A DNA stretch of 48,785 nt from Bacteroides sp. (GTDB lineage Bacteria > Bacteroidota > Bacteroidia > Bacteroidales > SM23-62), in contig DAOWJB010000076.1 of NCBI GenBank assembly GCA_030640625.1, forward strand, positions 1 through 48,785, read 5' to 3'. The translations under genes and the position numbers were made by a program. Of this stretch, positions 1-48,785 are shown piece by piece. The first letter of the stretch is position 1. The number at the start of each line of letters is the position of its first letter. The notes below the pieces were generated by a model. The model was given only the letters and a program-made list of their open reading frames with translations, was not told the origin of the DNA and made no database searches.

Positions 1-278
1 GGCAGTAATACCTGAATGACGATGAAATAACCCAGCAGGTAACCCAGGACAATCTGCATATAAGAGAACTGGCTGTCCCCCACCCAGCCCGGCAGGGAAA
101 TGAACGTCACCCCCGAAAGGGAGGCACCGATCATTCCAAAGGCAACGACATACCAGGGCGACCTCCTGTTGCCAATAAAAAAAGAGGCATTGTCGGCATG
201 GCGACCCGTCACATGGGAAATGACCAGGATCAGGGCGAAATAGAGCAGGATAACTGTCAGGACGAGGAATGGGGTCAT
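1..278 (-). CDS. Sodium:solute symporter (SSS family), N-terminal part; runs off the window start
   Basis: Not in the ORF track. Manual translation from ATG 278 gives [67 protein letters not shown]..., a typical SSS N-terminus. The frame is open to position 1. Confidence 0.9.
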
Positions 279-354
279 AATTTCAATTAATCCTTCCGAT
301 GAAGGAATTATTATACAAATAAATAAAAAAATTGCCTGATGAGGAATTTGGTGT

Positions 355-362
355 TATTTTTG
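355..362 (+). promoter_or_regulatory. Bacteroidota sigma-70 -7 box (TAnnTTTG) for recR
   Basis: TATTTTTG ends 23 nt before ATG 386. Confidence 0.55.
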
Positions 363-385
363 AAAAGTTCCTGAAACCATTTGGC

Positions 386-1033
386 ATGTCAGCATTCCAC
401 AATTATCCCTCAAAACTTTTAGAGCAAGCCGTTCGAGAATTTGCCGCCCTGCCTGGCATTGGTAGCAAGACGGCACTCAGGCTGGTGCTGCACCTTTTGA
501 AACAGGATATGGAAGATGTAGAAAACTTTGGGAATGCCATGATCGAACTCAAAAAAAACATACATCACTGCACGATCTGCCAGAATATTTCCGACACCGA
601 GGTCTGCCAGATCTGTTCAAATCCGAAACGGGACCGGCAACTGGTCTGTGTCGTAGAGAACATCAGGGATGTAATGTCTATCGAGGGGACCAACCAGTAT
701 ACCGGGCTATATCATGTGCTCGGGGGGATCATCTCACCGATCGAGGGGGTCGGTCCCGGCGACCTGACCATTGACCAGCTCGAGCAAAGGATCAAACCGG
801 GTGGCATTGAGGAGGTGATCCTGGCCCTGAGCACAACCATGGAAGGTGATACGACTAATTTCTATATCTATAAACGACTCCAGTCTTACCAGCTCAGGAT
901 AACCACCCTGGCACGCGGTGTAGCCATAGGTGACGAGCTTGAATATGCAGACGAGATCACCCTGGGCCGGTCCATCGTGGACAGGACACCTTTTGAGATT
1001 AATTTCAGTGGACGAAAACAGGACCTCTCCTGA
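386..1033 (+). CDS. recR: Recombination mediator RecR
   Basis: Hh[14 protein letters not shown]4 zinc finger CTIC...CQIC, Toprim motifs CVVE, YHVLGG and [13 protein letters not shown] 386 is preferred over TTG 332. Confidence 0.97.
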
Positions 1034-1062
1034 TCTGGATTTTTTGTTTCCGGAATCCATCT

Positions 1063-1070
1063 TAAATTTG
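1063..1070 (+). promoter_or_regulatory. -7 promoter box for lysA
   Basis: TAAATTTG ends 23 nt before ATG 1094. Confidence 0.55.
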
Positions 1071-1093
1071 TTATTTACATTAATCCTCTTATC

Positions 1094-2332
1094 ATGGAAC
1101 TTTTAAACAACCAGTATGTCATCGATAACGTACCTGTATGCGATCTCATTCATAAGTATGGATCTCCCATCTACGTATATGATACCGCCAGGATGGAGAA
1201 GCAATACAAGCGACTGGAAAATGCTTTTAAAGGTTCCCGCATAAAAATAAATTATGCCTGCAAGGCACTGACCAATATAAATGTACTGAGATTTTTCAAG
1301 GGAATGGGTTCCGGACTTGATGCGGTTTCCGTTCAGGAAGTGTTGTTGGGACTGAAGGCAGGTTATGATCCACAGGATATTTTATATACGCCCAATTGCG
1401 TATCGATAGAAGAGATCAATGAGGTTATGGACCTGGGAGTGAGGATCAATATAGACAGCATCTCCATACTTGAGCAATTCGGACACCAGCATGGGTTCAA
1501 TATCCCGATATGCATACGGATCAATCCCCATATTATGGCAGGAGGGAACCAGAAGACATCCACCGGGCATATCGATTCAAAATTTGGCATATCCATTTAC
1601 CAGCTGCCACACGTTGAACGGGTCATTGAGACCAATGATATGAAAGTGGAAGGGATCCATATGCATACAGGTTCAGATATTCTTGATGTGGATGTATTCC
1701 TTCGGGGAATTGAGATCCTTCTTGAATCTTCCAGGCATTTTAAGGATCTGGACTACATCGATATAGGATCAGGTTTCAAGGTGGCCTACCGGGATGGGGA
1801 TAACTTTACAGATATAGAATCATTCGGGAAAAGCCTCTCGAAGCGTTTCAACAAGTTTAGCAGTGAATATGGAAAGGACCTGACCCTGATCTTTGAACCC
1901 GGAAAATTCCTGGTAAGCGAGGCAGGCTATTTCCTGGCCAGGGTCAATGTGATCAAACATACAACTGCTACTGTGTTCGCCGGACTCGATACAGGCATGA
2001 ACCACTTTATCCGTCCCATGTTTTATGATTCCTATCACCAGATCATCAATGTGTCAAAACCCAGGGGAAAAACACGTATCTATACAGTCGTAGGCTATAT
2101 TTGTGAAACAGACACATTTGGATGGAACAGGAAAATTACAGAAATTTCCGAAGGAGACGTACTGGCTTTCAAGAATGCCGGTGCCTACTGTTTTGCCATG
2201 TCATCCAATTACAATTCCAGGTACAGGCCGGCTGAAGTAATGGTGCACAAACAAAAAGATTACCTCATCAGGAAAAGGGAAGAACTGGAAGACCTGACCC
2301 GGAACCAGGTGATATTAGATAATATTTTGTAA
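1094..2332 (+). CDS. lysA: Diaminopimelate decarboxylase
   Basis: PLP lysine YACKA, SKFGI, HMHTGS, EPGKFLV, GYICETD, GAYCFAMSSNYNSR. Confidence 0.96.
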   Translation: MELLNNQYVIDNVPVCDLIHKYGSPIYVYDTARMEKQYKRLENAFKGSRIKINYACKALTNINVLRFFKGMGSGLDAVSVQEVLLGLKAGYDPQDILYTPNCVSIEEINEVMDLGVRINIDSISILEQFGHQHGFNIPICIRINPHIMAGGNQKTSTGHIDSKFGISIYQLPHVERVIETNDMKVEGIHMHTGSDILDVDVFLRGIEILLESSRHFKDLDYIDIGSGFKVAYRDGDNFTDIESFGKSLSKRFNKFSSEYGKDLTLIFEPGKFLVSEAGYFLARVNVIKHTTATVFAGLDTGMNHFIRPMFYDSYHQIINVSKPRGKTRIYTVVGYICETDTFGWNRKITEISEGDVLAFKNAGAYCFAMSSNYNSRYRPAEVMVHKQKDYLIRKREELEDLTRNQVILDNIL

Positions 2333-2355
2333 TTTTCAAATATCCAGCACAGTCT

Positions 2356-4320
2356 ATGGATCTCTCCATTATTATTGTCAACTATAACGTCAAGTATTTC
2401 CTGGAGCAATGCCTGCATTCAGTGCAACACTCCTGCGGGAACCTGCAGATGGAGGTCTTTGTGGTTGACAACAATTCTGTGGATGGTTCCTGTGCCATGG
2501 TTCAGGAAAAATTTCCGGATGTAAGCCTGATCCGCAATGATCAGAACCTTGGTTTCTCGGTGGCCAATAACCAGGCTATAAAAAAATCAACCGGGAGATA
2601 TGTTTTGCTCTTGAATCCGGATACCGTCATCGAGGAAGATACCCTTACAAAATGTGTCTCCTATATGGATGAACATCCGGATAGCGGGGGACTGGGTGTA
2701 AAGATGATTGACGGGAAAGGTGATTTCCTCCCGGAATCAAAGAGAAGCCTGCCTACTCCCAGGGTGGCTTTTTATAAGATTTTCGGACTCTCAAGACTTT
2801 TTCCAAGATCCCGCACATTCTCCAGATACCATCTTGGTTATCTTGACAAGGACCAGATCCATCAGATTGAAATTCTGCCCGGGGCCTTTATGATGCTGCG
2901 CAAATCCGCCCTGGACAAGATCGGAATTCTGGATGAAGACTTTTTCATGTACGGGGAAGATATTGATATCTCATACCGCCTGCTGAATGCCGGGTACAAG
3001 AATGTATACTACCCGGAAACAACCATCATCCATTACAAGGGAGAAAGCACAAAAAAAGGATCAATGAACTATGTGCTTACCTTCTACAACGCAATGATCA
3101 TTTTTGCCAGGAAACACTTTTCAAAGAAAATGGCCAAAAGCTATGCGGCCATAATTAACCTGGCCGTCTACTTCAGGGCATTCCTCGCCCTGCTAAGGCG
3201 TTTTGTAAAAAATTTCTCCCTGCCCATTGTCCAGGCCGTTCTCATCTATATTGGTTTCTCCCTGATCAAACCGTTATGGGAGCTTTACAAGTTCCAGGGC
3301 AGCAGCCAGTATCCCAGGGAGTATATGACCATCGTTGTTCCGGCATATATCCTTATCTGGCTACTCGCCCTGTTCTTTTCCGAAGCCTATGACACACCGG
3401 TAAAGCCCTCACGCATCTTTAAAGGAATTTTCACGGGCACCCTTATCATTCTGGTAATCTATGCCCTGCTTTCTGAATCCCTCCGGTTTTCCAGGGCCCT
3501 CCTGTTGATGGGGGCTGTATGGGCCTTGATATCCAGTTACCTGATCAGCCTGGTTTTCCATTTTTTACGGATTACAGGATTCAGGTTCGACCTGAAAAGA
3601 AATAAAAAAATAATCATTATCGGAAAACACGATGAATCCTGGCGGGTCGAATCAATGCTTAAAAAAGCAGAAGCAAAGGGGTTTATTGCTGGCTATGTTA
3701 ATCCGGAAGTTGATGATGATGACACTTATATAGGCCATATTGACCAGCTGGAGGAGATCATCAAGATCAATCATATCGACGAGATTATTTTCTGTGCGCG
3801 GGATATATCTTCCCAGGATATCATCCGCAAGATGATGTTGTTAACCAATGGCAGGGTGGAATATAAAATTGCCCCGCCCGAAAGCCTTTCCATTATAGGC
3901 AGCCATTCAATCAATACCCCGGGAGATCTATATCTGATTGACTTTGAGTCGATTAACAAGCCGGCGAACCGGCGTAACAAAAAATTCTTTGATGTTGTTT
4001 CATCCATCATCCTGCTAATAAGTGCACCCATACTGCTGTTTATGGTAAAGCATCCCATGCAGGCCCTGGTCAACATTTTCAGGGTGCTTTCAGGCAGGTA
4101 CTCCTGGGTTGGTTTCCACCCGGATCCGGAACACCTGAACCTGCCAGCCATCAAACCCGGGATCCTGTTCCCTTCTGATGCACTTGGCAGCGATAATGCC
4201 GATTCAGAAACCCTGGCCAATCTGAATATTATGTACATCAAGAATTACAGCGTCTTTACGGATGCCATGATCCTGCTCCGGAACATCCGTCATATTGGAA
4301 GGAAAGATCCGGAAATGTAA
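2356..4320 (+). CDS. GT2 glycosyltransferase fused to a membrane region and a degenerate sugar-transferase (PGT)-like C-terminus
   Basis: GT2 motifs SIIIVNYN, VVDNNS.DGS, LLNPD and FFMYGEDID; several TM helices; Rossmann-like IIIIG segment; Bac_transf-like tail. Confidence 0.85.
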   Translation: MDLSIIIVNYNVKYFLEQCLHSVQHSCGNLQMEVFVVDNNSVDGSCAMVQEKFPDVSLIRNDQNLGFSVANNQAIKKSTGRYVLLLNPDTVIEEDTLTKCVSYMDEHPDSGGLGVKMIDGKGDFLPESKRSLPTPRVAFYKIFGLSRLFPRSRTFSRYHLGYLDKDQIHQIEILPGAFMMLRKSALDKIGILDEDFFMYGEDIDISYRLLNAGYKNVYYPETTIIHYKGESTKKGSMNYVLTFYNAMIIFARKHFSKKMAKSYAAIINLAVYFRAFLALLRRFVKNFSLPIVQAVLIYIGFSLIKPLWELYKFQGSSQYPREYMTIVVPAYILIWLLALFFSEAYDTPVKPSRIFKGIFTGTLIILVIYALLSESLRFSRALLLMGAVWALISSYLISLVFHFLRITGFRFDLKRNKKIIIIGKHDESWRVESMLKKAEAKGFIAGYVNPEVDDDDTYIGHIDQLEEIIKINHIDEIIFCARDISSQDIIRKMMLLTNGRVEYKIAPPESLSIIGSHSINTPGDLYLIDFESINKPANRRNKKFFDVVSSIILLISAPILLFMVKHPMQALVNIFRVLSGRYSWVGFHPDPEHLNLPAIKPGILFPSDALGSDNADSETLANLNIMYIKNYSVFTDAMILLRNIRHIGRKDPEM

Positions 4321-4367
4321 GTTTGCTCCGAAACTTTTTTTATTTTTATCCAGTCTTAATAGTGAAA

Positions 4368-5756
4368 ATGGCCCAGATCGAGATCATATTACCAGCCATG
4401 GGAGAAGGGATTATTGAAGCCGAGATCACCCGGTGGCTTGTACATGAGGGAGACCATGTTGAAATTGACACTCCCGTGGTAGAAGTGGCGACTGACAAGG
4501 TTGACAGCGAGATTCCTTCTCCGGGGACCGGTATCATCTTCAAGATCTTTCTCGCTGAGGGAGATGTGCCAAAAGTAGGGCAGGTGATTGCCCTGATCTC
4601 GACCGGAACAGACGATGACAGGCAGTCCAACGAAAACCTGACCGGAGAGGATCCTGCAACAGGTACAGAGGAAAGCGCAGCCAAACAAGCTGAGGATATC
4701 AGAAAGCAACGGGAAGTTGAGAAGAAAGCTGCCAGCAGCCTGGTATTTGAGAACAGGAATCTTGCATCTGTTGCATTCCTGTCACCGGTCATCAGAAAAA
4801 TCGCCAGGGATCACGGCCTGTCCCCTGACGAACTTCAATATGTTCAGGGTACAGGGAAAGGAGGCAGGATAACCAGGGCAGACCTGCTCGAATACCTGGA
4901 CAGAAAGAAGAATGCAGATGATAACATAACCGTCCCCCATAAGCCACAATCCCCAAAAGCGGAATCTGCCCCCAAAGAAACATCGCCCGGTACAAAACAA
5001 AGGACCAAAGCTACCCTAATCAGCCGGGATCAAATTTATGGTACGGGTGAATCAAGGGTAGAGGAAATGGACCGGATGAGAAAACTCATTGCAGATCACA
5101 TGGTCTATTCCAAACAGACAGCCCCTCATGTCACTTCCTTTGTGGAATCGGATGTTACGCAGATGATCAGATGGAGGGATATGGTCAAGGAAGAATTTCT
5201 GCAACAATACAAACAAAAACTTACCATTACCACCCTGATCCTGGAGGCCGTTGCCAAATCCCTCAAGGAATTTCCATCCATTAATGTTTCTTTGGACGGC
5301 TATCAGATCATTCATAAAACTTCCATCAATATAGGCATGGCTGCGGCCCTGCCTGACGGGAACCTGATCGTTCCTGTCATCCGGCATGCGGACCAACTTA
5401 ACCTTCCGGGTCTGGCCGCTGCAGTGAATGACCTGGCCAACCGCGCGAGGTCCAATAAGCTTCAGCCTGCAGAAATTCAGGGAGGAACCTTCACTGTTAC
5501 CAACCTTGGCAATTTCAGTAATATAGCAGGTACACCGGTGATCAACCAGCCTGAAGTGGCCATCCTGGCAGTTGGTGCTATTCAAAAGAAACCGGCAGTG
5601 GTGGAAACGCCCCAGGGAGATACCATCGGGATCCGTCAAATGGTAATCCTTTCCCTGTCCTATGATCACCGCATTGTGAACGGTGCGCTGGGAGGGTCCT
5701 TCCTGAACAGCATTGCCAACACGCTACAAAACTTTGATCAGGAAAGAAGTATTTAA
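4368..5756 (+). CDS. 2-oxoacid dehydrogenase E2 (dihydrolipoamide acyltransferase, probably branched-chain type)
   Basis: Lipoyl domain VATDKVDSE, E3-binding SPVIRKIA...GTGKGGRIT, catalytic YDHRIVNG. Start at ATG 4368. Confidence 0.93.
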   Translation: MAQIEIILPAMGEGIIEAEITRWLVHEGDHVEIDTPVVEVATDKVDSEIPSPGTGIIFKIFLAEGDVPKVGQVIALISTGTDDDRQSNENLTGEDPATGTEESAAKQAEDIRKQREVEKKAASSLVFENRNLASVAFLSPVIRKIARDHGLSPDELQYVQGTGKGGRITRADLLEYLDRKKNADDNITVPHKPQSPKAESAPKETSPGTKQRTKATLISRDQIYGTGESRVEEMDRMRKLIADHMVYSKQTAPHVTSFVESDVTQMIRWRDMVKEEFLQQYKQKLTITTLILEAVAKSLKEFPSINVSLDGYQIIHKTSINIGMAAALPDGNLIVPVIRHADQLNLPGLAAAVNDLANRARSNKLQPAEIQGGTFTVTNLGNFSNIAGTPVINQPEVAILAVGAIQKKPAVVETPQGDTIGIRQMVILSLSYDHRIVNGALGGSFLNSIANTLQNFDQERSI

Positions 5757-5880
5757 CCATTCTGCCTGACCTGACGGTTGGTGGTAAATCTAAGCCCATT
5801 CACCTCTTCCACAAACCCTGTCGGTTAAAAATATGGTTATTAACAGTCCGGGACCACGTATTGATGGTTGTTCTTTCAGT

Positions 5881-5896
5881 TAAATTTGTAAATTTG
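5881..5896 (+). promoter_or_regulatory. Two tandem -7 boxes (TAAATTTG x2) upstream of the TPR/PD40 cluster
   Basis: Exact 8-bp tandem repeat TAAATTTGTAAATTTG ending 28 nt before ATG 5925. Confidence 0.55.
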
Positions 5897-5924
5897 TTAC
5901 ATACCACTCTGATGTCCGAAATTT

Positions 5925-8900
5925 ATGAAACGTCATTCCGCACTTCTATTCCTTTTCATAATGCTTGCTCAATACGTCTTCACCCAGAGCGAGAGCAACT
6001 TCCGGGAAATGTTTCTGTATGCTGAATCAGAATTCCTGTTCGAGGAATATGCCGAAGCACTTCCGAATTACCTGCGACTGAACAAGCAGTATCCGGATAA
6101 TGACAACATCAATTTTAAACTAGGTGTCTGTTATCTCAATGACACTTATGAAAAAGACAAGGCAATCAGTTTTCTGGAAAAAGCCGTCCAGAACATCAAT
6201 CCGAAGTACAAGGAAAATAGCTTCAAGGAAACGGGAGCCCCGATGGAAGCCAATTTTTACCTTGGTAACGCCTACCGGATCAATAATGAGCTTAATAGAG
6301 CCATTGAAACCTATAAGCATTTTAAGGATCAGGCCGATCCAGAGCTATATGACCTGGACCTGGTGAATGAACAGATCACTGCCTGTGAAAATGCAATTGA
6401 TCTTAAAACAAGGCCTGTAGATATTGAAATCGTCAATCTGGGTGACCGGATCAATACGAGATTCTCGGATGTTCAACCCGTCATTTCCGGTGATGAATCC
6501 AAGCTTGTTTTTGTTCAAAAACAACCCTTTTTTGATGCACTCGCCTTCTCGGAGAAAATTGATGGAGAGTGGTCATTCCCAAGAATATTGATGGAAGAAT
6601 TGCAGGTGGATGAAGATGTATACCCGACCTGCCTCTCACATGACGGAAATACACTGATCATTTACCGCAATGATAATTTCACGGGCAACCTTTATACCAG
6701 TAATTATGCCGATGGCAGATGGTCTCCCCTTGTCAAGCTGAATGAAAACATTAACACAAAATACTGGGAATCCCATGCCTCCCTGAATAATACAGGAGAC
6801 ACGCTGTTTTTTACCAGCAATCGAAAGGGAGGATATGGTGGACTGGATATTTATTATTCAGTGAAAGGATCGAACAATGACTGGGGACAGGCCATAAATC
6901 TGGGGCCCACTATCAATACGAAATACAACGAAGAAACCCCTTTTATTACTTCTGATGGCAAAACACTTTATTTCAGCTCTTACGGGCATTATAACATGGG
7001 GGGTTATGATGTTCTTTACACAACAAGGCTGGACAACGGGAAATGGGCTGTTCCCATTAATGCGGGCTACCCGATCAATACAACGGACGATGATGTATTC
7101 TTCAATCCTGTTCAGAACGGTGCATATGCCTATTTTTCACGGTTCCTGGACGATGGCCTGGGCCGTACCGATATCTACCGTTTGGAGATCTTCTCAAAAA
7201 CCCACCCCAGGAAGTTCCAGGTAAACGGAATGGTGAGCGTAGAGGATGAAGCCAGCCTGACCAGTCCGGTCCGGATCGCCGTAGTCGAGCATTATACACG
7301 GGACACAGTAGCCGTTACCTATGCCGACCCGTCAACCGGGGCATTCACCTTTACGGCTGTTGCAGGCGCCTATGATCTGCTTGTGGAAGGGGAAGATTAT
7401 GAAACTGCCTCACGAAGCATGGAAATACCCGAGGATTACCTCGAGAAGGAACTGGCGCTGACTTCGGCCATCCTGCTCACCCTGTCCAGGCACCTGATGG
7501 ACATGCAACCAAAAATCGTGGATAAGATAAAAGTAAGTGACACATTGATCATTGTTGACTCGGACGATCCTATTGAGATTCCCATGACACTTGAAAGGGA
7601 TTCCGAACTGGATGTGGATATATATCACAATGGTATGCTCAATCGATTTGAATCGCATGAAATTGAAAGAAGGAGGTATGTTTATACATATGTCCCGGTG
7701 CCAGGTGAAAACCTGCTAAAGTTCAAGCTGACAGACAGGCGGGGTAACCTCAGTTACAAGGATATACGTGTCATTTATACGCCAGCTGTCCTCTCCGCCG
7801 AGGATAGTCTCGCAATGGTGGCAGCAGCCATGGCTGCGAAAACACTTTCTGAAGATGAACTTGAGGCATACAGGCAAAGGCTGGCTGAGAATGCTCATGG
7901 GGACCTTAAAGAAGTATTGAAGAACCTGGGTCTTGCAGCTGCCGGGATCTTCTCGGTTGACCAGCTGGTTAAACACCTCAAAGAGCAGGCTGCATCTCAT
8001 GATTATACAGAAGAGGATGTTGACAGGCTGATCGTGATCACCCCGTTTGACGAACTGGCATGGACAAAACAGTTACACCGAAACATGACAGCCGCTGCAG
8101 ACGGTGACCTGAAAAATGTATTGGAAGAATTAAACCTTGATGATGAAGGTATCATCAGCGAGAAAGAACTCGTGAGTTACCTTAAAACCCAGGCAGCAGA
8201 AAATGATTATACCCCCCAGGATGTCGATGACCTGATCCTTAAGGTCTTGCAGATCAAGTACCTGAGTGATTACCTTGATCAGCTCATCAACATTTGTCCG
8301 GATGATAACCTGCGAACGGCATTGGAGGATATTGATCTTAACCAGGCCGGGCTGACCAACCTGACGGAATTATATGAACATGTGCTGGACCAGGCCGAAA
8401 GTTACGGCTATGGTACAGGATCTGCCAACAGGCTGTTTGCGGAACTCGCCCAGCATATGGACCTGCAGGTGCTGATTGATCATCTGGCAGCTGTATCCTC
8501 CGGAGATTTGCAGCTATTGCTGAGCGGACTGGATCCCGAAGCAGAGGGTCTTGAAAATGCCACAGATCTGACACTGTACCTGCTTGATGCAGCCGGGAAG
8601 CATGATTATACGCAGGAGGATGTACTGAGGCTGCTGATGGATTATATTGGGAGAGAGGATCTTAAAGAGATCATTGAAATCCTCATCAGTATCTCCTCGG
8701 GTGACCTGCAGGATGTACTGATCAATCTTGACCTGGAGCGGGATGGTATCCATGACCTGGCAGACCTGTTCTATTATCTTCTGGATCAGGCAGCCAGCCA
8801 TGATTATACGGAAGATGATGTGATCAAGCTCTTCCTGGATCTGCTGAAGATCCTTGAAGATGAATCACTGGCGAATGAATTATCAGCCACCATCGACCAG

Positions 8901-9023
8901 GATATCGATACCGGGGCCCGGAAATATTGGTATTTCTGGGTCCTTGGCGGTTTGCTGCTGATCTTTGCAGTCATCCTGATTCGCAGGAAGAAGAAATCTG
9001 AAGAAACCAACCAGACAGTGTGA
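5925..9023 (+). CDS. Exported TPR + PD40 beta-propeller + carboxypeptidase-regulatory-like protein (PorE-like) with five C-terminal helical repeats and a C-terminal TM anchor
   Basis: Signal peptide; TPR (INFKLGVCYL, LGNAYRINNEL); PD40 repeats (FTSNRKGGYGGLDIY, NLGPTINT, NMGGYD); no OmpA domain; tail YWYFWVLGGLLLIFAVILI-RRKKK. Confidence 0.8.
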   Translation: MKRHSALLFLFIMLAQYVFTQSESNFREMFLYAESEFLFEEYAEALPNYLRLNKQYPDNDNINFKLGVCYLNDTYEKDKAISFLEKAVQNINPKYKENSFKETGAPMEANFYLGNAYRINNELNRAIETYKHFKDQADPELYDLDLVNEQITACENAIDLKTRPVDIEIVNLGDRINTRFSDVQPVISGDESKLVFVQKQPFFDALAFSEKIDGEWSFPRILMEELQVDEDVYPTCLSHDGNTLIIYRNDNFTGNLYTSNYADGRWSPLVKLNENINTKYWESHASLNNTGDTLFFTSNRKGGYGGLDIYYSVKGSNNDWGQAINLGPTINTKYNEETPFITSDGKTLYFSSYGHYNMGGYDVLYTTRLDNGKWAVPINAGYPINTTDDDVFFNPVQNGAYAYFSRFLDDGLGRTDIYRLEIFSKTHPRKFQVNGMVSVEDEASLTSPVRIAVVEHYTRDTVAVTYADPSTGAFTFTAVAGAYDLLVEGEDYETASRSMEIPEDYLEKELALTSAILLTLSRHLMDMQPKIVDKIKVSDTLIIVDSDDPIEIPMTLERDSELDVDIYHNGMLNRFESHEIERRRYVYTYVPVPGENLLKFKLTDRRGNLSYKDIRVIYTPAVLSAEDSLAMVAAAMAAKTLSEDELEAYRQRLAENAHGDLKEVLKNLGLAAAGIFSVDQLVKHLKEQAASHDYTEEDVDRLIVITPFDELAWTKQLHRNMTAAADGDLKNVLEELNLDDEGIISEKELVSYLKTQAAENDYTPQDVDDLILKVLQIKYLSDYLDQLINICPDDNLRTALEDIDLNQAGLTNLTELYEHVLDQAESYGYGTGSANRLFAELAQHMDLQVLIDHLAAVSSGDLQLLLSGLDPEAEGLENATDLTLYLLDAAGKHDYTQEDVLRLLMDYIGREDLKEIIEILISISSGDLQDVLINLDLERDGIHDLADLFYYLLDQAASHDYTEDDVIKLFLDLLKILEDESLANELSATIDQDIDTGARKYWYFWVLGGLLLIFAVILIRRKKKSEETNQTV
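7854..8860 (+). repeat. Five intragenic ~66-68-aa protein repeats (GDL..vL..LdL...Gi...L..yL..qA..hDYt.eDV..L)
   Basis: HDYT-equivalent codons at 7998, 8202, 8403, 8601 and 8799, spaced 204, 201, 198 and 198 nt. Confidence 0.85.
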
Positions 9024-9159
9024 CATGGATCTTATTTATCCGCTTTCATTCACATAGATGACTGAATAATACTGCTGTTAGAGCCATCCTTGCTCAGGCA
9101 TATCTGCAGCAATATTTCCATTTGTGCTAAAACAATTTTCAATTATTGTAATTAAGTTA

Positions 9160-9167
9160 TAAATTTG
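9160..9167 (+). promoter_or_regulatory. -7 promoter box for the OmpA-domain paralog
   Basis: TAAATTTG(TTA), same context as the box at 5889. Confidence 0.55.
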
Positions 9168-9193
9168 TTATACTACGGTAAAACTATCCATAC

Positions 9194-10978
9194 ATGAAAA
9201 AATTACAGCCTCTTGTTCTCCTCCTGCTCCTGATACCCGCTCAGATTTACTCACAGGAATACCAGGAAATTCTCAGAAACATATTTTTCGATGCTGAGTA
9301 TTATTTAATGGAGGAATCATACCCCGATGCCCTTGTTGAATATCAGAAATTGTATACCCGGGGTTACGAGGATAATGCAAACATCAATTACAGAATGGGG
9401 GTATGCTACCTGAATGTGCCCGGAGAAAAAAGCAAGGCCATCCCCTACCTGATGAAGGCCGCACAGAACACTACCACCCGTTACAAGGAAGGGATTTTCA
9501 CCGAATCCAAAGCGGCCATTGATGTTTTTCTGTACCTGGGAAATGCTTACCGGATTTCCAATGAACTGGACAGGGCGATTAATGCCTACAACAAATACAA
9601 GGAATTAATCGATAACAAGGAGTCAGAAATGGTTATTTACGCCGATCAGCAGATCACAGCCTGCAACAATGCCAGGAATGCCATGGATAATCCTGTTTAT
9701 TTCATCAGAACACATACGGGTGAAGCGGTCAATGGCAGAACATCTGATTACAATCCGCTGGTTTCAGCGGATGAACAAATGATGATTTATATGACATCCC
9801 TTAAATTTTATGACGCTATTAATATGACCAGGATGGAAGACGGTAAATGGTCTTCGCCTGTAAACATTACCCCCCAGATCCAGTCCGACGGAGATCAGCA
9901 TGTTAACAGTCTGAGCCTGGACGGTAAAGAGTTGTATTTGAATCTGGAGGACAATTTCAATAGTGACATATATTACAGTAAATTTGAGAACGATCAATGG
10001 ACCAAGTCTGAACCACTTGGCAAACAAATCAATACAAAATTCTGGGAATCACATGCCTGTATATCCCCGGATGGAAAAGAACTCCTGCTGACCAGCAACC
10101 GGAAAGGCAGTTATGGTGGCATGGATATTTATGTTAGTCAGAAAGGAGATGACGGAGAATGGCTGGCACCGGTTAACCTGGGAGATACCATCAATACAGA
10201 ACTGAATGAAGACAACCCATTTTTGTCAGAGGATGGAAAACGCCTGTATTTTTCTTCACAGGGACATTACAATATCGGAGGTTACGATGTATTTTATGCT
10301 GATAAGCAGGTTGATGGAAGCTGGGGCGAGCCCAAAAACCTGGGATATCCCCTGAATACTACTGATGATGACCTGTTTTATATGCCCCTTGGTAATGGGA
10401 AATTGGCATACATGGCAATATTTGATGATGAAAACATCGGCTCCAGGGATATTTACCGCTTCGAACTATTTGATACAGAAGAAGAATATCTTGCTGCCAT
10501 TACTCCTCCGGAACCCATTATACCTGTTGAGGAAGTTCCAGAGGAAGAGCCTGTTGAGGAGCTTAGGATCTATACCCTTCGTCCTGTATATTTTGGCTTT
10601 GATAAATACAGTGTCGCTGACGAGACAAGGTCAACACTCAATGAAATAATCATGGCTATGGGAGCCATTCCCGAGCTTAAAATTGAAGCCATCGGGCACA
10701 CTGATAGCAAAGGATCAGATACCTATAATATGGGGCTGTCAAGAAGACGGGCGGAAAGTATCGTAGAATTCCTTATACAGAACGGGATTGATACAGGAAG
10801 GATCACATCAAGCGGAAAAGGTGAGACCGATCCGGTAGCGAGGAATACAGATCCCAATGGGTCAGACAGCCCTGGAGGCCGGAAATTGAACCGGAGGGTG
10901 GAATTCCGGGTAATTACACCTGATATCCCGAATATAGTGGTAGAAGAGATAAAAGTCCCAGCCGGACTGCATAAATAG
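9194..10978 (+). CDS. TPR + PD40 + OmpA-like peptidoglycan-binding protein (PorE-like)
   Basis: Signal peptide, TPR, PD40 repeats, Pro/Glu linker PPEPIIPVEEVPEEEP, OmpA_C motifs VYFGFDK, GHTDSKGS.YN..LS..RA and NRRVEF. Confidence 0.9.
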   Translation: MKKLQPLVLLLLLIPAQIYSQEYQEILRNIFFDAEYYLMEESYPDALVEYQKLYTRGYEDNANINYRMGVCYLNVPGEKSKAIPYLMKAAQNTTTRYKEGIFTESKAAIDVFLYLGNAYRISNELDRAINAYNKYKELIDNKESEMVIYADQQITACNNARNAMDNPVYFIRTHTGEAVNGRTSDYNPLVSADEQMMIYMTSLKFYDAINMTRMEDGKWSSPVNITPQIQSDGDQHVNSLSLDGKELYLNLEDNFNSDIYYSKFENDQWTKSEPLGKQINTKFWESHACISPDGKELLLTSNRKGSYGGMDIYVSQKGDDGEWLAPVNLGDTINTELNEDNPFLSEDGKRLYFSSQGHYNIGGYDVFYADKQVDGSWGEPKNLGYPLNTTDDDLFYMPLGNGKLAYMAIFDDENIGSRDIYRFELFDTEEEYLAAITPPEPIIPVEEVPEEEPVEELRIYTLRPVYFGFDKYSVADETRSTLNEIIMAMGAIPELKIEAIGHTDSKGSDTYNMGLSRRRAESIVEFLIQNGIDTGRITSSGKGETDPVARNTDPNGSDSPGGRKLNRRVEFRVITPDIPNIVVEEIKVPAGLHK

Positions 10979-11018
10979 CCTCCCGGCAACCTTTTCTCCT
11001 TTTTTAATGTCCATTTAT

Positions 11019-11062
11019 ATACGGCTGACCCGGAATTAATCCGTGGCAGTGTATTTTTTTTT
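11019..11062 (+). terminator. Possible intrinsic terminator after the OmpA-domain paralog
   Basis: Imperfect stem ATAC-GCTG-CC-CGGA/TCCG-GG-CAGT-GTAT followed by a T run. Confidence 0.35.
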
Positions 11063-11092
11063 ATATTTATAGAGGACAAAAATCCACGCAGA

Positions 11093-12547
11093 ATGAAAGG
11101 TTACTCCCGAAATCTGGTCATTTTGATAATCCTTCTCCTGTCAAATCCTTTGATTTTTGCACAGGAAATCACCAACCCCAAGGAACTGTTTTCCGAAGGA
11201 GAGTATTTTTTCCTGTCTGAAGAGTATGAAGAGGCATTGTATTATTACCTGCAACTTTTAGAGATCTATCCGGATCATGCCAATTTCAATTTCAAGGCAG
11301 GTTGGACCTATATGCAAATACCGGGTCAGGAATTCATGGCCATACCATACCTCGAAAAAGCCATAACAAAAACCAGTATCAAGTACAAAAAAAGGTCATT
11401 CAAGGAGAAGAATGCCCCTCATCATGCATATTTCCGTCTTGGCAACGCTTACAGAATTAATAATGAACTGGAGAAGGCCCTGGACACCTACCAGGTGTTC
11501 GTGGATTCGAAGGAATTTGAAGGCAACTATAACCTGAATATTGTGGAAACCGAGATCGCCGCCTGTAACAGGGCCAAGATCATTCAGGACGATCCGGTAA
11601 ATGTCAAATTCACGAAACTGGCGAGTCCCGTGAACAGCTCTTCGGATAATACCAATGCCATTTTTTCAGGAGATGGTAACACGATGGTCTTTGTTACAGA
11701 ACTGAAGTTTTACGATGCCATCCAACAATCAAAAAAAATAAACGGGGAATGGACTATCCCTGAAGTGCTGAATCCCCAGGTTGGCTCTGACGGGGATTTC
11801 TATCCCACCTCTCTTTCCTATGATGGCAAGGAATTATTTATGGTCAAGCGCATGGAAGAGAATGCGGATATTTATGTCAGTACCCTGGGAGAAGATTTAT
11901 GGTCCAAAGCCACCCCCCTGAACAGTTTCATCAACACCCGGGCACATGAAACCCATGCCAGTATCTCTGCTGATGGGAATACCCTGTACTTTACCAGTGC
12001 CAGAAGAGGTGGTATTGGCGGCATTGACATTTACCGGTCCCAAAGACAGTCCACCGGCGATTGGGAAGAGGCTGTAAACCTTGGACCAGGGATCAATACT
12101 GCGGAAGATGAGGAGACTCCTTTCATGACAGTGGATGGGAAACGGCTGATCTTTTGCTCCAAAGGTCACTTCAACATGGGTGGATACGACATCTTTTATA
12201 GTGACCTGGAAGCAAATGGCAAGTGGGCGAATCCAGTCAATATTGGATATCCCATCAATACCACTGGAGATGATCTGTTTTTCCATCCCATTGGCAAAGG
12301 GTTCCAGGGATATATGTCAAAAGTTGACAGGGATGGTCCCCTGACTTTTGATATTTACAGGGTGGAGATCCTGGACAAGGAAGCCGACCACCCTGGATTT
12401 GAGCTGCCCGTGTTTAACAGGGATTTCATGATTAAGCTTATCCAGCCAGAGACAGGAGATACAATTATCCTGCATTACAATAAGGAAAAGGATGTAATGA
12501 AGGCCAGTGATCCTGCTTACAGGATCATTATTGATGATAAGAAATAG
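11093..12547 (+). CDS. TPR + PD40 protein, third paralog, without OmpA domain
   Basis: Shares LGNAYRINNEL, KFYDAI, NMGGYDIF and GYPINT motifs with the two upstream paralogs; signal peptide ending AQ. Confidence 0.85.
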   Translation: MKGYSRNLVILIILLLSNPLIFAQEITNPKELFSEGEYFFLSEEYEEALYYYLQLLEIYPDHANFNFKAGWTYMQIPGQEFMAIPYLEKAITKTSIKYKKRSFKEKNAPHHAYFRLGNAYRINNELEKALDTYQVFVDSKEFEGNYNLNIVETEIAACNRAKIIQDDPVNVKFTKLASPVNSSSDNTNAIFSGDGNTMVFVTELKFYDAIQQSKKINGEWTIPEVLNPQVGSDGDFYPTSLSYDGKELFMVKRMEENADIYVSTLGEDLWSKATPLNSFINTRAHETHASISADGNTLYFTSARRGGIGGIDIYRSQRQSTGDWEEAVNLGPGINTAEDEETPFMTVDGKRLIFCSKGHFNMGGYDIFYSDLEANGKWANPVNIGYPINTTGDDLFFHPIGKGFQGYMSKVDRDGPLTFDIYRVEILDKEADHPGFELPVFNRDFMIKLIQPETGDTIILHYNKEKDVMKASDPAYRIIIDDKK

Positions 12548-12563
12548 TCATCCTCTAGAACAT

Positions 12564-13106
12564 ATGGATCCCCTAACCGGAAAAAATATTAGGCTCAGGG
12601 CCATTGAACCTGCCGACCTGGACATTATTTATGAATGGGAAAACGATCCTGGGAACTGGCTGATCAGCAATACCATCACTCCCTTCTCAAAGCAGGTGCT
12701 CAGGAAATATATTGAGAATGCCCACATAGACATCCATGAAGCCAGGCAACTCAGGCTGATGATCGACCTGATCGATAGCTCCGGTAGCATGAAGGAGATA
12801 ATCGGAACAGTGGATCTGTTTGATTTTGACCCGGTCCATCATCGGGCTGGTATCGGCATTCTGATAGCAAATCAGGAAAACAGGATGAAAGGATATGCTT
12901 CTGAATCACTTGCCGTTCTTATCCAATATGCCTTTGAAACCCTGCAGCTACACCAGCTCTACTGCAATATTTCCTGGGACAATCAAGCCAGCCTGAACTT
13001 ATTCAGAAAAATCGGATTCATCGAAATTGGTGTCAAAAAAGATTGGCTTCGCGAAAACAACTGGTGGCAGGACGTTTATCTCTTCCAGCTGATCCGTCCG
13101 GATTGA
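12564..13106 (+). CDS. GNAT N-acetyltransferase (RimJ/RimL/SpeG-like)
   Basis: IRLRAIEPADL, RAGIGILI, R.KGYA, N.ASL.LF.K.GF. Start at ATG 12564. Confidence 0.88.
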   Translation: MDPLTGKNIRLRAIEPADLDIIYEWENDPGNWLISNTITPFSKQVLRKYIENAHIDIHEARQLRLMIDLIDSSGSMKEIIGTVDLFDFDPVHHRAGIGILIANQENRMKGYASESLAVLIQYAFETLQLHQLYCNISWDNQASLNLFRKIGFIEIGVKKDWLRENNWWQDVYLFQLIRPD

Positions 13107-13108
13107 CA

Positions 13109-13561
13109 TCACAACACATCTTTCCAATCAGGGATGAAATCCGTAAACTGGTATTTATCCTCATTATCAACATACCGGCAACAATAATGCTTGATCCCGT
13201 TGGTAACGAGCAGCCAGGGAACATGATGGGTCAGGTTGTAAAGACCTATCTGGTCAAATACCTTCTCGTTGATAGGAACAGCAGGAGCTTTGCACTCAAC
13301 AAGCAGCACCGGATCCCCCAGTTTATTATACACCAGAATGTCACTGCGCTTCTTCATCTTATTGAAACTGAATTGTTGTTCAACAGTGATCAATGATGCA
13401 GGGAATCCTTTGTCCTGTACCAGGTATTGAATGAAGTTTTGCCTGACCCATTCCTCCGGAGTCAGAACGATGTACTTTTTCCGGATAGCATCGAAAATAT
13501 AATTTCTCCCGGCCTCTGATTTTATAGTAAAGGAATAAGTTGGTAAATTTAAAGATTCCAT
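13109..13561 (-). CDS. Stand-alone type I restriction HsdR N-terminal-domain protein (PD-(D/E)xK fold)
   Basis: LTPEEWVRQ, RSDIL, LVECKAP, Q...YN, VTNG. Confidence 0.88.
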   Translation of the reverse strand: MESLNLPTYSFTIKSEAGRNYIFDAIRKKYIVLTPEEWVRQNFIQYLVQDKGFPASLITVEQQFSFNKMKKRSDILVYNKLGDPVLLVECKAPAVPINEKVFDQIGLYNLTHHVPWLLVTNGIKHYCCRYVDNEDKYQFTDFIPDWKDVL

Positions 13562-13583
13562 TAAAGCCCATTAAGGTCTGGAA

Positions 13584-13591
13584 CAAAAATA
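13584..13591 (-). promoter_or_regulatory. -7 box for the HsdR-N gene
   Basis: TATTTTTG on the minus strand, 22 nt before the ATG. Confidence 0.45.
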
Positions 13592-13617
13592 ATAATAAGT
13601 GACAGAAGGAGAATGCC

Positions 13618-14388
13618 ATGAAGACGAAAAAGGATATTGTTGAGAACTGGCTGACCCGTTACACGGGGCAGCAATTGAATGATTTCGGAGCATATATACT
13701 GCTTACCAACTTCGATAATTATCTTGAACTTTTCTGCGAAATAAACGGGACAACCCTCATTGATCCTGCAAAACCAATGCCCTGCGCTACACATGATGGC
13801 ATAACCATCATCAATTTTGGCATGGGAAGCGCAAATGCTGCTACCATCATGGACCTGCTCTCAGCCATTCACCCCAAAGCTGTATTATTCCTGGGTAAAT
13901 GTGGTGGACTTAAGAAGAAAAACAAACTTGGCGATTTGATCCTTCCCATTGCAGCCATCCGGAATGAGGGCACATCGAATGATTATCTTCCTCCGGAAGT
14001 ACCGGCGCTGCCCGCATTCAGCCTGCAACGGGCCGTATCCTCTACCATCCGCAGGCATGAAAAGGATTACTGGACGGGGACCGTTTTCACTACCAACCGC
14101 CGGGTATGGGAACACGATGATCATTTCAAGGATTACCTGGCAAAAACCCGGTCCATGGCCATCGATATGGAAACAGCCACCATTTTTACGGTTGGTTTTG
14201 CCAACGAGATCCCGACGGGAGCCCTGCTTCTTGTCTCAGACCAGCCGATGATATCCGCCGGCATAAAGACCATAGAAAGCGACAAAACAGTCACCAACAA
14301 ATATGTCGATGATCATCTGATGATTGGCATTGATTCACTGAATGAATTAAAGGAGGAAGGATTCTCCGTCAAACATCTCCGTTTTTAA
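13618..14388 (+). CDS. amn: AMP nucleosidase (short Bacteroidota type)
   Basis: KKDIVENWL.RYTG, YILLTNF, FGMGSANAAT, GKCGGL, AIDMETAT. Confidence 0.9.
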   Translation: MKTKKDIVENWLTRYTGQQLNDFGAYILLTNFDNYLELFCEINGTTLIDPAKPMPCATHDGITIINFGMGSANAATIMDLLSAIHPKAVLFLGKCGGLKKKNKLGDLILPIAAIRNEGTSNDYLPPEVPALPAFSLQRAVSSTIRRHEKDYWTGTVFTTNRRVWEHDDHFKDYLAKTRSMAIDMETATIFTVGFANEIPTGALLLVSDQPMISAGIKTIESDKTVTNKYVDDHLMIGIDSLNELKEEGFSVKHLRF

Positions 14389-14398
14389 TACCAGGCTT

Positions 14399-15400
14399 AT
14401 GACTTTTGAGGAAATCCTGAAAGAACTTAAAGAAAAAAAATATCGACCCATCTATTTTCTGATGGGTGAAGAACCCTACTTCATTGACAGGATTACTGAA
14501 ACCATCGCCGAAAATGTCCTGAGTGAAGAAGAGAAAACCTTCAACCAGATGGTATTGTACGGAAAGGACACCGACATCCCAAATATTATTAATACTGCCA
14601 AACGGTTTCCCATGATGGCCAGCCACCAGGTAGTGATCGTCAGGGAAGCACAGCACCTGGACAAAATTGAGGACCTGATCTACTATGTTGAAAGTCCCCT
14701 GGAATCCACCCTGCTTGTGATCAATTACAAGTATAAAAAACTGGATAAACGTAAAAAACTTTATAAATCCCTCGAAAAAAGCAGTATCCTGTTCGAGTCA
14801 AAAAGATTATATGATGATAAGATCCCACCCTGGATATACAGTTATCTTCGTTACAGGAGAAAAAAAATCGAACCCAAGGCAGCCATGATATTAATTGAAT
14901 ACCTGGGAAATGACCTTGGTAAGATTGCCAATGAACTGGAAAAACTGATCATAATCCTCAAGGCAGAACAGGATATCATCACTGCCTCAGACATTGAACG
15001 GAATATCGGGATCAGCAAGGATTACAATAATTTCGAATTGAATAATGCCCTGGCACAACGCAATGTATTAAAGGCCAACAGGATAGTCCGGTACTTTCAA
15101 GGCAATCAAAAAAACCACCCCGTGACCCTGACCATAACTTCTATTTATTTCTTTTTCAGTAAAGTCTTGAATTACCATTTCATCCCGGATAAATCCATGC
15201 GTAATGTCGCATCGATTTTAAGGATCGACCCATTTTTCGTAAGGGATTATGAAACAGCCGCAAAGAATTACAACACGGCCAAAACTGTTCAGGTAATATC
15301 CCTGTTGCGGGAATATGACCTTAAAACCAAAGGTTTCGGCAATGTATCTTCTGCGCCTGGTGAATTATTAAAGGAATTGATTTACAAAATAATGCATTAG
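14399..15400 (+). CDS. holA: DNA polymerase III delta subunit
   Basis: PIYFLMGEEPYFID, YGKD, AKRFPMM, ELEKL, IGISKDYNNFEL. Confidence 0.95.
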   Translation: MTFEEILKELKEKKYRPIYFLMGEEPYFIDRITETIAENVLSEEEKTFNQMVLYGKDTDIPNIINTAKRFPMMASHQVVIVREAQHLDKIEDLIYYVESPLESTLLVINYKYKKLDKRKKLYKSLEKSSILFESKRLYDDKIPPWIYSYLRYRRKKIEPKAAMILIEYLGNDLGKIANELEKLIIILKAEQDIITASDIERNIGISKDYNNFELNNALAQRNVLKANRIVRYFQGNQKNHPVTLTITSIYFFFSKVLNYHFIPDKSMRNVASILRIDPFFVRDYETAAKNYNTAKTVQVISLLREYDLKTKGFGNVSSAPGELLKELIYKIMH

Positions 15401-15401
15401 T

Positions 15402-16019
15402 ATGACCATCATTATTATAATCGTAACACTGATCATCACCGTCGTGGCCTTCTACAGCGAAGAATTCATGTCGAAAATGATGCTGAATCCTTATCAGGTA
15501 TACCATAAAAGAGAGTGGTACCGCATGATCACTTCTGGCTTCCTCCATGCAGACTGGACACATCTGATCATCAATATGATCGTTCTGTATTCCTTTGGTT
15601 CCAATGTCGAGTCCTGGTTCAGGGAACTGAAGATGGCAGGTTATATTAACAGTGTCACAATCACCTACAGCCTTTTGTATTTTGGTGGCATTATTGTTTC
15701 TTCCATGATCACCCTGTTCCGGCACAGGAATAACCGGTGGTACAATTCTGTAGGTGCATCAGGGGCCGTATCAGCCATCATCTTTACAAGCATTTTTTTT
15801 AATCCACTCGATAGGCTTTATTTCTTTGCAGTCATACCCATTCCAGGTATCGTCTTCGCTGTGCTCTACCTGGTATACAGCAGTTATATGAGCAGGCGCA
15901 ACAAGGACAATATCAATCACGATGCGCATTTCCTGGGTGCGGTTTACGGATTTGCCTTCCCCTTGTTAATTGACTTTGACCTGCTTTCTCATTTTTTGCA
16001 GGGACTATCGATATTTTAA
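15402..16019 (+). CDS. Rhomboid intramembrane serine protease
   Basis: WYRM, FLHADWTHLIINM, catalytic GASG and HDAHFLGA. Confidence 0.92.
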   Translation: MTIIIIIVTLIITVVAFYSEEFMSKMMLNPYQVYHKREWYRMITSGFLHADWTHLIINMIVLYSFGSNVESWFRELKMAGYINSVTITYSLLYFGGIIVSSMITLFRHRNNRWYNSVGASGAVSAIIFTSIFFNPLDRLYFFAVIPIPGIVFAVLYLVYSSYMSRRNKDNINHDAHFLGAVYGFAFPLLIDFDLLSHFLQGLSIF

Positions 16020-16028
16020 CGGACCAGC

Positions 16029-16874
16029 ATGCATGATGGAGGAGGATATTGTTGGCTGAATGGCCATTTCTACAGGGAAAATGAAACCCCTGTTGATGCC
16101 AGGCTGTTCAAAACGGGGATTATTGTCAGGGAGGAGATCCGGACCAGGGGTACCCGGATCGCTTTTTATCCTGAACATTATGAGCACCTGCAGTCACGAT
16201 TAAGCATTTTCAAGATTTCCCTGCCGGATATCCTGACAGCGGAAGAAATGCACCAGGAAGCAGTGCGCCTGATCAATAAGAACCGGTACTTCGGTGGAAA
16301 TTGCCTGCGTATATCCTTGATTCATGATCCAGGACCTCCTGCAGTTGCGAACCATTGCCTGATGGAATGCATACCTCTGGACAAATCCATTTATGTACTT
16401 AACCGGAAAGGATATACACTGGGTGTGTATGATGATCTGAATATCCCGGTAAACCACTTGACAGGGAAATTTGCCCGCTCTCCACTGCTTGATTTTTTTG
16501 CCATGCGCTACCAGGCATCTAAGGGGCTGGATGATTGCATACTGCTCAATCAGCAGGGACATATTGTGGAGAGCATCTATTCAAGTATCTTTCTCATGAT
16601 CAATAATGAGATACATACACCTCCACTGAAAGACGGATCTTCCACATCGGTAATGCGGTCCCAAATGATCAGGTTATTTTCAGATACAGGGAAGCCGGTA
16701 AATGAAAAAATCTCTCTCAGGATTCTTGATATTGAAAAAGCTGAGGAGATCATGCTGGCAGATGCATTGGACGGGATCCGGTGGGTAGTGGCCATGGCCC
16801 GGTTCAGGTATTTCAACCATACAGGTTCCGAAATGATCGGTTTGCTGAATGAGAAAGCCTTTGGGAAAGATTAA
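16029..16874 (+). CDS. Class IV aminotransferase / aminodeoxychorismate-lyase-like protein with degenerate motifs
   Basis: DDCILLN..G.IVE...SSIF...TPPL..G...VMR and AEEIML match the fold, but several PLP-site motifs are altered. Confidence 0.75.
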   Translation: MHDGGGYCWLNGHFYRENETPVDARLFKTGIIVREEIRTRGTRIAFYPEHYEHLQSRLSIFKISLPDILTAEEMHQEAVRLINKNRYFGGNCLRISLIHDPGPPAVANHCLMECIPLDKSIYVLNRKGYTLGVYDDLNIPVNHLTGKFARSPLLDFFAMRYQASKGLDDCILLNQQGHIVESIYSSIFLMINNEIHTPPLKDGSSTSVMRSQMIRLFSDTGKPVNEKISLRILDIEKAEEIMLADALDGIRWVVAMARFRYFNHTGSEMIGLLNEKAFGKD

Positions 16875-17458
16875 TTAAGTCCTGGATTCTCAGGAAAATT
16901 AATCCATGTCTTGTATTTATCTCCGGACTTTTTCAAGATATCCTTCCAGAGATTATGGTCAGGTCCCTTCATGATCCGTTCAGCTTTCATTTCAGACACC
17001 AGCCAGGCATTTTCCGATAATTCATTATCCAGTTGGTTCGGGGACCAGCCCGCATAACCGAGAAAAAACCTGATTTCATGTTCTTTGATCTTACCTGAAG
17101 TGATCATCTCTTTCACGTCCTCAAAATCTCCACCCCAGTATAGGTTATCAATTACCTGGACTGCATTGGGAATTTTGTCACCAAGTGTATGAATATAATG
17201 GATCGTGTTGGTATTTACGGGTCCGCCGATGGATATCTCGGCCTCAATTTCAGGGAAATCCGACAGCACATCATTGACCGCCAAATCAACAGGTTTATTC
17301 AATACAAAGCCAACGGAGCCCTCCTTCGAGTGTTCAGTAAGCAGCACGACTGAGCGACGGAAATAGGTATCGTTCAAAAACGGTTCGGAAATAAGAATCC
17401 TCCCCTGTTTGGCAACCTTGTTGTTTTCTATGTTAAAAAAATCAATATCCAGTTCCAT
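16871..17458 (-). CDS. YqgE/AlgH (DUF179) family protein
   Basis: F.RSVVLL.EH...GSVGFVLNKP, GGPV, RFFLGYAGWSPNQL..EL...W. Confidence 0.93.
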   Translation of the reverse strand: MELDIDFFNIENNKVAKQGRILISEPFLNDTYFRRSVVLLTEHSKEGSVGFVLNKPVDLAVNDVLSDFPEIEAEISIGGPVNTNTIHYIHTLGDKIPNAVQVIDNLYWGGDFEDVKEMITSGKIKEHEIRFFLGYAGWSPNQLDNELSENAWLVSEMKAERIMKGPDHNLWKDILKKSGDKYKTWINFPENPGLN

Positions 17459-17498
17459 CTATGCTGAATATTTGCCTGCAATATATCCAAATATTTTA

Positions 17499-17506
17499 CA
17501 AATATA
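17499..17506 (-). promoter_or_regulatory. -7 box for the YqgE/AlgH gene
   Basis: TATATTTG on the minus strand, 40 nt before the ATG. Confidence 0.45.
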
Positions 17507-17618
17507 ATACACCCGGGACAGGTTTTATTATAATTCATACGAAATTTATAGTTAAACGTTCATCTCCCTTCCATTAAATTCTTTTACTATCTTTCCAATT
17601 TGATTTCCACTTAAATTG

Positions 17619-19106
17619 ATGGATGTAGTAAAAAAGAAGCCCACCCTGCTACAGGCTTTAATCCCGATAGTCTGCCTGATATTCCTGCTATCATTAAATG
17701 TTTTCATTTATGGAGAAGATACTTTGTCAGGTGCCAACCAGATTGCCCTGTTGCTTGCTGCGTCTATAGCTGGAATAATTGCCATACGCTTGAAACTGAC
17801 CTGGTCGGCGGTAAGTTCCCAGATCGTGTCAAGCATCAGCACAGCCATGCCATCCATCCTCATTCTTTTGCTGATTGGTTCCCTGGCCGGAACCTGGATG
17901 ATAAGCGGGGTTGTACCCGCCATGATATATTACGGTCTGAAGATTATTCACCCCAGCATTTTCCTGTTTGCAGCAGTGATTACATGCAGCATCGTTTCGC
18001 TGGCTACCGGAAGTGCCTGGTCAACGATTGCCACCGTTGGTATCGCCCTGCTTGGTATTGGACAGGCCCTGGGGATGCCTGTTGGACTGGTGGCCGGGGC
18101 CATTATTTCCGGGGCCTATTTCGGCGATAAGATGTCCCCTCTCTCAGATACCACCAATCTCGCCCCGGCCATGGCCGGCACAGATCTGTTCACGCATATC
18201 AGGTACATGATGATCACAACGGTCCCAAGTATGACCCTTACCCTGATCATATTCCTGGTGATCGGATTTGCAGGTAACTTTGAAAATGACGGAGCCAATG
18301 TTGAGGCCGTACTTGAACAGGTCCAGCTTAACTTCTATGTTTCCCCGGTGCTGCTGATCGTGCCGGTACTGCTGATCCTGGTTATTATAAAAAAAATGCC
18401 ACCCCTGCCTGCCATCCTTTTTGGCGTGCTCCTGGGGGGCTTGTTTGCCGTTATTTTCCAGCCTGATATCATCCGGACCATAGCAGGCGGATCATATGGC
18501 TATGGCATGAGTGCCTATATTTCTGTGATGCAGTCCATGTTCGGTGATGTCAGCATCACAACGCAGAATGAACTTGTAAACGAACTGTTAAGCACCACGG
18601 GTATGGCAGGCATGCTGGATACCATATGGCTGATCCTTGCTGCCATGGTATTTGGTGGCGTGATGGAATCTGCGGGACTGCTGATGAGGATATCGGAAGC
18701 CATCATTAAGTGGTCCCATTCAACAGGATCACTGGTCGCTTCTACCGTGGTAACCAGTATTTTCTTTAACATCACCGCCTCCGACCAGTATATCGCCATA
18801 GTTGTACCCGGACGAATGTATGCAAAAACGTACCGTGAACGGGGATATAAACCGGAACTGCTGAGCCGTACGCTGGAGGACGGCGGAACGGTGACCTCGG
18901 TCCTGATCCCATGGAATACATGTGGTGCCACCCAGTCCAGGGTACTGGGGGTATCAACATTTACTTACCTCCCATACTGCTTTTTTAATATTATCAGTCC
19001 ATTCATGACCATCCTTGTTGCCATGCTGAATTACCGGATCAGGCGAGTAGGCAAGGATGAACAACCCGACCAAAGCCTGGAAGAGAATGACAGGAAAGAC
19101 CAGTGA
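17619..19106 (+). CDS. nhaC: NhaC-family Na+/H+ antiporter or transporter
   Basis: GSAWST.AT.G, ISGAYFGDKMSPLSDTTNLA, LSRTLED.GT, PWNTCG; many TM helices. Confidence 0.9.
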   Translation: MDVVKKKPTLLQALIPIVCLIFLLSLNVFIYGEDTLSGANQIALLLAASIAGIIAIRLKLTWSAVSSQIVSSISTAMPSILILLLIGSLAGTWMISGVVPAMIYYGLKIIHPSIFLFAAVITCSIVSLATGSAWSTIATVGIALLGIGQALGMPVGLVAGAIISGAYFGDKMSPLSDTTNLAPAMAGTDLFTHIRYMMITTVPSMTLTLIIFLVIGFAGNFENDGANVEAVLEQVQLNFYVSPVLLIVPVLLILVIIKKMPPLPAILFGVLLGGLFAVIFQPDIIRTIAGGSYGYGMSAYISVMQSMFGDVSITTQNELVNELLSTTGMAGMLDTIWLILAAMVFGGVMESAGLLMRISEAIIKWSHSTGSLVASTVVTSIFFNITASDQYIAIVVPGRMYAKTYRERGYKPELLSRTLEDGGTVTSVLIPWNTCGATQSRVLGVSTFTYLPYCFFNIISPFMTILVAMLNYRIRRVGKDEQPDQSLEENDRKDQ

Positions 19107-21530
19107 TCAGAAAATACCGGGATATTTCTCCGGATTGGATTCATGCATTATCTCATAGAGGATCTCGAACACATCCTCGGCACTTGGATTGGAAAAATAA
19201 TCACCATCTGTTCCATAGGCAGGCCTGTGATCCCGTTGCGAGATGGTTCTGGGTTGTGCATCAAGATATTCATAAGCTCCCTGCTCCTCGAGCACCTTCT
19301 GCATCATGTAGGCGGTGGCTCCCCCGGGAACATCTTCATCGAAAAAAACAACTTTCCCGGTTTTCCTGACTGATTCAAAGATGGTGTGCGGTAGATCAAA
19401 GGGAATCAGCGTTTGTACATCGATCACTTCCACATCAATATTGAAATCCTCCAGCTGAGCAACGGCCTCCTCTGCTATCCTGACACAGGAACCATAGGTC
19501 ACCAGCGTAATATCTTCTCCGGGGCGGATGATCTCGGGAATCCCCAGCGGGATCCTGAACACACCCAGGTTTGATGGCATCCGCTCCTTCAGGCGATATC
19601 CGTTAAGCGGCTCAATCACCAGGGCAGGATCATCCCCCTCAAGCAGTGTATTATAAAATCCGGCAGCCCGGGTCATATCGCGTGGTACACAAACATAAAC
19701 CCCGCGAATGGAATTGATCACCATACTGAGGGGGGAGCCAGAATGCCAGATCCCTTCCAGCCGATGTCCCCTGGTCCGGATAATCACCGGTGCCGACTGT
19801 GCCCCTTTTGTCCGGTAATGCATGGTAGCCAGGTCATCGCTGATGGTTTGAAGTCCATACAGCAAATAATCGAAATACTGTATCTCGGCAATCGGCCTGA
19901 ATCCCCTCATGGCCAGGCCAATCCCCTGCCCGATAATGGTGGTTTCCCGGATCCCGGTATCGGTGATCCGCTGTTCGCCGTATTTTTCCTGCAATCCCTC
20001 CAGGCTCTGGTTCACGCCCCCTATTTTGCCGGTATCCTCTCCGAAAGTTACCAGCATGGGATATTTGGCAAAGAGGCGGTCGAAATTCTCCCGCAATATC
20101 TCCCTTCCTGTCACTTCTAACTCCTCATCAGGGTATTCGGGCATAACCGGCTGGACATTCAAAACGGACCGGTCACTTTCATTGTACAGAAAAGCGCTAT
20201 AATGATCCCAGGCCTCATCGTACTGCCGGTTAAGCCAGGCATTTATTTCTACCTGTAATTGGTTCCTTACGGGACAATCAGAACAGATATGCCGGAGAAC
20301 CTTCTTGGCCGTGGAGAAATTATCTTTACGTATGGGATTCCTGACTTTTTGGAGGTTTTTGCGCAGGATTTTGATCTTGTCTATCTCATCGGAGGCACAT
20401 TTACATTTTTTGTGCACCAATATATCGACCAGTTCATCCCTCTCCCTGCTTATGGCATCAGTGTAATTTGCCCAGGCAGTCTCACGGGCCTTTTTTACAC
20501 GCAATACAGCTTCTTTTTCAATGCTATCCAGATCTTCTGAAGTAGCAAGATTACTTTCCAGTATCCACTCCCGCATTTTTTTCAATGGATCAAATTCCTT
20601 TTCCCACTCCAGCCTTTCCTTCGATTTATACCGTTCATGCGAGCCTGAGGTGGAATGTCCGAGTGGCTGGTTCATCTCATCGATATGAAACAAGACAGGT
20701 ATATGCGCTGACCTGCATCTTTGAATTCCTTCTTCAAAGACCTTGCATAATCCAGGATAATCCCAGCCCCTGGCATTGTATATCAGGATGCCGTCTTCTT
20801 TTTCATTTGCTTCGAATCCTTTCAATGCAGCCGAAATACTCTCCTTTACTGTCTGGTAATCACGTGTTACAGAAATGCCATATCCATCATCCCATACAGC
20901 AACAGCCATGGGGATCTGCAATACGGCGGCGGCATTCATGGTTTCAAAAAAATGGCCCTCGGAAGTACTTGCATCCCCGATCATTCCGAAAGCTACTTCG
21001 TTCCCATTATCAGACAGGTGGCCGGTCCCATTCAGTTCCGTATTATGCCTGAACAGCTTTGAAGCATAGGCAAAACCCACAAGTCTAGGCATTTGGGCCG
21101 CTGTCGGGGAAAGATCTGCTCCGGAATTTTTCTGCTCCATCAGATTTCTCCAGGAACCGTCAGGATTAATATTACGAGTGGCAAAATGATTGTTAAAGTT
21201 CCTTCCTGCATTTCCCGGATTCAACTCCGGATCAGTACACCCGTAGATCTGGGCGAAAAATCCCTCCGGTGTCACGATACCTGCAGCCATCATGAAGGTT
21301 TGGTCCCGGTAGTACCCCGACCGCCAGTCCCCATTCCTGAAATTCTTTGCCATGGCGATCTGTGCGATTTCCTTGCCATCACCAAATATTCCAAATTTCG
21401 CTTTTCCCGTCAGTACTTCTTTTCTGGCTACTACACTGCAATGCCTGCTGATATGTGCCATCCGGTAATCTTCCAGTACTTCTTCCCGGAAAGAATCATA
21501 GGAGATCTTCTGCATACTCTCATCCTTCAT
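19107..21530 (-). CDS. Fused alpha/beta E1 of a 2-oxoacid (probably branched-chain) dehydrogenase
   Basis: GKAKFGIFGDGKE, YYRDQT, TPP motif GDASTSEG, HSTSGSHERY, beta-domain GED...GGV, DTGIRE, IAEIQY. Start at ATG 21530. Confidence 0.92.
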   Translation of the reverse strand: MKDESMQKISYDSFREEVLEDYRMAHISRHCSVVARKEVLTGKAKFGIFGDGKEIAQIAMAKNFRNGDWRSGYYRDQTFMMAAGIVTPEGFFAQIYGCTDPELNPGNAGRNFNNHFATRNINPDGSWRNLMEQKNSGADLSPTAAQMPRLVGFAYASKLFRHNTELNGTGHLSDNGNEVAFGMIGDASTSEGHFFETMNAAAVLQIPMAVAVWDDGYGISVTRDYQTVKESISAALKGFEANEKEDGILIYNARGWDYPGLCKVFEEGIQRCRSAHIPVLFHIDEMNQPLGHSTSGSHERYKSKERLEWEKEFDPLKKMREWILESNLATSEDLDSIEKEAVLRVKKARETAWANYTDAISRERDELVDILVHKKCKCASDEIDKIKILRKNLQKVRNPIRKDNFSTAKKVLRHICSDCPVRNQLQVEINAWLNRQYDEAWDHYSAFLYNESDRSVLNVQPVMPEYPDEELEVTGREILRENFDRLFAKYPMLVTFGEDTGKIGGVNQSLEGLQEKYGEQRITDTGIRETTIIGQGIGLAMRGFRPIAEIQYFDYLLYGLQTISDDLATMHYRTKGAQSAPVIIRTRGHRLEGIWHSGSPLSMVINSIRGVYVCVPRDMTRAAGFYNTLLEGDDPALVIEPLNGYRLKERMPSNLGVFRIPLGIPEIIRPGEDITLVTYGSCVRIAEEAVAQLEDFNIDVEVIDVQTLIPFDLPHTIFESVRKTGKVVFFDEDVPGGATAYMMQKVLEEQGAYEYLDAQPRTISQRDHRPAYGTDGDYFSNPSAEDVFEILYEIMHESNPEKYPGIF

Positions 21531-21557
21531 AGGCTGATCCAATATTTTGTATCAGGA

Positions 21558-21586
21558 CAAATTTAATGAGAATTATACTAACTTTG
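21558..21586. promoter_or_regulatory. Back-to-back divergent -7 boxes for E1 (minus) and the small protein (plus)
   Basis: TAAATTTG on minus at 21558-21565 and TAACTTTG on plus at 21579-21586. Confidence 0.55.
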
Positions 21587-21591
21587 CATCC

Positions 21592-21807
21592 ATGCTACTA
21601 AAGGTAATAATCATTTCAACGGTACTGCTGGGTATAGCCTTCCTGGGATTAGCCTTCCGGGCCCTCTTTGTTCGCGGAGGCAGGTTTCCACAGACATCCA
21701 TTGGAAAGAACAAGCAAATGCGGGAACTGGGCATTACCTGCGTGAAACACGATGAATTGAATTGCCATAAGAACGGCGGAAGTTTTGGTGCTTGTGGTTG
21801 TTCCTAG
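21592..21807 (+). CDS. Small single-TM protein with Cys-rich C-terminus (possible NqrM analogue)
   Basis: 71 aa: TM helix, GGRFPQTSIG..K.MRELGITC, four Cys; own -7 box. Confidence 0.75.
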   Translation: MLLKVIIISTVLLGIAFLGLAFRALFVRGGRFPQTSIGKNKQMRELGITCVKHDELNCHKNGGSFGACGCS

Positions 21808-21811
21808 ATCA

Positions 21812-22831
21812 TTAAATATCTTCTGACAGTATTTTTTTCATTCCTGCAGTATACCAAACCTTGTATTCCCCCATCTCATCATTATAGATCAGGTAAGCAT
21901 CCAGATTGTTATGCTCTTCCAGGAACGCCCGGGCTTTCTTAAATCCCATTACCATAAAGGCCGTGGCGTAGGCATCGGCACGCATGCAATCGCTGGCGAC
22001 CACCGTTGCACTCAGCAAGCCATGCTGCACAGGGTATCCTGTGAAAGGATCTATGGTATGTGAATACTTAATGCCATCTTCTTCGTAGAACCTGCGATAA
22101 TTCCCGGAAGTGGCAAGCGACTTGCCTGATATTTGAACGATTGCCTGCATTTCTACTCCCGGAAGCTGCAGTCCGTCTATGGGTTTGTCAATACCGATGC
22201 GCCAATCCAGTCCGAACCTGTTCTGGCCACTGGTCCTCACCTCTCCACCTATCTCAATCAGATAATTTTCGATTTTCTCCGAATTGAGAAACTCAGCAAG
22301 TACGTCGACCGCATAACCCTGGGCTATGGCATTCATATCCAGCATGATTCCCTCCTGTTGCTTAATCAGCCTGTCCTGTTCGAGAGAGACCTTGTCCATC
22401 CCTACAAACTGCAAAAGACTGTCAATCAGAGCACTGTCTACCCTGGCTTTCTCGGTAAAACCAAATCCCCAGGCATTCACAATTGGAGCTACGGTAATAT
22501 CGAAGGCTCCACCGGTAATGGTATATACTTCTTCTGCCGCAGAGAAACAGTTCCTGAAGTAATTGTCAGCGAGGATATCATTCATCCCCTGGTTCATGCG
22601 GGAGATGATTGACGAGGGTATATAGGTGGAAAGCGACTGGTCAAATTCCCGAAGCAATTCTTCAAGCCTGTCCTGGTAATTTGTACTATCCGGATCCTGG
22701 TAAGTAATATTGTAGGTGGTCCCCTGGGTATATCCACTGATCTTCAGCCAGGCACCCCTGTTACCTGAAGAACAGCCATTCAAAATGAGGGCCAGAACGA
22801 AGATTCCTGCCCAAAACATCATTCTATGCAT
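21812..22831 (-). CDS. apbE: FAD:protein FMN transferase (lipoprotein)
   Basis: Lipobox LNGC, GAFDITV, DMNAIAQGYAVD, EIGGE, ATSGNY, SHTIDP, ADAYATA. Confidence 0.95.
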   Translation of the reverse strand: MHRMMFWAGIFVLALILNGCSSGNRGAWLKISGYTQGTTYNITYQDPDSTNYQDRLEELLREFDQSLSTYIPSSIISRMNQGMNDILADNYFRNCFSAAEEVYTITGGAFDITVAPIVNAWGFGFTEKARVDSALIDSLLQFVGMDKVSLEQDRLIKQQEGIMLDMNAIAQGYAVDVLAEFLNSEKIENYLIEIGGEVRTSGQNRFGLDWRIGIDKPIDGLQLPGVEMQAIVQISGKSLATSGNYRRFYEEDGIKYSHTIDPFTGYPVQHGLLSATVVASDCMRADAYATAFMVMGFKKARAFLEEHNNLDAYLIYNDEMGEYKVWYTAGMKKILSEDI

Positions 22832-22860
22832 TGCTATTATTAAAAAATGTCGGATCCTTT

Positions 22861-24114
22861 CTAGCCGCCGAAATCGTCAAAATCGACCATTTCATCCGGT
22901 ATACCCAGGTTATACAGCATATCCTGAACGGCATCATTCATCATGGGCGGTCCGCAAAGATAATATTCAATCTCCTCAGGTTCCTCCACATTACCAAGGT
23001 ATTTATCATATAATACCTGGTGTATAAATCCGGTCAGTCCATCCCAATTATCCTCATCCAGAGGCTCGGAAAGGGCAATATAAAATTTAAAATTTGGGAA
23101 TTTCTTCTCGATGGCCCTGAATTCATCTTCGTAGAAGATCTCTCGCATCGACCTGGCGCCATACCAGTAGGACACCTTGCGGTTGGTATTCAATGTATGG
23201 AACAGATGGAATATATGCGATCTGAGGGGAGCCATTCCTGCCCCACCACCAATGTAGACCATTTCCTTATCGGTATCTTTGATATGAAATTCACCGTAAG
23301 GTCCCGAAACCATCACTTTGTCCCCTGGCTTTCTAGAAAATATAAAAGAAGAACATACACCCGGTGGCACTTTCATGAAGCCTCCCCTGGATTTATCCCA
23401 GGGTGGGGTGGCGATCCGTATATTCAGCATCACAATATTACCCTCTGCCGGATGGTTTGCCATGGAGTAGGCACGGTAGGTCTCTTCCGAGTTTTTCATT
23501 TTCAGGTCCCACATGTTGTACTTATCCCACTCATCCCTGAATTCTTCTTCAATGTCAAAATCCTTAAATTCGACCTTAACTTTTGGAACATCGATTTGTA
23601 CATATCCTCCGGAATCAAAAGCAAGGCTTTCTCCCTCGGGCAGCCTCACAACGAATTCTTTGATAAATGTCGCTACGTTCTTGTTTGATATGACCTCGCA
23701 TTCCCACTTCTTGATCCCCATTACTGATTCCGGGACCTTGATCTTCATATCACTGCGAATTTTAACCTGGCATCCCAGCCGCCAGTTATTTTGTTGTTCC
23801 TTCCGTGTAAAGAAACCCGTCTCAGTGGGCAGTATACTGCCGCCTCCTTCATATACCTGGACTTTGCACAAACCACATGTTCCCCCGCCGCCACACGCAG
23901 ATGGCAGAAAAATGCCGGAACCAGACATCGTATTCAGAAGTGTATTTCCGGGGGGAACAATCAATTCCTTGTCGTTGATCTGCAGTTTGACTTCCCCCTG
24001 GGGTGTTAGTTTGGCCCTTGCATAGAGCAGCATAAACACAAGCAGGATGATAATAAACAGGAAGACTGCAATACTTATCAGGATAACTCCAAGGGAGGAT
24101 GTTAATAGCACCAT
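22861..24114 (-). CDS. nqrF: Na+-NQR subunit F
   Basis: 2Fe-2S motif CGGGGTCGLC...C, RAYSMAN, GGGAGMAP, YLCGPPMM, DDFGG. Confidence 0.97.
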   Translation of the reverse strand: MVLLTSSLGVILISIAVFLFIIILLVFMLLYARAKLTPQGEVKLQINDKELIVPPGNTLLNTMSGSGIFLPSACGGGGTCGLCKVQVYEGGGSILPTETGFFTRKEQQNNWRLGCQVKIRSDMKIKVPESVMGIKKWECEVISNKNVATFIKEFVVRLPEGESLAFDSGGYVQIDVPKVKVEFKDFDIEEEFRDEWDKYNMWDLKMKNSEETYRAYSMANHPAEGNIVMLNIRIATPPWDKSRGGFMKVPPGVCSSFIFSRKPGDKVMVSGPYGEFHIKDTDKEMVYIGGGAGMAPLRSHIFHLFHTLNTNRKVSYWYGARSMREIFYEDEFRAIEKKFPNFKFYIALSEPLDEDNWDGLTGFIHQVLYDKYLGNVEEPEEIEYYLCGPPMMNDAVQDMLYNLGIPDEMVDFDDFGG

Positions 24115-24129
24115 TTCAGACGTCTGTAT

Positions 24130-24747
24130 TTAAAGTTTAATACCCATAAAACTCATGAAAGCAATTCCCATCAACCCGGTGATGATGAAAGTGATCCCTA
24201 GTCCACGCAAAGGAGCAGGTACATTGGAATACCGTATCTTCTCCCGGATGGCAGCAATGCCTACGATGGCCAGGAACCAACCCACACCGGAACCGAGTCC
24301 GAATGCGGTTGCTTCAACAATAGAAGTATACTCTCTTTCCTGCATGAACAGTGAACCGCCCAGGATGGCACAGTTCACTGCGATCAAGGGAAGGAATATT
24401 CCCAATGAGTTATAAAGGGAGGGGGAGAACTTCTCCACGACCATTTCAACCAATTGCACCATTGAAGCGATCACTGCAATGAACATAATGAAGCTCAGAA
24501 AACTCAGGTCTACATCGGCCAGTGTTGGACTGAGCCATGTAAGGGCACCCTCTTTAAGAATATAATTTTCTAACAGGTAATCAATGGGGAGCGTAAAACC
24601 CAGGACAAAGATCACTGCCAGTCCGAGTCCCGTCGATGTCTTCACTGTCTTCGATACCGCCAGGTATGAGCACATACCCAGGAAATATGCGAAGATCATA
24701 TTGTCAATAAAGATGGATTTGACGAATATATTTACGAGATTTTCCAT
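24130..24747 (-). CDS. nqrE: Na+-NQR subunit E
   Basis: [31 protein letters not shown]. Confidence 0.97.
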
Positions 24748-24762
24748 TTTTCTATAAGTTTT

Positions 24763-25410
24763 CTACTTCTCTTCAATTAGTTTCCGGTTCCTTGCACGCT
24801 GTATCCAGATAATGATTCCAACGGTAATCAGCGCCATGGGGGGAAGGATCATCAATCCGTTATTGACATATCCGGTTGTGAATATACCCAGCTTCTCAAA
24901 CAGGGGATAATCCCATATAGTTCCTGAGCCAAGCAATTCCCTGAAGAAGGCAACGATGATCAGGATTAAACCATATCCTGCAGCATTCCCGACACCATCC
25001 AGGAATGCTGGCCATGGTTTGTTGGCAAGCGCAAAGGCCTCCAGCCGTCCCATAATTATACAATTGGTGATGATCAGTCCGACAAACACCGAAAGTTGTT
25101 TGCTCACATCATAGGCAAAAGCCTGCAAAATCTCATCAACCAGGATCACCATGGTGGCGATCACGGTCAGTTGTACGATGATGCGGATCCTGGGAGGAAT
25201 GGACTTTCTGAGCAGGGATATCACTACATTGGAGACAGCCATTACTGCCACTACGGAAATCGCCAATACTACCGATGGTTTGAGTTTAACTGTAACAGCC
25301 AGGGCCGAACAGATCCCGAGGACCTGTACTGTAATGGGATTGCTGTCATTCAGAGGATCCCTCAGCAAATTCAGATTTTTGGTTGAAAACAGCGGTTCTC
25401 TCTCTTTCAT
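24763..25410 (-). CDS. nqrD: Na+-NQR subunit D
   Basis: QVLGICSALAVT, VGLIITNCIIMGRLEAFA. Confidence 0.97.
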   Translation of the reverse strand: MKEREPLFSTKNLNLLRDPLNDSNPITVQVLGICSALAVTVKLKPSVVLAISVVAVMAVSNVVISLLRKSIPPRIRIIVQLTVIATMVILVDEILQAFAYDVSKQLSVFVGLIITNCIIMGRLEAFALANKPWPAFLDGVGNAAGYGLILIIVAFFRELLGSGTIWDYPLFEKLGIFTTGYVNNGLMILPPMALITVGIIIWIQRARNRKLIEEK

Positions 25411-25412
25411 GA

Positions 25413-26138
25413 TCAGTTGCTTTTGTTTTTAAAGAAAGTTTCATAATTGCCAAGGCATTCCTCCATCATCTCCTGGAGTGCCACACTGGTGATGGTCCCT
25501 CCCGATATGGCATCGACGGCATGCGGATCAGCCGGATCAGCACCGCCCTTTACAACCCTGATGGAGGTAAATTTACCGGCATCATCAAATATTTTCTTCC
25601 CCAGGTATTGGGACTGATACCATTCCGTGTTGATCTCTGCTCCCAGTCCGGGTGTTTCCTTGGCATGGGCGAAGATGGCACCGTAAATGGTCGACATGTC
25701 TTCCTGCAGTGAAATGTACCCCCATATGGGTCCCCATAAGCCTTTCCCCTGCAGTGGAAGGATGTAGATCTCCGTGCCGTCTTCCTCTACAAAGATGAAT
25801 ACCGGGAGACTGCGTTCTTCGGGCGCTCTTGCCAGCTCAGCCTTAAGGTTAACCCTGAAAGCATCCACATCCTCTTTCAATGCTCCGCTTGCATCTATGG
25901 TAAAGCTCTTTGTAATATTTACCTCATAGGCCTCCTCCACAAAAGTATCTTTGTCCTTAACCTCATCAAGATCACGGGCGATACCTACAGAGCGCAGAAT
26001 ATCCAGTTTCTTCTCAATCTCAACATTTTTTTCCTGGAATGGCTTAAGCTGCTCTGCCACGAAGGACAAAAGGGTGGCAACCAGCATTACCATAACTGTC
26101 GAGAAAATAAAAATATATGTGTTGCTAAATCTCTTCAT
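25413..26138 (-). CDS. nqrC: Na+-NQR subunit C
   Basis: GKGLWGPIWGY, ETPGLGAEI, FMN-Thr motif ISGGTITS. Confidence 0.96.
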   Translation of the reverse strand: MKRFSNTYIFIFSTVMVMLVATLLSFVAEQLKPFQEKNVEIEKKLDILRSVGIARDLDEVKDKDTFVEEAYEVNITKSFTIDASGALKEDVDAFRVNLKAELARAPEERSLPVFIFVEEDGTEIYILPLQGKGLWGPIWGYISLQEDMSTIYGAIFAHAKETPGLGAEINTEWYQSQYLGKKIFDDAGKFTSIRVVKGGADPADPHAVDAISGGTITSVALQEMMEECLGNYETFFKNKSN

Positions 26139-26150
26139 AGGATTGGTCCT

Positions 26151-27335
26151 TTAGGCGTTTGTACTTACTTTCACTCTTTTGAGCCTTCTTTTAATATGTG
26201 ATTCTATCACATAATGATCAATAAGCGGTGCAAAGACATTCATCAGCAGGATGGCCAGCATCACCCCTTCAGGGAAGGCCGGATTCAGCACCCGGATTAT
26301 GATGGCCAGCAGGCCGATGAGAAATCCGTATATCCACTTGCCCCTTTCGGTCTGTGCGGCACTTACCGGGTCGGTCGCCATAAAGACGGCACCAAAGGCA
26401 AATCCGCCCAGCATCAGGTGCTGCCAGAAAGGGATCTCCATCAAGGCATTTCCTCCGAATGAATTCAGGATCAGTCCCATGACCGTACCACCTGCAAAAA
26501 CCGAGAGGATGATCTTCCAGCTGCCCACACCGGTGTAAATAAGGAAAGCGGCCCCGATCAGGATGGCCAGCATGGAAGTTTCCCCGATCGATCCGGGTAT
26601 GATTCCCAGGAACATGTCCATGCCAGTCATGGGATCGCCTGTGGTATTAAGTATCTGTGGTTCATTGACAGCAGCTTGTCCAAGAGCTGTGGCTCCGCTA
26701 AATCCATCAACGATTCCTTCCCCCTTAAACAGGCCATTGATCCAGACCTTGTCTCCGGACATGAACGTGGGATATGCGAAGAATAAAAAGGCCCTTGCTG
26801 TGAGTGCCGGATTGAGAATATTCATGCCAACCCCACCAAAGACCTCCTTGCCAATGATCACGGCGAAGACTGTTGCTACAGCCACCATCCAGAGGGGGGT
26901 GTCAACGGGAACTACCAGTGGGACCAGGATGCCCGATACAAGGTAGCCTTCACTTACTTCATGACCCCTGATCTGGGCAAACAAAAACTCTATGCCCAGT
27001 CCGACTACATATGAGACAACAATGATCGGGAACACCTTGAGGAACCCGAACCAGAAATTCCCCAGAAGGGTGCGTTCCAATCCGATGGCCAGCGCATTCT
27101 GATAGCCAGTATTCCACATCCCCATGAGGATGGCAGGCACCAAGGCCAGCACCACGACAATCATGGTACGCTTCATATCCATTGCATCTCGGATATGCGA
27201 TCCTTTCTGGGTTACATGATTGGGTACAAAGAGGAATGACTCAAAGGCCTCGAATGTGGACTGCAAGGCAGCGAACTTCCCACCCTTTTCAAAATTCGGC
27301 TTGATCTTATCTACAAACCTTCTCAGTGAATTCAT
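26151..27335 (-). CDS. nqrB: Na+-NQR subunit B
   Basis: HIRD.MD.KRTM, KEVFGG.G.N..NPAL, FMN motif SGAT, FMATDPVS. Confidence 0.97.
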   Translation of the reverse strand: MNSLRRFVDKIKPNFEKGGKFAALQSTFEAFESFLFVPNHVTQKGSHIRDAMDMKRTMIVVVLALVPAILMGMWNTGYQNALAIGLERTLLGNFWFGFLKVFPIIVVSYVVGLGIEFLFAQIRGHEVSEGYLVSGILVPLVVPVDTPLWMVAVATVFAVIIGKEVFGGVGMNILNPALTARAFLFFAYPTFMSGDKVWINGLFKGEGIVDGFSGATALGQAAVNEPQILNTTGDPMTGMDMFLGIIPGSIGETSMLAILIGAAFLIYTGVGSWKIILSVFAGGTVMGLILNSFGGNALMEIPFWQHLMLGGFAFGAVFMATDPVSAAQTERGKWIYGFLIGLLAIIIRVLNPAFPEGVMLAILLMNVFAPLIDHYVIESHIKRRLKRVKVSTNA

Positions 27336-27368
27336 ATGCGTATGGGATGATTTTTTTTAGATGATGAA

Positions 27369-28721
27369 TTACTCTAATTCTTTGATCATCTGATCAATTC
27401 CTTGCCTGATTATGGACTGGATCTCGATTTTCGAGGGACAGACGAACTCGCAAAGGGCGAAATCCTCCTCGGCTACCTCGAATATTCCCAATTGTTCCAT
27501 TTTCTCAATATCATCCACAAGGATGGCTTTCAAAAGGTGCATCGGGTATATGTTCATGGGCAGGACCTTCTCATACTCGCCGGTCAATACAAATGGCCTT
27601 TCTCCTCCCTTCAGATTGGTATCAACCTTATATTCCCTGCCAGGCATCAGCCAGGTGGCAAAACTCCTGGAAACGCTGAATTTGTTAAATCCAGGTGCTA
27701 TCCAACCAAACATTTCGTAATAATTCCCTTCCGGCAGGATGGTCAACTGACTGTCATAATAACCAAGGTATCCGATTTTATTTATTTTGCTTCCGGTAAG
27801 GGCATTTCCGCTGATATACCTCAAATCTCCCGGATTCACATTATCCACTACAAAGGGCTCAATACTGGTTCCGCTTAATACCTTGAAATACCTTGGCTTT
27901 TTAACCTCCGAACCGGTTACGGCTATTACCTTGGTGGCATCATAGACTCCCTGTTCAAACAAACGGCCAATCATGACCACCTCCTCGGGTTGTATGTACC
28001 AGACTGTCTCATCCTTGTTGACAGGGTCAACATGATGGATCTGAATGCCAGGATTTCCAGCCGGATGTGGTCCTTTAAAATAATGCAGGGTAACACCAGT
28101 TACTTCAGTAAAAACATCAGCGGCAGGATAATCAGCATTCAGGGAAAGGTGGACATCTCCCCTGGTTAGCTTATTCAGGACATTGATCCCTGTTTGAAAA
28201 ACCTTGTTGTTCCCTTTCACCACAAAATCCATATCCGGTGCCAGTGGGGCTGTATTAAAACCTGAAATAAAGATGGCTTTTGGTTCAACCTGTGAACGGG
28301 CAATCACCGCATAAGGCCGCTGCCGGATAGATGGCCAGAGGCCGGCATCCTGGATTTTCTGAATGATCTGCCCCCGGTCAAGAAACCCCGGATCGGCAGC
28401 CCTGAATTCTTCATATTCATTCTTTCCATCGGCTTCAACAACCACCTCCAGTATTCTTCTTCTTTCCCCCCTGTTGACGGCCTTGACCACACCACTGACC
28501 GGTGAGGTAAATTTAACTTCGGGCCTGAGTTTATCAAAGAAAAGGACCGATCCTGCTTTTACCGTATCTCCTGGCCTGGCAGCCAGTTTTGGCATGATCC
28601 CGGGAAAATCGATGGGTTTAACAGCGTAGGTAGAGGCAGGTTGTACGTTGGAAATAATCTTTTCGGCAGTTCCTTTCAGTTTTATATCAAGACCTTTCTT
28701 GATCTTAAATACCTTGGACAT
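27369..28721 (-). CDS. nqrA: Na+-NQR subunit A
   Basis: IKKGLDIKL.G, FTSPVSG, GPHPAGN, EEDFALCEFVCPSK. Start at ATG 28721. Confidence 0.96.
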   Translation of the reverse strand: MSKVFKIKKGLDIKLKGTAEKIISNVQPASTYAVKPIDFPGIMPKLAARPGDTVKAGSVLFFDKLRPEVKFTSPVSGVVKAVNRGERRRILEVVVEADGKNEYEEFRAADPGFLDRGQIIQKIQDAGLWPSIRQRPYAVIARSQVEPKAIFISGFNTAPLAPDMDFVVKGNNKVFQTGINVLNKLTRGDVHLSLNADYPAADVFTEVTGVTLHYFKGPHPAGNPGIQIHHVDPVNKDETVWYIQPEEVVMIGRLFEQGVYDATKVIAVTGSEVKKPRYFKVLSGTSIEPFVVDNVNPGDLRYISGNALTGSKINKIGYLGYYDSQLTILPEGNYYEMFGWIAPGFNKFSVSRSFATWLMPGREYKVDTNLKGGERPFVLTGEYEKVLPMNIYPMHLLKAILVDDIEKMEQLGIFEVAEEDFALCEFVCPSKIEIQSIIRQGIDQMIKELE

Positions 28722-28753
28722 GGAATAATTTTTGATTTGCAAAAAACGTTTGA

Positions 28754-28761
28754 CAAAAATA
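28754..28761 (-). promoter_or_regulatory. -7 box for the nqr operon
   Basis: TATTTTTG on the minus strand, 32 nt before the nqrA ATG. Confidence 0.55.
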
Positions 28762-28809
28762 GGTATTTTTAATTTTCCTGCAAGACGGAATACCTGAGAT
28801 TCAGATAAT

Positions 28810-28831
28810 AAAACTTTACATGTAAAGTTTT
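28810..28831. promoter_or_regulatory. Perfect 22-bp palindrome, candidate operator
   Basis: AAAACTTTACA|TGTAAAGTTTT in the divergent nqrA/plug intergenic region. Confidence 0.55.
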
Positions 28832-28896
28832 TAATATGTTGACATATATATTATTGCTGTTATGATGGGTTTGATCTGCTATAAAACATAATTAAT

Positions 28897-30198
28897 ATGA
28901 CCATTCAGAAGATCGTGTTCAGGTTGAATAAATCCTTGATCGCCGGTGCATTGCTGGTCTTCATTGGGTTGGCGGAGCTTGTCTCCCAGGAAGCATTTTA
29001 TACAGATTGTATTTACCTTCCCACCATCAAATCTGTTCAGCTCCACAGGGCCGGTTGGGATATGACCTATCCCATTATTGAATTAAACAGTGCCGATCAG
29101 CTGGAACTCCGTTTTGATGACCTCAGCGATGCGGTAAAGAATTATTCCTATACAATTGAACATTGTGATGCAGACTGGATGCCATCGAATCTCAGCGTGG
29201 ATGAATATATTGATGGATTCAACCATCAGCCCCTTCAGGATTATTCCCTGTCCTTTAACACCCATGTAAACTATGTTCATTACAAAGTGGTATTGCCGAA
29301 TGATGACATGGGAATAAGGATATCCGGTAATTATGTCTTTAAGATATTCGAGGACTTTGACGAAAGTAACCTTGTACTCGTACAGCGTTTTTCAGTAGCA
29401 GAGCCCCTGGTCAGTATCCATGGAAATGCCGGCCGGCCGGTCGCAGATCCATACAGGGATGACGGTCACCAGATTAGCTTCAAGGTTTTGCTGGGATCGG
29501 TTAGCATCAATGATCCGTATTCCGAGATCAAGGTTGCGATACAGCAGAACAACCGCTGGAATATGTCCATAAGAAACCTGAAGCCGCTCTTTATCACGGA
29601 CGAAATGCTGGATTATGACCATCAGTCACAAAATATTTTCAAGGGCGGAAATGAATACCGCTATTTTGATATCAAAAGCATGCGCTATCAGGCAGAAATG
29701 GTCCGGGATATCCAGTACAAGCCACCTCATTACCACGTTTACCTGGTCCCCGATGAACTCCGGTACAATGGCCGTTATTTTTTCCGGGGCGACCTGAACG
29801 GCCGTTATTATATTGAGGTCCAGGAAGGCGTAAAGAGACATACGGAATCAGATTATGTGCATGTTCACTTCACGCTTCCAATGCCGGTACCTGTTGTTGA
29901 TGGTAAGCTTTATGTATGCGGTGCCCTGTCTAACTGGCAGTGCAATGAATCGAACCAGCTGTCGTATAACTTTGAAACAAAATCATACGAACTTGAGCTG
30001 CTTCTGAAACAGGGATATTATAATTATGAATATGTATTTGTCCGGGATGGATCAAGGTTTCCTGATGCCACCTATATTGAAGGGAGTCATTATGATACAG
30101 AAAATGATTATGTGATCTATGTTTACCTGACTACGAACACCTCCAGGTATGACAGGTTAATAGGTTACCAGATCCTGAACTCTATCAGAAAGAACTGA
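28897..30198 (+). CDS. DUF5103 protein (type IX secretion system Plug-like)
   Basis: L.FDDL, Y.I.HC.ADW, SFNT...Y.HY, SGNY, GGNEYR.FD, LLKQGYYNY, EG.HY.TEN.Y. Confidence 0.85.
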   Translation: MTIQKIVFRLNKSLIAGALLVFIGLAELVSQEAFYTDCIYLPTIKSVQLHRAGWDMTYPIIELNSADQLELRFDDLSDAVKNYSYTIEHCDADWMPSNLSVDEYIDGFNHQPLQDYSLSFNTHVNYVHYKVVLPNDDMGIRISGNYVFKIFEDFDESNLVLVQRFSVAEPLVSIHGNAGRPVADPYRDDGHQISFKVLLGSVSINDPYSEIKVAIQQNNRWNMSIRNLKPLFITDEMLDYDHQSQNIFKGGNEYRYFDIKSMRYQAEMVRDIQYKPPHYHVYLVPDELRYNGRYFFRGDLNGRYYIEVQEGVKRHTESDYVHVHFTLPMPVPVVDGKLYVCGALSNWQCNESNQLSYNFETKSYELELLLKQGYYNYEYVFVRDGSRFPDATYIEGSHYDTENDYVIYVYLTTNTSRYDRLIGYQILNSIRKN

Positions 30199-30202
30199 CC
30201 GT

Positions 30203-30760
30203 TTACAGCCCGATCTCCTCCCCGATCTCTTTCATGGCATTCAGGCTGATCTCAACAAATTCCTGCAGCGGGATGCCAATCTTTTCACATTCCATGATGA
30301 TGTCCCTGTTCACAGAGGCTGCAAAAGCCTTTTGCTTCATTCTTTTCACAATGGATTTTGGCTTTACCGGAGCGATTTTTCGGTCAGGATAAACCAGCGC
30401 AGTAGCATAGATAAGTCCGGTTATCGTTTCCCCGGCAGCCAGCGCATGCTGAAATTCTGTTTCTCGCTGCAACCCCGTAGCCATCTCATTATGCATGCTA
30501 ATGGCATCCAGCACATCCTCATCCAGGTCAAAATCCTTTAAAAGTTCCCTGGCTTTCAGCGAATGCACTTTGGGATCCGCATTTGTGACCTCCACATCGA
30601 TATCATGCAACAATCCGGTAAGTGCCCATTTTTCCTCATCCCTGTCCAGTCTTCTTGCCAATGCACGCAAAACGGCTTCTGAAGACAGGGAATGATAGAT
30701 CATTTTCTGGTTTTTTATGTATCCGTTCAGGAGATTCCAGGCTTCATCACGTGTAATCAT
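30203..30760 (-). CDS. HD/HDIG metal-dependent phosphohydrolase
   Basis: H...GLLHDID...H...HN, TGLI.ATAL..P, K.KAFAA.V.R. Confidence 0.87.
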   Translation of the reverse strand: MITRDEAWNLLNGYIKNQKMIYHSLSSEAVLRALARRLDRDEEKWALTGLLHDIDVEVTNADPKVHSLKARELLKDFDLDEDVLDAISMHNEMATGLQRETEFQHALAAGETITGLIYATALVYPDRKIAPVKPKSIVKRMKQKAFAASVNRDIIMECEKIGIPLQEFVEISLNAMKEIGEEIGL

Positions 30761-30773
30761 TCTATCTTGTTAT

Positions 30774-30781
30774 TAATTTTG
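30774..30781 (+). promoter_or_regulatory. -7 box for the DUF1858 gene
   Basis: TAATTTTG ends 24 nt before ATG 30806. Confidence 0.5.
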
Positions 30782-30805
30782 TACCAAAATATTGAAAATA
30801 AACCT

Positions 30806-31027
30806 ATGCAGAAAGAGATTGACGCAAAGATTTCGATTGAGGACCTGGTGGATATTCTGCCGGCATCTGCCAGTTACCTGTCTGGAAAGGGCATCAGATG
30901 CATTGCCTGTGGCGAGCCCATCTGGGGTACCCTCGAAGAAGCAGCACTTGAAAAAGGATTCGGACAGGAAGAAATCAATGGATTTGTCAGGGAATTGAAT
31001 GAACTCCTGCGAGGGGGAGAAGAATGA
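30806..31027 (+). CDS. DUF1858-like small CxxC protein
   Basis: 73 aa: I.DLV...P.....L...GIRCIACGEP...TLEEAA..KG. Confidence 0.8.
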   Translation: MQKEIDAKISIEDLVDILPASASYLSGKGIRCIACGEPIWGTLEEAALEKGFGQEEINGFVRELNELLRGGEE

Positions 31028-31073
31028 TTCCTGTTATCAGGAATTGAACATTATCCCTCGGAATGCGTTTTGG

Positions 31074-31081
31074 TATATTTG
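31074..31081 (+). promoter_or_regulatory. -7 box for PTPS-folE
   Basis: TATATTTG; its position supports ATG 31129 rather than 31063. Confidence 0.45.
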
Positions 31082-31128
31082 GAAAAGAGCTTGAAAATGA
31101 CTCAATTTACATTTTGAAACCGCTTACA

Positions 31129-31542
31129 ATGATCTATCTTACTAGAAGAGAACGTTTCAATGCTGCTCACAGGCTTTACCGTGAAGATTGGTCTGAGGAG
31201 AAGAATATGGATGTTTTTGGAAAGTGTTCAAACCCGAACTGGCACGGACATAATTATATCCTGTTCGTCACGGTAAAGGGAGAAATGAAACCTGAATTGG
31301 GTTATGTTGTTGATCTGAAAGTGCTCGGCCAGGTCATACGGGAGAAAATCATCGACAGACTCGACCATAAAAACATTAATCTCGAGGTAGATTTCATGAA
31401 AGGCAGGATGGCGTCAACAGAGCATATCGCCATGGCCATCTGGAAAGAACTTGATTCGCATATACTTGCCCTGGATGTGGAGCTTCACCGGATACGCCTT
31501 GAAGAAACGGAGAATAATTTTGTAGAATATTTTGGAAATTAA
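31129..31542 (+). CDS. 6-pyruvoyl-tetrahydropterin synthase family (PTPS/QueD superfamily), CX5HGH subtype
   Basis: [38 protein letters not shown]. Confidence 0.9.
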
Positions 31543-31553
31543 GCCCATATCCT

Positions 31554-32192
31554 ATGGAAATCATTAATAACGGTGCCGGACCGGCAGAAAACGAAGGGTA
31601 CAACAGGATAGATAAATTCAATGATGAAAAAACCGAAATATTAACCGGCCTTTATAAGAATGTCCTTGATACCCTAGGAGAAGACATCCGGAGGGAGGGC
31701 CTGGACCAAACCCCGAACCGGGTGGCAAAATCCATGCAGTTTCTAACGCAAGGATACGGGACTGATCCTGATCAGATTATTTCACAGGCCATGTTCAGAG
31801 AAGATTATAATGAGATGGTAATCGTAAAGGATATTGATGTTTTTTCCCTTTGTGAACATCATCTGATCCCTTTCCTGGGAAAAGCCCATGTTGCTTATAT
31901 ACCCAATGGTTACATTACAGGTTTAAGCAAGATCGCACGGGTGGTGGAGGCCTTTGCAAGAAGGCTTCAGGTACAGGAACGGCTGACCATGCAGATCCGT
32001 GACTGTCTCGAAACCACGCTCAAGCCGCTGGGAGTCGCAGTGGTAATAGAGGCCAAGCATCTTTGCATGGTAATGCGGGGCATCCAGAAACAAAATTCCG
32101 TGACAACTACCTCCGCTTTTACAGGTGAATTCCTCAATAATACCAGCACACGGGGAGAGTTCATCCACCTGATCGGCACGGGCCTGCATTAA
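31554..32192 (+). CDS. folE: GTP cyclohydrolase I
   Basis: [43 protein letters not shown]. Confidence 0.97.
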
Positions 32193-32207
32193 AAGATTCC
32201 ACCTACA

Positions 32208-32312
32208 GGCAAATATCAGTTTGCTCTGCATTTGAGTAATACTGTTTGAGTCCCGATCTAACGGATCGGGGCGAGTTGTTTTTACGAAAGAGCAGAGTAA
32301 TCTGATTTTGCC
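32208..32312. ncRNA. 105-nt long interrupted hairpin (structured RNA or repeat element, class unknown)
   Basis: GGCAAA-ATCAG/CTGAT-TTTGCC, TTGCTCTGC/GCAGAGTAA and apical CCCGATC-TAACG-GATCGGG. Confidence 0.5.
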
Positions 32313-32323
32313 GTTATTTTCCT

Positions 32324-32331
32324 TACTTTTG
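32324..32331 (+). promoter_or_regulatory. -7 box for fabD
   Basis: TACTTTTG ends 29 nt before the ATG. Confidence 0.5.
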
Positions 32332-32360
32332 TCGAAATTTTTAACAATCAATTTTTTAGG

Positions 32361-33233
32361 ATGAAAGCATTTGTATTCCCCGGCCAGGGGGCACAATTCC
32401 CTGGAATGGGCAAAGATCTGTACGAAGAATATTCCGAGGCCAAAGACCGTTTCGAAGAAGCCAATGAAATACTCGGTTTCAATATCACCGGACTGATGTT
32501 TGATGGAACCGAGGAAGACCTCCGCCAGACGAAGGTAACACAGCCAGCCATATTTCTACATTCGGTGATCCTGGCTGGCACAATCGAGGATTTCCGGCCG
32601 GAAATGGTGGCTGGACATTCCCTTGGGGAGTTTTCCGCACTGGTGGCTAATAGATCACTTTCATTTGCTGATGGACTTAAACTCGTTTCAAAAAGGGCTT
32701 CCGCCATGCAAAAAGCCTGTGAGGCAGAAGCTTCCACTATGGCAGCTATACTCGGACTGGATGATGAAGTCGTGGAAAAAGTCTGCACTGAGATCCCGGA
32801 CGTGGTGGTCCCAGCCAATTATAACAGTCCAGGTCAGATCGTTATTTCAGGATCTATCGCGGGAATAGATAAAGCCGTTGAGAAATTATCCGGTCTTGGT
32901 GCAAAACGAGCCATCAAGCTGAGCGTTGGCGGCGCGTTTCATTCACCATTGATGGAACCGGCCAGGCAAGAACTTGAAACCGCCATCATGAACACCCCCT
33001 TCTCTACACCGTTATGTCCTGTTTACCAGAACTTTACAGCTCTGCCAACGAGTGATTCGGATACCATCAAGAACAACCTGATGGCACAGCTCACAGCTCC
33101 CGTCAGGTGGACCCAGACCATTCAGAACATGCTGCATGATGGTGCCTCATCTTTCACGGAAGTGGGACCCGGGAAGGTCCTCCAGGGACTGATCAGGAAA
33201 GTCGACAGGGAGGTACCCACAGCCAGTGCATAG
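32361..33233 (+). CDS. fabD: Malonyl-CoA:ACP transacylase
   Basis: FPGQGAQ, TQPA, GHSLGE, GAFHS, EVGPGKVL. Confidence 0.97.
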   Translation: MKAFVFPGQGAQFPGMGKDLYEEYSEAKDRFEEANEILGFNITGLMFDGTEEDLRQTKVTQPAIFLHSVILAGTIEDFRPEMVAGHSLGEFSALVANRSLSFADGLKLVSKRASAMQKACEAEASTMAAILGLDDEVVEKVCTEIPDVVVPANYNSPGQIVISGSIAGIDKAVEKLSGLGAKRAIKLSVGGAFHSPLMEPARQELETAIMNTPFSTPLCPVYQNFTALPTSDSDTIKNNLMAQLTAPVRWTQTIQNMLHDGASSFTEVGPGKVLQGLIRKVDREVPTASA

Positions 33234-33262
33234 CAGACCGGTCAGCCTGGGTGTGTATATTT

Positions 33263-33295
33263 ACTATGATTGTCGGACTGACTATCATAGTTTTT
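33263..33295 (+). terminator. Intrinsic terminator after fabD
   Basis: ACTATGAT-T-GTC-GGACT-GAC-T-ATCATAGT followed by TTTT. Confidence 0.55.
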
Positions 33296-33298
33296 AGC

Positions 33299-33306
33299 TA
33301 AATTTG
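33299..33306 (+). promoter_or_regulatory. -7 box for thrABC
   Basis: TAAATTTG directly after the fabD terminator. Confidence 0.55.
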
Positions 33307-33361
33307 CTTCTTTCATTAAAAATCAGAACATTAAGACCTATCCTGCTTTACAATTGATATT

Positions 33362-35788
33362 ATGAAGGTATTAAAATTCGGAGGATCCTCAGTTGGCACA
33401 CCGGAATGCATTCTGAGGGTTAAAACCATCGTTGAGAGCCAGGTTGAACCAAGTATTGTAGTAGTTTCTGCTTTCCAGGGCGTTACAGATCAATTAATCA
33501 AGGTAAGCAAGCTGGCAATGGAAAGGGAAGAAGCTTACAAGGATCTATTATCTGAGACCGAGCAAAGGCATTACCAGGCTGTCAAGGAACTTTTCCGGGT
33601 TAACCAGCAAAGCAATATCCTGGCTGGGATAAAAGTATTGATCAATGAACTGGAAGAGACCCTGCATGGTGTTTTTCTCCTGCAGGACCTGACAGCGAAA
33701 ACCCAGGATACAATCCTCAGTTTCGGAGAGCGATTGTCCTCATTCATCATCTCGCTTATAATCAACGATGCCTACCTGGTGGAAATCAGGGACCTGATCA
33801 AGACGAACAGTCAGTATAGCAAGGCCCAGGTCCTTTTCAACCAGAGCTATCCACTGATCGCGGAACACTTTAAATCCCTCCAAAAATATGCGGTTGTCCC
33901 GGGCTTCATCGCAAGCAATGAAAAGGGAGAGACAACCACCCTGGGACGTGGCGGATCAGATTACACGGCAGCCATCATTGCTGCGGGAGTTGATGCATCT
34001 GTCCTGGAAATCTGGACAGACGTGGATGGTTTTATGACAGCAGATCCGCGAAAGGTAGAGAAGGCCTATGCCATCGAATCATTGAGTTATGCTGAAGCCA
34101 TGGAATTGTCGCATTTCGGTGCGAAGGTTCTGTATACACCCACAATCCATCCGGTCCTTGATAAAAGAATACGCATTCATATCAAGAATACATTTTCTCC
34201 TGAAAAGAAAGGGACCCTGATCGGCATGCAGGAGATCGTTCCCAACCAATCACCCATCAAAGGGATCTCGTCCATTGACCAGGTTGATCTTATTACCCTG
34301 CAGGGTTCCGGCATGGTAGGCGTCACCGGTACTTCCATGCGCCTGTTCACGGCGCTTGCCGGACGGAATATCAATATCATCCTGATCACTCAGGCCTCCT
34401 CAGAGTATTCCATCAGTTTCGCCATACATCCAGACGGTACTCAGGAAGCAGAGCAAGCCATAAGGGAAGAATTTCACCATGAGATTGAGATCATTCATTC
34501 CATCAGGATCCTCGTGGAAAGAGACCTTTCGGTCATCGCTATTGTCGGCGAGAGAATGCGGCATACCCCCGGTATCTCTGCTAAATTGTTTCAGGCAATG
34601 GGACGTAACGGGATCAACGTGATCGCGATAGCCCAGGGATCCTCGGAGCTGAATATCTCCGTGGTGATCAGTCACCACAGCCTGCGGAAGGCAATGAATG
34701 TGATCCATGAAGGATTCTTCCTGTCTCATTACAAGGAACTTCACCTCTTCCTGGTGGGTGTCGGGACCGTAGGTTCCAGGCTGCTGAATCAAATCCGCAA
34801 CCAGCAAGAAAAGCTGTTGCTTCATCATCACCTCAAGGTTAACCTGATAGGCTTATCCAACTCTAAAAAGATGATCATCGATCACAATGGCATTGATATC
34901 GAAAGTTATAAAGACCTGCTCAGCGAGGGACAACCAACCGATTTGCAGGCTTTCTCCAACCGGATCGCAGAACTGAACCTGCGGAACAGTGTATTCATTG
35001 ATTGCACGGCAGCATCCGAGGTAGCTGAAGGCTATAAACAGCAGTTCAATAATTACGTTTCGGTAGTCACGGCCAACAAGATTGCATGTTCATCTGCCTA
35101 TGAGAATTACAAGGATCTGAAAAACACCGCACAGACAAAAGGCGTGAAATTCATTTTTGAGACCAATGTGGGCGCAGGCCTTCCCATCATCAATACGATG
35201 AACGACCTGATCAACAGCGGCGACAGAATCCTTGAACTGGAGGCCGTTTTGTCTGGTACACTCAATTACATATTCAATACCCTGGATAAGGATAACCGCC
35301 TGAGTGATGTGATCCGGCAGGCGAAGGAACTTGGCTATTCTGAACCGGATCCCAGAATTGACCTGAGTGGCATTGATGTCATTCGCAAACTCATCATCCT
35401 GTCAAGAGAGTCCGGCTACAAGATCGAGGAAAAACAGGTGAAAGTTACGCCCATCCTCCCAAAGGAATGTTTTGAAGGCAGCCTGGACGAATTCTGGCAA
35501 AAAGTTAGCAACTACGATGAGGAATTTGAGAAAGAACGGGCAGCGCTGGAAAAGAAAAATATGAAATGGCGTTTTGTGGCCCGGCTGAAGGAGGGCAAAG
35601 CTTCCGTAAGCCTTACTGAGGTTGGGATGGATCATCCCCTGTTCCCCCTGGAAGGAAGTAACAACATCATCATGATCACCACGGAAAGGTATAAGGAACA
35701 CCCCATGATCATTAAGGGATACGGAGCCGGTGCAGAAGTAACTGCCGCCGGATTGTTTGCCGATGTTATCCGGATAGCGAATATCTAG
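33362..35788 (+). CDS. thrA: Bifunctional aspartokinase / homoserine dehydrogenase I
   Basis: KFGGSSV, TTLGRGGSD, two ACT domains, GVGTVG, ETNVGAGLP, GYGAG. Confidence 0.97.
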   Translation: MKVLKFGGSSVGTPECILRVKTIVESQVEPSIVVVSAFQGVTDQLIKVSKLAMEREEAYKDLLSETEQRHYQAVKELFRVNQQSNILAGIKVLINELEETLHGVFLLQDLTAKTQDTILSFGERLSSFIISLIINDAYLVEIRDLIKTNSQYSKAQVLFNQSYPLIAEHFKSLQKYAVVPGFIASNEKGETTTLGRGGSDYTAAIIAAGVDASVLEIWTDVDGFMTADPRKVEKAYAIESLSYAEAMELSHFGAKVLYTPTIHPVLDKRIRIHIKNTFSPEKKGTLIGMQEIVPNQSPIKGISSIDQVDLITLQGSGMVGVTGTSMRLFTALAGRNINIILITQASSEYSISFAIHPDGTQEAEQAIREEFHHEIEIIHSIRILVERDLSVIAIVGERMRHTPGISAKLFQAMGRNGINVIAIAQGSSELNISVVISHHSLRKAMNVIHEGFFLSHYKELHLFLVGVGTVGSRLLNQIRNQQEKLLLHHHLKVNLIGLSNSKKMIIDHNGIDIESYKDLLSEGQPTDLQAFSNRIAELNLRNSVFIDCTAASEVAEGYKQQFNNYVSVVTANKIACSSAYENYKDLKNTAQTKGVKFIFETNVGAGLPIINTMNDLINSGDRILELEAVLSGTLNYIFNTLDKDNRLSDVIRQAKELGYSEPDPRIDLSGIDVIRKLIILSRESGYKIEEKQVKVTPILPKECFEGSLDEFWQKVSNYDEEFEKERAALEKKNMKWRFVARLKEGKASVSLTEVGMDHPLFPLEGSNNIIMITTERYKEHPMIIKGYGAGAEVTAAGLFADVIRIANI

Positions 35789-35791
35789 AAC

Positions 35792-36724
35792 GTGGATAAT
35801 GGAGTACATATATACTCGCCGGCTACGGTGGCCAATGTGGGACCCGGATTTGATATCCTTGGATTTGCCTTGAACCAGCCTGGAGATGAGATCCTGGTTG
35901 AAAAATCCGGAGAAAATGTACACAGCATCATAAACCAATCAGGACTTAGTTTACCCCTGGATCCTGTCAAAAACGTATCCACCGTTGCCATCGATTCCAT
36001 GCTGAACCAACTGGGAAGCACCCAGAAATTCCGCCTGACCTTCTTAAAAAAGATAGCACCCGGCAGTGGGATCGGTTCAAGTGCGGCCAGTTCTGCAGGA
36101 GCTGTTTATGGTGCCAACCATCTCCTGGGAAGTCCATTTACAAACCGGGAGCTGGTGCCTTTTGCCATGAAAGGAGAAGAGGCAGCAAGTGGTTCTGCCC
36201 ATGCGGACAATGTTGCCCCGGCCCTGCTTGGTGGATTTGTCCTGGTCAGGAGTTATGACCCCCTGGATATCATAAGTATTCCCGGACCGGATCAGCTTTA
36301 TTGCAGCGTGGTACACCCGGATATAAGTATTGCCACGAAGGACAGCCGCAAGATCCTGAAAACCACTGTATCCCTCGAGAAGGCAATAACCCAGTGCGGG
36401 AATGTGGCGGGATTGGTAACCGGACTGATTACCAGAGATTACCGATTGATCAGTGACTCGATGCATGACGTAATTGCTGAACCCGTCCGGTCTTTCCTCA
36501 TCCCGGAATACGAGAAAGTAAAAAAAGCCGCCCTTGAGGCCGGCGCCCTGGGATGCAGCATATCAGGTTCAGGGCCATCCATCTTTGCGCTCAGCGAGCA
36601 TGAGGACATTGCAGTCAGGGCCGGGAAGGCCATGGAAAATATCTTTACCGTCGCAGGGATCGGCAGCAATGTTTTTATTTCACAGGTTAATAAGCAGGGC
36701 ATGAATGTCATGACTAGCGAATAA
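35792..36724 (+). CDS. thrB: Homoserine kinase
   Basis: PATVANVGPGFD, GSGIGSSAAS, HADNVAP, SGSGPS; GTG start. Confidence 0.95.
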   Translation: MDNGVHIYSPATVANVGPGFDILGFALNQPGDEILVEKSGENVHSIINQSGLSLPLDPVKNVSTVAIDSMLNQLGSTQKFRLTFLKKIAPGSGIGSSAASSAGAVYGANHLLGSPFTNRELVPFAMKGEEAASGSAHADNVAPALLGGFVLVRSYDPLDIISIPGPDQLYCSVVHPDISIATKDSRKILKTTVSLEKAITQCGNVAGLVTGLITRDYRLISDSMHDVIAEPVRSFLIPEYEKVKKAALEAGALGCSISGSGPSIFALSEHEDIAVRAGKAMENIFTVAGIGSNVFISQVNKQGMNVMTSE

Positions 36725-38025
36725 TGAATTATTACAGCACCGGGAACAGACAGCTCAGGCGGTCACTGAAGGACGCGGTCCTCGATGGACTTGCCCCGGA
36801 TGGTGGACTCTATATGCCTGAAAGTATACCGGTCCTCCCAAAGGAACAATTGCATTCATTTAAGACCAAAACCTTCCCGGAGATCTCCCGGGAAATTGCG
36901 TTAAGCCTGTTCCATGAGGACCTGCCGGAACCGGATATCATAAGGATTACAGATTCAGCCATCAATTTTGACACCCCTCTGGTAAAGGTGGAAGATGGAA
37001 TCTATACCCTGGAATTGTTTCACGGTCCAACATTGGCATTCAAAGACGTGGGCGCCCGCTTCATGGCCCGAATGTTGGAACATTTTACCAGGGGACTCAA
37101 CCAGAAAATCAATGTCCTTGTGGCCACATCTGGTGATACCGGAAGTGCTGTGGCCAGTGGTTTTTTAAACGTAGAAGGTGTCCAGGTATTCATCCTTTAC
37201 CCTTCTGGTGGTGTAAGTAAGCTCCAGGAGATGCAATTGACTACACTTGGAGGCAATATAACGGCACTGGAGATATCGGGAACCTTTGATGACTGTCAAA
37301 GATTGGTGAAATCGGCTTTCCAGGACAGTGATCTCACAAAAAATATGATCCTGACCTCGGCAAATTCAATCAACCTTGCCCGCCTGCTTCCCCAGTCATT
37401 TTATTATTTCAATGCCTGGGCCAGGCTTTCGGAAAACCAGGAATTTTATGTCTCGGTACCCAGTGGTAACTTTGGAAATCTTACCGCCGGATTGATTGCC
37501 GGTAAAATGGGATTGCCGGTAAAGCATTATATCGTTGCCACCAATGTTAATGATGTAGTTCCCGAGTACCTGGATACAGGGAAATATCGCCCCCGGCCTT
37601 CCATAGCCACCATAGCCAATGCCATGGATGTGGGCAATCCAAGTAATTTTGCGAGGATCCTGGATCTTTATGGTCATTCCCATGAGACTATCCTTGATGT
37701 CATGAGTGCATATTCCTATACTGATAAGGAGCTTAAAGAAACCATGGGGGATGTTTACCGCCGTACAGGGTACCTGCTTGATCCGCATGGTGCTGCGGGT
37801 TATCAGGCCTTAAAACAGCATGCCCCAAAAGAGGAAGGAATTTCAGGAGTATTCCTTGAAACTGCCCACCCTGGAAAATTTAGCCTGACGGTTGAAGAAG
37901 TGATCCAATCCACTATTGAGATCCCCGAAAAGCTGAAGCAGGCATCTTCAAAGGAAAAAGTTAGTATACCGCTAACAAGCGAATTCTCAGAATTGAAGGA
38001 ATTCCTGGTTCAAACTGTACGTTAA
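36724..38025 (+). CDS. thrC: Threonine synthase
   Basis: GLAPDGGLY, ELFHGPTLAFKD, ATSGDTG, SANSIN, PSGNFGN. Confidence 0.97.
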   Translation: MNYYSTGNRQLRRSLKDAVLDGLAPDGGLYMPESIPVLPKEQLHSFKTKTFPEISREIALSLFHEDLPEPDIIRITDSAINFDTPLVKVEDGIYTLELFHGPTLAFKDVGARFMARMLEHFTRGLNQKINVLVATSGDTGSAVASGFLNVEGVQVFILYPSGGVSKLQEMQLTTLGGNITALEISGTFDDCQRLVKSAFQDSDLTKNMILTSANSINLARLLPQSFYYFNAWARLSENQEFYVSVPSGNFGNLTAGLIAGKMGLPVKHYIVATNVNDVVPEYLDTGKYRPRPSIATIANAMDVGNPSNFARILDLYGHSHETILDVMSAYSYTDKELKETMGDVYRRTGYLLDPHGAAGYQALKQHAPKEEGISGVFLETAHPGKFSLTVEEVIQSTIEIPEKLKQASSKEKVSIPLTSEFSELKEFLVQTVR

Positions 38026-38208
38026 TCAGGCAGGATCGCACCTTGTTCCTTCATTCTACCTTGATAATCTGTGCGCCGGCCGTGTAGGACCCAGTGATTT
38101 TACTATCTCCTTTGTGGTGATATGAGAATCGTTTTAAAACCCTTACCACTTTGAGGTAAATGTTTACTGGCACAAAATCCAGCTTGGTTTTTTATTCATT
38201 AACCGAAC

Positions 38209-39546
38209 CTAGATGATGCCCTGATCAAGCATGGCATTGGCCACCTTCATAAAGCCGGCAATATTGGCTCCATTTACATAGTTTATATAGCCATCGGGTT
38301 CTGTCCCATGTTCCACGCAGGCGACATGGATATTGGTCATGATCTCATGAAGTCGTCTGTCAACCTCTTCCCGTTGCCAGTTCAGTTTCATGCTGTTCTG
38401 TGACATTTCGAGGCCGGATGTGGCAACACCACCTGCATTGGCAGCTTTACCGGGAGCATACAGGATCTTGTTCTCCTGGAGTAATTCGATGGCTTCCGGT
38501 ATACAGGGCATATTGGCTCCTTCACAAACACAAATACAACCGTTCTTCACCAGGTTTTTAGCATCCTCCTCATTAAGCTCATTTTCCGTTGCGCAGGGCA
38601 TGGCAATATCGCATTTTACTTCCCAGGGATGTTTACCGGGCACGAACTCTGTCCCTTCAAACTCATAAGAATAAGGTTTGACAATATCTTCATTGGAAGC
38701 ACGCAGCTCCAGCATATAGTCTATTTTTTCACCGGATACTCCTTCCTGATCATGTACATAGCCATCCGGACCGGACAGGGTGACTACCTTCCCTCCCAGC
38801 TCGACAACTTTCTGTGCGGCGCCCCATGCTACATTGCCGAATCCGCTGATAGCAACCGTCTTTCCTTCAAATGTTTCCCCTTTTGTGGCAAGCATTTCCT
38901 TGGCGAAATAGACACAACCAAAACCTGTGGCTTCTGGACGGATCAGGCTGCCTCCCCAATTAATGCCTTTACCTGTTAACACACCCGTATTCTCCCTGGC
39001 CAGTTTTCTGTATATTCCATAAAGGAAACCTATTTCACGCGTACCTACACCGATGTCACCCGCCGGTACGTCGGTGGACGGGCCAATCAGTTTCCAGAGT
39101 TCAAGCATAAAGTGCTGGCAAAAACGCATGATCTCGCTGTTCGATTTCCCTTTTGGATTGAAATCAGATCCTCCTTTGGCACCACCCATTGGCAATGAGG
39201 TCAGGCTGTTCTTGAAAATCTGTTCGAATCCCAGGAACTTCAGTATGCTCAGGTTGACACTTGGGTGAAACCGAAGACCACCTTTATATGGCCCGATAAT
39301 ATTATTGAATTGGATCCGGTACCCCAGGTTCACATGTACATTTCCCTGGTCATCTTCCCAGGGTACTTTGAAAATAAGAATCCTGTCTGGCTCTATGAGC
39401 CGGTCGATAATACCGGCTGCCTCGAAATGTGGATTGGCATTGTAAATTTCCTCAATGGATTCCAGGACTTCCCGTACAGCTTGATGATATTCCGGTTCTC
39501 CCGGGTGCTTTTTCTCGAGTTCAACCATTACCCTGTCAACGTTCAT
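38209..39546 (-). CDS. gdhA: Glutamate dehydrogenase (hexameric GdhA family; the SGPDG motif suggests the NAD-preferring Bacteroides GdhB type)
   Basis: GPYKGGLRFH, KNSLT.LPMGGAKGG, DVPAGDIG, RPEATG, GFGNVA, KAANAGGV. Confidence 0.95.
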   Translation of the reverse strand: MNVDRVMVELEKKHPGEPEYHQAVREVLESIEEIYNANPHFEAAGIIDRLIEPDRILIFKVPWEDDQGNVHVNLGYRIQFNNIIGPYKGGLRFHPSVNLSILKFLGFEQIFKNSLTSLPMGGAKGGSDFNPKGKSNSEIMRFCQHFMLELWKLIGPSTDVPAGDIGVGTREIGFLYGIYRKLARENTGVLTGKGINWGGSLIRPEATGFGCVYFAKEMLATKGETFEGKTVAISGFGNVAWGAAQKVVELGGKVVTLSGPDGYVHDQEGVSGEKIDYMLELRASNEDIVKPYSYEFEGTEFVPGKHPWEVKCDIAMPCATENELNEEDAKNLVKNGCICVCEGANMPCIPEAIELLQENKILYAPGKAANAGGVATSGLEMSQNSMKLNWQREEVDRRLHEIMTNIHVACVEHGTEPDGYINYVNGANIAGFMKVANAMLDQGII

Positions 39547-39639
39547 AACTGTTAGATTTGATTTTCATTTAAAAATACATTTATACCTCTTGTCTGGCAA
39601 ATAATATAACATGATATAAAATATTGACTTTTATCAGGT

Positions 39640-42615
39640 TTAGCCGGAAAAGGTATCCTTATAGATAACCCCTTTATTGGATTTGCCATCTACCTCTACC
39701 CTGAGTGGTTTGTTAAACCGGATATGTCTGAAATACTCATTTTCCATGGTTGCGGGGAGCTTATCAAGATATTCAAGGTCAAAGAACCCATCATTAATAA
39801 ATGGATTGATGGTGAAATAACCTACCCTGAATGAAGTGATGTTCTGGAAAAAGTGGGTACCCTGGCTGGGATCGATCCGGTAATTTTCCAATCCGGATTC
39901 GATAATCACCCGTGCAGCTGAAAGCTGGGCCCATTTGGCAGGTATCCCAAGCCAGGGATCAGTCGATCCCCATCTTCCCGGTCCGATCAGGATGTAATTT
40001 TTCCCATCGCGTAAGAACTCTTCATTTTTTGCCTCGATCAGTCCAGCAATTTTACTGTTGTTCGCAGGATCAAATGAAGCTGGTTTTACATATACCAGGT
40101 CCTTGAGATCTTCAAAGGATCCATTCCCCAGAGCCGATTCAGAATATACGATGGTATCTTCCAGATTGACATCATCAAGTTTGAAGCTAATGCTCTGATC
40201 ATTTAAAACAATCGGCCTGATCTGAAGGAAACTGAAAACAGCAGGAAGTCCGGTCGGCATATCCAGATTTATGGCAAATTCTATTTCTATCGGGTTATTC
40301 ATTTCCTTCTGGCCTGTCTGCAGAAGGTCGCTCAGGATTTTTGCCAGTGGAATGGCATTATAATTCAGCAGCTGTGAGAAGGTGACAACCCGCTTTCCGG
40401 GACCATATACACCATCCCTGATCATATGGTTCTCATAATCATAGGTGGATGCGGCATACCTGAAGGAAGCATCTTTCTCTGCATCTTTGAAGGGTATCTT
40501 CAGCAGGTTTGCCCCATCGTCCACAGAAGGAATGAAACTATTGGGATCCAGGTTGACAGCCAGGAATTTTTTCTGGGTATCCTTTAAGACCATATCAGGA
40601 TCTGAAAGTTGAAGTACCTTTTTGGGATATTTGGGTGAGAATCTGAGTCCAACGCCGCCTTCCATCAAATATTTTCCGAGGCCGTAGGCAATTACTGCAA
40701 TACCATCTTCTGGTTTTTCCGGTTCGATAGGATAAAAGTTAATAGACCGGGCAACCCCCGACAGGGAAGGGTAAAATCTGTCTCCATATGCAGATCCGCA
40801 CACCTCCTGCAAAATAATGCCCATTTTTTCCTCGTCTATCACATTGGAAGTGGCAGCCATATAAGATTTACTGCTTTTATAATAGACCGAGGCATACACA
40901 CTTTTTATGGCTGCTGTAAGGATGTTAAGCATATGATCCCTGTCTTCTTTGTCACAAGGGACCATATAGGTGGAATAGATCCCTGCAAAAGGCTGGTAAT
41001 GAGAATCTTCCAGCTTGCTAGAACTCCTCACGGCCACAGGATTCTCGAGGACCTCGACAAATGCCTTCAAATCCTGAATTACCCAGTCCGGCATGGCAGC
41101 ACGGAGGAAATAATCCAGGATCTCCACGTCCTCTTTATCGGACAGGGCCACCCCGAACAGATCATTTTCTACCATAAAATCATCAAAAACATCCGTACTC
41201 AGGACAACCGTTCTGGGTATGGTTATCACAATCCCCGGATATTTATTGAAAAGATGATGTTTTTCAATAATTGAGTTGATAAATGCCAGTCCCCTGGCTT
41301 TACCACCGCTGGATTCTTCTCCTATTCTGCTGAATACCAGGTATTCATTAAATTTATTCCTGTTAAATTTTGCAATGATACCCCGGCCCTTGGCAATCCT
41401 GAAATTGGAGATGGACTCATAGAGGTAGCTCCTCAATTCATCCAAACTTGGAAAATCCTCATTTCTCACGTGTTTAAACAACTGGGCAACCTGAAATAAT
41501 GCCCGGGCATTCAGCCATTTGGAAAAATCATTGCGCCCGGAATGCAATTCTAGCACCTTTTCAGGGATCTTCAGTATCTCTGTCTGCATGGCCTGCAGGT
41601 CCTCGGCCCTGCCAATCTCTTCCATGGTGTCAGGATCACGAAAAACAAAATCTCCAAATCCAAAATTTTCAAGGATGTATTGATTCAGTTCATGCGAGAG
41701 AGACTTTGAATATTTATGCATAAACCCAATGCCCAGGTCTTTAGCCTCCTTTGCCATGGTTTCATCGGATGACTGCAGGAGGAAAGGCATGAACTTATCT
41801 TCCTCTTTGACCAGCCTGCAAAATTCAAGGCCCATTTTTCCCTTCTGCCTACTCCTGGCATTTTTCTTAAAGTTCACATCAGATATGATCCCCAGCATAT
41901 TATACTTGTACTTCTGGAATAGTTTTACAGCGTCATCAAGGGACGTAGCCAATAGAACCTTTGGCCTCCCCCTCATCCGCAACATACGATGATGTTCATT
42001 CAGGGCTTCCTCGCTGAATTCCCTGGATTGTTTCAGGATAATTTTATACAGGTTAGGAAGATAACTTGAAATATACCTGATGGAATCCTCCACCAGCAGA
42101 ATTGTCTGAACACCAACTGCCTCCACATCATGCTCGGCATTCATTTTGTCTTCGATTAGTTTGATGATGGCAAGGAGAAGGTCTGCATTTCCAAGCCATG
42201 AAAAAACATAGTCAATGGCAGAAAGGTCTTCTTTTTGAAGTCGTACAGAAACTTCACGGGAGAAGTGAGTGAGCGTTACGATGGGTATCTCCTCATACTT
42301 GGCCTTGATCTGTTTTGCCAGCTCAAAGGTATCGATGTCCTCAATATTCAGCATTTCAATGATCAGGTCAATTTGCTCCTTTTTCAGGATCTTAAAAGCT
42401 TCCCTGGCAGAATTTGCCAGGATAAATATGGGGGGATAACGCAGGTTCAGGGAAACATATTCATTAAAGATCTGTTCATCAATGCGACCGTCCTCTTCGA
42501 TCATGAATGCATCATAATTGCTGCAGATCAATAATACCTTCCGGATACGTTTTTGCATCAGGAGGTTAAAAGGCGGCTGGCCAAAATCAATGGTGGGAAT
42601 GTTTAATTTATTCAC
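39640..42615 (-). CDS. Receiver-domain + PPDK_N ATP-grasp protein ('PEP synthase-like') lacking the PEP/pyruvate barrel, paralog A
   Basis: Receiver motifs ILLVED, IISDV, QSS and FMHK; GGKARGL, AVRSSS.LED.....FAG.Y.T, IEIEFA, LQIRP; C-terminal GPGRWG...GTHFF. Confidence 0.85.
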   Translation of the reverse strand: MNKLNIPTIDFGQPPFNLLMQKRIRKVLLICSNYDAFMIEEDGRIDEQIFNEYVSLNLRYPPIFILANSAREAFKILKKEQIDLIIEMLNIEDIDTFELAKQIKAKYEEIPIVTLTHFSREVSVRLQKEDLSAIDYVFSWLGNADLLLAIIKLIEDKMNAEHDVEAVGVQTILLVEDSIRYISSYLPNLYKIILKQSREFSEEALNEHHRMLRMRGRPKVLLATSLDDAVKLFQKYKYNMLGIISDVNFKKNARSRQKGKMGLEFCRLVKEEDKFMPFLLQSSDETMAKEAKDLGIGFMHKYSKSLSHELNQYILENFGFGDFVFRDPDTMEEIGRAEDLQAMQTEILKIPEKVLELHSGRNDFSKWLNARALFQVAQLFKHVRNEDFPSLDELRSYLYESISNFRIAKGRGIIAKFNRNKFNEYLVFSRIGEESSGGKARGLAFINSIIEKHHLFNKYPGIVITIPRTVVLSTDVFDDFMVENDLFGVALSDKEDVEILDYFLRAAMPDWVIQDLKAFVEVLENPVAVRSSSKLEDSHYQPFAGIYSTYMVPCDKEDRDHMLNILTAAIKSVYASVYYKSSKSYMAATSNVIDEEKMGIILQEVCGSAYGDRFYPSLSGVARSINFYPIEPEKPEDGIAVIAYGLGKYLMEGGVGLRFSPKYPKKVLQLSDPDMVLKDTQKKFLAVNLDPNSFIPSVDDGANLLKIPFKDAEKDASFRYAASTYDYENHMIRDGVYGPGKRVVTFSQLLNYNAIPLAKILSDLLQTGQKEMNNPIEIEFAINLDMPTGLPAVFSFLQIRPIVLNDQSISFKLDDVNLEDTIVYSESALGNGSFEDLKDLVYVKPASFDPANNSKIAGLIEAKNEEFLRDGKNYILIGPGRWGSTDPWLGIPAKWAQLSAARVIIESGLENYRIDPSQGTHFFQNITSFRVGYFTINPFINDGFFDLEYLDKLPATMENEYFRHIRFNKPLRVEVDGKSNKGVIYKDTFSG

Positions 42616-45600
42616 CAGATATATGGTTATTCCAAGTGATCAGGGAAGTACGCTTCTTCCCATCCATCACTATGGTTAAGGGTTCTTCAAATTCAATATG
42701 GGTTATATATTCCTTGTCACTGATAACTTTTTGCATTTTCAGTTTTTCCCAATCGATATAATCCGTATCAGAATCATGCTTAACGGATAAATATCCGACA
42801 TTCATGGAAGTCAAATTGTGAAAGAAATGGGATCCGAGCGAGGCATCCAGCGGAAATTCAGGCAGGCTTATTTCAACAATTACCCTGGCGTTGGATATCT
42901 GAGGCCAGACCAGCGGGATACCGATAAAACGGTCCCTGGTACCCCAACGACCCGGACCGATCAGGACGTACTTCTTGTCTTTTTTCACCATCTCGGCATT
43001 CAAGGCTTCAATTTCAGGGATAATCTCCTGTGTCCTTGTTTTATTAAATTTCTCAGATTTTATAAATACTACATCCCGGATATCCTCCACTGTCCCATTC
43101 CCCATGCTGCGCTCTGCATACAATAGGATCCTGTCCCTGTCAATAAGCTCCATATTTATCTCAAAATCATCCATGCTTCCTGCCAGCGGCTTGAGTTGCA
43201 GCAGGTAAAAGGAGGCCCGTCCTTGTTCATCCCTGTTGAGATCAACCGCATATTCAATTTCCACGGGAGCACCCAGGGCTTCCTTTACTACATTCAGGAT
43301 CAGTTCGATTGTTTTGGCCATGGGTATGTACTCAAATTTGAGTATGTCTGCAAAATTTATGATACGTGGACCAGAGGCATCGAGTCCAGGTGTAACTTTT
43401 TGATTATCATAATTATATACCGATGCACAATGATTCAGGGTACCATGTCTTTCGGCCTCATTGATCTCCAGCCTGATGAGTCCTGCATCCTGACCCAATC
43501 TCAGTAGTTCCGGGTCTTCCTTTTCCATGTTAATGGCATAAAAAAACACCTGCGAACCCTTTATCTGCTCCTGTGGTGTATAATTCTCCAGATCGGGGTA
43601 TTTGGGAGAGAACCGGTAGGCCTTATAGCCTCCCACTACGTATTGTCCGAGTCCCAATGCAGATACTGCATAGCCGTCTTCCGGCTCCATATGTGCCACC
43701 GGATAAAAGTTATAGGACTGTGCCGTACCACTTATATGCGGATAATAATAACCGTTGAAGGGATTGCCTACTACCTCCTGGATAACGACAGCCATCTTTT
43801 CATCATCGACCCTGAAATTGATGGCTTCAAAATAACTGCGGGCATGGTTGGAAAAAATAGAAGCATATACAAGTTTTATGGCATCTATTGCCTGCTTCAG
43901 CCGGACCTTGAATTCAGCATGATTATTGGGAAGTAAATAGGTGTCGAATACACCGGAGAAAGGATGGGTATTACTGTCCTCCAACAGGCTGGAGGACCTG
44001 ATTGCCAATGGCGTCTTTACATTTTTTACTAGGGTACGCAGTTTTTTTTCCAGACCATAAGATAGATCACCTTCAAGGAACTTTTGCTTGATTTCTTGAT
44101 AGTCAATGCCTGAATGTACCTGGTCATTCAACTTATTTCTTTCCATGAACAGGTCAAACTCGTCTGTACCAATCACAGAGGTAATGGGTGTCCTGATCTG
44201 GATACCGGGAATAATTTCTGAAAAATTCAGGTTGTAGATCAGCGTATTTACGAAAGCCAGTCCCCGTCCCTTCCCTCCAAGAGCGCCAGTACCCATGCTG
44301 ACAATATTTTTTTCATCAAGAATGGCATTCTCTTCAAAATTGATTATCTGCCCTATATTGGCATCATTACGGTGTTTCCCGATGACGTCTTTGAGATAAT
44401 TCCTGAATTCCAACGTGGTTTTGAAATCTGAAACCTGAATTGGATGGATCATTTTGGCGATCTTGATCTCGCCTCTTGCCATCAACCAAAGAGTAAAATG
44501 ATTACGGTTCGCATGATAAACAAGTGACTCCTCGGGAATGGTATCTATGTGATTTTCGAATTCCTTGAGTGTCCTGGCCTCTGCAATGGTTTTACCCGAA
44601 GCATCCTTGTAAACAAAATTCCCGAATCCCAGATGATGTTTTATAAAACTTTCAATATCCTGTATCAGGGTTTCTGAATTTTTATTAATGAATATCGATT
44701 TCAGTTCAAAGGCACGGTGTGAATTCTGGACATCGGAGGACTGGATAACGGTAGGTAATCCCCTTATCTGTTTCCTGATCTGTCGGACCAAGCCAAAACC
44801 TGCTTCCTCATCCATGGCCCCTACCCGGGGGTATTTAACATCCGTGATCAGGCAAAGAAGGTGCTCCTTGTACTGATTAAAGATATCTATAGCCTGTTCA
44901 TATGTAGTGGCCAGCAGGATTTTCGGGCGTGCCCTCATCCGCAATACCTTCAAAAGGTCATCCGAGCTTACATCCTCAATGATCCGCTCGGTATGTTCCA
45001 TCACATTGCTGTATAGCAGCGGCAGGTAGCGTGAATAGTATTTTTCTGAATCTTCGACCAGCAGGATCACTTTCACCATGCCAATATTCGTATCGTTTTC
45101 TACATTAACCTTATCTTCCAGTTGTAAGATCATGGCAGAGAAGATCTTGCTGTCTCCATTCCAAACGAAGATCCTGTCAATAATATCAAGATGATTTGAA
45201 TGCTCCTTAAACCGTGTGATCTCCAGGTTATTATTCAGCAGGACATAGATTGGAATATAAGGGAAATCTTTTTTTACCCTGGTCCCTATCTGAATGTGTG
45301 TATGCCAGTCGCTACTGATCATCAGGATCACCAGGTCGAAATGTTTTGAATTCAATTGTTCAAGTGCTTCCTTATAGGTGGATACCCCGGTGACCCTGGG
45401 CATAGATGTTTGGTTAAGCTGGCGATATTCCCCTAAGATGTATTCGGAGAAATGACCCTCTTTCTCTATAGCATAAGCATCATACAATGTTGCCACCAGC
45501 AGGATCTCCTTTACCCTATAGGGCATCAGGTCATGAAAGATATCCCGGTTTGCATTTTGTTTATTCAGGAATTTCTGGAGAAGCTGCCTGGAACTGAGGG

Positions 45601-46084
45601 TGGGCGTTTGAAATTCAGATTTTTCAGATTTATCCTTGATCTTTTCCTTTGAAAGCTGTAAAATCTCCCTGGCTTCCAGACTGTCAATATAATTCGACAG
45701 GATACTTGCCAGATTAATGATCAGGTCTCTTTCCTCCTTGAGGAAGGGTCCCTCATCAAATTCCTTGAATTTCCGAAGGTAATAGACCTCTATCATACCT
45801 TCTTCCCTATCGACTGTCTGGAAAATCTGCTGCTGACACCATCCGGTCTTCCTGAAATTCTGCGACAGGTATTCCTTCCCTGCATAACGGATCCGGGCCA
45901 CAGTCCGTTCCGGGTATTGCCAGGCCCGAGGCAGGATCTGCACTATCTGCTGAAATGTTTCGCTCAGGGATTTCCCCTCTTTCAGGATCTGGGTGGTACG
46001 GTTTATACAGGCCAGTTCCTTCAGTCGCTCCTTCTTTTCAGCGATGATCCTTTCAACTTCTCTGGGATTGCTGTTTTCAGCCAT
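42608..46084 (-). CDS. Receiver-domain + PPDK_N ATP-grasp protein, paralog B, with an extra N-terminal GAF-like (ERLKEL...FLKEE) module
   Basis: Same motif series (ILLVED, LITDV, GGKGRGL, AIRSSS.LED, VEIEYA, GPGRWG, GSHFF); its stop overlaps the start of paralog A by 8 nt. Confidence 0.85.
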   Translation of the reverse strand: MAENSNPREVERIIAEKKERLKELACINRTTQILKEGKSLSETFQQIVQILPRAWQYPERTVARIRYAGKEYLSQNFRKTGWCQQQIFQTVDREEGMIEVYYLRKFKEFDEGPFLKEERDLIINLASILSNYIDSLEAREILQLSKEKIKDKSEKSEFQTPTLSSRQLLQKFLNKQNANRDIFHDLMPYRVKEILLVATLYDAYAIEKEGHFSEYILGEYRQLNQTSMPRVTGVSTYKEALEQLNSKHFDLVILMISSDWHTHIQIGTRVKKDFPYIPIYVLLNNNLEITRFKEHSNHLDIIDRIFVWNGDSKIFSAMILQLEDKVNVENDTNIGMVKVILLVEDSEKYYSRYLPLLYSNVMEHTERIIEDVSSDDLLKVLRMRARPKILLATTYEQAIDIFNQYKEHLLCLITDVKYPRVGAMDEEAGFGLVRQIRKQIRGLPTVIQSSDVQNSHRAFELKSIFINKNSETLIQDIESFIKHHLGFGNFVYKDASGKTIAEARTLKEFENHIDTIPEESLVYHANRNHFTLWLMARGEIKIAKMIHPIQVSDFKTTLEFRNYLKDVIGKHRNDANIGQIINFEENAILDEKNIVSMGTGALGGKGRGLAFVNTLIYNLNFSEIIPGIQIRTPITSVIGTDEFDLFMERNKLNDQVHSGIDYQEIKQKFLEGDLSYGLEKKLRTLVKNVKTPLAIRSSSLLEDSNTHPFSGVFDTYLLPNNHAEFKVRLKQAIDAIKLVYASIFSNHARSYFEAINFRVDDEKMAVVIQEVVGNPFNGYYYPHISGTAQSYNFYPVAHMEPEDGYAVSALGLGQYVVGGYKAYRFSPKYPDLENYTPQEQIKGSQVFFYAINMEKEDPELLRLGQDAGLIRLEINEAERHGTLNHCASVYNYDNQKVTPGLDASGPRIINFADILKFEYIPMAKTIELILNVVKEALGAPVEIEYAVDLNRDEQGRASFYLLQLKPLAGSMDDFEINMELIDRDRILLYAERSMGNGTVEDIRDVVFIKSEKFNKTRTQEIIPEIEALNAEMVKKDKKYVLIGPGRWGTRDRFIGIPLVWPQISNARVIVEISLPEFPLDASLGSHFFHNLTSMNVGYLSVKHDSDTDYIDWEKLKMQKVISDKEYITHIEFEEPLTIVMDGKKRTSLITWNNHISGE

Positions 46085-46101
46085 TACTCTGCCTGTTTTT
46101 A

Positions 46102-46109
46102 CAAAAATA
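46102..46109 (-). promoter_or_regulatory. -7 box for the paralog B-A unit
   Basis: TATTTTTG on the minus strand, 17 nt before ATG 46084. Confidence 0.5.
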
Positions 46110-46147
46110 CGAAACGATTATCAAATGAGATTGCCGGGTGGGCAGAT

Positions 46148-46193
46148 AAAAAAACCGTAAACCTGATCCTGTTCCCACAAGATCCGTTTACGG
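46148..46193 (-). terminator. Intrinsic terminator after korB
   Basis: Minus strand CCGTAAAC-G-GATC...GATC-AG-GTTTACGG followed by T7. Confidence 0.7.
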
Positions 46194-46215
46194 CATTTGC
46201 GCAAGGCCATAAGTA

Positions 46216-47244
46216 TCATTCAACCTCGAAAGTGTTCCCGGAATGTAGCAAATCATTAACCGTCTTAATCTTAGAATGTTCCTTAGCCGCGGCTATCTGA
46301 CTGGTTAACAGCGATTCATAAACGGTGTTGTCACAGGAGCGGATAACGCCCATTGCCACAGGCAATTCCGGAAGCGCCATGCGGGCAAGCATATAATGAG
46401 TTGTGTCGTCCGGATCTTTATCATCATGGACCAGGATATCTTCCATCTTATATCCGTTTTCTCCTATGGTAACAGCTTTCAAACGGCCATGCTCCATGAC
46501 CAGGCCCTTCTTCCCTTCATTGCCAAAGATCATGGGCTCACCGTGTTTCAGGTATATCTGATGCTCGGCCCGAACCTCTTTGCCTGTGATCTCTTTGTGG
46601 ACCTGGTTGGCGAAAATGATACAATTCTGCAAGACTTCGACTAATGAGGTACCCTTGTTTTCAGCTGCCTTGATAAATACTTCCCTCATCATCTTCGGTT
46701 CCGTATCCACTACCCGGGCAAAAAATGCGCCATTCGCACCCATGGCCAGTTCCCCGGGCATGAAAGGATTTTCAATGGTCCCATCCGGTGATGTTTTGGT
46801 AACGCTTCCCTTGGGTGTGGTTGGTGAATACTGTCCTTTGGTCAGTCCATATATCTTATTATTGAAAAGAAGAATATTCACATTAATATTCCGCCGGAGA
46901 AGATGAATGAAATGATTCCCCCCTATGGCCATCAGATCACCGTCACCGGTAACCACCCAAACACTCAGGTCGGGATTCGCCACCTTTATCCCGGAGGCTA
47001 TGGCGGTTGCCCGTCCGTGCAGGCTGTGAAATCCGTAGGTATTGATGTAATAAGGGAACCTGGAGGAACAACCGATCCCGGAGACAAATACAACATTTTC
47101 CTTTTTAACCCCGGTCTCGGGCAGGGCGCTCTGAACAGTGGATAGTACAGAATGACCGCCGCATCCTGCACACCACTTAACGGGTTGGTCTACCTTAAAA
47201 TCTGCTTTGGTCAGTTCACCAATATTTTTCAGCGCATCACTCAT
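46216..47244 (-). CDS. korB: 2-oxoacid (2-oxoglutarate):ferredoxin oxidoreductase beta subunit
   Basis: WCAGCG, SGIGCSSR, HGRA, TPP motif GDGD...IGGNH, NN.IYGLTKGQ.SPT. Confidence 0.93.
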   Translation of the reverse strand: MSDALKNIGELTKADFKVDQPVKWCAGCGGHSVLSTVQSALPETGVKKENVVFVSGIGCSSRFPYYINTYGFHSLHGRATAIASGIKVANPDLSVWVVTGDGDLMAIGGNHFIHLLRRNINVNILLFNNKIYGLTKGQYSPTTPKGSVTKTSPDGTIENPFMPGELAMGANGAFFARVVDTEPKMMREVFIKAAENKGTSLVEVLQNCIIFANQVHKEITGKEVRAEHQIYLKHGEPMIFGNEGKKGLVMEHGRLKAVTIGENGYKMEDILVHDDKDPDDTTHYMLARMALPELPVAMGVIRSCDNTVYESLLTSQIAAAKEHSKIKTVNDLLHSGNTFEVE

Positions 47245-48785
47245 GATAATTCCTCCAATATTTCATTGTACTTATACTTCAATTCTGAGATCATAAATGG
47301 CAGTCCCTGGATCTTATTATACTTCAAATATTCAAATTCCGGGTACTCCATCCTCAGGTAACTGGCAAATTGTCCCAGGTTCAATTCACACACGATCCTT
47401 TTTTTGAATCCTTTAAGTACCTCCCGTGTATTTGCCGGAAGCGGTCTAATGAAATTGAACTGGGCTAAGCTGATGCTTTTCCCATCATCCTGCAGTTCCT
47501 CAACTGCTGTGATCAGGGCACCATATGTACCTCCCCAGCCGATGACCAGCAGGTCGCCTTCCTTTTCCCCGATGATTTCCTGTTCTGGGATAAATTCAAC
47601 CACCTTCTGGACCTTGGCCTCCCTTTGTTCGACCATAATCTGGTGATTCAGGGGGTCATTCGATATTTCCCCCGTAATATCCGCTTTTTCCAATCCGCCC
47701 ACCTGGTGACGTAACCCTTCCTGCCCAGGTATCGCCCAGTACCTGGCCAGTTTATCCGGACGCCGGTGATAGGGGTAGAAATTCGGATCATTGTCTTCCA
47801 CGACAGGGACCTCAATATCCGGCAGGTCATTTACATCCGGGATATGCCATAATTCTGAACCATTCGCCAGGTACCCGTCAGTTAGCAGGATCACCGGGGT
47901 CATATGCTCGATCGCTATTTTGGAAGCTTTATATGCATAATCAAAACAATTGGCCGGTGTACTTGCGGCAATAACAACGACAGGACTCTCCCCGCTCCTT
48001 CCATACAGAGCCTGCATCAGGTCAGCTTGTTCCGTTTTGGTCGGAAGTCCCGTAGAGGGCCCGCCCCTTTGAACATTCACAATTACCAGGGGCAACTCGG
48101 TCATGACTGCCAGTCCGATTCCTTCACCTTTCAACGCAAGTCCGGGTCCGGATGTAGTAGTCACTGCCAGCTTGCCAGCAAAACTGGCACCGATCGCCGA
48201 ACAGATCCCGGCAATCTCGTCCTCTGCCTGGAATGATATTGCCCCCAGGTGTTTCATGCCGGCAATTTCCTGAAGAATTTCTGAGGCGGGTGTTATAGGA
48301 TAGGAACCCAGAAAGAGAGGTCTGCCGGATCTTTCTGCAGCAGCCAGCAATCCCCATGAGGTAGCCTGGTTGCCTGTGATATTTCTGAACAACCCTTTTT
48401 TCTTGAGGGCCGGATTCACCATGAAGGTGGTTGTCATGGCCTCGATGGTTTCAGCATAATTATAACCCTCCCGCAGGACCTTGATGTTTGCCTTGACAAG
48501 TTCGGGCTTCTTGCCAAATTTTGCTTCCAGAAAACCTTCACCGATCTTGATATCCCGGTTGAACAACCAATATAGCAGTCCGGCTACAAACTGGTTTTTT
48601 GTCTTGTCGGCTGTCTGGTTATCCAATCCGAATTCCTGTACTGTAGACCTGGTCAACGTTGTAATGGGTGCTTTCACCACATTGTAGCCTTCCAGGCTGC
48701 CATCATCAAGCGGGTCTTCGATGTAGCCAGCCTTCTTATAATGCTTGCTATCGAAATTACCAATATCGATAATGATGGTAGCGCC
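47241..48785 (-). CDS. korA: 2-oxoacid:ferredoxin oxidoreductase alpha subunit; 5' part lies outside the window
   Basis: YPITPASE, QAEDEIA, TTSGPG, QRGGPSTGLPTKTEQAD. The frame stays open past 48680 to the window end, and the stop overlaps the korB start (ATGA). Confidence 0.93.
   Translation of the reverse strand, partial: GATIIIDIGNFDSKHYKKAGYIEDPLDDGSLEGYNVVKAPITTLTRSTVQEFGLDNQTADKTKNQFVAGLLYWLFNRDIKIGEGFLEAKFGKKPELVKANIKVLREGYNYAETIEAMTTTFMVNPALKKKGLFRNITGNQATSWGLLAAAERSGRPLFLGSYPITPASEILQEIAGMKHLGAISFQAEDEIAGICSAIGASFAGKLAVTTTSGPGLALKGEGIGLAVMTELPLVIVNVQRGGPSTGLPTKTEQADLMQALYGRSGESPVVVIAASTPANCFDYAYKASKIAIEHMTPVILLTDGYLANGSELWHIPDVNDLPDIEVPVVEDNDPNFYPYHRRPDKLARYWAIPGQEGLRHQVGGLEKADITGEISNDPLNHQIMVEQREAKVQKVVEFIPEQEIIGEKEGDLLVIGWGGTYGALITAVEELQDDGKSISLAQFNFIRPLPANTREVLKGFKKRIVCELNLGQFASYLRMEYPEFEYLKYNKIQGLPFMISELKYKYNEILEELS

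Follow-up and report, generated by a model that had tools for sequence, protein, structure and literature searches.

The window (i.e., the whole 48,785-nt stretch of DNA analyzed here) carries the following genes and signals, which were assigned from the ORF listing, profile matches, and fold tests.

38209..39546, minus strand: gdhA-type, hexameric-family glutamate dehydrogenase (GDH) gene, 445 aa (ELFV_dehydrog, 302 bits; ELFV_dehydrog_N, 165 bits)
39547..39639, minus strand: spacer between A and gdh, 93 nt (length, fold test)
39640..42615, minus strand: paralog A, 991 aa, GTG start (ORF listing)
42608..46084, minus strand: paralog B, 1158 aa (ORF listing)
46102..46109, minus strand: TATTTTTG, a TAnnTTTG match, 18 nt upstream of the ATG of B
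~46147..46194, minus strand: intrinsic-terminator-like hairpin plus U7 past korB (fold, -29.5 kcal/mol; z, -2.9)
46216..47244, minus strand: korB-like beta subunit, TPP binding (TPP_enzyme_C, 109 bits)
47241..48785, minus strand: korA-like gene for a 2-oxoacid:acceptor oxidoreductase alpha subunit, truncated at its 5' end by the window edge

An earlier note on this DNA had given the co-oriented order korA-korB-terminator-B-A-gdh, and the ORF listing bore this out, with all of the genes on the minus strand. Its figure of 93 nt for the A-gdh spacer was exact, and the paralogy that it claimed for A and B holds at 34% identity over 982 aligned residues. The start of A is supported by homologs, which align from residue 1 to 3; the database gene call for A is 954 aa long and begins at an inner ATG. 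The gdh product contains both ELFV_dehydrog_N and ELFV_dehydrog and matches GDH models over its full length, i.e., PRK14030 (805 bits; cut-off, 743) and the NADP-specific PRK09414 (709 bits; cut-off, 536) in NCBIfam, which places it in the family-I hexameric GdhA group. The korA product matched POR_N (173.6 bits; Pfam) and TIGR03710 (538.5 bits; cut-off, 482.75; NCBIfam), and that of korB reached 236.5 bits with TIGR02177, under its cut-off of 261.9. Judged from these profiles, korA and korB together are a two-subunit 2-oxoacid:acceptor oxidoreductase, for which the KOR-specific equivalogs gave 210.9 against a cut-off of 579 and 203.2 against one of 364.

The same note had placed a terminator and a new promoter ahead of B. 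The terminator is well supported, as only 1 of 200 shuffles folded as well as the hairpin between korB and B, and the promoter is plausible. The sequence TAnnTTTG is the -7 promoter consensus of Bacteroidota; it occurs 35 times in the whole window against 32 expected, and given this lack of enrichment the match before B is suggestive. A generic promoter consensus scan was likewise not above shuffles. The stop of B and the GTG of A overlap by 8 nt (GTGAATAA), and no terminator-like fold was found in the A-gdh spacer (z, +0.73). Because of the terminator before B, this overlap, and the absence of such a fold before gdh, B-A-gdh may be read as a single transcript.

A and B both matched PPDK_N (117 and 129 bits, respectively) and Response_reg in Pfam. 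They share a plan consisting of an aspartate-less receiver (REC1), a receiver with a complete phospho-acceptor set (REC2), a PPDK_N ATP-grasp, and, at the C terminus, a domain that carries a near-invariant His; to this plan B adds an N-terminal domain. The parts of A and B map as follows.

45560..46084, minus strand: B residues 1 to 175, extra N-terminal domain without a counterpart in A (sequence comparison)
42827..42829, minus strand: B His1086 codon, motif GSHFFHN (codon check)
42136..42546, minus strand: A REC1, aspartate-less receiver, residues ~24 to 160 (Response_reg, 42.4 bits)
41680..42114, minus strand: A REC2, residues ~168 to 312, with E176, D177, D246, S282, and K301 (alignment)
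41326..41679, minus strand: A linker domain, residues ~313 to 430 (conserved columns in A1)
40186..41325, minus strand: A PPDK_N-type ATP-grasp, residues ~431 to 810 (PPDK_N, 117 bits)
39643..40185, minus strand: A C-terminal His domain, residues ~811 to 991 (predicted model, fold search)
39853..39855, minus strand: A His921 codon (SQGTHFFQN), candidate phospho-carrier (conservation)

The Response_reg match in A spans residues 66 to 141 and corresponds to REC1; that in B (22.4 bits) was under the cut-off. REC1 has the receiver fold without the acceptor Asp, i.e., it is an aspartate-less receiver (ALR). Position 87, that of the acceptor, is E in A and L in B, and among 228 homologs it is T in 99, C in 36, I in 24, V in 20, and S in 13, while Y34, D35, W140, and G142 are near invariant. 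REC2 has the residues expected of a response regulator (i.e., acidic pair, acceptor Asp, Ser/Thr, and Lys), and these are retained in nearly all of the same 228 homologs (E176, 228; D177, 216; D246, 225; S282, 225, plus 3 with T; K301, 228). In B, a sensor-like N-terminal region (residues ~1 to 175) precedes the aspartate-less receiver (~190 to 330), the true receiver (E344, D345, D415, S449, and K468), the linker, the ATP-grasp (~597 to 975), and the His domain (~976 to 1158). The N-terminal region matched no Pfam family; an Atlas feature search led to GAF clusters at 0.88, a mere lead by which the region is possibly GAF-like. Its residues 8 to 133 reappear at the N terminus of far-type relatives. 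The sole Pfam match of the linker in A was weak (DUF5752; E, 0.013).

The ATP-grasp of A was predicted with a pLDDT of 88 and contains the motifs GGKARGLAF (437), RSSSKLEDS (530), EIEFAI (777), and LQIRP (797). In VIA comparisons, the model matched rifampin phosphotransferase 5hv1 (Z, 26.1; rmsd, 2.9; 286 residues aligned), PEP synthase 2ols (Z, 25.9; rmsd, 4.5; 361 aligned), and 1dik (Z, 17.7). Several of these alignments also take in the His-domain region (2ols, model 2..559 to chain 4..467; 1dik, 1..558 to 3..510).

Folded alone, the His domain of A gave a pLDDT of 90.8. A fold search with it over 48,161 chains returned eight with a Z of at least 5, seven of which were phosphohistidine swivel domains: rifampin phosphotransferase (RPH) residues 756 to 867 (6.8), the pyruvate kinase C-domain 2e28 (6.7), the PPDK carrier domain 2fm4 (6.7), 1vbg (6.0), and Enzyme I 5woy, 2wqd, and 5t12. 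The Z scores of these matches are modest (5.2 to 6.8, all below 8). Foldseek alone returned nothing at an E of ≤1e-3, Pfam contained no matching family (including PF00391, PEP-utilizers), and hhalign profile comparison with the swivel domain of this genome's own PPDK gave a probability of 0.2%. On the basis of the predicted model, the domain probably belongs to the phosphohistidine swivel type, in a very diverged form. His921, which opens helix 121-129 in the domain model, is nearly invariant in A1 and A2 and invariant in A3 and A5; of the A-type proteins, 183 of 187 carry the G[ST]HFF motif, as do 38 of 41 of the B type.

Many database entries name such proteins "phosphoenolpyruvate synthase" or "PEP/pyruvate-binding domain-containing protein", in keeping with the PPDK_N match. 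We give practically no credence to the view that A and B are ordinary PEP synthases or pyruvate phosphate dikinases. Neither Pfam nor NCBIfam detected the PEP/pyruvate barrel (PF02896, PEP-utilizers_C) in A or B, Pfam detected no PEP-utilizers domain, and the proteins stop ~70 residues past the His, i.e., just past the His domain. All PEP-synthase NCBIfam models scored 20 to 56 bits against cut-offs of 598 to 1063, and a protein with a canonical PEP-utilizers domain is encoded separately, on another contig of the genome. A broader view is that A and B are receiver-regulated dikinases of small molecules, in which the phospho-His would serve a metabolite (in the glutamate/2-oxoglutarate area or another) and GDH would be merely a pathway neighbor. 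The closest matches in structure are, without exception, small-molecule dikinases, every characterized fold relative (RPH, HpeI, PEPS, and PPDK) phosphorylates small molecules, and A and B retain intact ATP-grasp motifs and the carrier His. We nevertheless consider this view unlikely: Pfam finds no counterpart of the PEP/pyruvate barrel or of the rifampin-binding domain, and the two receivers, together with the sensor-like domain of B, suggest signaling.

The earlier note had made linkage between homologs and gdh a test of its proposal of a possible regulator at the glutamate/2-oxoglutarate node. We surveyed full-length homologs in three samples (i.e., a phylum sample, the closest species representatives, and metagenome contigs), and such linkage was found: a GdhA-type gene lay within 600 nt of 103 of the 226 homologs, a raw count that overstates the support because related genomes are not independent. 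By sample, the linked genes were 41 of 56, 16 of 76, and 33 of 54 for the A type and 0 of 4, 3 of 3, and 10 of 33 (13 of 40 in all) for the B type. At the level of 70%-identity clusters (n = 99), 47 contained a linked member and 36 were without any link. No major clade of the family tree lacks the linkage, which persists to about 35 to 40% identity. The GDH partner class is particular to each clade: the 50 to 63% class is upstream in 34 of 44 members of clade Y, the class of at least 64% is upstream in 17 of 34 members of clade X, and a divergent gdh accompanies 11 of 31 members of clade B, in which korB is upstream in 10 of 31. This pairing is more specific than a shared pathway would require and argues against the small-molecule dikinase view, which draws some support from the aminotransferase and peptidase genes that recur nearby. 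Among metagenome B-type genes, 9 of 33 have korAB immediately upstream. Recurrent neighbors also include aminotransferase genes (6 loci), peptidase genes (10 + 6 loci), and a two-component pair, and a classical PAS-HisKA_3 kinase sits inside some clusters. A fused form with GDH was sought and none was found, which is weak evidence.

The family and gdhA also co-occur. In the sample, gdhA is present in each of the 51 genomes that carry the family, compared with 49 of the 250 that do not; for family code f30, a hand count gave 11 genomes with both and 5 with neither. Gene linkage, co-occurrence with gdhA, and the recurrence of korAB upstream of B thus lend comparative support to a role at the glutamate/2-oxoglutarate node. 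Most genes of the clade nearest to A (Bacteroides, Prevotella, Muribaculaceae, and others) do not adjoin gdh, with the 16 of 76 genes within 600 nt rising to 26 of 76 within 8 kb in a sample where 17 unlinked genes have <1.5 kb of flank. The statement in the earlier note that a "ppsA" gene neighbors gdh in Bacteroides holds in part: the genes stand side by side in divergent orientation in one Bacteroides and one Phocaeicola MAG (L084 and L090) and are 2.7 kb apart in B. bouchesdurhonensis, but 30 kb apart in B. muris and 47 kb apart in B. timonensis.

These unlinked gut Bacteroidales orthologs would fit a reading in which the linkage is co-regulation only, with A and B as general signalers of carbon/nitrogen status whose targets lie elsewhere and gdh as a sharer of their regulon or neighborhood. 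The existence of alternative neighbors (e.g., korAB, peptidases, and the two-component pair) points the same way. We hold this reading to be quite unlikely, given the presence of gdhA in every family-bearing genome, the retention of adjacency across all major clades and down to low identity, and the rarity of the other neighbor families, the commonest of which reaches 11 of 214 loci.

The carrier His and a complete acceptor Asp occur in the same chain in nearly all members, and the paralogs often come in pairs (B-A for 11 of the 31 genes of clade B). Such an arrangement could make A and B self-contained phosphorelays, in which the ATP-grasp/His half would act as an unorthodox histidine kinase on Asp246 in REC2 of the same chain or of the partner and the output would be a change in oligomeric state or binding, without phosphotransfer to GDH. 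We assign this arrangement a low probability as a whole. REC-less short forms retain the His motif (10 of 11) and likewise adjoin an ELFV dehydrogenase, which argues that the receiver is not an obligatory acceptor, and the PAS-HisKA_3 kinase embedded in some clusters offers a classical kinase instead.

The explanation that we favor, at roughly even chances of being correct, is that A and B regulate GDH at the 2-oxoglutarate/glutamate node as receiver-gated enzymes that autophosphorylate on His; we infer that they autophosphorylate, that GDH is what they target, and in which direction they shift it. REC2, located behind the aspartate-less receiver and phosphorylatable, would gate a dikinase-type catalytic half composed of the PPDK_N ATP-grasp and the diverged phosphohistidine carrier domain (His921 in A and His1086 in B). 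As the signal, a histidine kinase would phosphorylate REC2 and, in B, a ligand would also bind the extra N-terminal domain. Upon the signal, the ATP-grasp would phosphorylate the carrier His, and either this phosphoryl group or the enzyme in its activated state would act on the neighboring GDH and switch its activity. Such a switch would set the split of 2-oxoglutarate between amination by GDH and oxidative decarboxylation or reductive carboxylation by a KorAB-type enzyme. A and B, which appear translationally coupled, would probably function as a pair. A and B would then probably be a missing switch in the carbon/nitrogen balance of these bacteria, as signal-controlled, ATP-using enzymes of a family whose adjacency to gdh is far above chance. 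The family, usually labeled "PEP synthase", is unstudied; our literature searches found no paper on a receiver-gated PPDK_N pair beside gdh.

Post-translational switches on carbon/nitrogen branch-point enzymes include PknG-GarA/OdhI in actinobacteria, AceK on isocitrate dehydrogenase, and GlnE/GlnD on glutamine synthetase, and GarA is reported to act on the 2-oxoglutarate-consuming enzyme and GDH alike. The proposed role of A and B resembles these in concept only, as the families and chemistries are unrelated (e.g., a Ser/Thr kinase with an FHA protein, or nucleotidyl transfer) and no homology is implied. PpsA and PPDK share with A and B the PPDK_N nucleotide-binding domain with its conserved motifs and, likely, phospho-His chemistry; in contrast, A and B are without the TIM barrel, have a His domain unrecognizable by sequence, and add ~430 to 600 N-terminal residues (receivers and sensor). 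The rifampin phosphotransferase RPH-Lm (5HV1/5FBS) is the best fold match for both the ATP-grasp and the C-terminal domain of A, and its His domain is likewise C terminal. It differs in its large rifampin-binding domain, its lack of receivers, and its antibiotic substrate; RIF_Ptrans_rph (NF041857) reached 27 bits in B against a cut-off of 999, at residues 664 to 773 inside the ATP-grasp, and the VIA alignments of the A model do not resolve a domain of the rifampin-binding type.

Passages of two receiver censuses (2018, PMC5847659; Maule et al. 2015, PMC4395418) list the same receiver plus PPDK-type architecture and describe aspartate-less receivers as enriched on PPDK-type outputs, which REC1 of A and B fits. 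These passages concern architecture and give no function, His domain, or GDH link. VadK (Rv1127c) is described (PMC13400623) as a truncated PPDK whose autophosphorylation takes place on His422 and which has enzymes of the methylcitrate cycle as interaction partners. Unlike A and B, VadK as presented there is ~50 kDa, has no receiver or sensor domains, has partners in the methylcitrate cycle rather than GDH, and has a recognizably PPDK-like His domain, whereas that of A and B is without a sequence match. Like A and B, it combines an ATP-binding domain with a phospho-carrier His domain in the absence of a PEP/pyruvate domain, and the role proposed for it is regulatory rather than metabolic and tied to enzymes of a single metabolic node (PMC13400623). 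In architecture, the one ground on which we liken them, A and B are compatible with VadK-like truncated-PPDK histidine autokinases.

Five genes were called in one direction on the minus strand of positions 38209-48785, as follows.

47241-48785, minus strand: korA, 2-oxoacid:acceptor oxidoreductase alpha subunit, 5'-truncated (OAFO family; score, 538.5; cut-off, 482.75)
46216-47244, minus strand: korB, 2-oxoacid:acceptor oxidoreductase beta subunit (score, 236.5; below the cut-off of 261.9)
42608-46084, minus strand: paralog B, 1158 aa
39640-42615, minus strand: paralog A, 991 aa
38209-39546, minus strand: gdh, GdhA-type glutamate dehydrogenase (GDH), 445 aa (PRK14030, 805 bits; cut-off, 743)

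By sequence, the gdh product is unambiguously a GDH, and korAB would encode a two-subunit OAFO-family enzyme whose 2-oxoglutarate specificity lies beyond what the NCBIfam models show. Downstream of korB, a hairpin followed by U7 folded at -29.5 kcal/mol (z, -2.9 against shuffled sequences). A TATTTTTG motif lies 18 nt upstream of the ATG of B; TAnnTTTG was not enriched across the window. The stop of B and the GTG start of A overlap by 8 nt, and no terminator-like fold was found in the 93-nt spacer ahead of gdh. These features, together with the ORFs, show that the order korA-korB-(terminator)-B-A-gdh was described correctly in the earlier note. A generic scan of the window for sigma-70 promoters and terminators gave nothing above shuffles, and the korB hairpin was absent from its output. 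The public gene call for A (954 aa, within 39640-42615) begins at an inner ATG. Because homologs align with A from residue 1-3 and the GTG at 42615 overlaps the B stop (GTGAATAA), the deposited start is probably placed too far downstream, which makes the protein too short.

The remainder of the window (a T9SS plug protein, an Nqr operon, and thrABC) fits a Bacteroidota genome. The genes thrA (fused aspartokinase/homoserine dehydrogenase), thrB, and thrC (33362-38025, plus strand) converge on the 3' end of gdh and have no apparent link to the pair. The window also carries ApbE with an NqrA-F operon (21812-28721), an 807-aa fused E1 (alpha plus beta) 2-oxoacid dehydrogenase component (19107-21530, minus strand), and, 13 kb from the latter on the opposite strand, a lipoyl E2 acyltransferase (4368-5756, plus strand).

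A and B share 34% identity across 982 residues and are the only family members in this genome (a 352-contig assembly). A second gdh, on contig 267 of the assembly, has no family gene linked to it. Pfam detected a PPDK_N ATP-grasp domain and receiver in both proteins, and matched neither a PEP-utilizers domain nor a PEP/pyruvate barrel in either one. Relatives carry PEP-synthase names in their source databases. That A and B are true PEP synthases, as such names imply, is so improbable that we rejected the annotation, given that the barrel is absent and that all NCBIfam PEP-synthase models scored 20 to 56 bits against cut-offs of 598 to 1063. Metabolic models should leave genes of this family out when assigning gluconeogenic PEP synthase activity.

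Two receivers were distinguished in an alignment of 228 full-length relatives. The first (REC1) lacks the acceptor aspartate, its place being taken by Glu in A, Leu in B, and Thr, Cys, Ile, Val, or Ser in others, and has a near-invariant Tyr-Asp and Trp-x-Gly of its own. The second (REC2) has a conserved acceptor set (A numbering: E176, 228/228; D177, 216; D246, 225; S282, 225, with Thr in three more; K301, 228). The accessible portions of PMC5847659 and PMC4395418 give no function for PPDK_N-receiver proteins; aspartate-less receivers are enriched on PPDK outputs according to the latter. Relative to A, B has approximately 170 extra N-terminal residues. Pfam assigned no family to A 300-440, A 800-991, or B 1-180, and a GAF-like nature of the B extension is only a lead.

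The last ~180 residues match no family, yet they hold a near-invariant histidine (His921 in A and His1086 in B) in the motif SQG[ST]HFF.N. This motif was present in 183 of 187 A-type and 38 of 41 B-type proteins (i.e., full-length homologs of A and B) and in 10 of 11 short forms devoid of receivers. A model of A 430-991 (pLDDT, 88; pTM, 0.85) matched rifampin phosphotransferase (RPH; Z, 26.1), PEP synthase (25.9), HpeI (9goj; 18.6), and PPDK (17.7). The C-terminal domain modelled alone (pLDDT, 90.8) was compared, without the Foldseek prefilter, with 48,161 representative chains, just 8 of which reached a Z of at least 5. Seven of these eight were phosphohistidine swivel domains, with modest Z scores of 5.2 to 6.8 (one chain each for the RPH His domain and the C-terminal domain of a Bacillus pyruvate kinase, two for the PPDK carrier domain, and three for Enzyme I). 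Foldseek alone returned nothing for this domain at E ≤ 1e-3, and its hhalign comparison with the PPDK swivel domain of the same genome gave a probability of 0.2%. Given the modest Z scores and these two negative comparisons, a diverged phospho-carrier domain is no more than probable. The RPH and PPDK matches are also consistent with a dikinase acting on a small molecule, an unlikely reading when set beside the receivers and the linkage to gdh.

This linkage was assessed in homolog loci fetched with their flanks (handles beginning with L) in three samples. S1 comprised every long match among 301 evenly sampled genomes of the phylum (60 loci; ~8.5 kb of flank), and S2 comprised the 80 species-representative loci nearest to A (Bacteroides, Prevotella, Parabacteroides, Muribaculaceae, Paludibacter, Lentimicrobiaceae, and others). 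S3 comprised 74 metagenome loci, the seed being a distant member whose 90% cluster holds a protein named from a Candidatus Cloacimonetes MAG. Called genes were labelled by BLAST against the five proteins of the window, and a full-length family gene was scored as linked when a GdhA-type gene with at least 50% identity to that of the window lay within 600 nt. Counts cover genes of at least 850 aa, or 228 of 252 called family genes; from S1, 14 far-type rows (27 to 30% identity) and a lone short-form row (G185:C4) had been left out beforehand.

Linkage of full-length family genes to gdh (linked/total)
S1: A-type, 41/56 (44/56 if a distant dehydrogenase of ELFV, the family that includes GDH, is included); B-type, 0/4
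S2: A-type, 16/76 (17 of the unlinked had <1.5 kb of flank); B-type, 3/3
S3: A-type, 33/54; B-type, 10/33

The expectation that homologs would neighbor gdh was borne out by these counts; the next commonest neighbor family within two genes occurred at 11 of 214 loci. Clustering at 70% identity gave 99 clusters (47 with a linked member, 36 without, 12 uninformative owing to contig edges, and 4 with korAB). On a FastTree phylogeny of 228 proteins, linkage was found in every major clade, with 38 state changes, and the class of GDH paired with the family gene was clade specific. In clade Y, the 50-63% GDH class lay directly upstream in 34 of 44 cases and a 30%-identity ELFV dehydrogenase lay downstream in 19 of 44; in clade X, the class of at least 64% lay upstream in 17 of 34. 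Members of the B clade had a divergent gdh (11/31), a co-oriented korB upstream (10/31), or an A-type gene downstream (11/31). The B-A-gdh order of the window recurred at L063, L159, L170, and L172, and korA-korB-B(-A) was present at L148, L150, L161, L164, L178, L180, L191, L201, and L206, several of the kor-linked contigs being close kin; korAB-A was the order at L105. Co-regulation alone, with which shared neighborhoods are likewise compatible, is in our judgment unlikely beside the linkage in every major clade.

Many genomes of the phylum sample have the arrangement gdh(≥64% class)-A-gdh(57-60% class)-A-ELFV(30%) (L008, L009, L010, L021-L024, L028, and others), in which three dehydrogenase paralogs alternate with two family members that belong to separate clades. 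At L022, L024, L195, L200, L194, and L166, genes for a PAS-HisKA_3-HATPase_c kinase and for a REC-GerE (NarL-type) regulator stand between the gdh-A units of such clusters (e.g., L200:5542-6984 and 7662-8294); the kinase could be the phosphodonor for REC2.

Single A-type genes were located 316 nt from one gdh in Paludibacter, ~5 kb from both gdh genes in Parabacteroides, 2.7 and 10.7 kb from two gdh genes in B. bouchesdurhonensis, 30 kb away in B. muris, and 47 kb away in B. timonensis. The Bacteroides distances (2.7 to 47 kb) indicate that the link has loosened in gut Bacteroides. An assignment of BT1971 and BT1972 to the family proved wrong, BT1971 being a catalase.

A GdhA-type gene (E ≤ 1e-60) was present in 51 of 51 genomes with a full-length member versus 49 of 250 others in the 301-genome sample, and 11 genomes of the family coded f30 had both genes and 5 had neither, figures that are descriptive because kin are not independent. 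The protein family is large, with 4976 clusters at 50% identity matching at E ≤ 1e-3. The named examples outside Bacteroidota were limited to the Cloacimonetes-labelled cluster and a contig 67% identical to it, L141, which has the order paralog-paralog-gdh. Titles of L075, L089, L112, L138, L130, and L080 name Acutalibacteraceae, Staphylococcus, Eggerthellaceae, Spirochaetales, or Victivallales; on the tree, the family members at these loci fall within Bacteroidales clades, and these bins are probably mislabelled or contaminated. A search for longer fused forms (1736 to 4955 aa) found none, which is weak evidence.

In a third cluster type, an ELFV dehydrogenase with 33% identity to GdhA is followed by a short member without receivers and then by a far relative. 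The far relatives (~1060 aa; L057:6374-9565, plus strand; also L056, L058, L059, L060, and L045) have a stretch resembling B 8-133 at the N-terminus, a PPDK_N match of 207 bits, and a nucleotidyltransferase domain at the C-terminus (PF01909; 25.4 bits; cut-off, 21). A nucleotidyltransferase beside a GDH-like gene resembles GlnE/GlnD-type control. A self-contained His-to-Asp relay, for which full-length members hold both the histidine and the REC2 acceptor set, seems quite improbable; the short form retains the His motif and the dehydrogenase neighbor, which argues that the receiver is an input and not an obligatory phospho-acceptor.

We consider the chances about even that A and B form a receiver-gated, His-autophosphorylating pair of dikinase type that regulates GDH. 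Beside the observed architecture, conserved residues, linkage, and co-occurrence, we infer autophosphorylation, its target, and the sign of the effect. Such regulation would control the 2-oxoglutarate/glutamate branch beside the KorAB-type enzyme. The first interpretation is thus partly supported, its comparative part having held and the biochemical action on GDH being putative.

In Bacteroidota, a phylum dominant in guts and anoxic sediments, carbon skeletons and ammonia are connected mainly through GDH. Reports from the 1980s described a reversible inactivation of the Bacteroides enzyme, and Baggio and Morrison (1996; J Bacteriol 178:7212) reportedly described, judging by their title, genes that lie downstream of B. 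thetaiotaomicron gdhA and act in trans on GDH activity. A far broader proposal, quite improbable in our estimate, would make the pair the missing agent of both phenomena. A and B would then be a new kind of histidine kinase, with a dikinase-type ATP-grasp in place of the GHKL ATPase. Phosphorylated His921 (A) and His1086 (B) would relay to a receiver Asp in the same or partner chain, and an active A-B heteromer would directly phosphorylate or clamp the GDH hexamer and also act on the KorAB-type oxidoreductase. The pair would thereby serve Bacteroidota and neighboring phyla as a master switch at the 2-oxoglutarate node.

Our literature search found no molecular explanation for GDH activity switching in Bacteroidota, and no paper linking the A/B family to GDH was found among main full texts. 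B. fragilis has two differently regulated GDHs, according to the accessible portion of PMC4539542. If GDH regulation by the pair is true, a very large family now mislabelled PEP synthase would gain a function, and GDH control would gain a testable candidate mechanism.

We class the A/B family as a putative dikinase-derived regulatory kinase; in function, its nearest precedent is VadK, a regulatory histidine kinase that is itself a truncated PPDK. In the accessible portion of PMC13400623, VadK autophosphorylates on His422 and interacts with methylcitrate-cycle enzymes. The A/B family differs in its fusion to two-component receivers and its tie to GDH, which would extend the 2026 VadK idea of truncated dikinases as regulatory histidine kinases to two-component wiring. 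Were the master-switch proposal true, PknG-GarA would be the functional counterpart of the A-B switch.
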